DNA from: a virus
Lineage: Duplodnaviria; Caudoviricetes
Length of the DNA stretch: 64,000 nt
Reading direction: 5' to 3' (one strand)
Virus record (IMG/VR): IMGVR_UViG_3300028549_000365
Coordinates: 32,001 to 96,000 of that record
The notes beneath the pieces are model-generated. The model worked only from the letters and a program-made list of their open reading frames with translations, had not been told where the DNA came from and searched no databases. A program made the position numbers and the translations under genes. How positions within the stretch are numbered: the stretch's first letter is position 1; the number at the start of each line of letters is the position of its first letter. This document shows, one piece after another, positions 1 to 64,000 of the stretch.

Positions 1-76
1 TATTAATAGGTACTAAATTCTTATGTCCGTCAGAATCTGTTAATTCTTCAAATGTAAAATTTTTACTTAAGTTCAT
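1..76 (-). CDS. Peptidase M15A family protein / putative endolysin, N-terminal fragment running off the window
   Basis: Not in the ORF track. AAGGAG RBS then ATG at 76 reads MNLSKNFTFEELTDSDGHKNLVPIN, matching the MxLSxNFTLxELTxS start typical of Peptidase_M15_3 proteins. Only 25 codons are visible. Confidence 0.6.
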   Translation of the reverse strand, partial: MNLSKNFTFEELTDSDGHKNLVPIN

Positions 77-165
77 GTATCTCCTTTTATATGTTTTCAA
101 ATATATGCTATGTCACCTATTTTTTTTAGGATTACTTGAATTATTTTAATATTAAGAGGTGGACA

Positions 166-594
166 ATGCAAAGCATGAAAGATAAATTGGACGCTTTAAA
201 AGAGGCGTTGTATAATAGTACAGAAAACACAGTAGATAGCGATTTTACTCGTTTAATAAAAATAAAAGATATAGACGACGAGCTATTTGAGACGCTTATA
301 TTGATACACTCTAATTATAAAAACGAAATGCAGTCTGTGAAAAGACTTAATAGTAATACAATTACTAAACTTATAGATTTACAAATAGATATGTTGACAC
401 ATTATAAATTAGTTTTAGCGGATGTAGACAACTTAAAAAATGGTAGTGTTAAAAACCAGTTATTAACACCTAAAAATATAGTTATAGTATTAACAACGCT
501 AGGAATATTCATATCTGGTATATGGGTGTTGTTCGCTATAAACCCAGCTGCTGGTGATGCAGTAGTTAAAGTAATAACAAGTATATTTAAATAA
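166..594 (+). CDS. Membrane protein, helical N-terminus and C-terminal TM segment(s), holin-like topology
   Basis: RBS GAGG before ATG 166 (track start 136 is TTG). C-terminal hydrophobic stretch IVIVLTTLGIFISGIWVLFAI. Divergent from the M15A gene. Confidence 0.55.
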   Translation: MQSMKDKLDALKEALYNSTENTVDSDFTRLIKIKDIDDELFETLILIHSNYKNEMQSVKRLNSNTITKLIDLQIDMLTHYKLVLADVDNLKNGSVKNQLLTPKNIVIVLTTLGIFISGIWVLFAINPAAGDAVVKVITSIFK

Positions 595-603
595 GGACAT
601 AAA

Positions 604-1260
604 ATGATATTAAAGATTATAAAATTATATAACAAGATTTTAAGTTGGTTTTCAAAGCCTGAACCACAGCATCCAGAGATAAATACTTACACTCCTCCTA
701 CTAGAACAAGAGAAGCTATAATAGATAGTATAGATTATACTAACATAAAAGAACCTGACATATATAAAGTTAATGATACTAATAAGACTCTATTATTTAT
801 GGACGATATAGCTGAAAGTGAAATTCTGTATAAAGTAGATATAAGTAGAATGTTGAAGACTTATAAGAAGTCAGTACTTAATGATTTCACACTAGTGCAT
901 TGTTTTGATAACACAGCGGGTTATATGGTATATAAGTATATACTAGCTGGAAACAATATAGACTATGCTATATTAGATGTTAGTTTAGGTTATAAATTAC
1001 AAGTATCTCAAACTGAGTCAGTAACTCTTGATGGTATAGACGTAGCTTTATTGTTACTTAAACATAATCCAGATGTAAAGTTCTTGTTTTCTACTGTACA
1101 TACTATGAATGAAAGAAATCCAGAAATGTCTGTTTACTATAAGAAGTTTAGAGCGGCTACTGGTAAATCACTTATGGATCATTATTTAGATAAGAACAGT
1201 TATAGACATGATAAACTATATACCTTTTTATACGGTGACGAAAATGAAACTAACAGTTAA
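604..1260 (+). CDS. Stand-alone response-regulator receiver (CheY-like) protein with N-terminal extension
   Basis: LLFMDD acidic pocket, YAILDVSL phospho-acceptor Asp (codon 976-978), LDGIDVA, FLFST, terminal YLDK lysine. No output domain. Confidence 0.8.
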   Translation: MILKIIKLYNKILSWFSKPEPQHPEINTYTPPTRTREAIIDSIDYTNIKEPDIYKVNDTNKTLLFMDDIAESEILYKVDISRMLKTYKKSVLNDFTLVHCFDNTAGYMVYKYILAGNNIDYAILDVSLGYKLQVSQTESVTLDGIDVALLLLKHNPDVKFLFSTVHTMNERNPEMSVYYKKFRAATGKSLMDHYLDKNSYRHDKLYTFLYGDENETNS

Positions 1261-2662
1261 CGTAAAACTACAGATACTTTTTAGTAAGTATAACCTTATA
1301 AAATACTTTTCAATGTTAATATCGTTCTACTTATTTTTCTTAGTTATCTACGCGGTAACTTTGATAAGTTTATATAGTGATGTGACAAATGATTATAATA
1401 CACGTTTAGCCACTATTGATAAGACTGAGGGTACAGAATTTAACCTTATGTGTAATGTTGTTTCTTGTAAGAGATTAACTTATAAGTTAGACGATAAAGG
1501 TAATATGTTAACATACGTTAATGATAACAATATACTTAAGGTAAGTGAGAATAAATTTCCTAAAGATAATATATATTTTGGTTTTGTAAACCAGAATTTA
1601 GAAACTGTTATACACTACGGAGATCTTACTTTTTATATAGATGACTTTAAATACATATCATTAGTATTTACATTACTAGTGATAACTAACTTCTTATTCA
1701 CAATAATATTTACATTAGTGTTTATAAAAACAGTATTAGACAGGTATCATAATGAACTTATAGAAAAGAATGTATATAAGGCAGACTTAGAAACTAAATT
1801 ACAGAGAGATATAACAGAAAGTATACACCATGAGATGGGGATGCCTATAGCTATAATAGATACTTTAGTAACAGACCTTTATGCTAATCTTTATAAATGT
1901 AAATACACAGATGACGGTGTATGTGACTTTAACAACGAAACTGTTGATAAGTCGCTCTGTAAAGACTGTCCGCTACATAGTAGAAAGAGAGAGACTGACA
2001 CCTTGGCTATAGAGTATTACTCTAGAATAAAAGCGTCTATAGTTAAACTTAATACTATACTCAATCTTATAGCTGGATCTAAGCATATAAAATATGGTAA
2101 CGGTAGTTACAGTGCGTATATGATAATAGAGAATGTGTTAGCTGGTATAAATAACTTTAGAGTTAGTAAAATAAAAGCTACTTACATTAATCAAGAACTT
2201 ATGCATAAATGCGCAGTAGGTGCACCTATGAATAATGGTGAACTGATGTTGGTTATTAACAACATTATAACTAATAGTATTGAAGCTGATACGCCTGAAA
2301 TGATCTTTGAAGCAAGTATGAACCCAGATGGTAGATTAGATATAATAGTTACAGATAAGGGTAGAGGTATCAGAGATGGTTTCGATAACATAATAGCTGA
2401 TGATATTATATTTAAATATGGATATAGTACTAAAGATAGTAAAGGTATACATATGGTGTCAAGCAGTATTATTCAGAAGATATTGTATAAGTTAGGGTTT
2501 AGTGTAGCTACTACCTCATCAAGAGGTTCAGGTTTATCTACTAACAAGGGTATGTTATTAAACTCAGGAGGCGACTTAGTGTTACTTTCAACATCGTATT
2601 TAGGAACAAGTTTTAAAATAACCATACCAACCAAGGAAAGAAGAAATGAACAAAAAACTTAG
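1244..2662 (+). CDS. Membrane sensor histidine kinase (2 TM, HisKA and HATPase_c)
   Basis: Two TM segments flank a ~100-aa periplasmic domain. H-box ESIHHEMGMP (His at 1829-1831), N-box NNIITNSIEA, G1 DKGRGI, F-box IFKYGYSTK, G2 RGSGL, final GTSFKITIP. ATG 1244 overlaps the receiver gene end. Confidence 0.9.
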   Translation: MKLTVNVKLQILFSKYNLIKYFSMLISFYLFFLVIYAVTLISLYSDVTNDYNTRLATIDKTEGTEFNLMCNVVSCKRLTYKLDDKGNMLTYVNDNNILKVSENKFPKDNIYFGFVNQNLETVIHYGDLTFYIDDFKYISLVFTLLVITNFLFTIIFTLVFIKTVLDRYHNELIEKNVYKADLETKLQRDITESIHHEMGMPIAIIDTLVTDLYANLYKCKYTDDGVCDFNNETVDKSLCKDCPLHSRKRETDTLAIEYYSRIKASIVKLNTILNLIAGSKHIKYGNGSYSAYMIIENVLAGINNFRVSKIKATYINQELMHKCAVGAPMNNGELMLVINNIITNSIEADTPEMIFEASMNPDGRLDIIVTDKGRGIRDGFDNIIADDIIFKYGYSTKDSKGIHMVSSSIIQKILYKLGFSVATTSSRGSGLSTNKGMLLNSGGDLVLLSTSYLGTSFKITIPTKERRNEQKT

Positions 2663-2927
2663 TGTAATAGTTATTGTCGTTTTACTTAATATTAACGTAC
2701 TAATCGCTGATACACCATGCGGCGATTGTGTTACTATAGTAAAACATTTTGATCTAGATGTTACTATAAAGAACACATCTGGATGGAAGCGCGTTTGTAA
2801 TAACGGAAAAATAAAATTGTACACAAGTAAGAAGCTCGTAGGATCTGATTTAACAGATTTATGCGAGTGTATAACTAAAGAACAATTTAGAAGCAGAGCG
2901 ATTGAATCAACAAGGGTTATAAAATGA
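2646..2927 (+). CDS. Small secreted/periplasmic Cys-rich protein
   Basis: Sec-type signal peptide MNKKLSVIVIVVLLNINVLIA. Five Cys (CGDC, RVC, LCEC). Overlaps both neighbours. Confidence 0.65.
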   Translation: MNKKLSVIVIVVLLNINVLIADTPCGDCVTIVKHFDLDVTIKNTSGWKRVCNNGKIKLYTSKKLVGSDLTDLCECITKEQFRSRAIESTRVIK

Positions 2928-4120
2928 AACAAATTTGTATATTAATTATAATGATATTATGTAGCTTAAACCTTTATGGTGAAATAGCTACCAATATATC
3001 AGGGAACATAGAATACAGTAATATTAATACTGAAACAACTTATAACAACGGAGACTCTAAACAATATAACATAAATAGATTAGATACCACTGTTAATGTG
3101 GATACATATTTTGATAGTAGTAAGTTTGTCGTTAGCATCGGATATCTAGGTACAGATAGTGATGTTTATAATAATGTAGTACAAAAGGATATAACACCAC
3201 TTAAGGTGTTATATATAAATGAATTTTATTACACCACTAATATTTCGGAACACCTAACTGTATCTATTGGAGAGTTTACATTCAGAAAGGGTACGTTCTA
3301 TGAGCATAGTTATACTGGTGATAAGGTAGGTAATGGACTTTACAATATAATAGATGTTAATCTACAAGGTGGGTTAGTTAGCTGTATAACAGAGAATCAT
3401 GTTATAAGTATAGGTCGTATGTACTTTGATAAGTACGGTAAATCATTTTACGATTATGGTGAAGTTAACCCTGAACTATCTTACGATAGTTATAAAGGTA
3501 CAAATGTTGATATGCTTATACATAAATACAACAAAGATGAATTATACATAGAAACTAACATTTATGATATGGAACAGGTTGTAAACGGTTCACCTATTAT
3601 AAATACAAAAGCTTTAGGTGTTGGGATATCTTATGACAATACAGATAACAGTGGTATATTATATTATAGTATATTAACTAAAACAAAATCTACTGGTGAC
3701 ACTACTTCTTTATCACCTATATTTGTACCATATAAATCAGATAAGATACATTTCGATAAGTTTAGATCAAATGGTTACAGTTATTTGTTAGGTGTAAAAA
3801 AAGAATTAGATAATGTAATCTACGGAAAAGACATGACAATAGGATTTACATATACAGATAGAAGTAAAGGTTATCATAGTTTATTAGCTGGTTCACCTAT
3901 GTCACCTATGTCATATAGTGATGTCGGTAAATTCTACAATGTAAATACAGGATTAAAACTTAATAAAGATACTGTTATTAACTTAATGTATAGTAGACAT
4001 GACACAACTGGTATAAATAATAAGCTAGGTCTAAGTACTTTAACCTATGAAACAGGTAATTTACCTAATGGCGTGTCGCACAATGACAGTCTGATTGTTC
4101 AATTTTATATGAATTTTTAA
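2924..4120 (+). CDS. Outer-membrane beta-barrel (porin-like) protein
   Basis: Signal peptide, many alternating amphipathic strands rich in Y/G/N, and C-terminal strand LIVQFYMNF ending in Phe (BAM-type signal). Confidence 0.7.
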   Translation: MKQICILIIMILCSLNLYGEIATNISGNIEYSNINTETTYNNGDSKQYNINRLDTTVNVDTYFDSSKFVVSIGYLGTDSDVYNNVVQKDITPLKVLYINEFYYTTNISEHLTVSIGEFTFRKGTFYEHSYTGDKVGNGLYNIIDVNLQGGLVSCITENHVISIGRMYFDKYGKSFYDYGEVNPELSYDSYKGTNVDMLIHKYNKDELYIETNIYDMEQVVNGSPIINTKALGVGISYDNTDNSGILYYSILTKTKSTGDTTSLSPIFVPYKSDKIHFDKFRSNGYSYLLGVKKELDNVIYGKDMTIGFTYTDRSKGYHSLLAGSPMSPMSYSDVGKFYNVNTGLKLNKDTVINLMYSRHDTTGINNKLGLSTLTYETGNLPNGVSHNDSLIVQFYMNF

Positions 4121-4122
4121 TA

Positions 4123-4156
4123 GTATAACACATAAGGGTTACCTTATGTGTTATAC
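4123..4156 (+). terminator. Hairpin closing the receiver-kinase-porin operon
   Basis: 15-bp perfect stem GTATAACACATAAGG / CCTTATGTGTTATAC with loop GTTA. Confidence 0.7.
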
Positions 4157-4188
4157 CCTTATTTACTGATTAATCATAAAGGAAGAAT

Positions 4189-4689
4189 ATGGAAAATATA
4201 AAACATTACGAAATAGCTAATTGTGTTAGTGTACCTGTTACACTAGCGTTTCTAAAAGTAGATGCATCAAAGAGTGTGTATGGTAAACTTATAAGCTGGT
4301 GGACTAAGTCTGAGTTTGTACACGTAGAGATTATAATAGGGGATATGTGGATTAGTTCAGTAGAGGGAACTGGTGTGCATATTAAACAACTTAAGCCGTT
4401 GAAAGATACTTATGTGTATCATAAACTAAGAGACGCTGTTATGACAGAGTCACAATACTTGGATATAAAAGAATGGATATGCCAACAAGAGAACGCTAAA
4501 TACGACAATACAGGTATAGTGTTATCACAAATTATACCTATTAGATACGACAGTAGAACTAAATGGTTCTGCTCTGAAATAGTAACTAAAATATTACAGT
4601 TGCTGGGGTACAAAGAGGTATTTAATTTATTACCGCATTTAATAGATCCAGGTTTTTTAACAAGATTATTTAAAGTAGTAAAGGAGTAA
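4189..4689 (+). CDS. Permuted papain-like (NlpC/P60, YiiX/YebB-type) amidase/peptidase
   Basis: His motif FVHVEI before ENAKYD and WFCSEIV (catalytic Cys after His, the permuted order). Confidence 0.7.
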   Translation: MENIKHYEIANCVSVPVTLAFLKVDASKSVYGKLISWWTKSEFVHVEIIIGDMWISSVEGTGVHIKQLKPLKDTYVYHKLRDAVMTESQYLDIKEWICQQENAKYDNTGIVLSQIIPIRYDSRTKWFCSEIVTKILQLLGYKEVFNLLPHLIDPGFLTRLFKVVKE

Positions 4690-4693
4690 CACT

Positions 4694-5875
4694 ATGAACG
4701 AAGAACAAATGAATATAAAACTAGACAGTCTAATATTAACATTAGAAGATAAAGAAAATAAGTTATTAAATTTGAATAAAATAAACTTACTTATAGGGGA
4801 TAATACTAACTTACAATACGACGCTAGCGTAATTGATAATGTTGAATTAAGTAAAGAGCACTTAGTAGGTATATACGGAGAACTTAATAAGTTAGGGTAT
4901 AACTTAGAAGATGATACTCTATATCATATGTCTACTGAAAGTTATGATAGTATATCTGCTGAAGATCTAGACGGTGAGAGAAAGAGTCTTATAGCTAGAG
5001 TAGACAGGTATATACGAAACGTAATAGGCGATATTACATCTATAGGTGATGATTTAGACTCTATAATGAAACTTATGAAAACAGTTAAGACTGATAAGCT
5101 AACTAAATTACTTAATGATCTAAATAGTGGAGTTTATAAAGAATCTAAGGATAAGATAACTAACCCAGCTATAAATAGCGACTTAGCGTTCTATTTTGTA
5201 AACGGACACACTGATATAGAACTAAACTCTTTAAAAGAGCTGTGTTCTACAGCTAGTGACTTGTTACTTAAAGATAAGCTGTTTGATGTTATGACTAAAT
5301 ATGCTTATGATAATTTGATTGTTGGTACAGACGTAGAAGATGAGATACCTACACATCAAGCTTCTGTTAAACATTTAGATAAAATAACATTACCAGAAGT
5401 AAGAGATTGGTTAAATAAGAATACTAAATTTGGTATTTACAATAGATACATAGGTAACAAATTTAGAATACTTAGTGTGTATCAAGATGAAGATGGTGCT
5501 GATGTTAGATTTGACACATATAATATTCCTAAAAACTATTACTTCGGTAAGACATTATCTCCGTTAACACTAGAAGAGTGTAAGCAACTTGTTAAAGAAG
5601 GTATAGATTTAGCTAACGATAGTGCGACTATGGCTGCTGTTGGTAGAGTTAATGCATTTGATACGTTCTGGAAGAGTGTTAGAAGTAAAATAGGTACTAT
5701 GGTATCAACGCATTTATTTAATATGTTTGCAGTTAAGAGATGGTTTAGACAAATTAACATGGGTAATGTATATTCGACAGGTACATACACAGTTCTAATA
5801 GGGCTAAAGAAATCACATATTGATATGTTAGATATGATACACAACATAGTTATAGCTAGTACTAAAGGAAAGTAA
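4694..5875 (+). CDS. phiKZ-like internal head (virion) protein
   Basis: Acidic N-terminal propeptide with S/A-x-E processing-type sites (MSTES, ISAED) followed by a helical body, the pattern of phiKZ internal head proteins. Confidence 0.5.
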   Translation: MNEEQMNIKLDSLILTLEDKENKLLNLNKINLLIGDNTNLQYDASVIDNVELSKEHLVGIYGELNKLGYNLEDDTLYHMSTESYDSISAEDLDGERKSLIARVDRYIRNVIGDITSIGDDLDSIMKLMKTVKTDKLTKLLNDLNSGVYKESKDKITNPAINSDLAFYFVNGHTDIELNSLKELCSTASDLLLKDKLFDVMTKYAYDNLIVGTDVEDEIPTHQASVKHLDKITLPEVRDWLNKNTKFGIYNRYIGNKFRILSVYQDEDGADVRFDTYNIPKNYYFGKTLSPLTLEECKQLVKEGIDLANDSATMAAVGRVNAFDTFWKSVRSKIGTMVSTHLFNMFAVKRWFRQINMGNVYSTGTYTVLIGLKKSHIDMLDMIHNIVIASTKGK

Positions 5876-6609
5876 TGAAAACTATAATATTATTTGTGAT
5901 GGTATTAGCATTAAATGCTTTTGCTAATAAATTAGATAAACTTCAAGAGCGTAACGACATAATAAAAGCTAGTTATAAGTCTGTTAGTGATAACGCGGAA
6001 CACACAGATACTTGGTTAGGGTATGTTAGATATGGTAAAGATGTTATTATTAAAGATACTAAATTATTTATCATACCGACATTCGATGGTAAGTACGAGA
6101 AACGTAATAATGTTCAAGTCAATGACAAGTATGATATTAGTCTATTATTAGAATGCGATATACCTAATTCTATAACAGGCTACTATTTAAAAGGTAGTTA
6201 TATTGTGGACGAAGCTAATAAGATATACAGTAAAACAAAAACAGGTATAGGTATGTACCAGTATTTATATAGATCTGATAGAGTGTTGCTAAAGACACGT
6301 GAAGGCGTACAATATAGTGACACAAGTTACACTATCGATAAAGATAGTGTAAATGTAGCTTATATTAAGTTTGGTTTATTGTCTGGTTATTATTATGCTA
6401 ACAATATATTTATAAAGGCTAAAGCTGATTATGATTTAAGTGTTAAAAATAAAGATGACATAATAGATACCTTAGTTAGTGCGGAGTACTCCATTAACGA
6501 TAAAGTTAGTATAGAAACATCTTATAGTTACCTTTATACAAAAACACCTATAACTAATCTACAGCACACACAAAGAGTTTTTACAACATACTTAATATAC
6601 AAGTTTTAA
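5875..6609 (+). CDS. Outer-membrane beta-barrel, DUF481/YdiY-like
   Basis: Signal peptide MKTIILFVMVLALNAFA, ~245 aa, amphipathic strands, GIGMYQYLY motif, C-terminal RVFTTYLIYKF ending in Phe. TAATG overlap with the upstream gene. Confidence 0.65.
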   Translation: MKTIILFVMVLALNAFANKLDKLQERNDIIKASYKSVSDNAEHTDTWLGYVRYGKDVIIKDTKLFIIPTFDGKYEKRNNVQVNDKYDISLLLECDIPNSITGYYLKGSYIVDEANKIYSKTKTGIGMYQYLYRSDRVLLKTREGVQYSDTSYTIDKDSVNVAYIKFGLLSGYYYANNIFIKAKADYDLSVKNKDDIIDTLVSAEYSINDKVSIETSYSYLYTKTPITNLQHTQRVFTTYLIYKF

Positions 6610-6628
6610 ATTAGTATAAGGATAACGC

Positions 6629-7129
6629 ATGGCACAGTCTTTTCTAACTGACGGTAAAAATATAGAAACAGTAAATACAATTAGTTCAACATCTAGTGCA
6701 ACAGACCCATATAATATATTTGCATTAAGGTTGTTAAAATCTACTAACAACTTTCCATTATGTATAGCTACAGGTACGTGTAGTGAAATAGCTTTACCTG
6801 AAACACCAAATGTACCACAGCCTCCAGTAGATCCTAATGAAGGAAATGGTGTTGATGGGTTCTCTTTAAGACAACAGTTATTTAAAGTAAACTTTAACAC
6901 AATATATAGTAACACTTCTAATTTACCAACACATACAGACACTAGTGATAAGAGATACTTAATACGTGAAGTGTATCTTCCAGATGGAAAGCAAATAGAT
7001 ATTACTATAGATATGAAAACTAAAGGTTTAATAGTTACTACTATAACAGGTGACACAGGCTTCGATAGACCTTTAATAAAAACTACTACTTATGAGAAAA
7101 ATAAATTTATAAAAACAGTTTATAGTTAA
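6629..7129 (+). CDS. Hypothetical protein with Pro-rich linker
   Basis: AAGGA RBS, ORF with PETPNVPQPPVDP linker. Confidence 0.6.
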   Translation: MAQSFLTDGKNIETVNTISSTSSATDPYNIFALRLLKSTNNFPLCIATGTCSEIALPETPNVPQPPVDPNEGNGVDGFSLRQQLFKVNFNTIYSNTSNLPTHTDTSDKRYLIREVYLPDGKQIDITIDMKTKGLIVTTITGDTGFDRPLIKTTTYEKNKFIKTVYS

Positions 7130-7138
7130 GGATATAAC

Positions 7139-7477
7139 ATGTGTAAAACACCACAAGAAGAACTAGAAGAGTTCTCAGAAGAGATAGCTAAAATACTAGC
7201 TAAAGACCTTAGAAGAAAGAATACTATTTTAATGATTATCTTTGTTATACTATTTATTATGTCCATAATACTAACATACTTTATAAGTAACTTTTCTGTA
7301 AGAATAACACACTTAGAAGATAGTAAAAAAGAAGTAATAAATAATGACGGGATAAGATTAGAGCTAGATAAGTTTGAAGTAACTAAACTAGTTAAAGATA
7401 AAGGTGGTACTACTATATGGTATAGAAATATCACTATTGATAAATCAGAATATTATACAGTACGTATGAAAATATAA
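7139..7477 (+). CDS. Single-pass membrane protein
   Basis: Basic residues RRKN followed by hydrophobic TILMIIFVILFIMSIILTYFI. Confidence 0.6.
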   Translation: MCKTPQEELEEFSEEIAKILAKDLRRKNTILMIIFVILFIMSIILTYFISNFSVRITHLEDSKKEVINNDGIRLELDKFEVTKLVKDKGGTTIWYRNITIDKSEYYTVRMKI

Positions 7478-7497
7478 ATAAAATATAAAGGCAAAAA

Positions 7498-8562
7498 ATG
7501 GCATATGTTACAAGTGAACAATTACAACTAGAGTTAGAAAACCTAGCCCACGAACTCGGTATAAGCGTACAGGAACTTTTACAAGCTTATACTACTAAAA
7601 CTTATGTAGACGGTGAATTAGCTGCTATTAAGTTAGACATTCAAAAGATTACTGAAGTAGGTGAACTTGATACAGAATCTTTAGCTGAAAAAATTATAGC
7701 TATTAACCAAACTATTGGTACTACTGCTGATGAAGTAGTTAAATCACTTTTTGAAAGAATAGCTGAAAACAAAGTTGCTGTACAAGCAGTTGCTTCTGAT
7801 TTAGCTGGATACAAAGTTCAAGTTGCTACTGAGCAAGCTGCTCAAGACCAAGCTATAAATAATGCAGTTATTACAGTTAATGCTTTAGGTAATACTGTAG
7901 TTGCAAACAAAACAGCTCAAGATGCTATTAACTCTGACATTGAAGGTAGAGTAGCTAGTAATGAGAGTTCTATTACTAAACTTAATGGTGACGACACTGT
8001 AGTTGGGTCAGTAGCTAAACAAGTTAAAGATGCTATAGGAGCTGAAGCACTAAGAGCTAAAACTGTTGAAGGTGACTTAGGTACATTAACAACTGATTCT
8101 AAAGTTAGTTTAGCTGCTGCTATTAACGAAGTAGACGCTAATGCTGATGCTGCTAAAGCTGCAGCTGACGCTGCTTTACTATTAGCACAAGAAGCTAGTT
8201 CTGCAAACTCTACTTTAGGTCAAAATATTACTGACTTAACTAGTAGAGTAGTTACTCTTGAAGCTGAGAAAGTTAGAGTATCTGATATCTTAGATAATAA
8301 AGTTGTTAATGGTGAAGTTGTTAAAGGTGCAGTTACTAGAATCGCTGATTTAGAAGCTGGCCTAATAGCTAACCAAGCAGACCAAGACGCTAAAGATTTA
8401 GCTACTAACGCTAAGATTGATGCTATCGCTGGTTCTGGATTAGTAACGGGTGTCATTTGTGGTAAGAAAGCCGCAAATAAATTCAGACTAGTATTTGGAC
8501 AAGCACTTATTGCTGAGTGTGACGCTGCACCTGTTGGCGGTGGAGATAATGGTGGTTTATAA
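7498..8562 (+). CDS. Long coiled-coil virion fibre-like protein
   Basis: Ala-rich heptads, LNGDDTVVGSVAKQVKDAI-type phage fibre segment, highly expressed codon bias (GCT/AAA). Confidence 0.55.
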   Translation: MAYVTSEQLQLELENLAHELGISVQELLQAYTTKTYVDGELAAIKLDIQKITEVGELDTESLAEKIIAINQTIGTTADEVVKSLFERIAENKVAVQAVASDLAGYKVQVATEQAAQDQAINNAVITVNALGNTVVANKTAQDAINSDIEGRVASNESSITKLNGDDTVVGSVAKQVKDAIGAEALRAKTVEGDLGTLTTDSKVSLAAAINEVDANADAAKAAADAALLLAQEASSANSTLGQNITDLTSRVVTLEAEKVRVSDILDNKVVNGEVVKGAVTRIADLEAGLIANQADQDAKDLATNAKIDAIAGSGLVTGVICGKKAANKFRLVFGQALIAECDAAPVGGGDNGGL

Positions 8563-8567
8563 CAACC

Positions 8568-8599
8568 TATAGATACAAGGGAATTCCCTTGTATCTATA
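8568..8599. terminator. 32-bp perfect palindrome, terminator hairpin
   Basis: TATAGATACAAGGGAATTCCCTTGTATCTATA followed by a T-run. Confidence 0.75.
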
Positions 8600-8665
8600 A
8601 CCTTTTTTTGTTATTTTCATTTATTTGATTAGTCAACAATATAACCGTTAATATAAGGAGAATGT

Positions 8666-9853
8666 ATGAGTATAGCAATAACAACTACTGATGTTACTAT
8701 TGATAATCAAACTGTTACATTCGAAGATATTTATCAGTATGCAGTTAGTATAAATAAGACGTCTTTAGTTAATAAACTGGGTAATGCTTATTTGTTAAAG
8801 ACGAATCTTAAACTACAAAATGGAGCTACAGTACAGGACATAAATAAGGCTATAACAATTGAGGGTAAACTTATACAGATACCAACTGGTTGTACATTAC
8901 GTCTAGGTGAACGTAGAACTGATCTTTCAACTCTTAATGGATGTACGTTATCTGCTCCTAATATAGAAAACGCTTATGGGTTTGGCGCTACCACTACAAC
9001 AGCTAGTGGTAATTTACTATTATATAATTCAACTATAAATATATTCGGTTTTTGGTCCTTCTTTAAAGGTGATAACTTAGTAGAGATTATAGACTGTTTT
9101 ATAGACGGATTCGGTAGGATATCGGGAGTTAACAGTATACTTAAAAATATTATATTTAAGAAAGCTCATGGTAAATATGGTGGTTTAGCAACTATGGGTA
9201 ACATATTACTTATGAAAGACATATATAGTTATGATGTATTACCTTATTATGACTCATATGAAAAAGCAACTGTTAAATGCGCGTTATATCATAATCCACA
9301 GTTTGCTCCAAATGTAACTATGTACTATGGTGAGTTTTCTAATTATGAGAGTTTATTGTATGTAGAATCTATGTCATCTGGATCATATACTTTTGAACTT
9401 AGAGGAACTAAAGTTACTAATGGATATTCTATGTATAAAGAAGTAGGTAGTAAAACTGACTTCAAACATAGTTTTAGATTTAAACCAAAGATATTAGATA
9501 GTAATGGTGCTACATTAATGGATGTTAATGTTGTTATAAAAGATAAAACAGGTGCAATTGTATTAAATGCTAATACAGATAATAATGGAAATATAGATAC
9601 GTGGTTAACATACTGTAAACAATTACAGACAGAGAACACTGTAACTATTATGACTCCGCACACTATAACTTTAACTTCTGGAGATATAACATCAGAGTTG
9701 AAATTATATGTTAATGATAACTTTGAGGACTTCCCTATGTATTTACAACAAAGTGGTGGTGTGAGTTGTTCTGAATTAGATGACAAATTAAATAGTATAA
9801 TAAGTAAGGTTGACTCGCTTATAGAGGAAAATAACTACGCTATAGTAGTATAA
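8666..9853 (+). CDS. Putative virion accessory protein (beta-helix-like region plus Ig/transthyretin-like domain)
   Basis: Beta-rich sequence, VVIKDKTG...NTDNNGNI carboxypeptidase-regulatory-like segment, C-terminal coil. Confidence 0.45.
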   Translation: MSIAITTTDVTIDNQTVTFEDIYQYAVSINKTSLVNKLGNAYLLKTNLKLQNGATVQDINKAITIEGKLIQIPTGCTLRLGERRTDLSTLNGCTLSAPNIENAYGFGATTTTASGNLLLYNSTINIFGFWSFFKGDNLVEIIDCFIDGFGRISGVNSILKNIIFKKAHGKYGGLATMGNILLMKDIYSYDVLPYYDSYEKATVKCALYHNPQFAPNVTMYYGEFSNYESLLYVESMSSGSYTFELRGTKVTNGYSMYKEVGSKTDFKHSFRFKPKILDSNGATLMDVNVVIKDKTGAIVLNANTDNNGNIDTWLTYCKQLQTENTVTIMTPHTITLTSGDITSELKLYVNDNFEDFPMYLQQSGGVSCSELDDKLNSIISKVDSLIEENNYAIVV

Positions 9854-9873
9854 AAAATATATAGGAATATAAA

Positions 9874-11253
9874 ATGGGTTTAAATGTAAGTTTTAAAGGT
9901 TTCGCTAAAGACGAGAACGATGTAGCTATAGACTGTAAGTTCCAGATACATTTTGTAAGACAAAATAAATGGAATAATGCTAGAAACACTACTGAAAGTT
10001 ATTATAGTTTCAACGCAGGAAGTGAGGATGGGTTAACTCAAGATGGTGATATGAAGAGCGGTGATGTTATATTATTAACTTTTTGGCACGGTAACGGTAG
10101 TGGTGATGGTGATGATAGTTTATTGTTAAACACACCAGCTAATAGAGACGATGTATTTGATAGGTTCTGTGTATTTGCAATAACACACGATGGTACAACA
10201 CAAGATTATGTTGTTAATGTACAACTTAAACCTAAGCTTGTTCCTAACATAGTTTGGACATTACCGACAACTGGAACTATTAATAGAACAATAACGGCTT
10301 TAAATACTTCTAATGATGAAACTAACTGGGTTTATGGAACTAAAACATTTTATCATCGTAACAGTTATTATGGTAGAGTTGTGTTCCCTAAGGTTGGGTT
10401 ATTAACTAGTACTTATGATTGGGTTGATCCTAATGACGCAGTTATTGATTATGAATCGTCTAACACACATAGTTATACACAAATAGGTGATTATGTTGTT
10501 AAACTTAAGGTAGTAAATTACTGGGAATTAGTTAGTAATAGTACTAAACCTATTAGATTAAAATATAATGTACCAATAGGTGGATTGAGTTTTAATCCTG
10601 ACGGAGTAACTGTTAAAGTGCATACTACTGAAAATAGTACATCTACAGCAAGTATAACTGATGAAGATAATAGAATATCATCTATTAACCATAACTGGGT
10701 TATTAAGAATAGAAATACTTTAGCATTAATAAGTGACACACTAGTTGATACAAATACTAATAAAGCCTACTCTTATAATAAAGTAATTAGTGTGTTACAA
10801 AAACATTATAGTAAACAAGTTATATCTTGGAACGATGGTTGGGAGAATTTAGTTGTAACATTTGAGAAAGAGTTAGTTATTACTAACTGGTTACCGTTAG
10901 TTAACTTTAACTTTATATTCCTTAATGATACAAGAGTTAGATTTACTCCTGTTTGTAGTGATATAGACGGATTCGTAGATAGATACACATGGAATTTATA
11001 TGCGTTAGTTCCTTTCCAAACTGGTACATATGCGTTATCTAAAACAGATGTGTTTACAGATGACCGTAATGTTGTAATAAACTTTGACTCAGCTGGTCAT
11101 TATAAGATGGTGTTAACTGCTAGAGATGATTATGGTGAAAGTGCAAGTGTTAGTAGAGAATTCGATGTAACATTAAGTGGTGATTGTGAATTAAGTGGTG
11201 GTATGACAAGTACTGATGTATTCTTCATTATACCAGATGAATATGAAAATTAA
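9874..11253 (+). CDS. PKD/Ig-like domain virion protein
   Basis: HSYTQIGDYVVKLKV, CSDIDGFVDRYTW and FDSAGHYKMVLTARDDYG are PKD-type motifs. Confidence 0.6.
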   Translation: MGLNVSFKGFAKDENDVAIDCKFQIHFVRQNKWNNARNTTESYYSFNAGSEDGLTQDGDMKSGDVILLTFWHGNGSGDGDDSLLLNTPANRDDVFDRFCVFAITHDGTTQDYVVNVQLKPKLVPNIVWTLPTTGTINRTITALNTSNDETNWVYGTKTFYHRNSYYGRVVFPKVGLLTSTYDWVDPNDAVIDYESSNTHSYTQIGDYVVKLKVVNYWELVSNSTKPIRLKYNVPIGGLSFNPDGVTVKVHTTENSTSTASITDEDNRISSINHNWVIKNRNTLALISDTLVDTNTNKAYSYNKVISVLQKHYSKQVISWNDGWENLVVTFEKELVITNWLPLVNFNFIFLNDTRVRFTPVCSDIDGFVDRYTWNLYALVPFQTGTYALSKTDVFTDDRNVVINFDSAGHYKMVLTARDDYGESASVSREFDVTLSGDCELSGGMTSTDVFFIIPDEYEN

Positions 11254-11268
11254 TAATAAGGATTTTAA

Positions 11269-11844
11269 ATGGGTAAATTAATATTTAATGGTATAAGTAA
11301 GAAGATATTCTTATCGGCTTGTAACTATTACGGAGCTAGTTTAAGGGTATCTGTATTAGATGACGACGCTAATGAATTTTTAGCAGAAAACGTACCTATG
11401 ACTGAAATAGTGGAACCTGTAACTGCGTTTGATACAACTGTAACAACTGTAGCTAATAAAGGTGAAAAAGTAGTAACAGTTAATAAAGTTACTGGTTTAT
11501 CTAAGAGTGATAGGATACGTGTAGTTAACGAAGTATATAGAGTTGTTGATATTGACATAGTCGGTAAAAACATAACACTACACACAGGTTTATTAGAAGA
11601 TATTCCTGTAGACGGAGTTATAGAACGTGTAGGTAACATGGGTATCTTTAAGATACAACTAGCTGTTACTAGGAATGGTTATTTTGTAATACAAGCTAAG
11701 GATACGAAGTTTGGATTACAACATAGTGAAAGTTTAACTGTTAAAGAGAATAGCATAGAGACGCTATTAGAGTACACTAATGTGGAGATCAACGAAAATG
11801 AAAGAGTCATTAGAGAAACTAGCAGTTATACTATTATTATTTAG
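11269..11844 (+). CDS. Putative virion accessory protein, paralogous to the N-terminus of 11916..13742
   Basis: Shared TT...G.K..T......G....I.....RVV......TL..GL module with the next gene. Confidence 0.5.
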   Translation: MGKLIFNGISKKIFLSACNYYGASLRVSVLDDDANEFLAENVPMTEIVEPVTAFDTTVTTVANKGEKVVTVNKVTGLSKSDRIRVVNEVYRVVDIDIVGKNITLHTGLLEDIPVDGVIERVGNMGIFKIQLAVTRNGYFVIQAKDTKFGLQHSESLTVKENSIETLLEYTNVEINENERVIRETSSYTIII

Positions 11845-11915
11845 TATAGACCTTATAGGTAGAGCACTATTTATGTTTTGTTTTGTTAAATAAAAAAGAA
11901 AAAAAAGGATTTAAA

Positions 11916-13742
11916 ATGGCTGGAACAATTAAAGCGGGTATACCGCACGTAATTAAAGTTAACACAAAAGCTGATAAAATGGGTCAAGAAGCTGGGTTCG
12001 ATTTAAAATACTACAATGATGCTACTAGAGAAATGGTTTCTGTTGCTGGTGCATTTTTTGAATTTGAAAATACTATAGTTCCTGCGAGTACAACTGTTGT
12101 TGGAAATCACGCTGCTGGTATTAAAGAGCTTACTCTTGATAGTGCTACGTCTTTCCCAAGAGGTTCTGTACTTAAAATAGGTGATAACTACTCTAGAGTA
12201 GTATCTGTTGCTGGTAACGTAGTTACTTTAAAACACGGACTTGCTGTTGCTGTTGTTGGTGGAGCTACTGTTGATCTTTCTGGTAGAACTGGTACATATG
12301 GTTTACCTGTAACATTCCCTGCGAAAGGAAAATATACAGTACATATGTCTAACCCATCTATTGGTATGGATAATGAGGCTGCACCTGTAAGTGTTGAGAA
12401 TGCAGATATTGACGATGTTAAATTGTTAATAGATACATTACAAGCTGACATGAGCGCTGTTAAATCACAAGTTGATGCATTAGACGAAGATGAAGTTAAT
12501 AATATTTCTGAGAAAGTTACTGAATTAACAACTACTTTGAACACTGTACATAAACTTATTCTTAACACTGATGGTTCTGGAAGCGCAGTACCTAGTATTG
12601 TTGTAGCTGGAGAGTTATTGAGTCCTACATTAAATATAGTTGCTGGTGATACTTTAACAGGTAATACTTCTGGAGCTACTGGTATTGTTGCTAATATAGC
12701 TTTTGACGGTACAAATACTACTATTGAGTTAAGTAATGTATCTGGAGTTTTCCAAACTGGTGAGACTTTAACTTTAACAAGTACTATTCCTGTAGGTTGG
12801 GAAGTTGCAGATCAGATATCGTCAAATGGATTAACATCAGTAGATAATGGAAATGGTACATATACAGTTACAGTTGATACAACTGGATTTACACCTGTAA
12901 ATAGTGTTGCTATGATATCTGACGTATCTGGTGATTACACTCCATCAATAAGTGATGTGGTTATAGACAATGCTAATCACACAGTTACATTCATAACTAT
13001 AAATAACTTATCTTCAATGCCTGACGATATATATGCTTCAGGAGCTTATACTGATTATAATGGTGTACAAATTGAAAATGTAACAGTTAACTCTACAGGT
13101 AACAATGCTATAGATTCTGTTATTGAGTTTGTAGAAGAGATTAACAGATTGTTAAACGCAGAAAATGGATTAGCTGTACTTAAAGGTCTTAATAAAGATA
13201 TCGAAAATCTTATTAACGGTTCAGCTACATTAGAAGATGGTAGTGTTAACCCTACCGCAGGTAAAGGTCTTGTTAAAATATTCGATGAAATAGTAGCTAG
13301 TCATAGCGAAATTACAGAAATTAAAACATTAGTTAACGATACTACTGTTGGACTTGCTGCTATCAAAACTGCTGTAGATGCTGGTAAAACTGCTATCGAA
13401 GCTAAATTAGACGCTATGTTAAATGGTGCTGATGAAAACAGTTTAACTGCTAAAATCAACGCTGTTAAGTTAGCTGTGGAAGCTAACAGATCTATATTAG
13501 AAAACAGTACATTCGGATTAGAAGCTGTTAAAACTAACTTAGATACATTAGCTGCGTTGTTTGTTGACGGTGGATCTGTTGAAGTTAGATTTGATGTTAT
13601 TAACGAAGCACTTGCTACGTTAAGTTCTGCTATACTTACAGCTATTGAACAACAAACTGCTCATTTAGATTCTAAGTTCGCTGAATTAGAAGCTAAGTTA
13701 ACTGCTAACGCAGAAGCTACAACTTACTCAGTATTTGCATAA
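11916..13742 (+). CDS. Putative virion fibre/decoration protein (beta domains plus long C-terminal coiled coil)
   Basis: AAGGA RBS before ATG 11916. Ig-like and beta-rich domains, then ~200 aa of heptads. Confidence 0.55.
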   Translation: MAGTIKAGIPHVIKVNTKADKMGQEAGFDLKYYNDATREMVSVAGAFFEFENTIVPASTTVVGNHAAGIKELTLDSATSFPRGSVLKIGDNYSRVVSVAGNVVTLKHGLAVAVVGGATVDLSGRTGTYGLPVTFPAKGKYTVHMSNPSIGMDNEAAPVSVENADIDDVKLLIDTLQADMSAVKSQVDALDEDEVNNISEKVTELTTTLNTVHKLILNTDGSGSAVPSIVVAGELLSPTLNIVAGDTLTGNTSGATGIVANIAFDGTNTTIELSNVSGVFQTGETLTLTSTIPVGWEVADQISSNGLTSVDNGNGTYTVTVDTTGFTPVNSVAMISDVSGDYTPSISDVVIDNANHTVTFITINNLSSMPDDIYASGAYTDYNGVQIENVTVNSTGNNAIDSVIEFVEEINRLLNAENGLAVLKGLNKDIENLINGSATLEDGSVNPTAGKGLVKIFDEIVASHSEITEIKTLVNDTTVGLAAIKTAVDAGKTAIEAKLDAMLNGADENSLTAKINAVKLAVEANRSILENSTFGLEAVKTNLDTLAALFVDGGSVEVRFDVINEALATLSSAILTAIEQQTAHLDSKFAELEAKLTANAEATTYSVFA

Positions 13743-13812
13743 TAACAAATCTGTGTACACTAGAGGGCTGTTTACAGCTCTCGTGTGTCTACAAAATAAT
13801 AAAGGAATAACA

Positions 13813-14640
13813 ATGGAAAGATATGAACTAGTAGAAAAAGGACAATCTAATATTAAAGTAACTACTAATAAGGTGACTGGTACCACGACGTTAAAAGTGT
13901 ATAAGATAACAGGAACTGGTGCTACTCCTATATTGACAGATATATCACCAGCTAACCCAACTATAACTTCTATAGCATCAGGTGCTTTTAAGCAATATAA
14001 TTTAACCGCTCCTAATGAGGATTGTTATGTGTTAGTTTTATTCAATGGTATACCACAGTTTTTTAGAGTCGGTGTACCAACTTTAAGAATATTTACATAC
14101 AATGGTAAGACTACACCTGTTGTTACATATAAGCTATTAACGTTCGCTGGTGTTGTTTCAATGCAAGGTAACATGACGCATCTAGGTATAGGCATTTGGT
14201 ACGTTACACCTAACACTACAGGTGATTTCATATTTAGCTGTTCTGTAGGCGCACCTATACCTGTTCATACGCCTTATGTAGTTGATACTGTTGGTATGTC
14301 TGGAAAGATAGTGTTCCAAAAAGATAAATGGATGATGCTTGCTGTTCCTAAAGAGAACGCTAAGATATCTGATCTGTGTGCAGCTATGGAAACTAAATAC
14401 GGTGTATCAGCTAGTACAATATTTAGAATATTCAATGCTTACCCAGCTACAGCTACACAAAGTGATGAGATGTTAGATTATAAACCTAACGTTACACCTA
14501 ACAACACTAAATATAACTTTAGTTTAGTTTATTCTGACGGTACTAGCAAAGAAATAACTGGTTTTTGGTGTAGAACGTTAAACTACACTGTTAATAATAA
14601 TGCTAGTGAATTAGCTACTTATGAGTGGAGTTCTAATTAG
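13813..14640 (+). CDS. Putative virion accessory protein (beta-rich)
   Basis: AAGGA RBS before ATG 13813. Thr/Val-rich beta strands. Confidence 0.5.
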   Translation: MERYELVEKGQSNIKVTTNKVTGTTTLKVYKITGTGATPILTDISPANPTITSIASGAFKQYNLTAPNEDCYVLVLFNGIPQFFRVGVPTLRIFTYNGKTTPVVTYKLLTFAGVVSMQGNMTHLGIGIWYVTPNTTGDFIFSCSVGAPIPVHTPYVVDTVGMSGKIVFQKDKWMMLAVPKENAKISDLCAAMETKYGVSASTIFRIFNAYPATATQSDEMLDYKPNVTPNNTKYNFSLVYSDGTSKEITGFWCRTLNYTVNNNASELATYEWSSN

Positions 14641-14643
14641 ACG

Positions 14644-14671
14644 ACTATATAGAGGAATTCCTCTATATAGT
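14644..14671. terminator. 28-bp perfect palindrome
   Basis: ACTATATAGAGGAATTCCTCTATATAGT immediately after a stop codon. Confidence 0.7.
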
Positions 14672-14707
14672 TAGTGTTTTAATGAATATTATAAATTAGG
14701 AAAATGT

Positions 14708-14899
14708 ATGTTAATAGAAACAAAAGATTATGGGTTGATAGCGTATTGTATATTATTTCACAATGGTACAAAAGAAGAAAATGGTGTTAGAATACATACT
14801 GATCATCAGCATGTAAAACCTATAGATATTACCAAAGAGTATGAAAAAAGCGACTATAGTGTTTTTAATAAAATACTTAAAGCAGTAATAAAGGGCTAA
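14708..14899 (+). CDS. Hypothetical protein
   Basis: Short ORF with AGGA RBS, coupled to the next gene. Confidence 0.5.
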   Translation: MLIETKDYGLIAYCILFHNGTKEENGVRIHTDHQHVKPIDITKEYEKSDYSVFNKILKAVIKG

Positions 14900-14900
14900 T

Positions 14901-15503
14901 ATGATAGTTAACTATTCAATAAACGGAGGAGTTACCGTTAACGGTGTTAATGTAGCTAGTAAGTTTATTGTTAAGAATTTAACTAATGACTTTACTAGTA
15001 AAGAATATATAAGTGAGATTGGTTACTATAACACTAATCTAGGTAACTTTAAAGATACTATTTTTAATAACGGTGATTTAATAACTATAACATTCTTTAT
15101 ACGGCATAATGGTATAGACTATAGTTATATAGCGTATACGTTTATAGATATTACTAAAGATGTCACAACAATGAATATACAATTACAACCTAACTGGAAT
15201 TATACATCTAATATATTACTCACCAAGAGTAATACTAATGTTAATATTAAGTTCGTTACAAATATTTATCAATCTATAGTGTATATATTGTATATAAAAT
15301 ATGATGGTGTTTATAAAGAAGTTTCTAAGAAAAATATATTATCTCAGAATGTTAATATAAAAGTATCTAGTAACGGTGAGTATAAAGTGGTTGGTTACGT
15401 ATTAGATAATAATAGATTGTTGTCATACACTAGTAAAGAATTTGATATAGAAAATGTTGTTATAGAAGACTGTCAACAAACGACATATTACGATTGGGAA
15501 TAA
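14901..15503 (+). CDS. Hypothetical beta-rich, probably virion protein
   Basis: ORF in a co-oriented structural cluster. Confidence 0.5.
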   Translation: MIVNYSINGGVTVNGVNVASKFIVKNLTNDFTSKEYISEIGYYNTNLGNFKDTIFNNGDLITITFFIRHNGIDYSYIAYTFIDITKDVTTMNIQLQPNWNYTSNILLTKSNTNVNIKFVTNIYQSIVYILYIKYDGVYKEVSKKNILSQNVNIKVSSNGEYKVVGYVLDNNRLLSYTSKEFDIENVVIEDCQQTTYYDWE

Positions 15504-15507
15504 TATT

Positions 15508-15873
15508 ATGAGATATAGTAAAACAGAAATAACTACTTTAGTTGGTAACTTTAAACCAAACTCTATAGTAACTATAAAGTTAATAGATAGTAATACAGAC
15601 ACACTAGTAAATTTAACTAGTTCTACTTGTACAGAGAGTAGACATATACCTGGTGTATATTTATGGAAGACAGATAAGATAAGTGACAGTAACTTAAAGA
15701 ATGTTTTTCATAATTTAGTTTACGAGATGAGTAGTAACGACGGTAAGAAATTCTACGGTAAATTTATTTACAGTGGATATGTTGATAAGAATGTTGTTGT
15801 TGATTTTGACGATATTAAAGTCAATCTAAATGATTTACAAGATGGAATAGATTTAATAAACGGAAGGATATAA
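15508..15873 (+). CDS. Hypothetical Ig-like virion accessory protein
   Basis: CTES..IPGVYLW motif resembles the Ig-like module in 11269 and 11916. Confidence 0.45.
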   Translation: MRYSKTEITTLVGNFKPNSIVTIKLIDSNTDTLVNLTSSTCTESRHIPGVYLWKTDKISDSNLKNVFHNLVYEMSSNDGKKFYGKFIYSGYVDKNVVVDFDDIKVNLNDLQDGIDLINGRI

Positions 15874-15877
15874 TATT

Positions 15878-16750
15878 ATGGTTACAGTTAGATTAAGCGA
15901 GTTAGATATAGATGTTGATGTTACACATATTTCAACAGACTATCAAGTAGCTACAGATAGGTTATTCAGTATAGATAGTATAGTTTGTGAATCCATAGAC
16001 GATACTGTTAATAAGACGTTTATAACGTTTAACGAAGTGTTAGACCCAACTATTAAATACTATGGTAGAGCTAGGGTGAGATTATCTACTGGTTGTGCTA
16101 TATGGGGTGATGTAAGTATGTTTATACCTAAAGATATAAACGACGTAGAGTTAGATGGTGATTTACCTACTAGGGTTGGCATACCGCAAATAGCTAGCTC
16201 TAGTAGTTTTGAAGCACACACAACTACATTATTCACATTATATGCAACTGGTTTTGGTGTTATAGGTAACGCTGGACACACTATGACTTCGTGGATTATA
16301 GAAGATGTAAATGGTAATATAGTATGGAGTTCTGTTAATGATTATCTTAACAAAACAAAGATAAGTATAAATTCAATTTTACTTAAAGAAAATAACATAT
16401 ATAGATTTAAAGTTATATTTCACACTACTAGTAATGACGCTAGTCAGATAGCTACAAAGACTGTTAGAACATATAAATCAGAATTTATAAACTTACAGAA
16501 TAATATAACACATATAGATGGTTCTGTTGATAACGAGATATCGATATTCCAACAAACTGATTTAACATCTGTTAACTGGAAGATATTTACTATGGGTGAA
16601 AATAAGGAACAATTGACTTGGGAATATAGTAGTAATACAAATGTAGCTAACATACCAGCTAATACACTCAAGAATGTAAACAGTTATTTATTAGCGATAA
16701 CTACTAACTTATCTGTTAATCCACGTTACATAGCTTTTACGACATATTAA
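15878..16750 (+). CDS. phiKZ-like virion structural protein with FN3-like repeats
   Basis: Two repeats: HISTDYQVATD...YYGRAR and HTMTSWIIED...IYRFKV. Confidence 0.55.
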   Translation: MVTVRLSELDIDVDVTHISTDYQVATDRLFSIDSIVCESIDDTVNKTFITFNEVLDPTIKYYGRARVRLSTGCAIWGDVSMFIPKDINDVELDGDLPTRVGIPQIASSSSFEAHTTTLFTLYATGFGVIGNAGHTMTSWIIEDVNGNIVWSSVNDYLNKTKISINSILLKENNIYRFKVIFHTTSNDASQIATKTVRTYKSEFINLQNNITHIDGSVDNEISIFQQTDLTSVNWKIFTMGENKEQLTWEYSSNTNVANIPANTLKNVNSYLLAITTNLSVNPRYIAFTTY

Positions 16751-16768
16751 CTATAAAAGGTAATAACT

Positions 16769-16984
16769 ATGAGGGAAAACATTAGAACCCTTTATAGGGT
16801 ATTTAAATTGCGTTTAAATGATATAGAATTTACAATGGATACAGACATCACTTCCTTAAGTGAAAATAACGAATTAATCAAGATGGAAATAGATCTCGAA
16901 GTGATGTTATTGTATCCTATGTTAGATATACATGTTATAGAAGAATGCAGAACACTTAGAGACTATTGTAAAATAGTTATATAG
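16769..16984 (+). CDS. Hypothetical protein
   Basis: AAGG RBS, ORF ends at a palindrome. Confidence 0.5.
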   Translation: MRENIRTLYRVFKLRLNDIEFTMDTDITSLSENNELIKMEIDLEVMLLYPMLDIHVIEECRTLRDYCKIVI

Positions 16985-17012
16985 ACTACTACACATATGT
17001 GTAGTAGTCTAT
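16981..17012. terminator. 32-bp perfect palindrome
   Basis: ATAGACTACTACACATATGTGTAGTAGTCTAT. Confidence 0.7.
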
Positions 17013-17040
17013 TATCTTTTGTAATCCATTATATTTCAAC

Positions 17041-17058
17041 CGTATATCATAAGTATAG
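17041..17058 (+). promoter_or_regulatory. Putative phage early promoter (variant)
   Basis: CGT-ATATCAT-AAGTAT-AG, a one-mismatch copy of the ATATTAT-N6-AG motif, upstream of a small-ORF cluster. Confidence 0.45.
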
Positions 17059-17106
17059 AAATGTGTGGTAATTAGATACATTTACTTTTGTAATAAAGGA
17101 TTCAGA

Positions 17107-17352
17107 ATGTTAGACAAAAAAATGATAGTAACTGTCAACTTTGATGTTCGTAAAGGTGGTATCGATAGCGAGACTAAAACAAGTGGTGCGTGCGTTATTA
17201 TTATACAGAACGGTGAAATAGTAAACTCGTTAGGTAAAACTATTGATACGTGTAGCAATGAGTTGAATGAAAAAATACTTAGATACGTAAAATGGGAGTA
17301 TAGATTAGATTCAAGTACTTGTGTTGTGTTAACATCTATAACTAAACTTTAA
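17107..17352 (+). CDS. Hypothetical protein
   Basis: AAGGA RBS before ATG 17107 (track start 17065 is GTG). Confidence 0.55.
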   Translation: MLDKKMIVTVNFDVRKGGIDSETKTSGACVIIIQNGEIVNSLGKTIDTCSNELNEKILRYVKWEYRLDSSTCVVLTSITKL

Positions 17353-17363
17353 GGAGCGCAAAA

Positions 17364-17780
17364 ATGAATGAACAGAAGTTTCTTAAAACGGTTTGTGATG
17401 ATGAAAGGGTTACTATTTCTGCTGGTAACTTAAAGAACTTGATTAAATGCAGAAATAGATTGCGGGACATAGATCATACACAACATCATGTTGTCGGAGA
17501 TCTGTTTAGCACTATGCCGTTTAAGACGGCTAAATACATGTCAGGAGAGTTGTTTAGAAAACAAATTAATACATGTTCAGGAGATGTTCTTGTTAATGCT
17601 AAAGAGTTAAAACTGGTATTGGATAACAAATCATATCTTGAAGATAGAGTATATAAGCTAGAGGAACAAGTAAAGTTACTTAAGAGTCAAAATAAAGAAC
17701 TCTATGAGTTATCGCTTAGAAATAAGCAAGAGATAAATATGTTTAACGGTATCACTAAGGTATCGTCTATACACGCATAA
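17364..17780 (+). CDS. Hypothetical protein with internal repeat and C-terminal coiled coil
   Basis: AAGGAG RBS. VTISAGNLKNLI and VLVNAKELKLVL are similar segments. Confidence 0.6.
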   Translation: MNEQKFLKTVCDDERVTISAGNLKNLIKCRNRLRDIDHTQHHVVGDLFSTMPFKTAKYMSGELFRKQINTCSGDVLVNAKELKLVLDNKSYLEDRVYKLEEQVKLLKSQNKELYELSLRNKQEINMFNGITKVSSIHA

Positions 17781-17793
17781 AGAAAGGTAAACA

Positions 17794-18177
17794 ATGATTG
17801 AAAAAATTAATACAGCAAATAACTTAATGACCGCCATGAAGATTAAAGCAATAAAATTGGAAACTATTAATATTGATAATTTAATTTTCTCTCTTAATAA
17901 TGTTGACAAACATTATGTAACAACGAACAAACTTACTACTTGGTATTGTGCTAACGTATATAGACATGGTCTACCAAAAAATGAATCTGAAATAAAAGAA
18001 TATTGTTCAAGAACTAACCTTTTCAGAAGTTTACACGACAATGACTATGAGAGACGAGTTAGATTAGTGTGTGGAACAGAAGAGTCTATTGATAAATTAC
18101 TAAATTATCTTACAGATAATAACACGGAAAGGGGTAAAAATGAAAGAATTAAAAGTACTAATATCAAAATGGGATAG
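17794..18177 (+). CDS. Hypothetical protein
   Basis: AAGG RBS, co-oriented small ORF. Confidence 0.55.
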   Translation: MIEKINTANNLMTAMKIKAIKLETINIDNLIFSLNNVDKHYVTTNKLTTWYCANVYRHGLPKNESEIKEYCSRTNLFRSLHDNDYERRVRLVCGTEESIDKLLNYLTDNNTERGKNERIKSTNIKMG

Positions 18178-18595
18178 CAACACTATACGTGTGACAAGTA
18201 AACGTACAAATGAAGTAAAGTTATTTAGTACAAATATACCTTATAGCACGTATGATTTAGAGTGTATATTTGATTTCCGCGATATTACATCAGACGAAAT
18301 TAATGAACAGTTTGGACAGATATGTTTGAATTCAGGTATAGTTGTTCTTGTAGTGCACGTTAGGATTTGTAACTTTACACAATATGTATTTTTACCGTTA
18401 AGTAACACATACGACCTATTAGTACCTGAAGATGAAATAAAACATTACATTGGTAAAGGTGGCAGCGGAATAGAATATCTAAGGAAAAGAATACTTAGAG
18501 TATTCGATATAGCCGAACGACAAAGTGAAGGTACATTTAAGCCGTTAAGAGATTTTAAAATAAGAGTATTTAACGAACAAGGGGTAAGAAAATGA
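18140..18595 (+). CDS. KH-motif (GxxG) putative RNA-binding protein
   Basis: LLVPEDEIKHYIGKGGSGIEYLRKRI matches the KH strand-helix-IGKGG-helix core. Confidence 0.55.
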   Translation: MKELKVLISKWDSNTIRVTSKRTNEVKLFSTNIPYSTYDLECIFDFRDITSDEINEQFGQICLNSGIVVLVVHVRICNFTQYVFLPLSNTYDLLVPEDEIKHYIGKGGSGIEYLRKRILRVFDIAERQSEGTFKPLRDFKIRVFNEQGVRK

Positions 18596-18801
18596 AATCA
18601 AAGATTAAAAGAAACAAGCATAAAATGTTGGCTGTTGGTTATCACTGTTTACGTAGTTTAGTTGTAAGACAAATAATCGTAGAGAAAAAGTATTGTAACA
18701 CTAAACATGGTGATGAAGCTATGAGTGGTATATTTATAGAAATACATCATGTTTTTAATAGAATTAAAAATATTAGAAAGAGTGTATTAAAATTGAAATA
18801 A
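18592..18801 (+). CDS. Small basic hypothetical protein (paralog 1)
   Basis: MKSKIKRNKHKML...RIKNIRKSVLKLK. Confidence 0.55.
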   Translation: MKSKIKRNKHKMLAVGYHCLRSLVVRQIIVEKKYCNTKHGDEAMSGIFIEIHHVFNRIKNIRKSVLKLK

Positions 18802-18811
18802 AAGGTATGAA

Positions 18812-19042
18812 ATGAAATGTAAGCTTAAAAGAAGTAAGCACAAGCTGCTTACAATATACAAACAGTGTATGTATAAAGACTGTATACATGAGATTTACAC
18901 GCAACAATTACTTAGCTGTAAGCATATGGAACACAGTGAGCGGCGTGTGAAAGAACTTCGGGCTATTTATAATTATAAAATAGCACGAAACAAGAATCTT
19001 AAAAAGAAGATATTTAAATTAAAGGGGTGTAAAAGATGTTAG
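18812..19042 (+). CDS. Small basic hypothetical protein (paralog 2)
   Basis: MKCKLKRSKHKLL...RNKNLKKKIFKLK. Confidence 0.55.
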   Translation: MKCKLKRSKHKLLTIYKQCMYKDCIHEIYTQQLLSCKHMEHSERRVKELRAIYNYKIARNKNLKKKIFKLKGCKRC

Positions 19043-19284
19043 AATCTATAGTAATGGGGTTTTTAGTTGTACTGCTTGCGGTTATGTTTGTTGTTATCAT
19101 TATGGATAGTGATACAGATGAATTAAAATATAAGTTTCTTAACTTGATTACATATTTATTATTAGTAAATCAAGTAGTAGATACTATGTACCAAGACAAA
19201 TGGTATATTATATTAGGTGCACTATGTTTAGTGTTAATATTTAAATGTGTTTATAAACACTTAGAAAGGGAACGAAATGTGTAA
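19036..19284 (+). CDS. Small membrane protein (2-3 TM)
   Basis: Three hydrophobic segments in 82 aa. Confidence 0.55.
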   Translation: MLESIVMGFLVVLLAVMFVVIIMDSDTDELKYKFLNLITYLLLVNQVVDTMYQDKWYIILGALCLVLIFKCVYKHLERERNV

Positions 19285-19666
19285 ATATAGTTCGTTAAAA
19301 GGTATAAAAAGAAATCTAGTTGTCGATAACACTTGCTTTCTAATGAAAAGTTTATTAGATAGTGAGTTAGTTATATACTACCCACCTGATAAGAATTATC
19401 AGGTGGGTGATCTAACAAGGTTTGCAGACAACACGCCTGTCTATTCCACGGTATTAAAACACTGTGAAATAAGAAAAAACTACAAAGACTTTATTCTTAA
19501 TCATAATAGTTCTTTTGGTGATAATAAACCATTTAAAGAATATATGATGGCATTAGCAAATAAATTAGAACGCTTGCAATTAGCCATAACAAAAGCTAAA
19601 CAAGGTGAAGTAATAGACGCGAGTTTAATACCGTGTAATTTACGCGTGCTGAATACAAATAAATAA
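19277..19666 (+). CDS. Hypothetical protein
   Basis: Overlapping co-oriented ORF. Confidence 0.55.
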   Translation: MCKYSSLKGIKRNLVVDNTCFLMKSLLDSELVIYYPPDKNYQVGDLTRFADNTPVYSTVLKHCEIRKNYKDFILNHNSSFGDNKPFKEYMMALANKLERLQLAITKAKQGEVIDASLIPCNLRVLNTNK

Positions 19667-19696
19667 TTATAACAACAGGGATTCCTGTTGTTATAA
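19667..19696. terminator. Bidirectional terminator between convergent genes
   Basis: 13-bp stem TTATAACAACAGG / CCTGTTGTTATAA with loop GATT. Confidence 0.7.
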
Positions 19697-19948
19697 GCTA
19701 TTACTTTTATAATTTATATCTATATTTTTTTCTTTTAGATAAGCTTCTATTCCATCTAAAGAAGTTAAACGATCCATATCAGAGTTATCTATTAAGATAT
19801 CATAATGGTTCTCTATTATTATAGAGAGCTCCACTAAATCTAAAGAATCAGCCTCTAGTCCATCAACATCTAAGAAAGGCTTATCCTTAGGTAAGTTAAA
19901 ATTTATTATATGAAAATGTTCATATACTAACTTTTCTAACATAGACAT
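19691..19948 (-). CDS. acpP: Acyl carrier protein
   Basis: GLEADSLDLVELSIIIENHYDILI with the phosphopantetheine Ser in DSL. Acidic, 85 aa. Confidence 0.8.
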   Translation of the reverse strand: MSMLEKLVYEHFHIINFNLPKDKPFLDVDGLEADSLDLVELSIIIENHYDILIDNSDMDRLTSLDGIEAYLKEKNIDINYKSNSL

Positions 19949-19950
19949 AA

Positions 19951-20736
19951 TTAATCTTTCTTACAAATTTCAGTAACTTTATATCTACTTAACCCAGTTA
20001 GTTTAGCTATAGCGTTAAATGACAGACCACCAGCTCTTTTCTTTTTTATATCAGCTATAATTTCTTCAGAAGGTTCAGAATTATCTACACCACCTTTTAC
20101 AGCATCAACTGTAGTATTAGATAGTTCTGATATCGTGTTATCTCTTTCTTCTATAACTTTTAATAGTTCAGCTATTTTTGTTTCATGTTCTTTATTTTTA
20201 ACCGCTATAGATACATCTTTATTGTTTAGTTCTACGTTAACAGCATCAAGTTTAGCGTTTAACCCCTCTAGTTCTAAAGACTTTTTCTCTAGTTCAACTT
20301 TGTATCTATTTACATCACTAGCACTAACATCTAACAACTTAGTGTAATTACCTTCTACTGTAGTTAATTTTTTACTTGCTTCATTAAGTCTTTTCATTGC
20401 ATCTTCGTATCTAGTTGATATCTCACTGTTCTTAAGTCTAAGTGTGTAAATTTCATCAGAATCTGTTACATTCCTAGCCTCTAGTTTAGCTACAATACCA
20501 GTGTAGTTATCGCAAGACTCTTTAAGTAAAGCATTGTCTTTTAAAGCAGCATCTTTAAGTTTGTTACTAGTTTTTAACATACCATTCACTTCGTTTAATT
20601 CAGCTTCTAAACATTTTAATTCAGTTCCTAAACCATTTACTCTATTTACAGCTTTTAAAACCTCACTCTCAGGATATATTCTCTTATTAAACACTCTTTC
20701 CATAAACCCAATTGTATTAAAATCACTTATCAACAT
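19951..20736 (-). CDS. Long coiled-coil protein with C-terminal helix-turn-helix
   Basis: ~180 aa of heptads, then KKRAGGLSFNAIAKLTGLSRYKVTEIC (Hin/resolvase-like HTH). Confidence 0.6.
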   Translation of the reverse strand: MLISDFNTIGFMERVFNKRIYPESEVLKAVNRVNGLGTELKCLEAELNEVNGMLKTSNKLKDAALKDNALLKESCDNYTGIVAKLEARNVTDSDEIYTLRLKNSEISTRYEDAMKRLNEASKKLTTVEGNYTKLLDVSASDVNRYKVELEKKSLELEGLNAKLDAVNVELNNKDVSIAVKNKEHETKIAELLKVIEERDNTISELSNTTVDAVKGGVDNSEPSEEIIADIKKKRAGGLSFNAIAKLTGLSRYKVTEICKKD

Positions 20737-20746
20737 CTTTATTTCC

Positions 20747-21229
20747 TTATTTTAAAATATTATTTTGTCTAATATACTCTAGTAATGAATTACATTCTAA
20801 ACTATGTATATAACCTTTTGTCTTATTGCGTAGATAATTAATAACGTACTTTGTTTTATGTGGAAGAAAGCAATTTGTACAATCGCAATGTACTTTAACA
20901 ACATTATTAATATCTGGATTCTCGTAGTATATATCTTTAAATTTAGAATTTATACCACATACGCTAGCTATACCGATTTTCTTATCAATAATAATATCAT
21001 TATTAATAATAAAGTGCGGGCATGCACAAAGTAAACAATTTAAATCATCTACATTATGACATTTTATATTGTCTTTGTATAAAGGACAGAAACTAGTTTC
21101 GTTAGTCTTCATATTTTCATAATCAAAATAACTAGCTATTTCTTCTGGTGTAGTAAACTTACTACCTAGTTTAGATAGTATACTGTTTACTTTCTCGTCA
21201 TGATCTTTTATCCACTCATCATATGTCAT
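20747..21229 (-). CDS. Cysteine-rich small domain (zf-like) protein
   Basis: FCPLY..KCH..LNCLLCACPHF motif. ATGA overlap with the nrdJ stop. Confidence 0.6.
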   Translation of the reverse strand: MTYDEWIKDHDEKVNSILSKLGSKFTTPEEIASYFDYENMKTNETSFCPLYKDNIKCHNVDDLNCLLCACPHFIINNDIIIDKKIGIASVCGINSKFKDIYYENPDINNVVKVHCDCTNCFLPHKTKYVINYLRNKTKGYIHSLECNSLLEYIRQNNILK

Positions 21230-24108
21230 ATTACAGGACAGCTACCACCGGTACACTCTAGTGATTCCATAACATTATCTTTACTATCTTTAATATTTGT
21301 TAACTTAACTGGTTTTACATTCTTAGCATAAGCTTCAAACACCTCTTTAGTAACAACTTCTTGCGGTAAGTACAAGTATCCTAAATCAGCTGCTGTTTTA
21401 GAAGGATCTGCTCTATATAAAAATGACACACCAACATAGTGTTCCCAGTTAGCTAATAACCAATCTACTATATCATCTACTTCATCTGGACTATAACTTA
21501 TAGTGTTAGATACGTTCTGTTGACACCAATGTACTTGGTACTTCTTATAACGTTCTAATTGTGTAATAGCAGACTCTAAGTTAACCTCTACAACATCTCC
21601 ATTATCTTTTACTACTTTATCAAACTCTACGTGTTCCCATTTGATAGGAAATTTAACAAGTGTGCCTTCATTAGGTTGCATAGGATTAGGAGTTACCTCA
21701 TATCCTGACGCTCTAAGAATAGGCAATATAGGATCATTTACACCAAAGTTAATGTTGTTGAATATGTATTTACCTAATGGTTTATGTACACCTTCTGTTG
21801 TCATCATTACTTTACTTAATGTACCAGACGGTTTTATTGTTGTTACATTCTTAGGTCTTTGTAAGCCTAACTCATCAGCCATACCGTAAGCACTATGAAT
21901 AGCAACACGTTTCATACTATCAAGATCGTATTCTGTTAAATCTTCTCTTTGAACAACACCAGTTATACCAACACCGCATAATCTTAAGAACTCATTATTA
22001 AGATGCCACGCTTCTTGTAACACACCATCTTTAAGATTAACACAAGTTTGTCTATAGTTAGCTCTAGCAGAAAGTTCTATTGCTCTATGCAGTCCTGTTG
22101 TATCCCCTCTAAACTTAGCTACATCAACTTCTACAAGATTACAGAAACCTTTATTAGGTAATAAGATTTCAACGCATGGGTTATTTGTTTTAAACCAAGG
22201 TGCTCTTTTCTTAGCTGTTTCACCATTAATAAAACCTGGTTCACTACCGCCAGCTTCTTCCATAATAGTAAATATCTTTCTAAGCTCTTCTCTAGAAGGT
22301 TTACTTTCAAATACTAAACTATTGTTACTTTGTGCTCGCTGTGGATTACCATTCCAATATTCTCTTTTAGCGGTACTAAACTCTTTCCATTCTGGTTGTC
22401 CGTATTCGAATAAAGCAATCTGTGCCGATCTTCTAGAAGACAGAATAGTTCCTAACCAATTCACTATATCTAATATATCCATTCTTGTAAGTAATTCACC
22501 AGCTCGTTTATTCATTATAGTAGCTATTGCAACATACGCAATACTTATAGCTTCATCACCAGATGATATCCAACCATATCCAGTTAATCTACTACCAGCT
22601 GGTCGTAACTCCGAGAAATCGAATACTAACTTTTCTGCATCGTATTTACCAGCTAATAACTTACCTATACTTTTAGACCAAGCTTCAGCTGAGTCACCTA
22701 CTTTAATAGTCCATACACCATCTACAAATGTTTCTACGTTATTAGGATTACCTCCTTTAGTAGTTCGTTTAGTTCGTATTACTTCTATGTCCTTGATAGG
22801 TTTAAAGAATCCGTTTAGTGTACCTATAACAGGTCTAAACCCTACTCCGCAACCTTGCATCAATAACCAAAGAACATCAACTACGTCATACACAGTTTCT
22901 ACATCTGTTCCAGAACAGTTTCCTGTTACTAAACCATTAGGTAATATAAAACTATGATCGTCTTCAACAGTAAGACACCAACATTCTTCTTTAGGTGTGT
23001 TCTTATTTATATCATTAATTCTAAATAAACTACCTCCGGTATTCTCCTGAAATGTTGTAAACCGAATAGTAAAACCGTCAAATACCCCGTAATTTGTTTC
23101 AGCTATTCTTCTTTCATATCTATTTATATATACACCAAAAACTGGCATCCATTTAACTATGTAATCAGCTGCTTGTTTACTGGTAGTATCAATTCCAATA
23201 ACTACATTAACTCCCTTTCTATGGGTCTTAGTTCCGTCCGCTGATAGATAACCTCTTAAAAAAGCTCTGTTGAGATTAATATTATCAGTTTCAGGTAAAG
23301 TTTTTAAATATTTACCTGTATATACAAATGGGTCTTCATTACAACTAGGTGGAAATGAATATTTAAACCCGCATGATATAAATTTATCTAAATGTTGTTT
23401 TTTATTACCACATAATCTAACACGCGAAGTTACACTTTCACCGCTCACAGCTATAGCACCATCACCATACACAAACCCATAACACCACCAATATTGTTCC
23501 TCAGTTGTCATACCATAGAAATCATAATGATTGAAATCATCAGAAGGTGGTCTATGCATTTTCATATCTAGCTTTATGTCTTTAGCTAAAACTTTATTAC
23601 CGTTAGACTCTATCCAGGTGTGATCTAAACAACTATTAACGCTGTACTGTGTAATACCTCTAGTTAAACCTAATTTAACCATATTTCTATTTCCTGCATA
23701 CATGACCTTAGCTTTTTTCCAGTTACCTAAATGTGTTCTTACTATACATTCATCACCATCTTCAAAGTCTTCAAATGACATAACGCCTTTATTAGTTATA
23801 AACTTAGTATCTCTTTGTAATGGATTAAATTGTGAAGCTTCTCTTGTTTTAGCGATATCAGTACCACCTAGCCAAAGTGTTCTTCCTGAAGTAGAAACTT
23901 TCTTATCCACCATAAGTTGTTTAAATTCATTAAGCTCTTCTACCATATCAACAGTACAATGTTCTATTTTAGCAGCTCTTAACCATAACCATTCTTGATG
24001 GGTTCTTACTCTTTCACATATCTCTTCCCAAGTCTCAAAACTAGTCTCGTTTATATCTTTAGGTCTTGAGTATGTTCTTCTTATTACTACTTCACTTCGT
24101 GTATTCAT
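21226..24108 (-). CDS. nrdJ: Class II (adenosylcobalamin-dependent) monomeric ribonucleotide reductase, intein-containing precursor
   Basis: RTYSR, SGRTLWLGG, QFN-C, LMQGCGVGF, NPCVEI (thiyl Cys), FCNLVE, TTIKPSGT and C-terminal CTGGSCP. The mature protein would be 658 aa. Confidence 0.92.
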   Translation of the reverse strand: MNTRSEVVIRRTYSRPKDINETSFETWEEICERVRTHQEWLWLRAAKIEHCTVDMVEELNEFKQLMVDKKVSTSGRTLWLGGTDIAKTREASQFNPLQRDTKFITNKGVMSFEDFEDGDECIVRTHLGNWKKAKVMYAGNRNMVKLGLTRGITQYSVNSCLDHTWIESNGNKVLAKDIKLDMKMHRPPSDDFNHYDFYGMTTEEQYWWCYGFVYGDGAIAVSGESVTSRVRLCGNKKQHLDKFISCGFKYSFPPSCNEDPFVYTGKYLKTLPETDNINLNRAFLRGYLSADGTKTHRKGVNVVIGIDTTSKQAADYIVKWMPVFGVYINRYERRIAETNYGVFDGFTIRFTTFQENTGGSLFRINDINKNTPKEECWCLTVEDDHSFILPNGLVTGNCSGTDVETVYDVVDVLWLLMQGCGVGFRPVIGTLNGFFKPIKDIEVIRTKRTTKGGNPNNVETFVDGVWTIKVGDSAEAWSKSIGKLLAGKYDAEKLVFDFSELRPAGSRLTGYGWISSGDEAISIAYVAIATIMNKRAGELLTRMDILDIVNWLGTILSSRRSAQIALFEYGQPEWKEFSTAKREYWNGNPQRAQSNNSLVFESKPSREELRKIFTIMEEAGGSEPGFINGETAKKRAPWFKTNNPCVEILLPNKGFCNLVEVDVAKFRGDTTGLHRAIELSARANYRQTCVNLKDGVLQEAWHLNNEFLRLCGVGITGVVQREDLTEYDLDSMKRVAIHSAYGMADELGLQRPKNVTTIKPSGTLSKVMMTTEGVHKPLGKYIFNNINFGVNDPILPILRASGYEVTPNPMQPNEGTLVKFPIKWEHVEFDKVVKDNGDVVEVNLESAITQLERYKKYQVHWCQQNVSNTISYSPDEVDDIVDWLLANWEHYVGVSFLYRADPSKTAADLGYLYLPQEVVTKEVFEAYAKNVKPVKLTNIKDSKDNVMESLECTGGSCPVI
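22918..23823 (-). mobile_element. 302-aa class 3 intein with LAGLIDADG endonuclease domain
   Basis: Insert between QFN and C(+1)SG. It starts with Pro and ends VTGN. WCT triplet: HTW, CWC, TGN. LAGLIDADG-like helices YGFVYGDG and LRGYLSADG. Confidence 0.85.
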
Positions 24109-24180
24109 AGCTATTCCTTTTATTTGTTATTATCAAATATTATGCACGGTTTAAATAAATTTAGTACACATATTTATAAC

Positions 24181-24198
24181 CATATATTATTAAAATAG
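24181..24198 (+). promoter_or_regulatory. Putative phage early promoter
   Basis: CAT-ATATTAT-TAAAAT-AG upstream of the AAA ATPase gene. Confidence 0.6.
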
Positions 24199-24242
24199 TG
24201 TATAGAATAGCTAACTATATACAAAAAAATTAAGGAGGGTAT

Positions 24243-25226
24243 ATGTATATACAGCCAAATAGACAACTACCAGCTGGGGTCTATAGACTTAAACAAGATG
24301 AAAAGAAATATTACTATTTAGAAAGAGTCTCAGATTGTTTCGAAATAGAAGGTAAAAACTACGGTGACGTTATTGAACAACGTGATATAGTATGGGAACG
24401 ATACAGTAAAATGTTAGGCTCTATGGGAGCTATGTTTACAGGTGGTAAAGGTATGGGTAAAAGTAGGCTAGCTGAACTTATATCTAACTTAGCTATATCA
24501 TATGGTATACCTGTAGTGTTAGTTACTGAGATTAACGCTGACATAGTTACTGTGCAATACATAGCTATGATATCTAATGTAGTAATATTTTACGATGAGT
24601 TTGGTAAGAACTTTAATAGACCACTTCAAGATAAGATGTTGACTATGTTATCAGGAGTAGCTTCAGGTAAAAAACTGTTTCTAATAACAGAAAATAACAC
24701 TAATATGTTATCAGAACTTATAGTAGATAGACCTGGTAGAGTTCTTTATCATTACGAATACGATAGACTGGATGAGCTTGTTATACAACAGTATTGTGCT
24801 GACCATGCAGTTAGTCAATATATTTACGATAACATCATAGACAAGTGGAAACAAACTCCTGGATTCTCTAACGACCACCTTAAAGCGTTAGTAGAAGAAC
24901 ATGAGTTCAGACCTCAGGATACTTTTGAAATGCTATTGAAACGTCTTAATGTGTCATCACTTACTAAACCTAAAATGTTAGACATAGAAGAAGTCTACAC
25001 ATATGTAGATGACCCTAAATCTGATATTAAAATTAAGAAAGTTGTTAAGTATAACTATAGTGAAGATGTTACTATGAAAGATTTTAATAACAATAGAGCG
25101 TTATGGATGAGACTAATAGATGAAGCTACGCACGGTATAAGAATAGATAAAAATAGTGTTATTAATATCGAAGATAAAATTATAACATGTAAAGTAGGGG
25201 AGTATTACGTAGTTCTTAAACAATAG
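24243..25226 (+). CDS. AAA+ ATPase
   Basis: Walker A GGKGMGKS, Walker B IFYDEFGK, TENN sensor and DRPGR arginine finger. Confidence 0.85.
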   Translation: MYIQPNRQLPAGVYRLKQDEKKYYYLERVSDCFEIEGKNYGDVIEQRDIVWERYSKMLGSMGAMFTGGKGMGKSRLAELISNLAISYGIPVVLVTEINADIVTVQYIAMISNVVIFYDEFGKNFNRPLQDKMLTMLSGVASGKKLFLITENNTNMLSELIVDRPGRVLYHYEYDRLDELVIQQYCADHAVSQYIYDNIIDKWKQTPGFSNDHLKALVEEHEFRPQDTFEMLLKRLNVSSLTKPKMLDIEEVYTYVDDPKSDIKIKKVVKYNYSEDVTMKDFNNNRALWMRLIDEATHGIRIDKNSVINIEDKIITCKVGEYYVVLKQ

Positions 25227-25252
25227 TTAGTTGATAAATATAAGGAGAACGC

Positions 25253-25645
25253 ATGAACTTTGAACTTAGAAAAGTGTATACATTTACAACTTTAGCACCA
25301 GCGATATTAGGTAATACGTATGATAATATGAAAGTTAAATCTATATTATCTGCTGATGAAGCAGTTATATATAGAGATATACACACACTTCATACTAACC
25401 TTAAAACAATTATACCTACACTACCTACTGTAGACGACTGTACATTCATACTGTTTGAAAAACAAGATGAATCTAAAACTACTATACTATTAGCGTTAGA
25501 GTATATAGACACATTCTCCATACAGAACACTGTAACTGTTAACATAAATATAACCATACTAGATACTAGTACTGAGATGGTTTCTGTTATAAGTACAAGG
25601 TTACGTGAGTTAGGTGTAAATAATTTCACGATCAATTTAGCATAA
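25253..25645 (+). CDS. Conserved phiKZ-like hypothetical protein
   Basis: YTFTTLAPAILG...MKVKSIL pattern as recalled from phiKZ-like phages. AAGGAG RBS. Confidence 0.55.
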   Translation: MNFELRKVYTFTTLAPAILGNTYDNMKVKSILSADEAVIYRDIHTLHTNLKTIIPTLPTVDDCTFILFEKQDESKTTILLALEYIDTFSIQNTVTVNINITILDTSTEMVSVISTRLRELGVNNFTINLA

Positions 25646-25681
25646 GATAACAACCAATAGGTTGTTATCTTATTTTTTTTA
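25642..25681. terminator. Bidirectional terminator
   Basis: 14-bp stem ATAAGATAACAACC / GGTTGTTATCTTAT followed by a T-run, between convergent genes. Confidence 0.75.
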
Positions 25682-27226
25682 TTAAAAATCAAAATCTTTA
25701 GCTATTTTACTACCTATGTCATCTAACGCTTCTTGTGTTTCGCCAGCTTTAGGATTGTTACCCCCTACATAATCTTCTAATATAGGAGCACTAGGTGGGA
25801 ATGGTAACACACATCTTTTATCTTCTTCAGATATAATCTTAGGATTACGATGTTTACCTCTACCTACAAACAGATTCCATTTTCTATTTATAGTTCCTTT
25901 AAATAAATATATCTCACCATCAACAACTTGTGGTATTTGTTTAGAACCCTCATAATAGTTATTGTTAGATATCTCATCCAAGAACTCTTTATTTTTTATT
26001 CCAGACCTAGTTAACCCTACAGCTTCTGTAGATAACTGGTGTGGTGTCAATGTTAAGAAGCGATGACTCGAACCAAAGTTTCTAAGCTTATTAAACAAGT
26101 CTCTTATATCAGTACCCATAGCTCCAGTTTTAATACATCCAGTAGTAGGCATTTTACTTAGGTAATCTACAACTAACGCATGTATTTCGAAACCATCTGC
26201 TTCGTATTCTAACAGCTTGTTAAATAAATGTTTATAACTCCATTCATCAGGGTTAACTCTTAGTATTTTAACATGGTATCCAGTCTTAGTAAGTCTACTA
26301 GTAATATACTCACCTATCTCTTTACCTGTCAATAACGTTAAATCTGGTAATACATGATTTTCGTTATAGTACAAATACTTATAGATAAATCCTGTCATAA
26401 TATGCATATCATCTTCGAATGATAATAATATGTTAAGAGGTTTCTTAGTAGGATCGTCCATGATAGGTTTATTAAGAGTAGATATCTGTGTAAACATACT
26501 TTGTACGAACCCTGATTTAAAACTATGTTGTAAAGCAGTTATTACCCATTCTTCACCTCTAATGAAACCACCACCTGTCATAGTGTTAACACCAGTCCAA
26601 CCTGTTATCAATCTACCGTTATCAGTCCCTAACTTCTTAACCTCATCCATAGCGTCAGCTACACCATCTGGGTTATTCATATCAAGTTCATTCATAATAC
26701 CAGGATCTTTAGACTTAGCAACTATACTTAATGCTTCTAGGTTAACAACTAAAGCATTTGTAAAATCACTTAGACTCATGTCACCTAGTTGGTTTTGATT
26801 AAGTTTATAAGAAGCACTACCTACTATCTTTTTTAGTTGTTGTAATCTAAAATAGTTATTAAGTGTATTTCTTAAACTAACTATAGTTCTCTTAAGATCT
26901 TTAGTTTGCAATTCTATATTTATAGCTTTATCCACTGTTCTTATTAACGATTCTCTATCTTTTAATATAACCTCTAAACTTTGTATTAAAGTTAACTTAT
27001 CATAGTTCTCATGGTTTTGCACCATGTCCCTAATAAGTTGTATAAGATCTTTTACTAACTCACTATCTCCACCAAATAACGCGTTATCTTTTTCTCCTTC
27101 AATACCATCTAGTATTGTCTTTACTAAATCTTTACTCGTATCACTAGTAGTGTTAGTCATTAATTCTAGTTCTGTTTCTCTGTGTAATAATGTTATAATC
27201 TTTAATATTATATCTAGTTTTGACAT
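25682..27226 (-). CDS. dnaB: Replicative DnaB-like helicase (phiKZ gp118-like)
   Basis: GGGFIRGE, variant Walker A ALQHSFKS, Walker B VVDYLSKM, TPHQLS, RGKHR. Confidence 0.85.
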   Translation of the reverse strand: MSKLDIILKIITLLHRETELELMTNTTSDTSKDLVKTILDGIEGEKDNALFGGDSELVKDLIQLIRDMVQNHENYDKLTLIQSLEVILKDRESLIRTVDKAINIELQTKDLKRTIVSLRNTLNNYFRLQQLKKIVGSASYKLNQNQLGDMSLSDFTNALVVNLEALSIVAKSKDPGIMNELDMNNPDGVADAMDEVKKLGTDNGRLITGWTGVNTMTGGGFIRGEEWVITALQHSFKSGFVQSMFTQISTLNKPIMDDPTKKPLNILLSFEDDMHIMTGFIYKYLYYNENHVLPDLTLLTGKEIGEYITSRLTKTGYHVKILRVNPDEWSYKHLFNKLLEYEADGFEIHALVVDYLSKMPTTGCIKTGAMGTDIRDLFNKLRNFGSSHRFLTLTPHQLSTEAVGLTRSGIKNKEFLDEISNNNYYEGSKQIPQVVDGEIYLFKGTINRKWNLFVGRGKHRNPKIISEEDKRCVLPFPPSAPILEDYVGGNNPKAGETQEALDDIGSKIAKDFDF

Positions 27227-27310
27227 CTTAGTTCTCCTGTTTTTTTAGCATAGAATATATGTTATTAAAATAAAAGTATAAATTGAATGATATAACAATA
27301 AGGAAAAATA

Positions 27311-27970
27311 ATGAATATGGGATTTAATAATAATGAGTTAGAGACATCAGGTTTAATTTTTATACCTGACTACGCATTAAACGGACTAAAAAGATGTGGA
27401 ATTACATTAGAAACATTATCTATGTATGGATATGGTACAGAGCGAACAGTTGGTGAAGAGATTGTTGATGCGTGTATTAATAAGTTAGTTAATGGTATGT
27501 CGCATAAAGACTTAAAGGATATAGTAGCTTTAGATGTATTACTACAAGGTTTCTATTTCGGAGCAGCTAGGTATTATTCGCATACAAATGAATATAACAG
27601 TACTAGTAGAGTAGTTAACAACATATTACGTGAAGCCAATTACAAAGCTAATGGTTGGGGTGCTACGCACGATGGAGAATACGCAGTAATGAATATATAC
27701 ACGAACATTAATATTGATCACAATAGTATATTAATGAGTGGAAATATCAAAAATGAGTTGTTTACGTTAGAAACATATAACAACACAGTTTACTGTATTA
27801 TTCATGACGGGTTTATTAATCCTCTAGTTAGAAATGACTTAGAGTTTAAAAAACAATTTTCTATTTTATTAATGGATTATATGTTTAAGAGATTAGGAGA
27901 TAAGGTCGTGCTTAAAAGCAGACTTTTTCGTAAGTTTATGCGATTAGAAACAATAGAAAAAAATAAATAA
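27311..27970 (+). CDS. Hypothetical protein upstream of the capsid gene
   Basis: AAGGA RBS. Position is syntenic with the gene between DnaB and the MCP in phiKZ-like phages. Confidence 0.55.
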   Translation: MNMGFNNNELETSGLIFIPDYALNGLKRCGITLETLSMYGYGTERTVGEEIVDACINKLVNGMSHKDLKDIVALDVLLQGFYFGAARYYSHTNEYNSTSRVVNNILREANYKANGWGATHDGEYAVMNIYTNINIDHNSILMSGNIKNELFTLETYNNTVYCIIHDGFINPLVRNDLEFKKQFSILLMDYMFKRLGDKVVLKSRLFRKFMRLETIEKNK

Positions 27971-27982
27971 AAGGAGCCACCC

Positions 27983-30148
27983 ATGGCAGGACAAAAAAAA
28001 TTAATTGGTTCGCTATTATCTAGCTTACAATCAAACATTGGTAAAGATGGTCTAAACAATAGACAAGAGATAACAGCGTACACTATGTCGTCAGAATCAT
28101 TGGATCAAATTTCTAAAGATTCAGCTGTTGCATCTAGAGATCTTTTAGAAGCAACTATCGATAGAACTATCGGACTTTTAATAGGTACTGAAGAATTCAA
28201 AGGTGTTAAATTCTCTGTTGCACAATTAACTGCTGCTAAATCAATTGCTGCTTTAGCTATAGACCCACAAACAGGATTAAACTCGTTAAAAGCATTGAAA
28301 GACCCTAGTGTATCAGGTGATTCAATTAGCGTCAGCGCTGAGCAATTTGTAGGTGATACAATTATTGACGCATCTACACTTTCTGTTGAAACTTTTGATG
28401 GGCAAGCTGCATCTAATGCACTATACCTTTCAATTGCTACAACATTGCTATCTACTACTCAAGATACATTCGGAGAAGCATTCTGGCCAACAATGGTTAT
28501 TGACCCTATGGTTAGTGGTATTGCTATTGAAACTGAATTCACATCGTTGTTTACAACTTTCGAAAGAAGTAGATCAGGTACTCAAGATAAAAAGAAATTT
28601 AACAAACAATCACTTGTAAAAGTTATTTACGATAATGATCTTTTTACAGCTGATAGAAATAAAGTTGTTGTAGTTAAAGCTCCTGAAAATGAAAATTCAT
28701 TAATGGCTGGTTATACATATATTGATAAAACTGCTGGTGTCGAAATTGAAACTGCTCCATTACTATTCGGTAAAAATGTTTCTCTTTTAGGTCTTTCTCA
28801 AACTGATGCATTATTAGCTAAAGGTGTTATGGACGAAACTGATACATTAGATAGAACTATTAACCTTGACAGAGTATTCTATACATTATCACATGTAGAT
28901 AACGGTAACACTGTTAACGAAATATTTAGTTTTGATGCATCGTTGTTCCCATATAGTAACTTTACTTCTTCTGTACAACAACATGCGAAAGATTTCACAT
29001 TATCATTTGAAACTGAATCAGTTATCATTAACACATCTGCTACTAAAACTGTTTTAGGTGAAGTTTCTGGTGCTTTAGATGGTCTTGCTGATAACCATTC
29101 TATTAGATTAGAGTTCAAATTATCTGGTAAAGCTAACGCTGCATATGGTGATGTTGAAGTATTCGGAAATGCAATTAACTTAGTAGAAGTTATTGATGCT
29201 GCTGGTAATAAATTAGCTACTACAAGTGCTACTTATATCGCAATCAAAGCTGTTATTGATACTATTAAATTCGGTGGTTATACACTTGAAGCTTATAGAA
29301 CTAACAGTAACTTAAGAACTGCTGGAGATATGATTACATCTGATAGATACTCACAAGTTTATGCTGTACCACTTAGAACTGGTGTAACTGTTACTACTCC
29401 TATTAACAATGTTTTAGGAACAGATAACGATAGTAAATTAACTTCACAAATCCAAATGATTGGTATGAGAGTTAGTAAACACGCTGTTCAAGAACTTGTT
29501 AAAACTGCTGAAGTACTTAAAAGTGTTACAATCAGTGGAGTAAGCAATGTAGAACTTATGGGAATCGGAAGATTCTTCGTAGATACATTCTATCAAGAAT
29601 CATCAATTGATCTTGCTAACTATGTTGATAGTATCTCTTCTAACCAAAGAGCGGAAGATATTAAAGCAGCTCTAGTTAACAAAGTTAAAGATGAAGTTCT
29701 TAAAATGTACTTGCTTTCTAACTATGGTATTGCATTCGAAGCACTTAACCAAGGTTTAGGTAAAAAGATTACAGTTGTTATCGGTACTAACCCAAGATTA
29801 AGACAATACTTAACTGCAGGTGATGGTATCATCAACATCGGTGATGATTTTGAAGTTAAAGTAGTTAGTACACCTAACAAACTTATCTCTGATAAAATGT
29901 ATATCACTTTCTGTATCTTCGACGAAGATAGAAATGTTAAACCAAACCCACTTAACTTCGGTCAATGTGTATGGGCTCCAACAATTACTTATGATGTAAA
30001 CAGAACAGTTAACAACTCAACAGTAAGAGCTATTCATACTATGCCAAGATATGCACATATTCTTAACTTGCCAATTATGTCAGTTATCAATGTAAGCGAC
30101 ATCGAAGGTGTATTAGGAAAAGTAAAAGTTTATACTCACGAAGCATAA
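27983..30148 (+). CDS. Major capsid protein (phiKZ gp120-like)
   Basis: 721 aa with strongly biased codons and S-x-E processing sites (MSSES, LSVET). FGEAFWPTMVIDP and VVIGTNP motifs. Synteny DnaB - X - MCP - X - nvRNAP. Confidence 0.85.
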   Translation: MAGQKKLIGSLLSSLQSNIGKDGLNNRQEITAYTMSSESLDQISKDSAVASRDLLEATIDRTIGLLIGTEEFKGVKFSVAQLTAAKSIAALAIDPQTGLNSLKALKDPSVSGDSISVSAEQFVGDTIIDASTLSVETFDGQAASNALYLSIATTLLSTTQDTFGEAFWPTMVIDPMVSGIAIETEFTSLFTTFERSRSGTQDKKKFNKQSLVKVIYDNDLFTADRNKVVVVKAPENENSLMAGYTYIDKTAGVEIETAPLLFGKNVSLLGLSQTDALLAKGVMDETDTLDRTINLDRVFYTLSHVDNGNTVNEIFSFDASLFPYSNFTSSVQQHAKDFTLSFETESVIINTSATKTVLGEVSGALDGLADNHSIRLEFKLSGKANAAYGDVEVFGNAINLVEVIDAAGNKLATTSATYIAIKAVIDTIKFGGYTLEAYRTNSNLRTAGDMITSDRYSQVYAVPLRTGVTVTTPINNVLGTDNDSKLTSQIQMIGMRVSKHAVQELVKTAEVLKSVTISGVSNVELMGIGRFFVDTFYQESSIDLANYVDSISSNQRAEDIKAALVNKVKDEVLKMYLLSNYGIAFEALNQGLGKKITVVIGTNPRLRQYLTAGDGIINIGDDFEVKVVSTPNKLISDKMYITFCIFDEDRNVKPNPLNFGQCVWAPTITYDVNRTVNNSTVRAIHTMPRYAHILNLPIMSVINVSDIEGVLGKVKVYTHEA

Positions 30149-30177
30149 TCAAGATATCAACACATACGTTAAATAAG

Positions 30178-30213
30178 ATATACAGTACGCCACATGGCGT
30201 GCTGTATATTTTT
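30178..30213 (+). terminator. Intrinsic terminator after the capsid gene
   Basis: ATATACAGTACGCC-ACAT-GGCGTGCTGTATAT plus T-run. Confidence 0.75.
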
Positions 30214-30258
30214 ACTTGTTACGTTATACTGACTATTTTATATCTAATGTTATATAAG

Positions 30259-30276
30259 CATATATTATTAATGTAG
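30259..30276 (+). promoter_or_regulatory. Putative phage early promoter
   Basis: CAT-ATATTAT-TAATGT-AG. Confidence 0.6.
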
Positions 30277-30323
30277 TGAACTAAATGCGCAATAGTTCAT
30301 ATATAAATAATAAGGAATAAAAT

Positions 30324-31619
30324 ATGTACGCGATAATGAAGTATATTCTCAGCTCAGCTTCAGCTTTAGTACAAGAGAATACTAATAGTGATATAGTGTT
30401 TGAGGATAACACAGTTGGAGTAAGTTATAATGGAACACATATATCTAACTCTGTCATATACAATAACCCAGACTATAAGAAGTATATACTATCTAACATA
30501 GGCTTTGATGTTTGTACTATACATACATCTGGTATTGTTACTCCTGTAAGAGTGGCACCTAACTTACAGGGTTATAATGGTATGCAGAAGTTACTTAGTA
30601 TATTCAAAGGTAGAGCTAACGGAGTAGATGTTACTAAAGGTGTTCTAATAGTAGAACAGTACAGTATAGCTGGATCAACACATGATCAAAGTAAAAGTCT
30701 TATAGAGTACTACTTAGACAGTACTAATATCGATTACAATATAGACGTAGTAAATGATATAAGACAAGTTATTAAACAAAATGTGTCTAGAAAATCTAGT
30801 ATAAGTAAATGTAGTATTAGGATATGTCATTTCGTTCCAGAGTCAGAACTTAAAGAACATCATTGTGTTTACCACGAAGAATCAGATACTATGTTGCTAT
30901 ACGGTTTAATGGATAACAGTTATGTACATCCAAACAGTAGATTGTTTAAAGATAATAAAGAGAAACAACGTTTAGCTTCAGAAACCAATAACAACATAAT
31001 CGCTGTAGATATAGTTACTGATGATATAACTCAACCTTACTTTATTAAGTTTGGTAATGAAGTTATTAAATTATTACCTAGTAAAAATAGTAATATTGAT
31101 AATGGTGTTAATGTTAAACTTAAACGTAATGGAGTTATAGTTAGTGACACTCATACTGATATTAAAAGTATAGAAAACTTAGGTATTTATAAAAGTGTTG
31201 AACAATGTGAGACAGAGGGAGATGTTAAACTTAAACTTGAAAATGATAAGTTAGAACATGAGAAAGAAAAGTTAGAGTATTCTAAGCTTAAATTAGAAAG
31301 TGACATACAAAGTATTAAAGTTGAAAACGAATTAATACTTAAGAAGTATGAACATGAAATCTATATGTATGATATAAAAGTGCAGTTAGGTAATATGGAT
31401 CTAAATAAGAAATTACTAGATCACGAGTTAGATATATCTACTAAGCTGTTAGGTATTAAAATAGATACACATAAAGCTATTGCTGACATAAATATTAGAC
31501 TACAAAAACATAGTTTAGATATGGAGAAAGCTGATGCTGATAACTATAGAGACCGAGCTGATTTCGTTATGAAAATGACAAGCAATGCGCTTACGTTAGG
31601 CAAACAAATTTTTAAATAA
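30324..31619 (+). CDS. Conserved hypothetical protein with C-terminal coiled coil
   Basis: AAGGA RBS. EK/LE-rich heptads near the C-terminus. Confidence 0.65.
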   Translation: MYAIMKYILSSASALVQENTNSDIVFEDNTVGVSYNGTHISNSVIYNNPDYKKYILSNIGFDVCTIHTSGIVTPVRVAPNLQGYNGMQKLLSIFKGRANGVDVTKGVLIVEQYSIAGSTHDQSKSLIEYYLDSTNIDYNIDVVNDIRQVIKQNVSRKSSISKCSIRICHFVPESELKEHHCVYHEESDTMLLYGLMDNSYVHPNSRLFKDNKEKQRLASETNNNIIAVDIVTDDITQPYFIKFGNEVIKLLPSKNSNIDNGVNVKLKRNGVIVSDTHTDIKSIENLGIYKSVEQCETEGDVKLKLENDKLEHEKEKLEYSKLKLESDIQSIKVENELILKKYEHEIYMYDIKVQLGNMDLNKKLLDHELDISTKLLGIKIDTHKAIADINIRLQKHSLDMEKADADNYRDRADFVMKMTSNALTLGKQIFK

Positions 31620-31628
31620 GGATAAATA

Positions 31629-33335
31629 ATGAATAATACACTATACCAAATAATGGTAAACAACACACCAAAGTTCAATAAGGATGTAACAGAGGGTACA
31701 GCTAAAGGTATATTCGAGACAGTTCCTGAGTATATAAACGACAGAATAATATCTGGTATGTTGGCGTTATCACCTAGTGTTGATATGAAATACTTAGGTC
31801 TTAGATATGTAACTCCTAAAGAGGAAGTTACTAAGATAGTGTTTAATAACATCAATAGTGTTCTATACGATATAGCTAAGAATGATATCTATCTAGTTGA
31901 ATTAAAATTCACTTACCAAGGTAAACCGTTCTCTAGATATTTATATTTACCTTACTCTGAACCAGGTAACTTAATAACATTCTCAGATACATTGTATCAT
32001 ATTCTACCTGTATTATCAGATAGTGTGATAACACCATCTTATAACGAAGTATTCGTAAGGTTATTAAAAGCTAAGTTATCGTTTACTTCTACGATTAAAA
32101 ACTTTATAGTAGATGGTGTAACTGTACCAGGTGAAGTTATAAATTCACAGATACTTCGCGTTAATGAAGCACAGATCGTCGATAACATAGGTAAACCACT
32201 TGTGAGTACTAGTTTGTACCTTACAAGTAATGTAGGGCTTGTAGAGGCTTACAGGCGCTATGGTGGTATAGATAGTGTAATAGTTACTAATGGTGACGTA
32301 ACTGATTACAGAGTTGACTATGTTGTCTACGAGAGTACACGTATTAGACCTAAGAGTCTTAAAGAGTTTGGTTACAGCCCACACGATCTAAAAATATGTG
32401 TAAAACGTTCTGAAATAAAAAGTAGATCATTTATAGATAACTTTACATATGGTCTTATATACATACTAGATATGTTTCCAGAGTCAGCTGTCGACTTAGA
32501 AAATATATTGTATGCTAAGAATGTTAACTTAGAAATAAAGCTATGGAAAATACTTTTAGGTAGAGTTAGCTATAAAAATAGTTTCTCTGTAGATAGAATG
32601 TATGGTGATGTTGAAGAACATTTTATAGCATTAAGTGGGTACGTAGATGAACATATTAAAAGTAAGTTATCTGTAAATAGTAAAGGTATAAATGACTTCT
32701 TCGATATGCTAGCTATGATACTTGATAAGTATAACGCTTGGACGTTAAATAGCCGAGAGTATAACAGTAGTATAGAAAACAGATATATAGATATATTGTA
32801 TTATATACTATATGACATAATTGTTGGTTTTAATAGAGTTATACTTAGTATAAATAAAAGAGCTAGTAAGAAAGCTATACTTGTAGAAAAAGAGATTATT
32901 AAAATAATGAATAATGAGCTTAGTCCTAAAACTATACTCAACCTTACTCGTTCTTCAAGTCTTAACTTAGCTATTTCTGCGTGTGACTATAGCTCTGATA
33001 TTAAATATCCTAAGATAACTTCTGTACTAGAAGACCAGTCGCGTGGCCAAGGTGCTAGACGAGGTGGGAAAAATCAATTACCAGAAGCAGCTAAAACACT
33101 TAAGGGTGGAGATTTAGGTTTTGGTTCATTACTATTCCTAGGTAAGCAAACTCCTAGTCCTAGATTTAAACTTAACTTATTTCTTAACTATAATGTAGAT
33201 ACAGGTAGAATTAACCATCCTAGCGATCTAGAGCGTAGGTTGAAAAAGCTTAACAACTTACTTGTAGGAAGGCAAAGTGAGAACACTAATATCTTAGAAA
33301 GCGAATTAACAAGTATTGATAACGCCGTAGAATAA
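31629..33335 (+). CDS. Non-virion RNA polymerase beta subunit, N-terminal part (phiKZ gp123-like)
   Basis: TPKFNKDVTEG start, LYLPYSEPGNL, YHILPVLSD and KYPKITS motifs as recalled for gp123-like proteins, and synteny downstream of the MCP. Confidence 0.7.
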   Translation: MNNTLYQIMVNNTPKFNKDVTEGTAKGIFETVPEYINDRIISGMLALSPSVDMKYLGLRYVTPKEEVTKIVFNNINSVLYDIAKNDIYLVELKFTYQGKPFSRYLYLPYSEPGNLITFSDTLYHILPVLSDSVITPSYNEVFVRLLKAKLSFTSTIKNFIVDGVTVPGEVINSQILRVNEAQIVDNIGKPLVSTSLYLTSNVGLVEAYRRYGGIDSVIVTNGDVTDYRVDYVVYESTRIRPKSLKEFGYSPHDLKICVKRSEIKSRSFIDNFTYGLIYILDMFPESAVDLENILYAKNVNLEIKLWKILLGRVSYKNSFSVDRMYGDVEEHFIALSGYVDEHIKSKLSVNSKGINDFFDMLAMILDKYNAWTLNSREYNSSIENRYIDILYYILYDIIVGFNRVILSINKRASKKAILVEKEIIKIMNNELSPKTILNLTRSSSLNLAISACDYSSDIKYPKITSVLEDQSRGQGARRGGKNQLPEAAKTLKGGDLGFGSLLFLGKQTPSPRFKLNLFLNYNVDTGRINHPSDLERRLKKLNNLLVGRQSENTNILESELTSIDNAVE

Positions 33336-33341
33336 AATATA

Positions 33342-33367
33342 GGTTATACATCCAAAGATGTATAATC
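33342..33367 (+). terminator. Hairpin after the nvRNAP subunit gene
   Basis: GGTTATACATC-CAAA-GATGTATAATC. Confidence 0.55.
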
Positions 33368-33384
33368 ACATATTATTTAGATAG
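33367..33384 (+). promoter_or_regulatory. Putative phage early promoter
   Basis: CAC-ATATTAT-TTAGAT-AG. Confidence 0.6.
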
Positions 33385-33462
33385 GTGTGTACTACGCCTT
33401 AAGTGTTTAACACAAGTAACATATATCTTTGGCCAAAGATCTAAATTAAACAAGGAGAATAG

Positions 33463-34935
33463 ATGAATGAAGAACAACAAATGGTGCAAGCACAAATAAC
33501 ATATAGTGCACAACTTAACGAACTAAACGGTTATTTAATAAACCCTAATCTCGATATGAACACTAGAGCTACATTAGTAGCACAACGAGACGGGATACAA
33601 AATATGTTAGCTGGTGTTAATGCTAATTTAAATAGCTTACGTACTAGAGCAGGCGGTGGTCAATTTCCACAAAAACATCCGTTTTATGCACAACAAAACC
33701 AACCTCAGACGCAACCGCAACAATATGTACAACCGCAGTATGTTCAACAACCGCAACAATATGTACAACCGCAGTATGTTCAACAACCACAATACTTGCA
33801 ACAACCGCAACAATATGTACAACCGCAGTACAATAATAACGTATATGGTTACCAGACTACAGTTCCAGCTATAGAGAGTACACTTAACTCTAATAGTAAA
33901 TATGATGCACCTAGACAATCCAAGTTACCTCAAGTGGAAAGTCGTGTTTATCAACCACAAGTTGTAGTTGAGAAGCCAATGATACCAAGCAAGCCGTTAG
34001 AAGGCCATGAGTTCGAACCGCTTACGTATTTAGGTTGCACAGTAGAAAAAGAAGACACAGGTGGGAATTACCACAAATTTATAATAAAAGGACGAGCGAT
34101 GGATATGGGAAATTTTGAAATACTAGAGTTAAACGCTGATGAAACAGTTGTTTGTGAATTGATAAGAGCTGATGTTAATAACACACCTATCTACAACGGT
34201 TTAAAAGCTATGGGATATAGTTATAAAGCTGGTATTATTGTTAACGACGTTATTGAACAATATGAAGTACTTGTAGAGAAAGAAGTAGCAACTGAGTTCA
34301 TAAGTAAACTGTTTACACATAACACAACTATAGGTCATCTTGTTAACAAGCTGGTCGAGATAAAATTTGATACTGATAACACAAGTAACACATTAACACA
34401 AAAAGTTGTTAACACGATAATCGGAGATATTACTAAAAGAATAAATGACATATTAAAACATGTTGTCGGTAGTACACTATGCATAGACAGTGTTATGACA
34501 GATTTCAAAGAGCTTATGGAATTTGTTAACGATTTAGATGTTGTTACTAAAAACAATATTATGGAAAACTTAACATCATTAGTTAAAACAGAATTAGATG
34601 GTTATGGTGAATCTAAAATAGGTTCTCCTTTAGGAGTTATAAATAATGAGCACGTTAAAACACTTGTTATAGCTGAACAATCAACTGTTATATTTGTTAA
34701 CAATCCACTTGTTTCAAGTAGTATTATAGGTAGAGTTAATGAAGCTGGTACTGTTAAAGTTAGTAAGCAAGATCTTAAAGAATTGTTTACTGTGTTTGAA
34801 ACAGTACGAACAGGTAATAAATATATATTCGCAGAGACAAACCATGCTAAAATATTACTAGATACGTCTAGTGCTGTTTATGAGTTATGGTATAATCCTG
34901 TAAGAGAATACTATACTATTACAAATAAAAAGTAA
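33463..34935 (+). CDS. Hypothetical protein with Q/P/Y-rich low-complexity N-terminal region
   Basis: AAGGAG RBS and PQQYVQPQYV repeats. Confidence 0.65.
   Translation: MNEEQQMVQAQITYSAQLNELNGYLINPNLDMNTRATLVAQRDGIQNMLAGVNANLNSLRTRAGGGQFPQKHPFYAQQNQPQTQPQQYVQPQYVQQPQQYVQPQYVQQPQYLQQPQQYVQPQYNNNVYGYQTTVPAIESTLNSNSKYDAPRQSKLPQVESRVYQPQVVVEKPMIPSKPLEGHEFEPLTYLGCTVEKEDTGGNYHKFIIKGRAMDMGNFEILELNADETVVCELIRADVNNTPIYNGLKAMGYSYKAGIIVNDVIEQYEVLVEKEVATEFISKLFTHNTTIGHLVNKLVEIKFDTDNTSNTLTQKVVNTIIGDITKRINDILKHVVGSTLCIDSVMTDFKELMEFVNDLDVVTKNNIMENLTSLVKTELDGYGESKIGSPLGVINNEHVKTLVIAEQSTVIFVNNPLVSSSIIGRVNEAGTVKVSKQDLKELFTVFETVRTGNKYIFAETNHAKILLDTSSAVYELWYNPVREYYTITNKK
33712..33831 (+). repeat. Coding tandem repeat (36-bp unit, about 3 copies plus an 18-bp partial)
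   Basis: caacaaccgcaacaatatgtacaaccgcagtatgtt units encoding QQPQQYVQPQYV. Confidence 0.9.
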
Positions 34936-34938
34936 CTA

Positions 34939-34966
34939 GATAAGTAGTGGGTTACCACTACTTATC
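34939..34966. terminator. Bidirectional terminator
   Basis: 12-bp stem GATAAGTAGTGG / CCACTACTTATC with loop GTTA. Confidence 0.7.
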
Positions 34967-35705
34967 ATTGTTTTCTTTTTTAGCTTTCTCTTCTTCTTCT
35001 TTCTTTTTCTTAGCTGCTAACTCTTCTGGAGTAAGATTCTCTTCCTCTTCTTTTTTCTTTTTAGCTTCTAGTTCTTCTGGCGTTAAATCTTCATCATTAA
35101 CTTGCTCTTCTTTAGGCTCTTCTTCAGTAGGCTCAGGTTCTTCAGTTAAAGGAACTTCATCATCCTTTACATCTACATCTACAGTAACATTATCCTCTAG
35201 ATCATCATCAAATGTTTCTACAGTGTCTTCTTCTAATTCATCTGATTCAGACACAATAGGTTCATTATCCTCTAGATCGTCATCGAACGTCTCTACAGGC
35301 TCTTCTTCCTCTTCTGGTAATTCATCAGTAGGTTCAACATCTTCTTCGTTTACATCAGTAGTTATGTCTTTATCTACATTTGTACCGTCGGTGTTTTCTA
35401 AGTCTACATCAGGTTCTTCTACACCACCTTCATCTATATCAGTAACTACTTCATCGTCACCTTCAGGTATGTCTATGTTCTCGTTTTCACCTATATTATC
35501 AGTAGGTGTTTCCTCTACTTCACCTGTTGGGTCTTCACCAGTGACTCCTAAATCATCACCTAAACCACCACCGTCTAAATCTCCTTCAGGTGTCCCCGTA
35601 GCTCCACCTAGACCATCATCAATAGGATCGCCTTCTACACCACCTGTGCCATCATCATCAAATGTTTCCTCAGCACCAGGTTGTTCTTCTCCTAAACCTT
35701 CTGAT
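34958..35705 (-). repeat. Acidic low-complexity tail with internal duplications
   Basis: ETFDDD three times, VETFDDDLEDN twice and LTPEEL(E/A)AKKKKEEEE twice. Confidence 0.8.
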
Positions 35706-38113
35706 AATCTTTCATCATTAACTTCTTGGAACTTTTTATTCTTTTTAACAAAAGGTAATATAACTTTAGATAGACTCTCTACGTAATCGTTATATTCATC
35801 TAGTATGTTAAACTTAGGTTTACCTTCGTTGTCCAATGTTAAGAAATCACTCATCTCAGGTATGAAGTTGTTATCAGTCATCCAGTTTTTTACAAGTATG
35901 GTTTTCATAACAGACTTAACTGTATCCATTTTACTACTCATTTCTCCTAGGAAATCTTGTGGTAATGCTGTAGATGAAAGTACGTTGTCTAACCATAGGT
36001 CTAAAGAACTCATAAATGTGTTTAATGACTCTTGCATATTAGCGGTCTCTTGCATCTCTGGTCTAGGTAATTCAATAGCTATATTTCTAGAGTATAACTC
36101 AACTACATAATCAGCTAACTTAGCTTTACTTTTTAACGTTGGTATAGTGTCTACATCAGCACCAAAGTCTTTACGTAACATCTTTTTAATAGACGCAGCG
36201 TTAGCTAAAGCTATATCTCTTATGATAGTTTGTAAATTAGGGTCGTTTATAATAAGTTTTCTAATATGATTACTTAGCATAACTGTAAACTGATCTTGTA
36301 ACTGTATAACTCTTTTAGCTAATAAGATGTTCTTACTAATAACAGTAGTAGCGAATTCAGGATCATATCCACTTCTGACTAATTCCTTTGTAAGACCAAA
36401 TGACATTATTATAAACTCTTGTATCTTCTCGTCTAAGATATCATCAGGAACTATCTTATTAGTATTTACATCAGCTATATTAATTTGCATATCAGGTAAC
36501 GATGGATGTTTGAAATTGTATTTAAACCCAACCTTTTGACTCCATTCAACTAGGTCATTAATGTTAGTCACACCTATAGGTAACTGTGTTTGTCTAGTTT
36601 TTAATGTTTCAGCTATGATTTTTTCCATAGTTGCTTCTGGGTCTGGATCGTTCTCATCTAGAACAGCACTTACCTCAGTAGTAGTAACTGAGTTTTTAAG
36701 AGTACCCATGATATTACTAAATAATATAATACTTCTTATACTGAATAGCATTGCTACTTTTTCTAAATATGATCTACCTGTACCATTTTCTCTATAGTCA
36801 AATGCGTAATACATTAACATATCTTTAGGTACATATATCATTCTAGTTTGTTTTTCAGCTAACGCTCTACTAAACATAACTCTATATAAATCAGTATCAT
36901 TAGCTACTTCAGCTAACTCGCCGTATTTGCTACTTTTTAATTTAGATTGTATAGCTTGTTCTATTATCTTAGTGTAGAGTTCTTCTAGATTCTCTAGTGT
37001 GGGGTCTTTCTTAGTGATACCAACTAATGCTGTCTTTGCTTTATTTATTAAAGATGTCTTATTGTCCATAGCGTATACTTGTTCTAGATTAAACCCAGAG
37101 TTGCCTCTAGTGTTAGTTAAACTATCTCCAGTTATAGGAGTTCCGTTAAAGTCTACTAAAATAAAATAACCTAGGTGTCTAGTTGGATCATTAACTACAT
37201 GCACTGGTATTACTGACTCAGTAGTTAACTTCATAATTAACGGTTTACCTACGGCGACAGTGTTATTATCGTTAGCTAGATTTACTACAGCATAATTTTT
37301 ATCTGTATTCTTATTAAACATCTTTTGTAACTTACGATCTTCTGTACTTACATCGAAATCAACTTCTTTGTTATATACGTTTGATCTTATATTACGTTCG
37401 ACTATATTTAAAAAGTTTTCGGCTGCAAATAACACACTTACATCATCTGATATATCAACAACTTTATTAAAAGTTTCAGTATCAAAGTCAGTTATAGCTA
37501 ACTTATCTATAGGTTCGTCATTTGTTACTAAATTCTCTATAGATAACGTGATAAGAGTTTTATTTACTTTATTGTCTGTTTTGAATATACCTAAACTACC
37601 TTTACTCACAGTTGGGTTAGTAAAACTTTCTAATGTTAAGTCTATTTTATTATCTATATTAACAACTTCATTAATCTTATTCTCAGGTATAATTGCTTCT
37701 ATGTATGTGCCTTTTGTAAATAAAGATTCTCTTAATATAGTCATAAGTTTATCTTCTAATTTATAGTTTTTATCTACATATTTTTTAACAGCTGTTAGTA
37801 TGTTGTTGTTCACTTCGTTAGGCATATCTATATTATCTATTTTGTATGTTACATTAGTGCTTAACATATCGTTAGGGGCTAATATACTAGATGTTAATAT
37901 TTGTATGCTTAATTCAACATCTGGAAACAACTCTACTATAGATTCATTGTTTTTTATTCTATCGTTAATAGACGACGATAATGCTTGTAGATTATTAGCT
38001 GAAATATCTACCTTTCTTCTATTATTATCGTGAGTAGGAAGTTTATTGATAATAGCATCAATATTCGGGTTACCTTTTATTGATTTAGGTAATTTTGGTA
38101 TAGTTCTGTCCAT
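34958..38113 (-). CDS. Putative portal protein (phiKZ gp129-like) with long acidic tail
   Basis: FPDVELSIQILTSSILAP, ESVIPVH...LGYFILVD and S-x-E processing sites. Divergent arrangement with a large structural gene. Confidence 0.6.
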   Translation of the reverse strand: MDRTIPKLPKSIKGNPNIDAIINKLPTHDNNRRKVDISANNLQALSSSINDRIKNNESIVELFPDVELSIQILTSSILAPNDMLSTNVTYKIDNIDMPNEVNNNILTAVKKYVDKNYKLEDKLMTILRESLFTKGTYIEAIIPENKINEVVNIDNKIDLTLESFTNPTVSKGSLGIFKTDNKVNKTLITLSIENLVTNDEPIDKLAITDFDTETFNKVVDISDDVSVLFAAENFLNIVERNIRSNVYNKEVDFDVSTEDRKLQKMFNKNTDKNYAVVNLANDNNTVAVGKPLIMKLTTESVIPVHVVNDPTRHLGYFILVDFNGTPITGDSLTNTRGNSGFNLEQVYAMDNKTSLINKAKTALVGITKKDPTLENLEELYTKIIEQAIQSKLKSSKYGELAEVANDTDLYRVMFSRALAEKQTRMIYVPKDMLMYYAFDYRENGTGRSYLEKVAMLFSIRSIILFSNIMGTLKNSVTTTEVSAVLDENDPDPEATMEKIIAETLKTRQTQLPIGVTNINDLVEWSQKVGFKYNFKHPSLPDMQINIADVNTNKIVPDDILDEKIQEFIIMSFGLTKELVRSGYDPEFATTVISKNILLAKRVIQLQDQFTVMLSNHIRKLIINDPNLQTIIRDIALANAASIKKMLRKDFGADVDTIPTLKSKAKLADYVVELYSRNIAIELPRPEMQETANMQESLNTFMSSLDLWLDNVLSSTALPQDFLGEMSSKMDTVKSVMKTILVKNWMTDNNFIPEMSDFLTLDNEGKPKFNILDEYNDYVESLSKVILPFVKKNKKFQEVNDERLSEGLGEEQPGAEETFDDDGTGGVEGDPIDDGLGGATGTPEGDLDGGGLGDDLGVTGEDPTGEVEETPTDNIGENENIDIPEGDDEVVTDIDEGGVEEPDVDLENTDGTNVDKDITTDVNEEDVEPTDELPEEEEEPVETFDDDLEDNEPIVSESDELEEDTVETFDDDLEDNVTVDVDVKDDEVPLTEEPEPTEEEPKEEQVNDEDLTPEELEAKKKKEEEENLTPEELAAKKKKEEEEKAKKENNDK

Positions 38114-38146
38114 GAGTGCCCTTTATATTTAGATAAGGAAATAAAA

Positions 38147-40483
38147 ATGTATACAATTGATAATTATATAAAAGATACATATTCATTAACCAATAGTTTG
38201 GTTATTAAAATGTCCGATGTTGCAATTACTGTTAACAAAGGAATTTATATTGTTCATGGAATAAAACCATCTGAAAATAAAAGTCAGTGGAAATACTATA
38301 TGAACCTAGCTGGTGAAAAACATTTCACCAACAATGACGTTATGATTACGTTACTAGAGACAGGTAAACAAGAATATCTTTCTAAAGAATTGTTAGAGAA
38401 TAATCAATATACTAAGTTTGAATTAAATAAATACAGTTCATACTATAAAGAATTGATAACTAACTTTCCTAATGATATTGATTATATAAAAGGTTGTATA
38501 AACCCTGTTGATATAGATAAAGCTATAGACGCTAGAGACGGTAGCATTATGGCTTATAGTGAACAGTATATAGGGTATCAAGAGTTATCTATAATAAGAG
38601 AGCTAGAAATAAAGATACAAAGTATGTTAGCAAGATGGCATATTAAAGAGTATTGTATAACTGATGAATTATATCTTTCTAGTTTAATAGGTATAATGTA
38701 TACAATAATACCTAGTATGCTATTAAACTTAGCGTTAGAAAGAGTTAACACTAATGAGGTTAATTCATTTCACATGGAACATTTTTTCAGAAGTAGACTT
38801 AATTTATGGGACAATATACAAAGTTTAAATAACGAAAGTAAGATGTGGTTGTATAATAACTTGAATTACTTACTTAAGTATCAAGGTAGAAACGAAACTC
38901 TAGATAGCATAGCCTATAATGTATTTGAAAAGAATAACTTAGGTTTAGGAACATATACACTTTATAATACGTTACCTACATTAAAAGACGACCCTAAACT
39001 TAATGAAGCTGTTTATAACGAATCAGAATCTATATTCATACTAGAAAAGTTAAACAACAAATACAGTACAGACGTAAGTGATAATAGTGATGTTGAGACT
39101 ATATTAGATATGGAACTATATACCGATCTAGATTCTGACAACAGCACACCATCTACAGCTTTGGAGACAATAACTAAACATGTTACCAATAAACTTAAAT
39201 CAAGAACTAGTATAGAACAGAATACTAAAATATTAGATATATCAACTGTAAAATTGTTTAAACTATATGGTAATGACCCGCTTATAACAGTTCTAGACAA
39301 TTGGTTGTATAATAGTTGCAATGGTATATATGTAGCGAAAAAGATATTCATAGATCCTAATAATAAGATTAAATATTTTATATCACCTTTGGAAGGATTA
39401 TACATTTTCTATTATATGCTTATAGAACTACTAGATGCTGAAGATACGCCAATAAACACTATTAGTTATTCTAATTGTATAAATAATAATATTACTAAAG
39501 AATACTTAAGTAATAACTTGTTTAACTTAGAGTACACTGAACCAATTATAGATGAAATACTTAGATACACTACTAGTGAAGTATCTACAATTGTTGACAC
39601 TAAAAGCTTTACTTCTTATTTATCTAGCATTAAACTTTTGTATAGTAATATATGGGTAATGGATAGTAATGTGAACAATAGTACAATAAGTGCTAATATT
39701 AAACATATTGTTAACAGAATATACAAATCTGGTACACATATAGTTAATAATGATGTACCTATAACTATGAAAGATTTATTAGCTAAATCTAGTATACATA
39801 TTAATATTAATGACAGTTATAATAAACTTAATACGATTACTGAAATATTTAAGTTATTCACTGGTTTAGAGATAAATGAATATACGGCTATAAATGATAA
39901 CCTTAAAGAGATGTCAATATTACTTAATAAACTCACAAGTTATACAACACAAGTTATAAAGAACATTGATGATAATAAAGTGTTATATACACCATATACA
40001 TCTATAACTGCACTGCATGGTAGAGTCGGTGTTATAACAGTTACATCAGCCAGTATAGTTTTTCCATTAGAAAACGTAGGTAATAGGTTAATATGTAATG
40101 GTAATGATTATATAGAGGATCTAAGTATAACATCTTTAAGTTATCAACCTGTTTTTTATATTGATAAACTTATTGGAGGTATAGCGATAGGTCATCAACC
40201 TCAATATAGCGATAGTATAGAGTTATCTACAGTTACTGAAATGTACAGTGAGATAATGTTACCTTATACCAGTTTCATGGGAATGGGAGTTAAGGCTATT
40301 GTAGAAAGTGACGGTATAGAAGATATAGGTTCTGACATACCTTCATATACCCAGTTAACACTACTAGAAATAGAAGAAGACGATGAAGGTGTTGACGTAG
40401 TTATTTATAACACGGAACCAACGCAAGAAGACGGTTATTTTGTTACCGCGCAACCTAATCTAATAGTAGAATTTGAAGACTAA
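38147..40483 (+). CDS. phiKZ-like virion structural protein (possibly baseplate)
   Basis: WKYYMNLAGE motif, recalled from phiKZ-like structural proteins. Divergent from the portal-like gene. Confidence 0.55.
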   Translation: MYTIDNYIKDTYSLTNSLVIKMSDVAITVNKGIYIVHGIKPSENKSQWKYYMNLAGEKHFTNNDVMITLLETGKQEYLSKELLENNQYTKFELNKYSSYYKELITNFPNDIDYIKGCINPVDIDKAIDARDGSIMAYSEQYIGYQELSIIRELEIKIQSMLARWHIKEYCITDELYLSSLIGIMYTIIPSMLLNLALERVNTNEVNSFHMEHFFRSRLNLWDNIQSLNNESKMWLYNNLNYLLKYQGRNETLDSIAYNVFEKNNLGLGTYTLYNTLPTLKDDPKLNEAVYNESESIFILEKLNNKYSTDVSDNSDVETILDMELYTDLDSDNSTPSTALETITKHVTNKLKSRTSIEQNTKILDISTVKLFKLYGNDPLITVLDNWLYNSCNGIYVAKKIFIDPNNKIKYFISPLEGLYIFYYMLIELLDAEDTPINTISYSNCINNNITKEYLSNNLFNLEYTEPIIDEILRYTTSEVSTIVDTKSFTSYLSSIKLLYSNIWVMDSNVNNSTISANIKHIVNRIYKSGTHIVNNDVPITMKDLLAKSSIHININDSYNKLNTITEIFKLFTGLEINEYTAINDNLKEMSILLNKLTSYTTQVIKNIDDNKVLYTPYTSITALHGRVGVITVTSASIVFPLENVGNRLICNGNDYIEDLSITSLSYQPVFYIDKLIGGIAIGHQPQYSDSIELSTVTEMYSEIMLPYTSFMGMGVKAIVESDGIEDIGSDIPSYTQLTLLEIEEDDEGVDVVIYNTEPTQEDGYFVTAQPNLIVEFED

Positions 40484-40512
40484 CATACAGTGACATATGT
40501 CACTGTATGTTA
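40481..40512. terminator. 32-bp perfect palindrome, bidirectional terminator
   Basis: TAACATACAGTGACATATGTCACTGTATGTTA overlapping two convergent stop codons. Confidence 0.75.
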
Positions 40513-41064
40513 TATCTTATATAATAATACTGGGTTCTTTCTAAATTCTAGTATAGCGGTGTAACCTATAGCTAGTGAATCTATTTCATGTTCAGTTAGT
40601 AAGTTAGTATTTACTTTCTTAGTAATTTCTTCTATCTTATTAACACTAGCTAACATCATATTCTTATCGGCATTACCATTGTTAGCTATACGAGCTTTAA
40701 CTAGTTTAGGTGGATACCTGAATATTTTTATAAGTTGATTATTTTGTTTAAACACAAGTTCTATCGTTGCGATATATTGTGATAATTGCATAACAGCTTT
40801 AGGAAACTTACTATTAAGGAACGCACTTTCAACTACTAAAGCTAAAGGAGAGTGAGTGTTGTATAACTCATTACATACTTTGTTTATATGTATAAGTTTC
40901 TCCAATAGTCTATCTTCTAAAACTATAGCACCAGCGTAGTTGTTTAGAACAATAGTTTTAGTTTCTATACTAACGACACTATGTGTATCAGCTGTTAACT
41001 CGTATATGGATACTCCTATATTATTTCCAGGATCTATAGATATTATTTTATATGTATTATTCAT
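40510..41064 (-). CDS. RuvC-like Holliday junction resolvase
   Basis: IISIDPG, LVVESAF, GNADK and EHEIDSLAIG acidic motifs. Confidence 0.8.
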   Translation of the reverse strand: MNNTYKIISIDPGNNIGVSIYELTADTHSVVSIETKTIVLNNYAGAIVLEDRLLEKLIHINKVCNELYNTHSPLALVVESAFLNSKFPKAVMQLSQYIATIELVFKQNNQLIKIFRYPPKLVKARIANNGNADKNMMLASVNKIEEITKKVNTNLLTEHEIDSLAIGYTAILEFRKNPVLLYKI

Positions 41065-41876
41065 ATTGTTAATGGTTCCATACCAGCTATCTCTATAGAC
41101 CTAATAAGCTCTTTCTCAGCAGCTAGTGTGCTAGCTGTATCAACATCAACTTCATAATGAAAAGCTATTTGAACTACTGTAGCATCTAAAATACCATCTA
41201 TAGTTTTATCTATACCAGTACATACACCTATCTCTGTTAGGGCTTTTGTTGTTCCATAACCATATAAGACATTTATAGCATTTTGTACTTCTAGTAAGTC
41301 TGTCTTTAACATTATGAACGGTATCTTTGTTACCTTTGTGATGTATTTAACATCGTCTGTATTAGAATACATAACCGTATTTTCTTTAGGTGTTGGACTA
41401 AGTAGTTTATCTGTATTGGTATCGAACAAAGATAATACAGGAACTCCGTTAACCATATTTATTTCGTGGAACTCATCTTTTATAGATTCATTTTCTATAA
41501 CTCTTAAATAATAACAATAGTACTCTATATTATTAATTATCTTCTTCATTTTGAATCTATATCTAACTTGTTCCTGTGGGAGTAAATCATTGTCTGTTCT
41601 TCTAACCACAAATGGTAAATGTTCAAATAACGCAGCATCAGTTGCTCTATGCTTAGAATAATTATAACCATCTACAGTGTCCAATATTCCAGACCCACCT
41701 ACTCCTATTGTGTAATACTTAAGTGTAGGGTATTCGTTGTCTTCGTTTAACACACCTTTATTAATATTAAACTTCTCATTAAGTGTTGTATTTGGTAATA
41801 CCTTATACGGTTTACCAGTTAATGCGTGCATCTGTAATGACATACCATATATTGTACGTTGTGAATTTTTAATCAT
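41061..41876 (-). CDS. phiKZ-like virion structural protein
   Basis: NTTLNEKF, YYTIGVGG and DAALFEHLPFVVR motifs recalled from phiKZ-like structural proteins. Confidence 0.55.
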   Translation of the reverse strand: MIKNSQRTIYGMSLQMHALTGKPYKVLPNTTLNEKFNINKGVLNEDNEYPTLKYYTIGVGGSGILDTVDGYNYSKHRATDAALFEHLPFVVRRTDNDLLPQEQVRYRFKMKKIINNIEYYCYYLRVIENESIKDEFHEINMVNGVPVLSLFDTNTDKLLSPTPKENTVMYSNTDDVKYITKVTKIPFIMLKTDLLEVQNAINVLYGYGTTKALTEIGVCTGIDKTIDGILDATVVQIAFHYEVDVDTASTLAAEKELIRSIEIAGMEPLTI

Positions 41877-41887
41877 AACAACTCCTT

Positions 41888-42310
41888 TTATTTTTCTTTA
41901 AGTTCTGTAAAATCTTCTAATAATAATTTAGTAGGATCTATCTCTAACTCACCATCGACAACTGTTATATCTATTATCTCTTGTCTAAGTGTTAAGTCAG
42001 TAGGAGCTGCTAATTGTTTACTAGTACTTACAGTTTTAAGTGCCATCATAACAGTTTCTAGTATAGCCTCTTTATTTGCACCTGATTGGTATTTCAATCT
42101 ATTAGTAGCTGCATCGTGTGCTGCTTTCTCAGCTGAAGATAGTAGTTCATTTAAAACCCTTGCTGAAGAATTATAATACTTATCTTTAGGGTCAGCATTA
42201 AGAACTATATTATTAATAGCTGCCATTCTTATGTCTCTGGTTTTACCCATTATTTCTAGTTCTTCTTTAGTATATATAGAACTTTGTGCGTCTGAAACAT
42301 CCATACTCAT
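41888..42310 (-). CDS. Hypothetical protein
   Basis: AAGGA RBS, helical ORF. Confidence 0.6.
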   Translation of the reverse strand: MSMDVSDAQSSIYTKEELEIMGKTRDIRMAAINNIVLNADPKDKYYNSSARVLNELLSSAEKAAHDAATNRLKYQSGANKEAILETVMMALKTVSTSKQLAAPTDLTLRQEIIDITVVDGELEIDPTKLLLEDFTELKEK

Positions 42311-42358
42311 GATATATCCTTGTGTTTTTTTATCAGATAACTGCTAAAACACGTCAGT

Positions 42359-42376
42359 CACATATTATTTAAAGAG
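42359..42376 (+). promoter_or_regulatory. Putative phage early promoter
   Basis: CAC-ATATTAT-TTAAAG-AG upstream of RNase H. Confidence 0.6.
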
Positions 42377-42409
42377 TGGTGATTAATTAGATAAACATAA
42401 GGATTTAAA

Positions 42410-43849
42410 ATGGAAAATACATATAATGTAATAATGTACACTGATGGTTCAGCTTGGCCGTCAAGCAGAGGTTTCTACGGTGGAGGTGTGCACGGTTATC
42501 TATACTGTGAAAAAGACTTAGTGGAAAAGAGCAGAGATAAACATCCTAACTACTTCATAACTGAAGCAGGTTATATTTCTCAAGAAGATATAGCTAAGTA
42601 TTTAGGTAAACACATTAACCCTAGTTATTATATAGACGGTGCGTATTCATACCACGGACAAGGAACTAGTAACAGAGGTGAGTTAAATGGTGTAATAGAA
42701 ACATTTAAAGGTTTATTAGACACTAAACTTAAATTTGACACTATAAGTATATTGGCAGATAGTAGCTATACTATAGGTCTATTAACACATATACTTAATG
42801 GTAATAAAGATATATTCCAAGATCTTAATAAACCAAATAGAGATTTGATATTAGAACTAGCTTCATGTGTTAATAGTTTAACAGAGTTGGGTGTTAAAAT
42901 AAATATAACATATATAGAAGCACATTCAACTCATTTAGGAAATAACATAGCTGACCGTATGGCGTTTATAGGTAGAAATAAATCTTACAAAGGTATCGCT
43001 GAAATAACTTTTAACTTATCGGACGGTAAAAACTACTGGAAACCTAAGTTTGAAAAAGACCCATTAATAAACTTTAAACAGATATTCTTTACTAACGAAG
43101 CTAGAGGTTTAGCTAATAAATATATATACACAATAATGGATTATAAAACAGATGTGGAGTTAGGTAAGAAATCTAGTACCGCTACATTTGGTGTCGTTGT
43201 TAAAAGCAAGCCTGTGGAAGAGATAGAAACTGTTATAGATGCATTTCAAAAAGGTATGGGGTCTTATAGTGTATTATCTACAATAAACACTAAAGAAGTT
43301 TATACGCAAGCTAATATGTTGTATAGTAAAGTATTTGGAACTAGTGTTTATAGTTTTAATAGAAAAAACCATTACTTAACTTTAGTCGAACAGAATGTTG
43401 TTGCTAATGCTATAAACCCACCTGGTTTAGCTAATCAAGCTATGACTAAGACTATGACTTTGATGCAGATGTTAAACACATATAAAGACTACCTCTTAAT
43501 CAACGCTACAACCACCTACAGGACGTTCATAGACATCACTAGTAGTATCTATGGTATTAATGATAAAAACAAGCCTGTGACCATTCTACCTATGATAGAT
43601 GGAGTATTAAAGATACCTGTAAATATAAAGGGTGAAGAAGTTATTATCAATATGGATATTGGTACGGATACATTATCTAGAAACCAATTTAATCAACTAG
43701 TTGATAAGAATGTTGTTGTTACACTAGTTATAGACCAACATACAGATAAATATCTAGATTACTATATGATAGTAGATGTTAAAGACGATGATGACATAGC
43801 TGTATATTGTAACTTCTTTAGTAACAAAGTATTTTTCAAAACAAAATAA
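42410..43849 (+). CDS. rnhA: Ribonuclease HI with C-terminal extension (phiKZ gp155-like)
   Basis: YTDGS, TSNRGEL, ADSSY and AHS.HLGNNIADRMA catalytic motifs. Confidence 0.85.
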   Translation: MENTYNVIMYTDGSAWPSSRGFYGGGVHGYLYCEKDLVEKSRDKHPNYFITEAGYISQEDIAKYLGKHINPSYYIDGAYSYHGQGTSNRGELNGVIETFKGLLDTKLKFDTISILADSSYTIGLLTHILNGNKDIFQDLNKPNRDLILELASCVNSLTELGVKINITYIEAHSTHLGNNIADRMAFIGRNKSYKGIAEITFNLSDGKNYWKPKFEKDPLINFKQIFFTNEARGLANKYIYTIMDYKTDVELGKKSSTATFGVVVKSKPVEEIETVIDAFQKGMGSYSVLSTINTKEVYTQANMLYSKVFGTSVYSFNRKNHYLTLVEQNVVANAINPPGLANQAMTKTMTLMQMLNTYKDYLLINATTTYRTFIDITSSIYGINDKNKPVTILPMIDGVLKIPVNIKGEEVIINMDIGTDTLSRNQFNQLVDKNVVVTLVIDQHTDKYLDYYMIVDVKDDDDIAVYCNFFSNKVFFKTK

Positions 43850-43851
43850 CA

Positions 43852-43881
43852 TATGTAACAACACTAACGTGTTGTTACATA
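43852..43881. terminator. Bidirectional terminator
   Basis: 13-bp stem TATGTAACAACAC / GTGTTGTTACATA with loop TAAC. Confidence 0.7.
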
Positions 43882-44744
43882 GTTCTTTGTGTTATCTCAT
43901 CTATTGTTATATTTGTAGTTATAACTAATTGATTTATAAGATGTACAGCAGATATAACAACTGTAACTAAATTAGCTGTTTCTTCTATAGCGTACCCTAA
44001 GTCGATTAATCTATTTTGTTCTACAACTACGTCTTTCTTTTCTTTTAATAGTTCATATAGACTATCAGTTTTTTCAGATACACTTTTAGTAGATTTTTCT
44101 ATATCTTTTAGATATTTAACAGATGTTACATTTCCTAAACTAATTAGATTTTTATACACAACTGATAGACTAGATAAGTTAGGTAACAACTCATTTATTT
44201 TTTTTCTATCTGTAAGTAAGTTAGGATTTATTATCTCAGTTAGAACTTTCTTCACTGTAGCGTGTTCATAATCATAACTTATGTCTAAAGGTCTAGAAGA
44301 TGTTCTAAAGTGTTTATCACCTATAAACATACCTAGCATTGTATCTAAATCATTTAACTTAACAGCTAATTCTTTTAATAAAAGATCTTTAAGTGTCACT
44401 AACTTATCACTAGCTGTTACTAGATCTACGTCCATACCTATCATAACAGGTATTTCTATTTTACCTACAGCTGAGTATGAACCATTATCTATAATAGCTT
44501 TTATCTTAGAATGGTTTGATATCAGTGTATCAAAATGTGTATTTATAACTTTAGCGTCAAGTTCGTCTGCTCGTTGGTTATTGATAGTAAATATATCTTT
44601 TACTCTTTGTAACTTTTCTGTAAAAAATGAACCTACTTCTTTAAGTACAGTTAAATCTTCTACGGTTACTGTTACTTCAGCTCTAGCTTTAAGATTAGGT
44701 ATTTGAGCTAATATACTAATAGTATCTGCTGATAAATTTTTCAT
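43875..44744 (-). CDS. Hypothetical, possibly virion, protein
   Basis: AAGGA RBS, helical 289-aa ORF. Confidence 0.55.
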   Translation of the reverse strand: MKNLSADTISILAQIPNLKARAEVTVTVEDLTVLKEVGSFFTEKLQRVKDIFTINNQRADELDAKVINTHFDTLISNHSKIKAIIDNGSYSAVGKIEIPVMIGMDVDLVTASDKLVTLKDLLLKELAVKLNDLDTMLGMFIGDKHFRTSSRPLDISYDYEHATVKKVLTEIINPNLLTDRKKINELLPNLSSLSVVYKNLISLGNVTSVKYLKDIEKSTKSVSEKTDSLYELLKEKKDVVVEQNRLIDLGYAIEETANLVTVVISAVHLINQLVITTNITIDEITQRTM

Positions 44745-44846
44745 GTGATATCCTTATGTGTTTATATTCAGTAAAACAGGTTTATACGTTGTAACATTTT
44801 TTTAACTTAGTAGAATTAGTTAGAGTAAATAAACAAGGAGTATAGA

Positions 44847-46277
44847 ATGTTAAGATTTGGAAGCGAAAATAATATTAAGCCTAAGATACATATTAACATA
44901 GGTGCGTTATTTGATGTACCTACAGCTAGTATAATGACTGGGTCAAGAGGCGAGAGTATAATGAATGGTGGTTTAGGACAAATCACTGGTATAGTTGGAC
45001 ATGGTAACAATTATAAAAGTACTATTATGCACTATATGATGTTATCGGCGTGTGATAAAATAATGGCCACCACACCATCTGGTATGACTACGTATGATAC
45101 AGAAGTAAACATATCTATAGACAGATTAACTAATCTTGCTAGTGGTTTTGAAAACTTACCTTTTGATCCAATAGTAGGTGATACACCAGTATGGTCTGTA
45201 ACTGATAAAGCTACTGAAGCCGCTAATAAATGGGCTATAGGATTAAATAAGTATGCTGATGATAAAGTTAAAGGTAATAAGTATGTAGTCGACTATACTG
45301 CGTTCAAAGACCCTTTTACAAAAGGTGTGTTAAAAGTACAAACACCTACGTTTTGTGAAATAGATTCGCTTAGTGAATTTGAAGCTACTAGTACAATAGA
45401 TATGTTGTCTAACGACTTAGACGATAGTAGTACAAATACATTTGCTATGAAACAAGGTTTATTTAAAACTAAATTTCTTTCGCAACTACCAAGTTTAGCT
45501 AACTCAGCTAACATATTCTTCTTACTATCAGCACAGATAGGTGAGAAAATAAATATGGAGACTGGTCCTATGGCTAAGTATAATCAACCTACTAAGAAAC
45601 TACAGTATCTTAAACAAGGTGATGCTATAAAAGGTGTTAGTAGTAAGTTTTTCTTTTTACTTAACTCAGCTTGGTACGCACATACAGCTACATTATTAAA
45701 TAACCAAACAACTAAGATGCCAGAGTATCCTATGAGTTCTGAAGATACTTTAAACACTGATCTAAACGTAGTTAAACTTACACAAATGAGAAGTAAGAAC
45801 GGACCAAGTGGTTATACTTTAGAGATAGTTGTTAGTCAAACAGATGGTGTATTACCTACACTTACTGAATTTCATTATATTAAAAGTATGGACAGATTTG
45901 GTTTAGAGGGTACACTTGTTCACTATAGTTTGACTTTACTACCTGAAGTAAAACTTTCTAGAGGTACGGTTAGAAGAAAAATAGATGATGACCCTAAGTT
46001 GCGAAGAGCTATAAACATAACTTCTGAGTTATTACAGTTTCATAAGTTTCATCCGCATTTAAGAAACCAAGGGTTATTATGTACACCTAAAGAACTACAT
46101 GATGATCTTATTGCACTTGGATATGATTGGGATGTATTACTTAATACAAGAGGTTATTGGTTAGTAGATAACTATAACCCTAATCATTTACCATTCTTGT
46201 CTACTATAGACTTAATGAAAATGAGAAAGGGCTTATATAAACCTTATTTTCTAGAAGAAAATAGAAAGGTAGCTTAA
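44847..46277 (+). CDS. uvsX: UvsX/RecA-like recombinase (phiKZ gp152-like)
   Basis: INIGALFDVPT, Walker A variant GHGNNYKST, YDTE, Walker B CEIDSLSEF. Confidence 0.85.
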   Translation: MLRFGSENNIKPKIHINIGALFDVPTASIMTGSRGESIMNGGLGQITGIVGHGNNYKSTIMHYMMLSACDKIMATTPSGMTTYDTEVNISIDRLTNLASGFENLPFDPIVGDTPVWSVTDKATEAANKWAIGLNKYADDKVKGNKYVVDYTAFKDPFTKGVLKVQTPTFCEIDSLSEFEATSTIDMLSNDLDDSSTNTFAMKQGLFKTKFLSQLPSLANSANIFFLLSAQIGEKINMETGPMAKYNQPTKKLQYLKQGDAIKGVSSKFFFLLNSAWYAHTATLLNNQTTKMPEYPMSSEDTLNTDLNVVKLTQMRSKNGPSGYTLEIVVSQTDGVLPTLTEFHYIKSMDRFGLEGTLVHYSLTLLPEVKLSRGTVRRKIDDDPKLRRAINITSELLQFHKFHPHLRNQGLLCTPKELHDDLIALGYDWDVLLNTRGYWLVDNYNPNHLPFLSTIDLMKMRKGLYKPYFLEENRKVA

Positions 46278-46690
46278 TGAAAGTTTTTGTAGTTACATTA
46301 GAATCTAAAGACAAGCATAGATATAGTTATATGTGTAATGCTGTGTGTGAGAGAGATGCTGTGATATCAGCACATGGTGAGATAATGAATAAAGGTTGGG
46401 AACATTATCTGTATGTTCCCGTTAAAATAGAAATAATAAATAGTGGAGTTTGTATGTATAATATTGGATTCGAAAGTGCCGACGGTGTGATACACGGTGT
46501 AGAGGTTGAAGGTGAATGTAAAAGAGAGGCTGTTGCGAAAGCCACTGAAGAGATAAATAAGCTTAACGGAGCTGACCATAGTTTTGTTGTAATAGACATA
46601 AGTATGTGTAATAAACAAGATGTTTGTATGAATTATAAAGCTGATAATAACCCAGTAGACTTATTTGGAGGAGTAGAAGATGGAGAATAA
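46277..46690 (+). CDS. Hypothetical protein made of two similar ~55-aa modules
   Basis: VTLES...CERDAVISA and IGFES...CKREAVAKA repeats. Confidence 0.55.
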   Translation: MKVFVVTLESKDKHRYSYMCNAVCERDAVISAHGEIMNKGWEHYLYVPVKIEIINSGVCMYNIGFESADGVIHGVEVEGECKREAVAKATEEINKLNGADHSFVVIDISMCNKQDVCMNYKADNNPVDLFGGVEDGE

Positions 46691-47033
46691 AACACCACTA
46701 ATTGTACAGTATGCGTTAGAGAAACCGCACGATGATCCAGATATGGTATTTTTCGTAGATAAAAACTTAAGAGAAGCTTTTACAGCTATAGATTTCGCTA
46801 ACAAGTTTATATGTGACCCTAGGATAGTTAGTATAAAAAATACACACTCAGCTGTGCAAAGAGTATTTATTAACCAGTTTATTATGGAAACACTTCTTAA
46901 ATATAGATCATCGCATCCTTTAAATGTTAGTGAAGCGTTGATGCTGTTAATAAATGACGCTACTGTTAACGATTGGTTCAAAATACTTAGAGAATATGTA
47001 TTTCCGTTTATGAAGAAGAACAATATTATTTGA
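46680..47033 (+). CDS. Conserved hypothetical protein
   Basis: GGAG RBS, overlapping ORF. Confidence 0.55.
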   Translation: MENKTPLIVQYALEKPHDDPDMVFFVDKNLREAFTAIDFANKFICDPRIVSIKNTHSAVQRVFINQFIMETLLKYRSSHPLNVSEALMLLINDATVNDWFKILREYVFPFMKKNNII

Positions 47034-47053
47034 ATAAAATATAAGGATTTCCA

Positions 47054-47851
47054 ATGAAAAAAAATTTACGTAAGTGTCAGATAGCTATCAGCGAAGGCGA
47101 TAAGACTACACTAACCGATAAACAAGTTGACGTAGTAGTTAATAACGTATTACCGTTGATATGTGTTGAAAAAGAGTTCTTAGACAGAAAGCAATACACT
47201 AGCTTACTATCACCATTAGCTGATGATTTAAATGCAGTTAAGAATACATTAGTGGATACTATTTACTTAGCTGAAACCGGTAAAGAGCGTTTTACATTCA
47301 TAACTAGAACTACAAGTGTGTTAAGTAAAAGTATTGTAAATGTTTATTACGACGCTAAGTACAAAGATATTCTAATCATACCTGAGCTTAACTTATTAGG
47401 TAATGCAACTGATGATGATATTGTAATTAACAGTAAATTCGTTTTACACGGTCACGTTCTAGGTGGTGGTACATATAGAGACATTAACGAGACTTTTGAA
47501 ACTGGTACTATGGATATAAACAATAGTGTAACACATTATGAAATTCCTACTACTAAAGCAAATATCGCGTCTAATAACATTCTGCTAAACGCTAATGGTT
47601 TAAATCCACAAGCTAGTAAAGTTGGTACATATTTAGAGACTATGATAACGCCTAGTATTAACTTTGGTAATAATAACAATATTCCTGTTAGTCTAATAGA
47701 CTTAGGTAAATGGAGTGATTTGTTTATGGAGTTACCTACAATACCGTTATATGTATTATACGGAAGTAGTGTTAATGCCTATAGTATAAAATATGTTGGT
47801 AGAAAGAAACCTACGAACGATTATCGTCTATGCTTTAACTTAGTATTCTAG
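47054..47851 (+). CDS. Hypothetical protein
   Basis: AAGGA RBS, ORF in operon with the vRNAP subunit. Confidence 0.6.
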   Translation: MKKNLRKCQIAISEGDKTTLTDKQVDVVVNNVLPLICVEKEFLDRKQYTSLLSPLADDLNAVKNTLVDTIYLAETGKERFTFITRTTSVLSKSIVNVYYDAKYKDILIIPELNLLGNATDDDIVINSKFVLHGHVLGGGTYRDINETFETGTMDINNSVTHYEIPTTKANIASNNILLNANGLNPQASKVGTYLETMITPSINFGNNNNIPVSLIDLGKWSDLFMELPTIPLYVLYGSSVNAYSIKYVGRKKPTNDYRLCFNLVF

Positions 47852-47859
47852 GACACCTT

Positions 47860-48528
47860 ATGAGTAATAGAACTAAAACTGAAGAGTTTATATTAAAGTA
47901 TGTTGATAAAATAGCACCTGGTGGTGCTAATAAAACACTTTATAGTGATCTATTTAAAAGTATGTCAGATAAAGAGTTTGATACATTTATGAAAAACTTG
48001 AGAGATAACAAGATAACTTTAAGTGTTATAATACCTAACGGTAGTAACATTAAGGTTACAGTCGCTAACAATATTAAAATAGGTAGAGAGTTAGGTTATG
48101 AGTTCTTTCAACAGTTAGCTGTAACTGGTGATAAAAATTTACCTCCTTATTTAACACCTAATAAATATCTAGTGATGAAGTTACCTATTAAAAGAGCTGC
48201 TCAGTTACTTAGTAAAAAGATATCTATCCCTAAAGATAATAAGTCTATAGATCTAACAACTGGTCAGGTCACTGGTAAGAGTAAAGGTAGTAAACTTACA
48301 GCTCCTGAAATACAAATGCTTACAGGTATGGGTATGACAGCATCTGTAAGAGAGTTACTTAAATATAGGGGTGGTGATTTAGGTTCTCTAAACGCTATGA
48401 ATCTAGCTCTATATAGAAATGGAAGTGTTAACTCTAACACACTAGAGCAATACGCTACTGGTGTTGTGGCTACTAAGACACTTAAGAACTATTGGCGTGC
48501 GTCGCATATAAAATCAAATATAATATAG
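47860..48528 (+). CDS. Virion RNA polymerase beta subunit, C-terminal part (phiKZ gp149-like)
   Basis: RRAAQ-like KRAAQLLSKK, IDLTTGQVTG.SKGSKLTAPEIQ (beta GQP/GEME-region equivalent) and ELLKYRGGD. Confidence 0.75.
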   Translation: MSNRTKTEEFILKYVDKIAPGGANKTLYSDLFKSMSDKEFDTFMKNLRDNKITLSVIIPNGSNIKVTVANNIKIGRELGYEFFQQLAVTGDKNLPPYLTPNKYLVMKLPIKRAAQLLSKKISIPKDNKSIDLTTGQVTGKSKGSKLTAPEIQMLTGMGMTASVRELLKYRGGDLGSLNAMNLALYRNGSVNSNTLEQYATGVVATKTLKNYWRASHIKSNII

Positions 48529-48557
48529 TCAGCAGTATGTTGGCTATATTTTTTTAT
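48522..48557 (+). terminator. Intrinsic terminator
   Basis: AATATAGTCAGC-AGTAT-GTTGGCTATATT plus T-run. Confidence 0.65.
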
Positions 48558-48587
48558 CTTCATCTCATTTATGAACAGGGGGTTATT

Positions 48588-49043
48588 ATGTTAAATAAGA
48601 TAAGATATTTATTATATAAATACAATATAATAAAGCCAAAAACATTTATAGAAAAAGTTAACTATATTCTATATATGAACATAGATATATATTCTAAATT
48701 AAGTTATAATAAAAGACGGTTCATAAACAAAGATATTATAAAAAGTATGCAGTTCATGGAGTTTGTATTACAATCAGACTTTAAAGAAACTTATATAGAC
48801 GAACTACTTAAGTACGAATACTATTACGTAACACTTACAGAGTGGTTTACAGAAAACGATAGAATGATAATTAACCCATATGATACACTTTATAAGTGGT
48901 TATGTTTAGCCGTTGAACTTAAAGAAAAATATGAATACGGAATTAAGGATAAGAATACTGGTAAGCTTTATGCTAACTCCAATAAGCTAAAACCATATAT
49001 TATTAATATAGAGGAAATTGTGGAAGACGTACTCAAAAACTAG
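48588..49043 (+). CDS. Hypothetical protein
   Basis: GGGG RBS before ATG 48588 (track start 48492 overlaps the upstream gene). Confidence 0.55.
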   Translation: MLNKIRYLLYKYNIIKPKTFIEKVNYILYMNIDIYSKLSYNKRRFINKDIIKSMQFMEFVLQSDFKETYIDELLKYEYYYVTLTEWFTENDRMIINPYDTLYKWLCLAVELKEKYEYGIKDKNTGKLYANSNKLKPYIINIEEIVEDVLKN

Positions 49044-49079
49044 TGGTAATAATAAGATTATCGCATAAAAAGGATAGCT

Positions 49080-49469
49080 ATGAATGAACAAATAGAATAC
49101 AAACCAATATCCCAAAAAACAGGCGGGATATTATCGGCGTTATGGAGACAAGTTGTTGAAGGTAAACACCTTAAACCTGTCTTACCTATATTGATAACTA
49201 AGTACTTAGATAAGAACGTAGAGATTAATAGTAGGAATGTGAAGAGAAAAGCTAAAGCTACTTTAAGAGCTAATATAGCAGCTGGTAGTATGACTTGGGC
49301 TGTTTTTAGTAATCTTATATTTAGATTTCTAGGTGCTAAAAAGTTATCTATAACTATTAAAGTAACCACAGCTAACGGAGATGAATCAATACATTATGTA
49401 ACCGTGGATAATGATGATTATGAGATGACAGAAGAAACAACAGAAGAGGAGACTAGTAATGATAAATAA
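49080..49469 (+). CDS. Conserved phiKZ-like hypothetical protein
   Basis: GILSALWR...SMTWAVF pattern and AAGGA RBS. Confidence 0.55.
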   Translation: MNEQIEYKPISQKTGGILSALWRQVVEGKHLKPVLPILITKYLDKNVEINSRNVKRKAKATLRANIAAGSMTWAVFSNLIFRFLGAKKLSITIKVTTANGDESIHYVTVDNDDYEMTEETTEEETSNDK

Positions 49470-49893
49470 AGATGTTATAATAAAAAGTTTTGACGAAGTT
49501 ATTATGGAACTTGATACTGATGTACTTGCGGTAGTTTATAGTTTCATTGTTGATATAGATAAGTTAGCTATAATCAATATTGAATCTAAACCAAGTATAG
49601 ATGCAATAGCGAGTTATATACTTGGTATAAATCAAGAACATATACTTGACTTCTTATATCAATTTAGTGTGTCGCTTAATTTTAACGGTGTTATTAATTT
49701 AGATATGACTGAGCTACAAAAAGCTAATTCATTCCTATTCGGAAAGAATAGTGACATATTGACACCTGATTTTACTAAACAGTTAGGTAGTTCAAATGAC
49801 GCGTTAGTCTCATTAGTTAGACTATTGAAATTATACACTAAAACATGTAAAGCTAGAATAGCTGTTAAATTAAACACTGTGGGTAAAAAATGA
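49459..49893 (+). CDS. Hypothetical protein
   Basis: Overlapping co-oriented ORF. Confidence 0.55.
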   Translation: MINKDVIIKSFDEVIMELDTDVLAVVYSFIVDIDKLAIINIESKPSIDAIASYILGINQEHILDFLYQFSVSLNFNGVINLDMTELQKANSFLFGKNSDILTPDFTKQLGSSNDALVSLVRLLKLYTKTCKARIAVKLNTVGKK

Positions 49894-50438
49894 AACGAGT
49901 AAATATAAGTATTAATTCAGACAGTGAGTTAGGTAAATTATTAGCTCCTGGTTATAATTGTAAACTAACAACTCCATTTGGAGTTATTAACAACCTCAGG
50001 ACGTTCATGGACTTCATAACAACACCTAACTATCCAGTTAGGTTATTAACCAAGCCTAAGCTTACTAGGGACGATATAAACTCTATTCCTAAAAGAAAGA
50101 TAAATATAGTTAACTTTTGGGCTTTGGTTGGTTATATAGTTGGTAACAGAATATTGAACGATAAAAACTTAATTAACCTACTTAAAGAAAATGATGGTGA
50201 GCTAACTAGTCGTACAACTAATAAAGTTACAATTATGGAATTAACTACCATAACTGAAACTTTGAATGTTAAGTTAGTTAAGCTTGTAGAAATATACAAA
50301 CAATATGAGAAGTTAATTAAAGAAGACAACTTTAATAAAGAATCTATAATTGCATACGTTAATTCTATAAAAGTTGATAAATCTAAAGATATATATCATG
50401 GTGTTCCTGATGTAAAAATATGGGAAGAAGATAGATAA
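49890..50438 (+). CDS. Hypothetical protein
   Basis: ATGA-coupled ORF ending at a terminator. Confidence 0.55.
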   Translation: MKRVNISINSDSELGKLLAPGYNCKLTTPFGVINNLRTFMDFITTPNYPVRLLTKPKLTRDDINSIPKRKINIVNFWALVGYIVGNRILNDKNLINLLKENDGELTSRTTNKVTIMELTTITETLNVKLVKLVEIYKQYEKLIKEDNFNKESIIAYVNSIKVDKSKDIYHGVPDVKIWEEDR

Positions 50439-50439
50439 A

Positions 50440-50472
50440 ACATAAGATATAGGGATACCCTATATCTTATGT
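50440..50472. terminator. Bidirectional terminator
   Basis: 15-bp stem ACATAAGATATAGGG / CCCTATATCTTATGT. Confidence 0.75.
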
Positions 50473-53400
50473 ATATTTTTTTCTTTCTAAATTTATAGCT
50501 GGTTTAGGAATATCCGAAACAGTTCTAGTTTTAGGTTTGTTATCTACACCTGGAGCTTCATTACCAGGTATCTGTATTTCGTCTAAGTTATTAACTTTAA
50601 GACCACCACTAATATTACTATTAAGAGCGACTATATTCTCATTCATGCCTTTAAGTGCATTTAATATTTCTGTTTGAACATTTAATGTTTGTTCTGATGT
50701 TGATGAAGTCTTAGCCAAATACTCATTTGAAGCTTTAGCTTCATTTGTTTTAACAGTATCAGCTTTTGCTTTTTCTTTATCAGCTACATTACCAGAAGGT
50801 TTATTTTCTACTTTAGTTTCTTTCTTAGGAGTAACTGTAGAAGTTTTTGATTTAGCAATATCTGTTTTTAACGTAGGTTTTACTGTAGACTTATTCTCTA
50901 CTTTAGCTTCTTTCTTAGGAGTAACTGTAGAAGTTTTCTTTTCTTTAAGTTTATCTCCAACTAATTTAGGATCTTCTCCTTTAGAAATAGCTGCTGCTTT
51001 TGGATTTTTCTTAGGGTCTATGCTAGTTCCTTTTTCCTTAATCTTTTTAACGTCAGCTTTCTTAGGTTCTATTTTAGGGTTTTGTTTACCGTCAGCAACA
51101 GGCGGTGTTCCGTTTCTAGAACCAATAGGTTCTACGTGCCAATGTTCATTAGCTAACGGACGGTATAATTTATATTTAGCTAATAACCCAGAACTATCCG
51201 CCCAGTCCATGTCAGCCTTACCAGAAGCAGCATAATTTATATCAGCGGCTATACCGACTTCATGTTTAGATTTACCCGGAGGAGCCACCCATTTACGCGC
51301 AGCTGCTTCACTACCATATTTAATTAACGCAGCCTCCCATAAAGCTTGTTGTTTAGCGGGTTCTCTGTATCCAGAGGTAAACACTAAATCTCTATTTTTT
51401 ATAGACTTAAATTCTTTACTCATACCGGCTATATTATCTAAGAATGTTTTGTCTACACCTTGTGTCTGACCTCCAGCTATTTTTAACCCTTCAGTTTGAT
51501 TACCTTTAAATAACCCAGCTACATTACCAGCCGCTGTAGTTATCATACCTACGGTGTTTTTAACAGCACCAGAGTTCATAATGTTGTCTTTAACATTTGA
51601 TAACTTATCGGTAAAACTACTAAACCAACCACCGCTAGACTTAGGTTGCGCTTGTGGTTTAGAAGGTAGAACAGCTGATTGTTTTGTATCGACGGTTCTT
51701 CCGTTAATTAGTTTAACTGGTTTACTAACTGTAGCTTGTTCTTTAGTCTTATTCTCTATTTTAGGCTTACTATCGGTAGTGTTAGATGTAGATTTAGTAC
51801 CAGTTACTTTTTTACTAGCTACTATAGCCGATCCAGCTGTCGTACCTACTGCGGTAGTTGTTTTAGCTGGAGGTTTTACAGTCGGACTAGGTGAACTACC
51901 TAACATTTTTAAAACCGTAGCTTCTTCATCATTAATACGTTTAGCAACACCTTTTTGCACATCGACCGACGAGCTTTTAAAATGCACCCCCACATTCTTA
52001 CGTTTATAAGCATAAGTAGCCTTTATTATCTTTTCATCGTCAGCCGCAGCTGGATCCAACCCAGCCGCTTTTATACCTTCTGGTATAATTGGCCTACTGC
52101 CTCCGTATTGTACACCTATCGAGTAAGCAGTACTTTGTAATGCTTTAGATCTAGTAGGTAGATCTATTCCATATTTCTTAAGTAAAGTAACCTGTGGTTG
52201 ATAATGAGATTTAGCTATAAAAGCTTCCTGATCTTCCGCGAATTCATCTGGATAATCTTTAAATATAGCTTTCCATTTATCCCCAAACTCAGGAGTACCT
52301 GGTGTTAAGCCTTTAAAATTATTTTTAAATCTACTATTAGCTACATAGTTAGCTACAGTTTTAGTAGAAAACTGATGCGTACCGTAAGAAACTCCTCCGT
52401 GATCACCTTTTCCAGATGAAACCATACCAGCACCATTCTTCTTACCTCCAGATTCAAATAACCCAGCCACTGCACCTATACCACTACTTATTAAGTCTCT
52501 AGCTTTACCGACACCAGCACTTATATAATTACCTACATTACTTATAGCGTTAGAAGTGTTTTGTACTGCAGCTGAATTCATTATATTATCTTTAACGTTA
52601 GATAAAGCGTTACCTACATTACTAACTCCATTAGCTATACTGTCACCTATCTTACCGAAGAAACCTTTCTCTTCTTTAGGGTCTACAGTGTTTCCTTTAA
52701 CAGTTTTAGTTAATTCTTTATTCTCTTTACTAGCTACACCTTTATTTTGTAGTTCACCAGCTAATTTAGCAGCTGGTACTGGATTACCGTTTTCATCGAG
52801 CACTGGATCTTTTTCGTTAAATATATCGAATCCCAATATACCTTTAGATACAGCTGAACCAAAACTATAACCTTGTGCTATGAATTTAGTTATTGACACT
52901 ACATCATTAGCTAGTAATAGTAAACCTACTCCAGGTAATAACTTAGAAGCAATTTTAGCTATTAATCTCTTACCGACTTCACCAGTTAAACGTTTAGCTA
53001 TCTTAGTTTTAAGTTGTTTTGCGTAAGATACTACTTTATCAAATATCTCTCCTCCGCCTTTCAATACTTTAGCTCCTACTTTTTTAACGTTCTCTACTAA
53101 ATTACCTCCGGCTTTCTTAGCACTATCTAATGCGTTACCACCTACCTTTTTAACAGTGTCAATAGCTGAACTACCCCATTTCTTAAACTTATCAAACATA
53201 CCACCAGATTTAGGTGCTTCTGGAGTTGGAGTAGTTATAGCTACTGGTGTTTTACCAGCCAGTTTAGTACCTAAATTAACAGCTCCTTTAGTAGCATCTA
53301 CAGCAATACCACCAGCTTTTATACCTAGTTTAAGTACACCTGTTTTATGTGCTGCGTAAGCTGCTGCTCCGTAACCAACCATTTCACCAGTTGTAGTTGC

Positions 53401-56400
53401 TGTAGATTTCTTCTCTTCACTAGGTTTACCACCTGATATAGTATCACTACCTGAGCCACTAGTAGCTGAGTCACCACCAGAACCTTGTTGTGAAGGATGT
53501 GTTCCATTATTCTTAGCGTCATTCTCAGCTATTTCTTCTTTACTAGGAGCCATCCAACCTAATCCAGGTGCGCTACTTATAACAGATTTAGCACCCATTA
53601 TTATATTGCCACCTATATTGCTTATAAAGTTAGGTATGTTTTTAAGATATCCGAACCCTACTTTCATCCATTCAAAACCAGTTTTAAGTACATCAAATAT
53701 ACCAGTAGCAATAGGTTTAAGAAAGTTAAATACATTCTTAACAGCAGTCCATGTACCGCTTAGAAATTCTTTAACATCCGTGAATGTTATACGTAAAGCA
53801 CTCATACCAGCTGCTATCGCTAATAATATTGTTGTAGGGTTAATTAAACTTGTTTCTTTCTTTTCAGCTACAGGTTTACCATCTTTGTCTTTAGTAACTT
53901 TAGGTTTGTCTTCTTTCTTTTTAAACATGTTAGAAAACGTATCTTTGTAACGTTTTGTTCTATCACCTAGTGATTCTCCAACTACTTGTTTTTTGGAATT
54001 CTTTTTATCGGCAACAGCTTTAGCCTTAGCTTCTTTCTTAGACTTTATTTCCGTGTCTCTTACTTTCTTATCTTCTTTCTTTTTAATAGCTTTAAGTCTA
54101 GCTTCTTCTCTTTTCTCAGCAGGTGATTTACCTAGACCAAATAGACTTTTCTTATTATCTGCTTTAGCTTTATCGTTTTCTTTTACTTTATCTCTTTTTT
54201 CGTCTAATGTTTTTTGCCAAGGAAATAAACGCTTACTATCGTGCTTAGCTGCAGCTTCTTGTGACGCCGCTGTCCATCTACCTGCAAAAGGATCAAGAAA
54301 AGATCTTTTAAGTCTAGTTATACGAGAGGGTATTTTATCTATAGGGTTATGCATAAACTCAGGGGTTACCGCACCAGCTACAGCACCAGTTACCGCGGCT
54401 CCTGTATTCCATAATCCCTTAAGTCCTATACCAGCTGCGTTAAATAATCCTCCACCTATACCTTTAGCTACACTGCTAGCTATACCTGATGACTCACCTT
54501 TAGTTTTATCTTTATCATTGCTACTAGTTAACTTTTTAAGACCTACTAAACCTCTACCTGTATTAGCTACGCCTCTTCCAGCTGCAGCAATACCGCCAGT
54601 TAAACCGTCCCAAGCTAAACCAGGTACTTTTAATAACCCATCTCTAGCTCCGTGTGCTATTTTCTTATCCCATTTTCTAGTAGTAGCTAATATATTCTTA
54701 ATAGTCATCTTTTTCTTTAATCTTGAAAATAAAGAAGTGCCATTTCTTCTGAAATTAAAAGCTTTTAACCAGATATCAAAGTCAGTAACCATCTTAGTTC
54801 TAAACTCTTCACTTTTAAAGAACTCTTGTCTCATATGTTCTTCTGCTTCTAAGGATAACTCTTTTAAACCTGTCCCAGTTAGTTTACCCATTATCTCATC
54901 AGTAGCTTCTTTCTTAAGATCATCAAGTTTAGTCTTAGCTTTAAATAAAGGACTGTATTTTTGTTTAAGTTTTTCTAGAGCTCCTGTTAATCTAGATTTA
55001 ACAGAACCTGGGTCTATTTGTTTAGCTACAGCTAGCCATTTAGAAAAGTCTTTTATTTGGTCAGACTTATATTCAGGACTACTAAAGAACTCTAACTTAA
55101 GTGCTTTCTTAGTGTCTTCGTCCATATCATCATATTTACCTATAAACACTATATCTTTATACTCGTCATCCTCACCACCTAGTAGTTTAGTTTTAAGTAT
55201 ATTAAAGTTCTCTTTCATAGAGTTTTTATAATAACCTAGCTCTTGCTTAACATATTCTGTTTTTTCAGACATAAAATCTTTAGCTTTATTAAGACCCTTT
55301 TCAGCAGAACGTTTAACTTTACTAGCTACTTGTAGATTTTTATCTGTACTCATAGCTAAGTGTTGTCTAGCTAATTTAGTACCAGCTGCAAACATCCATT
55401 CGTTAAATGTTTTATACGTTGTTTGTTTCATAAAGTGTTTAACTAAAATTGCTTTAGTGTCATCGTCGTAATACCCAGCAGCTAAATCACCACTAGCCAT
55501 TAACCTTTGATACATAGGATTATTATCGAACTTACTTTTCTTAACTTTACTAGGTACTTCTTTTTCATAACGTTCTTTAAGTACTTTTAGTCTACTTCTA
55601 AGTTTATCTGCGTTAGATTTGAATTTTGGTTTTTCTTTCTTTTCACCAGCGGCTTCTGCTAAATACTTAGCCGAGAACTTAGTCGTAAATTCTTCAAATG
55701 ACATTCTGTGTGAAAATGCTTTACCCCACGCATTTCTCATAGTGACTTCTACCTCGGGAGGTAAAGAAGGTCCTTGTACTTTAGCCGTTAATGACTTAGC
55801 CTTATCTTCAGCAGCTTTTTTAGTGTCGTTTAAAACATCTTTTAAATACATACCTGTATTACTGTTTTTAGCGTCTTCTAATCTTACACCTATTTTATCT
55901 TTTATTATCTTAGCTTCATCGACAGCTTTATCACTAACAGCTTTTAGATTAGTATTCTTAGTCTTGTCACTAACTTCAGAAGCTATATCCTTAACAACAC
56001 TTGTTAATTCTGATGTATTTGTGGTAGCTACAGCGTTTAATAATGTTTCTAACTTATTATCATTAAGAACATATTCTTTACCGTGCACAACACCAGCTTC
56101 TTCATGTTTACCACCATCACCTGTATATCCACCCTTTGAAAAACCTGTACTACTTGATTTAGTAATTACGTCACCCCATTCGTCTTTTTCTTCTTTTTTA
56201 GCTTTAACCTTATTTTTTCCTAAAGCTTTATCTTTAAAAGATCTTTTATCGTTCTCTTCTTTTATTTTCTTAGCTTCGTCAAATTTTGCTTTATCTTTAG
56301 AATATTGTTCGCGAATGTACTTGTCGTCCATCTTATCACTAGCGCCTATTATAAAATTAGTATAGCCTTTTTTATTATAGCTTGTTGATAGGTTACGTTT

Positions 56401-58287
56401 ATCGAACTCAGTTACACCTAATTCTTCTCCTATAGAACCATATCCCATAGCTTCCAGTTCTTTTAATTCAGACTGTAAGCCAGGAGCTTGATCCCGCATA
56501 CTACTTAACGTATTGCCTAACGAGGTTCCAAGTTCAAGATCGTTTCTTTCTCCGTACACTAATGTTTTCTTAACACTACTAGCGAATGGTTGTTTTAGTC
56601 TATCAGGTAGATGTTGTACAAACTTATTAGACATTAACTTACGTGGATCAGAACTAAAACCAGGATTAACTACATATTTAATTAAAGCTTTTCTAACTAT
56701 CTTACTATCTGTTTCATCTAGCTCTAACCCACCGTGTTGTTTAATAGTAGACATTAATGACTCTATACTTTTTCCTGTACCCTGTTCTAATCTATGTGTT
56801 ACATTTTGTTTAATGGTTTTCTTAATAGTTTCTTTATCTTCAAACCTATCATTCTTAGTATTGTAAATAAGTTCTTTTGCGTCAACATCAGACTGGTTAA
56901 CATTACTAGCTGTAGATATCCTTAATGTCTTCATTTCAGCATATATCTTACTAAGTAACCCAGGTATAATCTTAACTATTGATGTATGCGCTCTATTATC
57001 AAAAATAGATGCGTCGTTCATATTCTTCTTTTCTATTAGAAGTTTACTTTTAGAGTTAGCGTCAAACATATCACCAAGTTCATGCATCATAGTACCTATT
57101 AGTCCATCGTGTTCTGTAGCTTTCTCTTTTAATGTACCACTTATATCTGTCATAGCTAACTTAGCGTTATATATTTTCTCTCTTAGAAAATCATTCTTTT
57201 CAGCAACTTTACCTAAAGCTGACCCAGCCTTTTCTTTAATAGTTTCCGCTAACATCATACCTAATAGTGCTGATTTAGACATTCCCATTTCAGAACCACT
57301 AGCTATCATAGCGGCCATATTTTCTGTTTCACCTAGTACTTCTAAGGTTCTATCTTTGTAGTCTTCTACTTTATCTTTAAGACGTTTCTTAAACGCCATA
57401 AGTGGGTTAGCGTCAGAATATAACATATCGTTAAATCCAGTAACTGCTCTACTCTTCATATCTTCTACTAATCTTTCAGAGTTCTTAATCTTAACAACTT
57501 CTGGTAGACCTGTGTTATTTATAATAGTTGCAAATTGATTCTTGAATGTATCAAATCCTGTTTTAGTTGCTTCTAAAAGTTCTTTATTAACGAACAATGA
57601 TTTATATTGTATCTCTAATGATTTTCTGTAATAACTATTTGTTATTTCATAATCAAATTTTCTTAGACGTTCTACGTTAGCTGACGTAGTCAAAAGTATT
57701 TCATTTTGAGTAGTAGCTCTGTTATTCTCTATTTGTTGTCTAACAGACATCTCTACAGCGGTAGCTTCCTCTCTAGCACCTAAAGCTGCTAATAACTCCG
57801 CGTTTATTTTCTCTCGTTCTAAGTCCTCTTTACTAGGACCTTTATCTTCTGTATTATTACCATCTGATAACCAATCGCTTAATTTTGCTAACACACCATT
57901 AAGTTTATCATTATTAGCAGGTAATACTTTTTGTATAGCGTCTAAAGTAGACTTACCTTGTTTCTTTATTTCTATCCCTGCGTTATAGAACTCTTCTTTA
58001 ACACTATCGTGAATGTCAGTAACTGTATCAGCTTCTTTAGATAAGCTTTCAGGTATAGACTTCTTAGCTATATCTGTGGCTGTTTTAAGTTTGTCGTCCT
58101 TAAAAGTACCAACGAAGTTACTAGCAACATCACCAGCAGATCTTGTAATAGCTTCTCTACTGTCTTTAGGTGGAGGTGGAGCCGCCATAGGGTCTCCGAA
58201 GTCCATACCACCTAGTTCGTCATCTAGGTTAAAATCCTCATCATTAAGATCTAAATCTAGATCATCTGGGTTTTTGTTTTTTGCCAT
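50467..58287 (-). CDS. Giant tail/virion protein with two peptidoglycan-hydrolase domains (phiKZ gp181-like)
   Basis: Head-to-head with the vRNAP beta-prime gene, as gp181/gp180. Muramidase-like FESGG...SSGKGDHGGVSYGTHQF domain and M15 peptidase TSGYR...SKHEVGIAADI...EHWHVE domain. AAGGA RBS favours ATG 58287. Confidence 0.8.
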   Translation of the reverse strand: MAKNKNPDDLDLDLNDEDFNLDDELGGMDFGDPMAAPPPPKDSREAITRSAGDVASNFVGTFKDDKLKTATDIAKKSIPESLSKEADTVTDIHDSVKEEFYNAGIEIKKQGKSTLDAIQKVLPANNDKLNGVLAKLSDWLSDGNNTEDKGPSKEDLEREKINAELLAALGAREEATAVEMSVRQQIENNRATTQNEILLTTSANVERLRKFDYEITNSYYRKSLEIQYKSLFVNKELLEATKTGFDTFKNQFATIINNTGLPEVVKIKNSERLVEDMKSRAVTGFNDMLYSDANPLMAFKKRLKDKVEDYKDRTLEVLGETENMAAMIASGSEMGMSKSALLGMMLAETIKEKAGSALGKVAEKNDFLREKIYNAKLAMTDISGTLKEKATEHDGLIGTMMHELGDMFDANSKSKLLIEKKNMNDASIFDNRAHTSIVKIIPGLLSKIYAEMKTLRISTASNVNQSDVDAKELIYNTKNDRFEDKETIKKTIKQNVTHRLEQGTGKSIESLMSTIKQHGGLELDETDSKIVRKALIKYVVNPGFSSDPRKLMSNKFVQHLPDRLKQPFASSVKKTLVYGERNDLELGTSLGNTLSSMRDQAPGLQSELKELEAMGYGSIGEELGVTEFDKRNLSTSYNKKGYTNFIIGASDKMDDKYIREQYSKDKAKFDEAKKIKEENDKRSFKDKALGKNKVKAKKEEKDEWGDVITKSSSTGFSKGGYTGDGGKHEEAGVVHGKEYVLNDNKLETLLNAVATTNTSELTSVVKDIASEVSDKTKNTNLKAVSDKAVDEAKIIKDKIGVRLEDAKNSNTGMYLKDVLNDTKKAAEDKAKSLTAKVQGPSLPPEVEVTMRNAWGKAFSHRMSFEEFTTKFSAKYLAEAAGEKKEKPKFKSNADKLRSRLKVLKERYEKEVPSKVKKSKFDNNPMYQRLMASGDLAAGYYDDDTKAILVKHFMKQTTYKTFNEWMFAAGTKLARQHLAMSTDKNLQVASKVKRSAEKGLNKAKDFMSEKTEYVKQELGYYKNSMKENFNILKTKLLGGEDDEYKDIVFIGKYDDMDEDTKKALKLEFFSSPEYKSDQIKDFSKWLAVAKQIDPGSVKSRLTGALEKLKQKYSPLFKAKTKLDDLKKEATDEIMGKLTGTGLKELSLEAEEHMRQEFFKSEEFRTKMVTDFDIWLKAFNFRRNGTSLFSRLKKKMTIKNILATTRKWDKKIAHGARDGLLKVPGLAWDGLTGGIAAAGRGVANTGRGLVGLKKLTSSNDKDKTKGESSGIASSVAKGIGGGLFNAAGIGLKGLWNTGAAVTGAVAGAVTPEFMHNPIDKIPSRITRLKRSFLDPFAGRWTAASQEAAAKHDSKRLFPWQKTLDEKRDKVKENDKAKADNKKSLFGLGKSPAEKREEARLKAIKKKEDKKVRDTEIKSKKEAKAKAVADKKNSKKQVVGESLGDRTKRYKDTFSNMFKKKEDKPKVTKDKDGKPVAEKKETSLINPTTILLAIAAGMSALRITFTDVKEFLSGTWTAVKNVFNFLKPIATGIFDVLKTGFEWMKVGFGYLKNIPNFISNIGGNIIMGAKSVISSAPGLGWMAPSKEEIAENDAKNNGTHPSQQGSGGDSATSGSGSDTISGGKPSEEKKSTATTTGEMVGYGAAAYAAHKTGVLKLGIKAGGIAVDATKGAVNLGTKLAGKTPVAITTPTPEAPKSGGMFDKFKKWGSSAIDTVKKVGGNALDSAKKAGGNLVENVKKVGAKVLKGGGEIFDKVVSYAKQLKTKIAKRLTGEVGKRLIAKIASKLLPGVGLLLLANDVVSITKFIAQGYSFGSAVSKGILGFDIFNEKDPVLDENGNPVPAAKLAGELQNKGVASKENKELTKTVKGNTVDPKEEKGFFGKIGDSIANGVSNVGNALSNVKDNIMNSAAVQNTSNAISNVGNYISAGVGKARDLISSGIGAVAGLFESGGKKNGAGMVSSGKGDHGGVSYGTHQFSTKTVANYVANSRFKNNFKGLTPGTPEFGDKWKAIFKDYPDEFAEDQEAFIAKSHYQPQVTLLKKYGIDLPTRSKALQSTAYSIGVQYGGSRPIIPEGIKAAGLDPAAADDEKIIKATYAYKRKNVGVHFKSSSVDVQKGVAKRINDEEATVLKMLGSSPSPTVKPPAKTTTAVGTTAGSAIVASKKVTGTKSTSNTTDSKPKIENKTKEQATVSKPVKLINGRTVDTKQSAVLPSKPQAQPKSSGGWFSSFTDKLSNVKDNIMNSGAVKNTVGMITTAAGNVAGLFKGNQTEGLKIAGGQTQGVDKTFLDNIAGMSKEFKSIKNRDLVFTSGYREPAKQQALWEAALIKYGSEAAARKWVAPPGKSKHEVGIAADINYAASGKADMDWADSSGLLAKYKLYRPLANEHWHVEPIGSRNGTPPVADGKQNPKIEPKKADVKKIKEKGTSIDPKKNPKAAAISKGEDPKLVGDKLKEKKTSTVTPKKEAKVENKSTVKPTLKTDIAKSKTSTVTPKKETKVENKPSGNVADKEKAKADTVKTNEAKASNEYLAKTSSTSEQTLNVQTEILNALKGMNENIVALNSNISGGLKVNNLDEIQIPGNEAPGVDNKPKTRTVSDIPKPAINLERKKYT

Positions 58288-58337
58288 GTTCATTCCTTGA
58301 CTAAATCTCATATATAACTATAAATCAAGGAAACGCA

Positions 58338-59781
58338 ATGGAACAATACGTAATGACCCCTTTCAACATAGAACTTTTAATACTTGATAAGAGTATAGAA
58401 AAAATGTTAGGTCGTGTATACAAAACAAATATATTCGAAACACCTACACAAAATTTTGATGCAAACGGTTTATTTTCAACAGAAATATTCGGACCAATAG
58501 GGTCTGAAGATAGAAACGATAGATTTGGTTATATTGATTTAGGTATTAAAGTATTTCATCCTTTAGTGTTTGAACACATATCCACATTAAAGAGTTTTTA
58601 TAAAGATATCATAACTGGTACTAAACATGCTAAGTTTGATAATAAGCTTAATGACTTCGTACCAGCTACTATGGAAGATGGTTCAACTGGATTTGCCTTC
58701 TTTATGAAATACGTTAAAGATATAAAGTTAGAATCAACTGGTGGTGACCAAAGAGATTTTAAAATAAAGTTACTTAATCTTTATCACGATGATAATAGTT
58801 TATTAGACAAATGGTTAGTGCTACCTGCTGGGTTAAGAGATTATATTGTTAGTGAAGATGGTAAGACATCTGAAGATGAAGTTAATGATATTTATCGTAA
58901 ACTAATAACAACTACTAACTTATTGTTAAGTATTAATGTTACTCCTACTACTGAACACACTGTAGATAATATTAGGCTCAAGATACAACTATTAACAGTA
59001 GAACTATACGAACATTTTAAAGTTCTATTAGATGGTAAAAATAAGTTCATACAAGGTAAGTGGGCTAAGAGAGCTATAGTTAACGGAACTAGAAACGTTC
59101 TAACACCTGCTATTAGTAATATAACTAGAATAGACCAAACTAATATGATCACAAGCGATCATACTATATGTGGTCTTTACCAATACGTAAGAGCTATAAC
59201 ACCTATAGCTATGAATAAAATACATACTAAGTTTATAAGTAAGATTATGAATGTTACAACTAGTACAGTTATGTTAGTTAATAGTAAAACTATGAAGTCT
59301 GAACTTATGGAGATATCTGTAAAGAAAAGAGATGAGTGGTTAACTATAGAGGGTCTTGATGATGTATTTGGTAAACTAGAGCAAGAAGATATAAGATCAC
59401 TACCTATTAAATTAGAGAACAACTATTTATTTCTAGTGCACGATAAAGATGATGTAATAACAGTTATATTCAACACGGCTGATATTCCAGAAGATATGGA
59501 TAGAAGTTATATTAGACCTATAACTTATTATGAGTTACTGTATATAAGTATACATGATTGTATAGATATATACCCTGGGTTCATAACAAGATATCCTGTT
59601 GCTAACTTAGGTGGTATATATCCTTCTAAGATGTATGTAAGATGTACTGAGAACCCTAGAGTGGTAGACGTAGTTATGAACGGAACAACTACTAGAATGT
59701 ATGAATATCCTAACCTAACTGAACAATATATAAACAGTGTATCTGCGTCTCCAACACACATTCAGAAATTAGGAGCTGACT
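58338..59781 (+). CDS. Virion RNA polymerase beta-prime subunit (phiKZ gp180-like), exon 1
   Basis: GLFSTEIFGPIGS...GYIDL, VLPAGLRD, LLDGKNKFIQGKW, TRYP. The frame ends ...KLGAD+T, the first half of the DFDGD catalytic motif. Confidence 0.9.
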
Positions 59782-61559
59782 CAACAAAAGCCTATTAATT
59801 GATAACAATTATAGGACACATAATGCACAATATAACAAATAAAACGTTTGCTGATTTAGCAAACAAAATACATAACAATAAGTATGATTACTCAAAAGTA
59901 ATATTTACAAGTATATATAAACCTGTAGAAATAATCTGCCCGAAGCATGGTGGTTTTAACCAAACACTACGCGACCATATAATACGTAAATCTATATGTA
60001 AAGCATGTTCGACTGAACAACAAGCTGAGAGAAATAAAACACCTATAGAAATAATTAAACAAAAAATATTAGATCTAAATGATGTTTACACACCAGTTTA
60101 TGATACATATATTAACTCTTCTGTTAAAATGAAATTCATATGTCCTGTACATGGAGAATTTTATCAAACACCTAGACGATTTATATACGAGAATATTAGA
60201 TGCGGTAAATGTGGTCATTCTAGAGGAGGAGATAAAATCAGGTTAAATACATCTGTTTTTATATCTAAATCTAAAGAATACCACGGCGATAGATATGATT
60301 ATAGTAAAGTAGTATATATTAATAATAGTACACCTGTAGAAATAGTATGTAGTACACATGGTAGTTTTTTACAAACACCTCAAAACCATATGTTAGGCAG
60401 CAACTGTCACAAATGTAATAATGAAGCAACTGTACTTAGATGTAGACATACTAACACACAGTTTATATCCAAAGCTAAGTTAACACACGGTGATAAATAT
60501 AACTACGATAAGGTTGAGTATATTAATAATAAAACACCAGTAACTATAACATGTTTATTACATGGTGATTTTACGTCTAGGCCAGATAACCACATAAGTG
60601 GTAAATCAGGTTGTCCTGTATGTAATGAATCTAAAGGTGAGTTAAAAGTAAGAGAGTTCTTAATATCAAACCATATAGAATATATAAGGGAGTATAGATT
60701 TCCTAATAGTAACTATAGGTATGTCTTTTATCTACCTAAACTAAATATACTTATAGAATATGACGGAGCTTTACATTTTAAGGCTGTTGATAATTTTGGT
60801 GGTGTAGATCACCTTAATGCTCAAAAAGCCAGAGATTCACATAAGAATGATTTAGCTAAGTTACATAATGTACCGCTTATAAGATTACATTACAGATCGT
60901 ACAATGAACTAGAATCTATATTACTATTTAAACTTTCTAAATACTATAAGTACAGAGTTGGTAATAAATACTATAGAGGTCTTACTGAGTTATGTAAAGG
61001 TGAACAACTACCTGGTACAACTGTACCTAAAGATGTTAAAAAATATTTGTTATATTGTAAATAATGTACCTCAGGGTCCGCTATATAGTAATATATAGTG
61101 ATAATCTATTGAATTTGTCGGGAACACCTTAAAGCTGGTACACTACAAGTAGTTGGAAACGACTACTGAATGTTAACAACGTACCGGATGATCTTAAGTG
61201 GTCAACATCTATATCGAGAGTATAACTAGGCAGTCTTATCAACTGTTAGTAGCTACTGGTTGAGACCAGGTGTAATAGGCAACCGTGGAACCTAAGGTTC
61301 CCTTTCGCAGCGAAGATCCTAACCCGTAAGGTATGGATAACGTTCAACGACTATCCCGTAGCTGGGAGTAGCGCCAAGTGGTGGGGTAGACCCCTTAAAG
61401 ACAAAGTGGTAGATATCCTACGAGGTGATAACGTAGGATAAAGATATAGTCTCAACGTGCACGGAACAAGGCGTTCCTTAACGAAAGGTGCAGATGCGTG
61501 TCATGACGCTGGTATAACGTAACTATACAGTTACATAACGAGTTATGCTGAAGATATTG
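59782..61559 (+). mobile_element. Group I intron (IA2-like), 1778 nt
   Basis: 5' exon ends in U and the intron ends in G. P GAATTTGTCGGGAA (61111), R GTTCAACGACTA (61342), S AAGATATAGTC (61441). P7.1/P7.2 hairpins and P8 present. IGS CCTCAGGGTCCGC (61069-61081) pairs with both exons. Confidence 0.9.
59823..61064 (+). CDS. Intron-encoded putative homing endonuclease: 4 zinc-finger repeats plus a Vsr/DUF559-like PD-(D/E)xK domain
   Basis: Four YDYSKV...C..HG.F.Q.P..H...C..C repeats, then ESKGE...FYLPKLNILIEYDG..H. AGGA RBS before ATG 59823. Lies in loop L1. Confidence 0.8.
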   Translation: MHNITNKTFADLANKIHNNKYDYSKVIFTSIYKPVEIICPKHGGFNQTLRDHIIRKSICKACSTEQQAERNKTPIEIIKQKILDLNDVYTPVYDTYINSSVKMKFICPVHGEFYQTPRRFIYENIRCGKCGHSRGGDKIRLNTSVFISKSKEYHGDRYDYSKVVYINNSTPVEIVCSTHGSFLQTPQNHMLGSNCHKCNNEATVLRCRHTNTQFISKAKLTHGDKYNYDKVEYINNKTPVTITCLLHGDFTSRPDNHISGKSGCPVCNESKGELKVREFLISNHIEYIREYRFPNSNYRYVFYLPKLNILIEYDGALHFKAVDNFGGVDHLNAQKARDSHKNDLAKLHNVPLIRLHYRSYNELESILLFKLSKYYKYRVGNKYYRGLTELCKGEQLPGTTVPKDVKKYLLYCK

Positions 61560-61732
61560 TTGATGGTGACACGGTTTCTTTAAATATACTTTATGTAGAT
61601 GACAGTATAGAAGAAGTTGATAATATACTTAATAGTAAAGAGTTCTATATATCTCCTAGCGGAGGATTAACCTATTCTATAAACAGCGAAACACTTAACT
61701 ATGTAGTAGCTCATCTGGTTGACACACTATGA
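61560..61732 (+). CDS. Virion RNA polymerase beta-prime subunit, exon 2
   Basis: Not in the ORF track. T(59781)+TT restores Phe, giving GADFDGDTVSLNILY...DTL*. The spliced protein is 538 aa. Confidence 0.9.
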
Positions 61733-62127
61733 AAAAGATAAGAAGTGATTATGACCTTAAGGACTATTATGAAATAGATCGCTTAGGTCAAGTTTATAAA
61801 GTAACAATAGTGGATGGTAAACGTATAGAAAATAAGATGTCGCCATTTCTTACTAAAGATGGGTATCTTGAGTATGTGTTAACAACTAACAGCGGAACTA
61901 AAAAACATGTGCAAGAACAACGACTTGTAGCCATGACTTATTTACCTATACCTAAGACGAATAGACATATAGAGGTAAATCATAAAGACGGAAATAGAAC
62001 TAATAACATAGTTAGTAACCTTGAGTGGGTTACTAAATCTGAGAACATTAGACATTCATTCGATGTGCTTGGTAAGGTTGTACATAACAAAGGTAAGACT
62101 AAACAAGAAGATGGTAGTTATTCATAG
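61729..62127 (+). CDS. Free-standing HNH endonuclease (NUMOD4-like plus HNH)
   Basis: YEIDRLGQV N-terminus and EVNHKDGNRTNNIVSNLEWVT..EN..H. ATGA overlap with the exon 2 stop. Confidence 0.85.
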   Translation: MKKIRSDYDLKDYYEIDRLGQVYKVTIVDGKRIENKMSPFLTKDGYLEYVLTTNSGTKKHVQEQRLVAMTYLPIPKTNRHIEVNHKDGNRTNNIVSNLEWVTKSENIRHSFDVLGKVVHNKGKTKQEDGSYS

Positions 62128-62157
62128 TAGTGTTAACACTATCCAATATATTTCAGT

Positions 62158-62175
62158 CTTATATTATAAAGATAG
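62158..62175 (+). promoter_or_regulatory. Putative phage early promoter
   Basis: CTT-ATATTAT-AAAGAT-AG followed by hairpin TCTGGAG-ATACAC-CTCCAGA. Confidence 0.5.
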
Positions 62176-62253
62176 TCTGGAGATACACCTCCAGATGAAT
62201 TTAGCTTCTGTAATGTCGGGTGTATAAATTATTACAGAGATTAAGGATTTAGA

Positions 62254-62460
62254 ATGAGCGAACTATATGTTAGACTTTGTAACAACACGTTGACATGTCT
62301 TAAGATAGAAATGGTTAAAGAGATTTGTGATCATCCAACAAACCATGTTATGAATATGGCTGTAGATGATAATGTATTGATAGTTACGACCGAAAGAGAT
62401 ATACCTGATGTAATTGAAACTGTACGTACTATAATGGAAATATTAAGGAATAGCAAATGA
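62254..62460 (+). CDS. Hypothetical protein
   Basis: AAGGA RBS. Confidence 0.55.
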   Translation: MSELYVRLCNNTLTCLKIEMVKEICDHPTNHVMNMAVDDNVLIVTTERDIPDVIETVRTIMEILRNSK

Positions 62461-62672
62461 TGGATATGGTACTAAATTTTAATGAGATAATGGATATATT
62501 GGATATAATGAGTGAGATAGACAGCTGTGATGTATTATCACTTAGTAACAATGTTAGTATAAATAATATGCTTTACTGTGAACATCAACAAGTTATGTTT
62601 GAACCGTTATCTTATTCGTATGAAACATTTGTATCTCAAGAAGACATAGATGATATGAACTACTGGGCATAA
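62457..62672 (+). CDS. Small acidic hypothetical protein
   Basis: ATGA-coupled, D/E-rich. Confidence 0.5.
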   Translation: MMDMVLNFNEIMDILDIMSEIDSCDVLSLSNNVSINNMLYCEHQQVMFEPLSYSYETFVSQEDIDDMNYWA

Positions 62673-62677
62673 AGAAT

Positions 62678-62706
62678 AAGTAACTTCGGTTACTTGTTTT
62701 TTTTTG
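62678..62706 (+). terminator. Intrinsic terminator with UUCG loop
   Basis: AAGTAAC-TTCG-GTTACTT plus long T-run. Confidence 0.8.
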
Positions 62707-62756
62707 TTCGGTTAAACGCGATAACGTATCAGTGAGTATAACTAAAGTTATACAGT

Positions 62757-62774
62757 CACATATTATTAAATTAG
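62757..62774 (+). promoter_or_regulatory. Putative phage early promoter
   Basis: CAC-ATATTAT-TAAATT-AG upstream of phuZ. Confidence 0.6.
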
Positions 62775-62821
62775 AGTGTATATCTCGAGAATACATTTAA
62801 ATTAAAACACAAGGAGACATT

Positions 62822-63862
62822 ATGTCAAAAGTTATATTCCACTGTTGTGGTGGTGCTGGTATCAATCTTAGCGATAAGGTTTTAAGAGAATTAGAAATGT
62901 TGGGTAAAGGTTTTGCTAATATTGAATATAGATATATTGATACATCTATAAATAATATAGAAAAAATTGACCACGATGAAGCTATGTTCTATTTGGTAAA
63001 AAGTAAACAACACGGGGTTGAAAAGATATCAGGTAGTGGTGGTGATAGAAGAAAGAACGCCGCGGACATAACTGAAAATATTAAAGACTATATGGACCAC
63101 TTTAAATTCCTTAAACCTACGGTTGGTGAGTTCCACGCTGTGATATTTTCTGGATCTGGTGGTTCTGGTTCTGTATTAGCACCTATGCTAATAAAAGCTC
63201 TTATGGAAAGAAATTTTCCTGTATTCGCTATTATGGTTGGTGACAGCTCTTCAGGGTTGATTAATACTAATACTATAAACAGTATAGCTAATCTTAACCA
63301 CATAGCTGTAACTATGGTTAAAAAGCCTTTAAACACTATATATGTTAACAATCAAACATTTAACAAAGGTAACATACTAAAAGCTGAACAAGAAGCTAAT
63401 AAAAGAATATTCAATAGCTTAGCTACAGTTCTGTTATTCTTATCTGGTGTTAACGGCGAACTTGATGATCAAGATATGATAAACATCATAGATCAATCTC
63501 AATATTCTACAGTTAAAATACCTGCTGGTTTATATGGTTTAACTACATTTGCTGGTCTTCCTGAGATACCTGATACTGTTATCCCTATGATAGGTAGAAC
63601 GTTAGTTAACGAAGGAGTATCACCTGATACAGGTATAACATTTGCGGCGCATCATAAAGCTGGTATAGTAACTGAAGAAAACGCTCTTAGTGTTTATGAT
63701 AAACAGTTTCCTTTACATCTTATAACTTGTGCTAACTACTTTACAGTTGAACAACAAATGCTTAAAAAGGTAGCTGCTGATTTTGAAAACATTATGAATA
63801 GTATAGCCATTAACAACATAGATGGTGTCGGTAATGTAGATGAAAACGGACTAATATTATAA
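62822..63862 (+). CDS. phuZ: PhuZ phage tubulin
   Basis: CCGGAGINL, YIDTS, GSGGDR, tubulin signature FSGSGGSGS, ELDDQD (T7 loop) and C-terminal tail DENGLIL. Confidence 0.92.
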   Translation: MSKVIFHCCGGAGINLSDKVLRELEMLGKGFANIEYRYIDTSINNIEKIDHDEAMFYLVKSKQHGVEKISGSGGDRRKNAADITENIKDYMDHFKFLKPTVGEFHAVIFSGSGGSGSVLAPMLIKALMERNFPVFAIMVGDSSSGLINTNTINSIANLNHIAVTMVKKPLNTIYVNNQTFNKGNILKAEQEANKRIFNSLATVLLFLSGVNGELDDQDMINIIDQSQYSTVKIPAGLYGLTTFAGLPEIPDTVIPMIGRTLVNEGVSPDTGITFAAHHKAGIVTEENALSVYDKQFPLHLITCANYFTVEQQMLKKVAADFENIMNSIAINNIDGVGNVDENGLIL

Positions 63863-63865
63863 CTA

Positions 63866-63893
63866 TAGTATACACGCAAATGCGTGTATACTA
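63866..63893 (+). terminator. Terminator after phuZ
   Basis: TAGTATACACGC-AAAT-GCGTGTATACTA with a T-run shortly after. Confidence 0.7.
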
Positions 63894-63940
63894 AGTTTTT
63901 TAAATACCCTCATTCGATGAGGTAATAAAGAGGGGGGTTA

Positions 63941-64000
63941 ATGACAAATAACCAAAAAATATACATAATAGATACACGAGTTATACTTGGTGAGATAGAT
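63941..64000 (+). CDS. Partial ORF running off the window
   Basis: GAGGGG RBS, then ATG reading MTNNQKIYIIDTRVILGEID. Confidence 0.45.
   Translation, partial: MTNNQKIYIIDTRVILGEID

Follow-up and report, generated by a model that had tools for sequence, protein, structure and literature searches.

Known sensing and lysis systems and the setting of the operon

Classical HisKA-type systems with stand-alone receivers (CheA/CheY, DivJ/DivK, Spo0F, and CpdR) act by protein contact through a cognate single-domain receiver (REC). The proteins targeted by CheY, DivK, and CpdR are diverse, and a phosphate-sink role is established for some single-domain receivers. In the Rcs and Cpx envelope stress relays, outer-membrane or periplasmic accessory sensors (RcsF with OmpA/C/F, NlpE-CpxA, and CpxP) stand upstream of an inner-membrane histidine kinase. 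In T4 lysis inhibition, a periplasmic signal shifts the triggering of holin T via holin-binding regulators, the periplasmic antiholin RI and cytoplasmic RIII; it is sensed by the large periplasmic domain of the holin, without phosphotransfer. Phage phiCDHM1, which encodes the sensor histidine kinase AgrC, is not known to have a receiver of its own. This temperate phage of the Gram-positive host Clostridioides difficile carries host-derived agrB, agrD, and agrC (Hargreaves et al. 2014, PMC3901668). The cREC domains of jumbo phages, which are divergent receiver-fold domains, are described as never associated with histidine kinases and as linked to NAD+/ADP-ribose enzymes (Iyer et al. 2021, PMC7824862). 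Lysis of phiKZ involves gp142, a class IIIB holin with a single transmembrane domain (TMD), an N-in orientation, and a large cytoplasmic domain, and the cytoplasmic lysis regulator gp143, encoded downstream (Manohar et al. 2026, PMC12894885).

The window analyzed here is a stretch of 64,000 nucleotides, bases 32001 to 96000 of a 222,081-bp IMG/VR virus record from a microbial mat (CheckV completeness, 83%). The contig is that of an uncultured phiKZ/chimallin-type (nucleus-forming) jumbo phage, not host DNA; it encodes a phiKZ-type major capsid protein, virion proteins, and a replicative helicase, in agreement with the jumbo-phage setting originally predicted. Five co-oriented genes on the plus strand encode a bitopic membrane protein (142 amino acids [aa]; positions 166 to 594), a stand-alone receiver (218 aa; 604 to 1260), a sensor histidine kinase (472 aa; 1244 to 2662), a secreted miniprotein (93 aa; 2646 to 2927), and an outer-membrane beta-barrel (398 aa; 2924 to 4120). 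The Shine-Dalgarno sequence AAGAGGTGG lies 3 nt 5' of the membrane protein gene, which is separated from the receiver gene by 9 nt. The last four genes overlap, as first described, by 17 nt (receiver/kinase), 17 nt (kinase/miniprotein), and 4 nt (miniprotein/barrel; ATGA). The kinase start at 1244 is that of the database gene call P0001, and a longer frame begins at 1208.

The hairpin previously seen at the operon end (4123 to 4156, plus strand) has a stem of 15 perfectly paired bp and a loop of 4 nt. Perfect hairpins of ≥12 bp punctuate the genome, 39 in all including this one, and the operon is bounded by hairpins. The AT-rich divergent intergenic region (77 to 165) is the presumed promoter region of the operon. 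A search for a recurring promoter motif found none, sigma-70-like matches showed no excess over shuffled expectation, and none of the RNA runs searched for the operon sequence contained a match. On the minus strand, an ATG at position 76 opens the divergent M15A-type gene recognized earlier (5' end, 1 to 76), which encodes a 153-aa Peptidase_M15_3 protein (PF08291; E = 6.7e-14). The remainder of this gene lies upstream of the window (L002:9615-10076) and converges on another peptidase gene, of the M15_4/VanY type (L002:9094-9588), with a hairpin between them.

Relatives of the operon define its core as a triad of membrane protein (~140 to 200 aa), receiver (~210 to 320 aa), and kinase (~460 to 480 aa) genes, with 9- to 20-nt spacing at every locus examined. 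The triad is present on >12 independent phage-like contigs, some of which also encode chimallin, the phiKZ major capsid protein, or divDNAB. A check of gene order, proposed with the original prediction, showed that all five genes are conserved among the closer relatives, in four other phage contigs (L003, L005, L023, and L024), and four more (L009, L010, L015, and L017), each cut at one end, are compatible with this order. The miniprotein and barrel are limited to a subclade and are missing from several triad-bearing lineages, and the outer-membrane path is therefore an add-on rather than part of the core. Two earlier proposals thus need revision: only the triad, and not a complete outer-membrane-to-cytoplasm path, is universal, and the linkage to an M15 endolysin is specific to the present phage. 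In relatives, no M15 gene occurs within 7 to 8 kb of the cassette, and M15 homologues are missing altogether from a complete 252-kb relative. No close homologue was found among 185,579 prokaryotic species genomes and no relative among 50,697 GenBank phages. The operon family is best explained as phage-own and inherited within a clade of chimallin/phiKZ-type jumbo phages.

The kinase-receiver pair

The kinase is a transmembrane HisKA-type protein whose sensor domain (~100 aa) is periplasmic and carries a Cys pair. It exceeds the Pfam cut-off for HATPase_c (28.5 versus 26.4 bits), has 46 homologues, and matches the solved kinases FixL, ZraS, WalK, and HK853 in profile comparisons (~1e-8 to 1e-6). 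Two transmembrane segments (residues 25 to 43 and 143 to 161) enclose the periplasmic domain (~44 to 142), in which the pair C70/C75 is invariant, and are followed by the DHp domain and then the CA domain. The histidine at 1829 to 1831, previously proposed as the phosphotransfer residue, is H196 of the DHp domain and is invariant among 25 family sequences, together with E192, E197, P201, N344, D371, G373, G375, G428, and G430; the H, N, G1, and G2 boxes are kept across these diverged homologues. The DHp hairpin loop contains an insert (1898 to 1978, plus strand) with the pattern C-x7-C-x11-C-x2-C-x2-H, a possible metal or redox site. Its Cys4 pattern is found in 16 of 25 family members and is missing from the most distant clade.

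The AlphaFold2 model of the receiver (pLDDT 86) shows the (beta-alpha)5 topology, with a beta-hairpin inserted behind beta3. REC domains account for nearly all of its 50 best Foldseek matches in the PDB. Pfam gave no match to the receiver itself, and 3 of 12 relatives match PF00072 below threshold. A cationic amphipathic N-terminal helix and variable linker (residues ~1 to 55) precede the REC domain (~60 to 212), and there is no output domain, as described earlier; the amphipathic cationic N-terminus is present in all 14 homologues inspected. D67, D68, D125, and K197 are invariant in the family alignment, and T164 is nearly so. The predicted phospho-acceptor aspartate at 976 to 978 is D125, and both proteins retain their phosphotransfer residues, as was originally claimed.

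In its transmembrane kinase with intact boxes, its cognate DD/D/T/K receiver, and its adjacent, overlapping genes, the pair resembles the classical HisKA-type systems. In contrast to these, it comes from a jumbo phage of the lytic type and lacks close relatives in cells; its receiver has the amphipathic helix, variable linker, and hairpin insert and escapes Pfam, its kinase carries the Cys4 insert, and the gene for a bitopic membrane protein is an obligate third member. It also differs from AgrC of phiCDHM1 in that both kinase and receiver are present, belong to a phage-specific family, and come from a jumbo phage that infects diderms, and from cREC in that the receiver gene overlaps a kinase gene and the phospho-acceptor set is kept. 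The operon kinase is the single HATPase_c protein of the 222-kb genome, in which no second kinase or receiver was found. Relatives with every catalytic residue of kinase and receiver share just 25 to 45% identity, and the operon very probably encodes a genuine, functional phage two-component module.

The bitopic protein, miniprotein, and barrel

Hydropathy and the family alignment indicate that the bitopic protein has a helical cytoplasmic N-domain (~98 aa), one TMD, formed by a single hydrophobic segment close to the C-terminus, and an amphipathic tail of ~20 aa in the periplasm. Its family comprises 133 clusters at 50% identity, and a receiver gene and then a kinase gene still follow in distant members. 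The protein can be read, by analogy with phiKZ, as a class IIIB-type holin or a holin-like protein. Like gp142, it belongs to a Chimalliviridae-type virus, has ~130 to 140 aa, an N-in orientation, a large cytoplasmic N-domain, one TMD, and a short amphipathic periplasmic tail, and is encoded directly upstream of a cytoplasmic protein, with an endolysin gene adjoining in the present phage. This likeness in topology, size, and gene position argues for a putative holin, as do a weak match to Phage_holin_5_2 (E = 0.024), its being the only transmembrane protein adjoining two signal-less M15 endolysins, and the lack of gp142/gp143 homologues elsewhere in the present genome or a complete relative. 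A further relative (L022) points the same way: there, an SLT-like gene takes up this divergent position, and the kinase gene is directly followed by one for a C92-like hydrolase. Sequence homology to gp142 was not demonstrable, also when the single sequence was used; hhalign gave a probability of 6.6%, with only the TMD and tail aligning. Unlike in phiKZ, the downstream protein is a kinase-driven REC domain with no homology to gp143, no spanin genes were identified near the operon, and most relatives lack the endolysin adjacency.

The secreted Cys protein and beta-barrel identities originally assigned to the last two genes are supported. The miniprotein (~70 aa when mature) has a signal peptide, a GWxRVC motif, no lipobox, and four family-conserved cysteines (C28, C51, C73, and C75); C51 and C73 are both missing from one homologue, and this joint loss implies a C51-C73 disulfide. 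The miniprotein never occurs without the barrel in the loci compared, and in the present subclade both are translationally coupled to the kinase. The barrel has a signal peptide, 16 long strands, highly conserved loops L3 and L7, and a C-terminal aromatic beta-signal (...YMNF) and was modeled by AlphaFold2 with a pLDDT of 82 and a pTM of 0.80. Pfam gave no match to it. Foldseek matched it to AlgE and general porins (E = 1e-15 to 1e-10), as well as to AFDB porins, but these matches are generic (TM about 0.55; rmsd, 7 to 8 Å); among Atlas structure clusters, DUF3373, mostly from Campylobacterota, comes nearest (TM 0.79). As in Rcs and Cpx, a small disulfide-bonded envelope protein and an outer-membrane barrel would stand upstream of an inner-membrane kinase, and a comparable outer-membrane-to-inner-membrane signaling chain is plausible by analogy. 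The present system differs in the missing lipobox, the lack of IgaA or HPt components, and the phage origin of its barrel.

Possible outputs of the proposed phosphorelay

The best explanation of the operon as a whole, which we consider modestly probable, is a phosphorelay of the phage's own that acts by protein contact at the inner membrane, with lysis timing as a tentative output. The kinase would read a periplasmic or envelope cue, possibly modulated by the miniprotein/barrel pair in the way RcsF and outer-membrane proteins feed the Rcs relay, autophosphorylate on H196, and pass the phosphate to D125 of the receiver. Because the receiver lacks a DNA-binding domain and the DNA of the phage lies inside a protein nucleus, it would act by protein contact, probably at the inner membrane and held there by its amphipathic helix. 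Its most likely target would be the cytoplasmic domain of the bitopic protein, which is a candidate output or partner of the receiver; that output runs through this protein is nearly an even question, falling slightly short of probable. Phosphorylation state may then advance or delay lysis, a signal from the periplasm being relayed to the regulatory domain of the putative holin in the cytoplasm, in a circuit resembling lysis inhibition. Lysis timing is the most likely output but is less probable than not. The concept is shared with T4, with which no component is homologous; since the regulatory domain of the putative holin is cytoplasmic, a transmembrane kinase would be needed here to relay the cue, unlike in T4. 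If this is correct, the virus may time the bursting of its host by cell envelope signals.

Alternatively, the triad may be sensory with an output other than lysis. The bitopic protein would then assist the kinase or sense along with it, as do LiaF, MzrA, and SafA, and the receiver would act on another phage or host protein; superinfection exclusion, a starvation-induced slow-down or hibernation of development, and control of host motility or envelope are possible outcomes. The varied protein targets of single-domain receivers, the lack of homology to known holins, and gene neighborhood are in its favor: in most relatives the cassette adjoins replication and helicase genes rather than lysis genes, following a helicase block that is >55 kb away in the present genome. 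Against the lysis reading, the gene upstream in most relatives encodes a protein of ~150 to 180 aa without a lytic signature. Complex prediction for the receiver and the membrane protein N-domain also gave no support for binding, a result not counted against binding. We nevertheless regard this alternative as unlikely, given the strict adjacency of bitopic protein and receiver over 133 diverged clusters, which suggests a direct functional pair, the parallel with gp142/gp143 in topology and gene order, and the muralytic genes of different enzyme families that abut the triad in two lineages.

Interference with host signaling is improbable. The phage kinase could phosphorylate host regulators, or the output-less receiver could drain phosphate, so that host envelope or stress responses are reprogrammed, and host two-component systems are known targets of phages, with PIT4 of phage LSL4 as a reported example (PMC10714779). 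However, the genes for kinase and receiver occur together and overlap in every case and have diverged in step, as cognate partners do, and neither protein has a close relative in cells whose choice of partner it could mimic. Moreover, nucleus-forming phages largely bypass host transcription.

Very improbable, in turn, is an auxiliary transport role, in which the barrel and miniprotein would make up a channel that takes up or exports nutrients, polysaccharide, or a signal and the two-component pair would only regulate or respond to this transport. The best structural matches of the barrel, the alginate exporter AlgE and substrate-specific or general porins, fit such a role, and the same phage encodes another outer-membrane barrel (DUF481) as well as a SemiSWEET, but those matches are generic, the triad has a far wider distribution than the barrel and occurs without it, and a pair lacking DNA-binding output has no obvious route to the regulation of transport genes. 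Finally, two-component systems and outer-membrane barrels typically belong to cells, but a host-derived fragment without phage-specific function, whether a recent moron or the mis-assembly that the original prediction had named against itself, is already refuted by the occurrence of the cassette in different samples beside phage hallmark genes, including on the complete 252-kb genome with its terminal repeats, by the uniform GC content (28 to 36% throughout the window), by the absence of close relatives from the species genomes searched, and by catalytic residues kept at such low identity.

Gene order and distribution of the cassette

The cassette comprises five co-oriented genes on the plus strand, encoding, in order, a bitopic membrane protein (166–594; 142 aa, with a strong Shine-Dalgarno sequence), a receiver (604–1260; 218 aa), a histidine kinase (1244–2662; 472 aa; database gene call P0001), a miniprotein (2646–2927; 93 aa), and an outer membrane barrel (2924–4120; 398 aa). 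The first two genes are separated by 9 nt, the last four overlap successively by 17, 17, and 4 nt, and a perfect 15-bp hairpin at 4123–4156 marks the end of the operon. The features that the original prediction had read from bases 1–4156, namely, five co-oriented genes, their overlaps, and the hairpin, are all present as described. Across the 222-kb genome there are 39 perfect hairpins with a stem of at least 12 bp, approximately one per 5.7 kb, and these are probably phage terminator or transcript-boundary signals. Further examples lie at 8568–8599, 14644–14671, and 19667–19696, and many begin with TATA or ATAA. A recurring promoter motif in 61–170 was considered and rejected, as the repeated 12-mers proved to lie in coding repeats elsewhere. 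A check of RNA-seq runs found none containing the sequence.

The window spans bases 32001–96000 of an IMG/VR virus record that originates from a microbial-mat metagenome. The 222,081 bp of the record encode virion proteins and a capsid protein of the phiKZ type, along with ribonucleotide reductase and a divergent DnaB helicase; GC content is low and uniform throughout the window. The host is probably an AT-rich diderm, for which Campylobacterota are a lead. Conservation of gene order was assessed by comparing the window proteins with every retrieved locus by BLAST. As an arrangement recurring in other phage contigs, the five-gene order was borne out in full at L003, L005, L023, and L024 and is fitted by L009, L010, L015, and L017, each on a contig cut at one end, but it did not extend to L007, L013, L014, L022, and L025, which carry only the triad of membrane protein, receiver, and kinase genes. 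Loci lacking the barrel are interspersed on the kinase tree, a pattern that favors no particular order of gain and loss.

A search of one genome per species from 185,579 prokaryotic species found no close relative of the cassette; the matches returned were weak and confined to the ATPase domain. Since the cassette is shared by the contigs of relatives and has no close prokaryotic match, a host fragment or misassembly is ruled out, and the module is, on this comparative evidence, a trait of a phage lineage. Searches of 50,697 GenBank phages at the nucleotide and protein levels returned nothing for the region or the kinase, including when the query came from a distant family member. A pattern scan of IMG/VR found nothing with the single kinase sequence and one relative with the kinase alignment. 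The 46 kinase homologues are all metagenomic, and the contigs that carry them reach 252 kb.

Kinase and receiver

The kinase matches the Pfam HATPase_c model (PF02518) just above the cutoff (28.5 versus 26.4 bits) and does not match HisKA, the curated DHp model, at an E value of ≤0.1; phmmer against the PDB returned nothing useful. A profile of the kinase family recovered the solved kinases FixL, ZraS, WalK, HK853, and CheA at approximately 1e-8 to 1e-6, and the boxes align in register. The H-box (h-x-x-H-E-x-x-x-P) typical of HisKA-type (class I) sensor kinases is encoded as ESIHHEMGMPI at 1817–1849 and aligns with the H-boxes of FixL and ZraS. Within it, E192, H196, E197, and P201 are invariant among 25 aligned homologues (23 to 46% identity), as are N344 of the GHKL N box, D371, G373, and G375 of the G1 box (DxGxG), and G428 and G430 of the G2 box (GxGL). 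The codon of H196 (1829–1831) coincides with the phosphohistidine position assigned in the original prediction.

Transmembrane segments at residues 25–43 and 143–161 flank a periplasmic domain of ~100 aa, in which the Cys pair C70/C75 is invariant. The DHp domain has diverged and is interrupted in its hairpin loop by a Cys4(+His) insert (C-x7-C-x11-C-x2-C-x2-H; 1898–1978). This Cys4 pattern, present in 16 of the 25 family members and missing from the most distant clade, could provide a cytoplasmic metal or redox input.

The receiver is clearly recognizable from its predicted structure and its conserved residues, though not from sequence models. The window protein has no match to Pfam Response_reg, and PF00072 is touched by 3 of 12 relatives (best E value, 9e-4), under the 30.2-bit cutoff; the family profile reached REC chains in the PDB at an E value of only 0.07, and phmmer against the PDB gave nothing useful. 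The AlphaFold2 model, built from a 12-sequence alignment (pLDDT 86), has the order b1-a1-b2-a2-b3-(hairpin)-a3-b4-a4-b5-a5, i.e., a canonical (beta-alpha)5 fold in which an additional beta-hairpin follows beta3. REC domains make up nearly all of the top 50 Foldseek matches in the PDB, the best at a probability of 1.00 with TM scores by target of 0.53 to 0.70. D67, D68, D125, and K197 do not vary among 12 to 14 homologues, T164 is conserved in at least 90% of them, and these residues fit the REC positions of the acidic pair after beta1, Asp at the end of beta3, Thr at the end of beta4, and Lys after beta5. D125 (codon 976–978) coincides with the phosphoacceptor position named in the original prediction, and the broader claim that both proteins keep their phosphotransfer residues is upheld by the invariance of the H, N, G1, and G2 boxes and of D67/D68/D125/K197.

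The REC domain forms the C-terminal part of the receiver, with nothing after it. It is preceded in all homologues, despite sequence drift, by a cationic amphipathic helix and then a linker of variable length. As each is the sole protein of its kind in the genome, the kinase and the receiver presumably constitute a cognate pair. Judged from residue conservation and gene order, this pair is intact, conserved, and phage specific, with an obligate bitopic partner, and in this subclade it is coupled to a periplasmic miniprotein and an outer membrane barrel. The cassette is very likely to be a genuine phage two-component module.

Two-component signaling is regarded as cellular equipment. Here, a complete and, by its residues, catalytically intact kinase-receiver pair is inherited as a phage gene set, with no close cellular counterpart in the prokaryotic genomes searched. 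Its receiver has diverged too far for standard receiver models to recognize it, and the family, of ~130 sequence clusters with no member among cultured phages, is invisible to current annotation pipelines. A search of the literature on phage-encoded two-component systems found no description of a comparable kinase-receiver pair. The nearest known phage kinase is AgrC of phiCDHM1, and the nearest known phage receivers, the cREC domains of jumbo phages, are kinase independent. The latter are never linked to histidine kinases and are linked instead to NAD+/ADPr enzymes (Iyer et al. 2021, PMC7824862), whereas the receiver gene described here overlaps the kinase gene in every locus, which sets it apart from cREC.

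Envelope-facing proteins and the bitopic membrane protein

The 93-aa miniprotein carries a signal peptide as well as four cysteines conserved in the family, of which C51 and C73 are missing together in one homologue; their joint loss argues for a disulfide and thereby for a periplasmic location. RcsF/NlpE-type outer membrane lipoprotein sensors carry a lipobox Cys, whereas the miniprotein contains no L-x-x-C lipobox, and its first Cys lies at varying distances from the cleavage site among homologues.

The 398-aa protein was modeled by AlphaFold2 as a barrel of 16 long strands (pLDDT 82; pTM 0.80). It has a signal peptide and a conserved C-terminal Y-x-x-F, in which F398 is invariant. The predicted structure therefore combines the Sec signal peptide, closed antiparallel barrel, and C-terminal aromatic beta-signal of porin-like proteins. 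Structural matches are AlgE and general porins, and the closest Atlas structure cluster, DUF3373 (mostly Campylobacterota; TM score, 0.79), serves as a lead only. In 16 barrel family members, no Pfam match, including to the named porin families Porin_1/4, OprB, Alginate_exp, and DUF3373, was found at E values up to 10, and four of the five operon proteins have no PHROGs family. A second outer membrane barrel is encoded at 5875–6609 (Pfam DUF481; E value, 7.6e-14), with a homologue in L023 ~7.5 kb downstream of the cassette.

The 142-aa protein consists of a helical N-terminal domain of ~98 aa, one transmembrane domain (a single hydrophobic segment at approximately residues 99–125 of 142), and a short amphipathic tail of ~20 aa, and it has no signal peptide. 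Its family comprises 133 clusters at 50% identity, and even in distant members (E values, 1e-17 and 7e-10) a receiver-like gene and then a kinase gene follow downstream; one such member lies beside a chimallin gene. With a single transmembrane domain, a large N-terminal domain predicted to be cytoplasmic, and a small C-terminal tail predicted to be periplasmic, its layout is that of class IIIB holins.

In phiKZ, the holin gp142 is a “class IIIB” protein with one transmembrane domain and an N-in orientation, so that its large N-domain is cytoplasmic and its small tail periplasmic; the next gene encodes gp143, a cytoplasmic regulator working via the gp142 N-domain, and the endolysin gene comes after it (Manohar et al., PMC12894885). 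The same study indicates that phiKZ may show lysis-inhibition behavior (PMC12894885). The 142-aa protein resembles gp142 in size, topology, and gene position, and the phage that encodes it falls within the same broad family as phiKZ; the gp142 family shares its layout, and it is followed by a cytoplasmic receiver as gp142 is followed by cytoplasmic gp143. Homology of the membrane protein with gp142 and of the receiver with gp143 was tested by profile comparison, with gp142 and gp143 sequences from seven Pseudomonas phages, and was not shown. Alignment of the 142-aa family (82 sequences) with the gp142 family (7 sequences) by hhalign gave a probability of 6.6%, with only the transmembrane domain and tail aligning, and that with a single gp142 sequence gave 0.1%; comparison of the receiver with gp143 gave nothing. 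A word-index search with gp142 recovered no relatives outside its own cluster. No homologue of gp142 or gp143 was detectable in the 222-kb genome or in a complete 252-kb relative, and that functional slot is therefore open.

Candidate output and a possible link to lysis

The arrangement suggests a signaling path in which the kinase would read a periplasmic cue and phosphorylate D125 of the receiver, and the membrane-proximal receiver would then act on the bitopic protein through its cytoplasmic domain. RcsF works with outer membrane proteins in envelope signaling, and by analogy the miniprotein and barrel could operate in a similar manner. That output passes through the bitopic protein is plausible, at slightly less than an even chance; a complex prediction that paired the receiver with residues 1–100 of the membrane protein reached a score of 0.02 (mark, 0.32), which is neither support nor counterevidence.

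If the bitopic protein is a holin, the circuit would set the time of lysis, an output that is proposed only tentatively. How a holin with a cytoplasmic regulatory domain answers extracytoplasmic events is a point left open by the 2026 work on the phiKZ lysis cassette. A transmembrane kinase would be the obvious importer of a periplasmic signal for such a holin, and together with its receiver it would, if this reading is true, provide a direct answer. The complete proposal is that, in this clade, nucleus-forming jumbo phages use His-Asp phosphotransfer to control their holin, with a barrel-miniprotein-kinase sensor reporting superinfection or envelope damage and the phosphorylated receiver binding a class IIIB-type holin and delaying or triggering lysis. 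In this full form it is rather unlikely. If true, these phages would themselves sense the condition of the host envelope, beyond eavesdropping on host regulators, and their lysis clock or lysis-inhibition circuit would be the first in any virus to be driven by a phosphorelay.

The gene diverging from position 76 encodes a Peptidase_M15_3 enzyme, beyond which lies a second, VanY-like M15_4 peptidase; the two genes are convergent and occupy positions 31094–32100 of the genome, just upstream of the window (9094–10100 of L002, a stretch of the same genome including upstream DNA). Both enzymes lack a signal peptide and a transmembrane segment, and the adjacency of two different signal-less M15 peptidases places two candidate endolysins side by side. 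The proposed endolysin linkage failed as a conserved trait, as in no relative does an M15 homologue occur within 7 to 8 kb of the cassette, and neither enzyme was found in the complete 252-kb relative with terminal repeats. No spanin genes were identified alongside the membrane protein gene. In L022, the place of the M15_3 gene, divergent from the membrane protein gene, is occupied by a gene (6092–6742, minus strand) whose 216-aa product has a signal peptide, the SLT motifs ES, GxxQ, and YNxG, a phrog_600 match, and a Pfam SLT score of 20.3 bits, just under the 21.3-bit cutoff. The membrane protein gene therefore adjoins M15 genes here and an SLT-like gene in L022, and it does not adjoin muralytic genes in other relatives. 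Two muralytic enzyme families at one divergent position in two lineages form a link to lysis that is suggestive but thin. On rival readings, the module may be a sensory system with a non-lytic role, may interfere with host signaling, or may serve transport.

In most relatives, the cassette follows genes for a ~680-aa protein, a ResIII helicase, and a protein of ~150 to 180 aa. The last of these, which precedes the triad, was considered as a displaced endolysin and dropped, as it has no conserved catalytic signature. In the genome analyzed here, homologues of the ~680-aa protein and the helicase lie at 194763–198302, >55 kb from the cassette, which argues that the cassette was relocated as a block to a position beside the endolysins. 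Some of the helicase copies near the cassettes of relatives (L003, L005, L013, L023, L024, and L025) contain inteins.

Immediately after the operon hairpin, 4189–4689 encodes a 166-aa protein with a phrog_1128 match, and its homologue (9423–10028) directly follows the kinase gene in L022. Atlas features and structure suggest that it looks like a YiiX/C92 permuted papain-like hydrolase of the NlpC/P60 superfamily; phmmer of this protein against the PDB gave nothing useful.

Several other genes were observed in these genomes. A 12-bp hairpin lies between the convergent M15 peptidase genes. The ribonucleotide reductase open reading frame (21226–24108, minus strand; 960 aa) matches its PHROG in two stretches, a split consistent with intein insertion. 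Tandem paralogous genes at ~217700–220100 of the genome have near-identical stretches in common, with ...ATATA(T/C)GCTATGAATA... segments repeating roughly every 560 to 1,170 bp. A few kilobases downstream of the cassette in L023 (13497–16075) is a set resembling a diversity-generating retroelement (bAvd, RVT_1 reverse transcriptase, and DUF4376), which adjoins a gene for a 777-aa protein. In the window, the 459-aa product of 9874–11253 has a PKD domain at its C terminus (E value, 3.9e-7) and is neighbored by a 395-aa protein with a weak Big_1 match, and both are possible surface-binding virion proteins.

Follow-up and report, generated by a model that had tools for sequence, protein, structure and literature searches.

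Catalysis and partner recognition in every histidine kinase centre on the DHp hairpin, the turn of which helps to set whether autophosphorylation occurs in cis or in trans. Near the tip of the helical bundle lies the surface on which response regulators dock, as established from the HK853–RR468 structures. Cytoplasmic thiol or metal chemistry is found on several of these kinases: RegB has a redox-active cysteine near its DHp domain, and NreB and AirS carry Fe–S in an N-terminal PAS/GAF domain. WalK binds Zn in a cytoplasmic PAS domain, ArcB forms disulfides in its PAS domain, and SrrB has a disulfide in its CA domain (PMC8534201); the metal and thiol inputs covered in that source fall in PAS and CA domains, and the DHp turn is not among their sites. 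For KinA, the proposed binding site of the inhibitors Sda and KipI lies between the phospho-His and the bend of the hairpin (PMC8534201), so the hairpin region is a known regulatory surface.

The kinase described here is encoded in a 64,000-nucleotide stretch of DNA (the window), comprising bases 32001–96000 of the 222-kb virus record IMGVR_UViG_3300028549_000365, for which CheckV estimates a completeness of 83%. The GC content is about 31%. PHROG matches in the record include a 721-aa major head protein, a virion structural protein, a phage-type polymerase subunit and a ribonucleotide reductase; because a record of this length carries these genes, the source virus is a jumbo phage. The kinase gene and its parts are given below in window coordinates, with residues numbered on the 472-aa product (P0001, the database copy, which starts at the ATG at 1244).

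1244..2662, + strand, phage sensor histidine kinase gene (472 aa from the ATG at 1244; frame open from 1208)
1307..1378, + strand, transmembrane helix 1 (about residues 22–45; hydropathy peak centred on 26–39, model helix 15–62)
1379..1645, + strand, small extracytoplasmic sensor domain (about residues 46–134; beta strands in the model at 75–133, acidic flanks)
1646..1891, + strand, transmembrane helix 2 and DHp helix 1, unbroken (model helix 135–216; H-box H195-H196-E197)
1892..1990, + strand, Cys4 insert at the DHp hairpin tip (residues 217–249, with C219, C227, C239 and C242; contains 1898–1978)
1991..2095, + strand, DHp helix 2 (residues 250–284; helix in the model, its start marked by the near-invariant R249 and D252)
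2114..2638, + strand, CA domain of the HATPase_c type with N, G1 and G2 boxes (Pfam match, conserved residues, alpha/beta fold at 291–465 in the model)

HATPase_c (PF02518) is the sole Pfam match of the protein and lies just over threshold (28.5 bits vs. a cutoff of 26.4), spanning residues 345–442 of the 484-aa open frame. Pfam gave no match to HisKA, and neither Pfam nor the structural model revealed a PAS or GAF domain. A profile built from 44 family sequences nevertheless matched FixL/YF1, ZraS, WalK, SrrB, HK853 and CheA in the PDB with E-values down to 1e-8; the matches cover the H-box and the N, G1 and G2 regions, and the H-box aligns with that of FixL. The AlphaFold model of the kinase, based on 110 homologues, has a mean pLDDT of 91.7, and Foldseek paired it with YF1 (4gcz, E 2e-10) and HK853 (E 5e-9), both at a probability of 1.00. 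The phospho-acceptor His196 (codon 1829–1831) stands in an H-E-x3-P context and is invariant in the 110 sequences, in which E197 and P201 are at least 90% conserved. Invariant or near-invariant residues of the CA domain are N344, E347, A348, D371, G373, G375, K397, R427, G428 and G430. By fold and motifs, the phage protein is a histidine kinase.

In its two-transmembrane topology, the position of the H-box His on DHp helix 1, the helical hairpin and a CA domain with N, G1 and G2 boxes, it resembles canonical HisKA/HATPase_c sensor kinases (T. maritima HK853, YF1/FixL 4gcz, ZraS and CpxA). Unlike them, it has no HAMP domain, and in place of their short hairpin turn it has about 33 residues with four conserved cysteines. 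With WalK, ArcB, SrrB, RegB, NreB and AirS it would share cytoplasmic thiol or metal chemistry on a histidine kinase, whereas their sites lie in PAS, GAF or CA domains or consist of a single cysteine, and that of the phage kinase is a Cys4 mini-domain at the DHp tip. In the PDB profile search, the phage kinase showed no sequence match to NreB, AirS, ArcB, SrrB or RegB beyond the shared CA domain.

Hydropathy analysis gives two transmembrane segments, with a K-rich N-terminus (4 K/R and 0 D/E in residues 1–21) and an acidic domain between the two segments. Because of these three features, the DHp domain and its cysteine insert are predicted to be cytoplasmic, in the classic topology, which makes stable disulfides unlikely there. 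The extracytoplasmic domain has a cysteine pair of its own, C70/C75 (codons 1451–1453 and 1466–1468), which is invariant in the 44 sequences and at least 90% conserved in the 110.

The insert begins where DHp helix 1 ends, 20 residues past the phospho-His196, and holds four of the seven cysteines of the kinase within 24 residues. These are encoded by TGT codons at 1898–1900 (C219), 1922–1924 (C227), 1958–1960 (C239) and 1967–1969 (C242), and are followed by a CAT codon at 1976–1978 (H245). Reading the DNA in the kinase frame thus yields exactly the C-x7-C-x11-C-x2-C-x2-H spacing at 1898–1978 on which the preliminary description was based. That description had also placed the stretch between the two DHp helices, which agrees with the model (helix 135–216, insert 217–249, helix 250–284), and just after the phospho-His, a distance of 22 residues. 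Within the insert, the model contains a beta bridge pairing residue 218 with 226, beside C219 and C227, and short helices at 236–239 and 243–246 around the C239-x2-C242 pair.

The structure prediction called for at the outset gave a confident, compact insert at the hairpin turn, with pLDDT values of 94–97 in the full-length AlphaFold model. When the 80-aa hairpin was folded alone, the same insert elements recurred (pLDDT 89.4). The first cysteine pair, C-x7-C, brackets a hairpin, and the second, C-x2-C, sits at the short helices, so that only one of the two pairs has the CxxC spacing of a knuckle. A classic zinc ribbon was ruled out, since the first pair is not a CxxC knuckle. If metal-bound, the insert is, in its predicted fold, closer to a knuckle-plus-helix arrangement than to a zinc ribbon.

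A word-indexed search returned 46 relatives of the kinase, and an exhaustive search of 1.84 billion cluster representatives returned 220 at E ≤1e-3. Nearly all are unnamed metagenomic proteins of 440–490 aa, several of them encoded on contigs of 120–250 kb. For the family alignment, 163 representatives of at least 380 aa were used, and the centre of the hairpin was classified by its number of cysteines. At least four cysteines are present in the loop of 65 of the 163, mostly as C-x7-C-x(8-13)-C-x2-C; three are present in 10, two in 21 (mostly as C-x2-C), one in 16 and none in 51. Across the 163 proteins, cysteine makes up 7.4% of loop residues vs. 0.94% elsewhere, an 8-fold enrichment. The distance from the H-box to the conserved KxIK motif is 83–98 residues in Cys4 forms and 52–64 residues in short-loop forms, which corresponds to an ordinary turn. 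The existence of these short-turn relatives bears out the earlier view of the stretch as an insertion into a normally short loop.

The window's own clade, which was not selected for the insert, comprises 39 representatives (support 1.0) with a mean pairwise identity of 39% and a minimum of 26%. C219, C227, C239 and C242 are kept in 37, 39, 38 and 38 of these, respectively, and the phospho-His in all 39. The alignment of homologous kinases that the preliminary description had proposed as a check therefore finds the four cysteines conserved on a par with the catalytic residue. A Pro preceding the first cysteine, R249 and D252 are each present in 38 of 39 members, while the residues between the cysteines vary; the query kinase is itself exceptional in the clade in having Lys instead of Pro ahead of C219. 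A separate alignment of 61 sequences had been picked for the presence of the insert, and the conservation claim rests on the unselected 39-member clade instead. Farther out in the family, C-x7-C-x(8-13)-C-x2-C persists in members that are just 22–28% identical to the query. Because of the conservation in 37–39 of 39 members at 39% mean identity, together with the 8-fold cysteine enrichment of the loop, the Cys4 pattern is, at the level of sequence, not due to chance.

Column 245 of the clade alignment is occupied by N, K, F, Y or R, and His245 was ruled out as a fifth ligand on account of this lack of conservation. What had been put forward as a Cys4/His metal-binding motif is thus retained as a Cys4 motif: its four cysteines are conserved in a metal-site-like pattern, and the trailing His drops out. 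A His of another kind occurs in two family members, P0097 and P0107, which are missing the second cysteine and have a His a few residues past the C-x2-C; the exchange resembles a metal-ligand replacement.

Cysteines at the tip of a hairpin need not bind a metal. They could form two intramolecular disulfides or be kept for packing, the insert being an elaborated loop, and both the unusual C-x7-C spacing of the first pair and the occurrence of long cysteine-free loops elsewhere in the family speak for this. We consider it very unlikely, given the cytoplasmic location of the site, the conservation of four cysteines at the level of the catalytic His over 26–39% identity, and the appearance of His in place of Cys in some members, which fits a ligand better than a disulfide partner. 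The reading we favour, with a probability of roughly 0.55, is that the Cys4 cap is a mononuclear metal site, probably for Zn(II), which would act mainly as a structural or docking element on the hairpin tip. It is favoured because the four thiols are conserved like a catalytic residue and keep a fixed spacing amid variable residues, and because a cytoplasmic location coincides with a compact, confidently predicted fold and an occasional His for Cys.

Searches with the insert alone returned no known module. A PDB profile search with a 40-residue insert query found only the zinc-binding ribosomal proteins bL36 (E 0.39) and L37Ae (E 1.3), aligned at their CxxC motifs and non-significant; we regard these two matches as a lead and do not count them as evidence. 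Foldseek with the 80-aa hairpin gave no match, including to any solved zinc module, and VIA-align wide returned only generic helical hairpins with Z ≤6.4, under the noise level of the tool for helical models. The ESM Atlas yielded no usable feature match, and its structure rows had TM <0.4. Taken over Pfam, Foldseek, VIA-align and the PDB profile search, neither a solved structure nor a Pfam family matching the insert was found. In the literature outside subscription journals, we found no account of a Zn/Cys module in a DHp domain or of this phage-encoded kinase family.

A structural metal site of this kind could work as follows. C219 and C227 would bracket a short beta-hairpin, C239 and C242 would form a C-x2-C turn that starts a short helix, and the two pairs together would hold one metal ion, which would make the long loop fold as a rigid cap. 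Dimerisation of the kinase would bring two of these caps next to each other at the end of the four-helix bundle farthest from the membrane, adjoining the DHp surface where response regulators dock. There the cap may shape recognition of the phage's own divergent receiver and insulate the pair from host two-component systems; alternatively, it may set the balance between kinase and phosphatase activity.

The short CxxC relatives suggest that the cysteines might act across the dimer. In the Rad50 zinc hook, two separate coiled coils are joined through the CxxC at the tip of an antiparallel helical hairpin, and hairpin-tip cysteines of both kinase protomers might likewise share a metal, or form disulfides, across the dimer axis. 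We regard such an inter-subunit staple, of which the long Cys4 insert and the relatives' short CxxC loops would be two versions, as distinctly unlikely for the phage kinase. The family does include a two-cysteine apex in 21 of 163 representatives, mostly C-x2-C (L004, L018 and L019 are among the loci with cysteine-pair loops), two cysteines are insufficient for a single-chain Cys4 site, and in the established kinase structure both tips of the DHp dimer lie at the same end of the bundle. Against this, the monomer model packs the four cysteines of one chain into a single compact, high-confidence unit. The Rad50 hook thus resembles the short-loop CxxC relatives, whereas in the phage insert the four cysteines appear, in the model, to belong to one chain.

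With the loop columns left out of the tree, 17 changes are required to explain the Cys4 state, compared with 51 on average and no fewer than 39 after label shuffling. Several deep clades contain Cys4 forms, and between them lie short-loop clades and a few clades with long, cysteine-free loops (38–39 residues in P0082, P0083, P0090 and P0108; 29–36 residues in P0067, P0068 and P0081). Within the window's own clade, P0015 and P0061 have each lost two cysteines. These losses, the long loops devoid of cysteine, the many short loops, the atypical C-x7-C of the first pair and the lack of a fold match to a solved zinc module count against a metal reading, and the observations would fit Fe or an Fe–S cluster as well as Zn. 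The simplest reading of the distribution is that an old insert has been trimmed or de-cysteinised repeatedly, with this direction of change presumed. By the same comparison, the Cys4 cap is dispensable for the kinase core, because the cysteines, or the insert as a whole, are missing from many relatives that look active; and since long cysteine-free loops exist, a long loop can fold without metal.

A comparable situation is known from adenylate kinase, whose LID in Gram-positive bacteria contains a structural Zn(Cys4) site that is swapped for a metal-free loop in other lineages. The LID and the phage insert are alike as lineage-variable Cys4 loop modules of phosphotransfer enzymes; the fold and the enzyme are unrelated, and the comparison serves as an analogy for a site that may be structural and dispensable, with no homology implied.

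Neither the region nor the kinase had a BLAST match among 50,697 deposited phage genomes. Two peptide patterns run against 185,579 species genomes retrieved generic ATPase-domain matches only (Arthrobacter and a Clostridia MAG) and no true family member. Within the limits of a pattern search, the kinase family looks confined to phage or metagenome DNA.

The kinase belongs to a conserved module of five genes, in which it is the third; the other members are as follows.

136..594, + strand, small C-terminally membrane-anchored protein, module gene 1 (weak Pfam Phage_holin_5_2 match, E 0.024, under cutoff)
604..1260, + strand, receiver-like protein of 218 aa, module gene 2 (overlaps the kinase start)
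2646–2927, + strand, secreted Cys-containing protein of 93 aa, module gene 4 (open reading frame)
2924–4120, + strand, barrel-like (outer-membrane) protein of 398 aa with an aromatic C-terminal residue, module gene 5 (open reading frame)

The module order is repeated in IMG/VR contigs of 252, 119 and 41 kb and in more than 10 metagenome loci. Homologues of gene 1 precede the receiver gene in 8 metagenome loci, and wherever a related locus includes enough upstream DNA, the gene immediately before the kinase is the receiver-like one. Homologues of the secreted and barrel proteins follow the kinase in the same order in L002, L010–L013, L017–L019, L023 and L024. Both genes also follow kinases with Cx3C loops (L018 and L019), and neither was detected behind the Cys4 kinase of L014; a link of the two downstream genes to the Cys4 insert was therefore rejected. 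Just upstream of the module lies a divergently oriented endolysin gene (PHROG 894, E 2e-34).

In an alignment of 12 receiver-like proteins, D67, D68, D125 and K181/K197 are invariant and T164 is at least 90% conserved. A homologue search with the receiver-like protein found only itself. Its sequence matches, including those of its profile in the PDB, are weak and all to CheY and other response regulators (E 0.05–0.4), and Pfam Response_reg was detected in 2 of the 12 members (best E 0.01). The protein is probably a divergent receiver and the phosphorylation partner of the kinase.

The preliminary description had suggested that the cap could carry a signal of its own, a second, cytoplasmic input through a Zn or Fe–S site. 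Hsp33 and RsrA contain a cytoplasmic Cys-rich Zn site in which oxidation unfolds a regulatory element. Their motifs and folds differ from those of the phage insert, and the resemblance lies in a cytoplasmic Cys-rich site, with putative Zn in the phage kinase. The cap could similarly be a zinc–thiolate redox switch, or else an oxygen- or NO-labile Fe–S or Fe centre like those of NreB and AirS; we treat this as a possible, if doubtful, alternative to a structural site. Equally tentative is its consequence, that the kinase/phosphatase output would integrate the redox or metal state of the host cytoplasm with the periplasmic signal.

The same conservation and cytoplasmic location that favour a structural site are compatible with such a switch. 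Its position on the catalytic hairpin itself is a further point in its favour: oxidation or loss of metal would unfold the cap, making a switch function physically possible, and the unfolding would reach the phospho-His helix directly. Histidine kinases are known to be regulated through Cys or Zn at other places, namely by PAS-bound Zn in WalK, PAS disulfides in ArcB and a CA-domain disulfide in SrrB (PMC8534201). The endolysin gene adjoins the module, and the timing of lysis would plausibly gain from a reading of the host energy state. Against a switch, the spacing of the cysteines fits none of the known Fe–S signatures compared, and most conserved cytoplasmic Cys4 sites are structural Zn sites. 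Sister lineages have repeatedly lost the insert while retaining the same gene module, which also argues against an indispensable second input. That the cap is a true second input, a switch passing redox, metal or energy state together with the periplasmic signal to a receiver that controls the neighbouring lysis genes, we therefore consider rather unlikely.

The Cys4 cap at the DHp tip is a real, undescribed variant of the histidine kinase hairpin. A conserved metal-binding cap in the DHp turn, if true, would add a new structural element to a scaffold that has been studied very closely, and would provide a handle on how the tip of the bundle affects partner choice and the balance between kinase and phosphatase activity. 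The kinase family has so far been found only in giant phages, in a conserved, envelope-spanning module beside lysis genes, and it therefore has a bearing on the sensing of infected-cell state by large phages.

The gene for the 472-aa histidine kinase (window 1244..2662, + strand) belongs to a five-gene module, whose gene order is kept in three IMG/VR contigs and more than 10 metagenome loci. The module and the sensor-domain motif considered below are located as follows:

Window 136-4120: five-gene module with the kinase gene third, preceded by the genes for, in order, a membrane-anchored and a receiver-like protein and followed by those for a secreted Cys protein and then a barrel-like protein; related loci L002, L010-L020 and L023-L025.
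Window 1451-1468: Cys pair C70/C75 of the kinase (C-x4-C), in its small extracytoplasmic sensor domain.

The barrel-like protein of the module ends in Phe, and an endolysin gene lies divergent to the module in the window's phage. A second secreted protein, encoded at window 5875-6609, also has an aromatic C-terminal residue (LIYKF), as in outer-membrane barrels; the 393-aa ORF immediately preceding its gene gave no PHROG match. Elsewhere, window 50467-58311 (- strand) is one uninterrupted ORF of 2614 aa.

Within the sensor domain of the kinase, conservation is highest at the C70/C75 pair, which is invariant in the 44-sequence family alignment and at least 90% conserved in the alignment of 110. 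The two cysteines probably form a periplasmic disulfide.

A viral contig of 119 kb encodes a relative of the kinase (L004:5758-6762) that has just 334 aa and lacks the extracytoplasmic sensor domain; the receiver-like gene is retained upstream, and a tail-fibre-like gene lies downstream in place of the secreted protein and barrel. The kinase frame at L022:4501-5058, otherwise a close relative of the L014 kinase, has an in-frame stop 11 codons past the H-box His, so that either the copy may be broken or the assembly may be faulty there.

At the tip of the kinase dimerization hairpin, the residue directly before the first Cys of the Cys4 insert is Lys in the window's kinase (K218, window 1895-1897) vs. 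Pro in 38 of the 39 members of its clade. Relatives with a short hairpin turn frequently carry a bare C-x2-C (or C-x3-C) precisely at the apex:

Family proteins P0110, P0113, P0119, P0131, P0132, P0135, P0141, P0162, P0164 and P0182: apex Cys pair.
L004:5758-6762 and the kinases of loci L018 and L019: apex Cys pair.

By analogy with the Rad50 hook, two such tips in a kinase dimer could share one metal ion.
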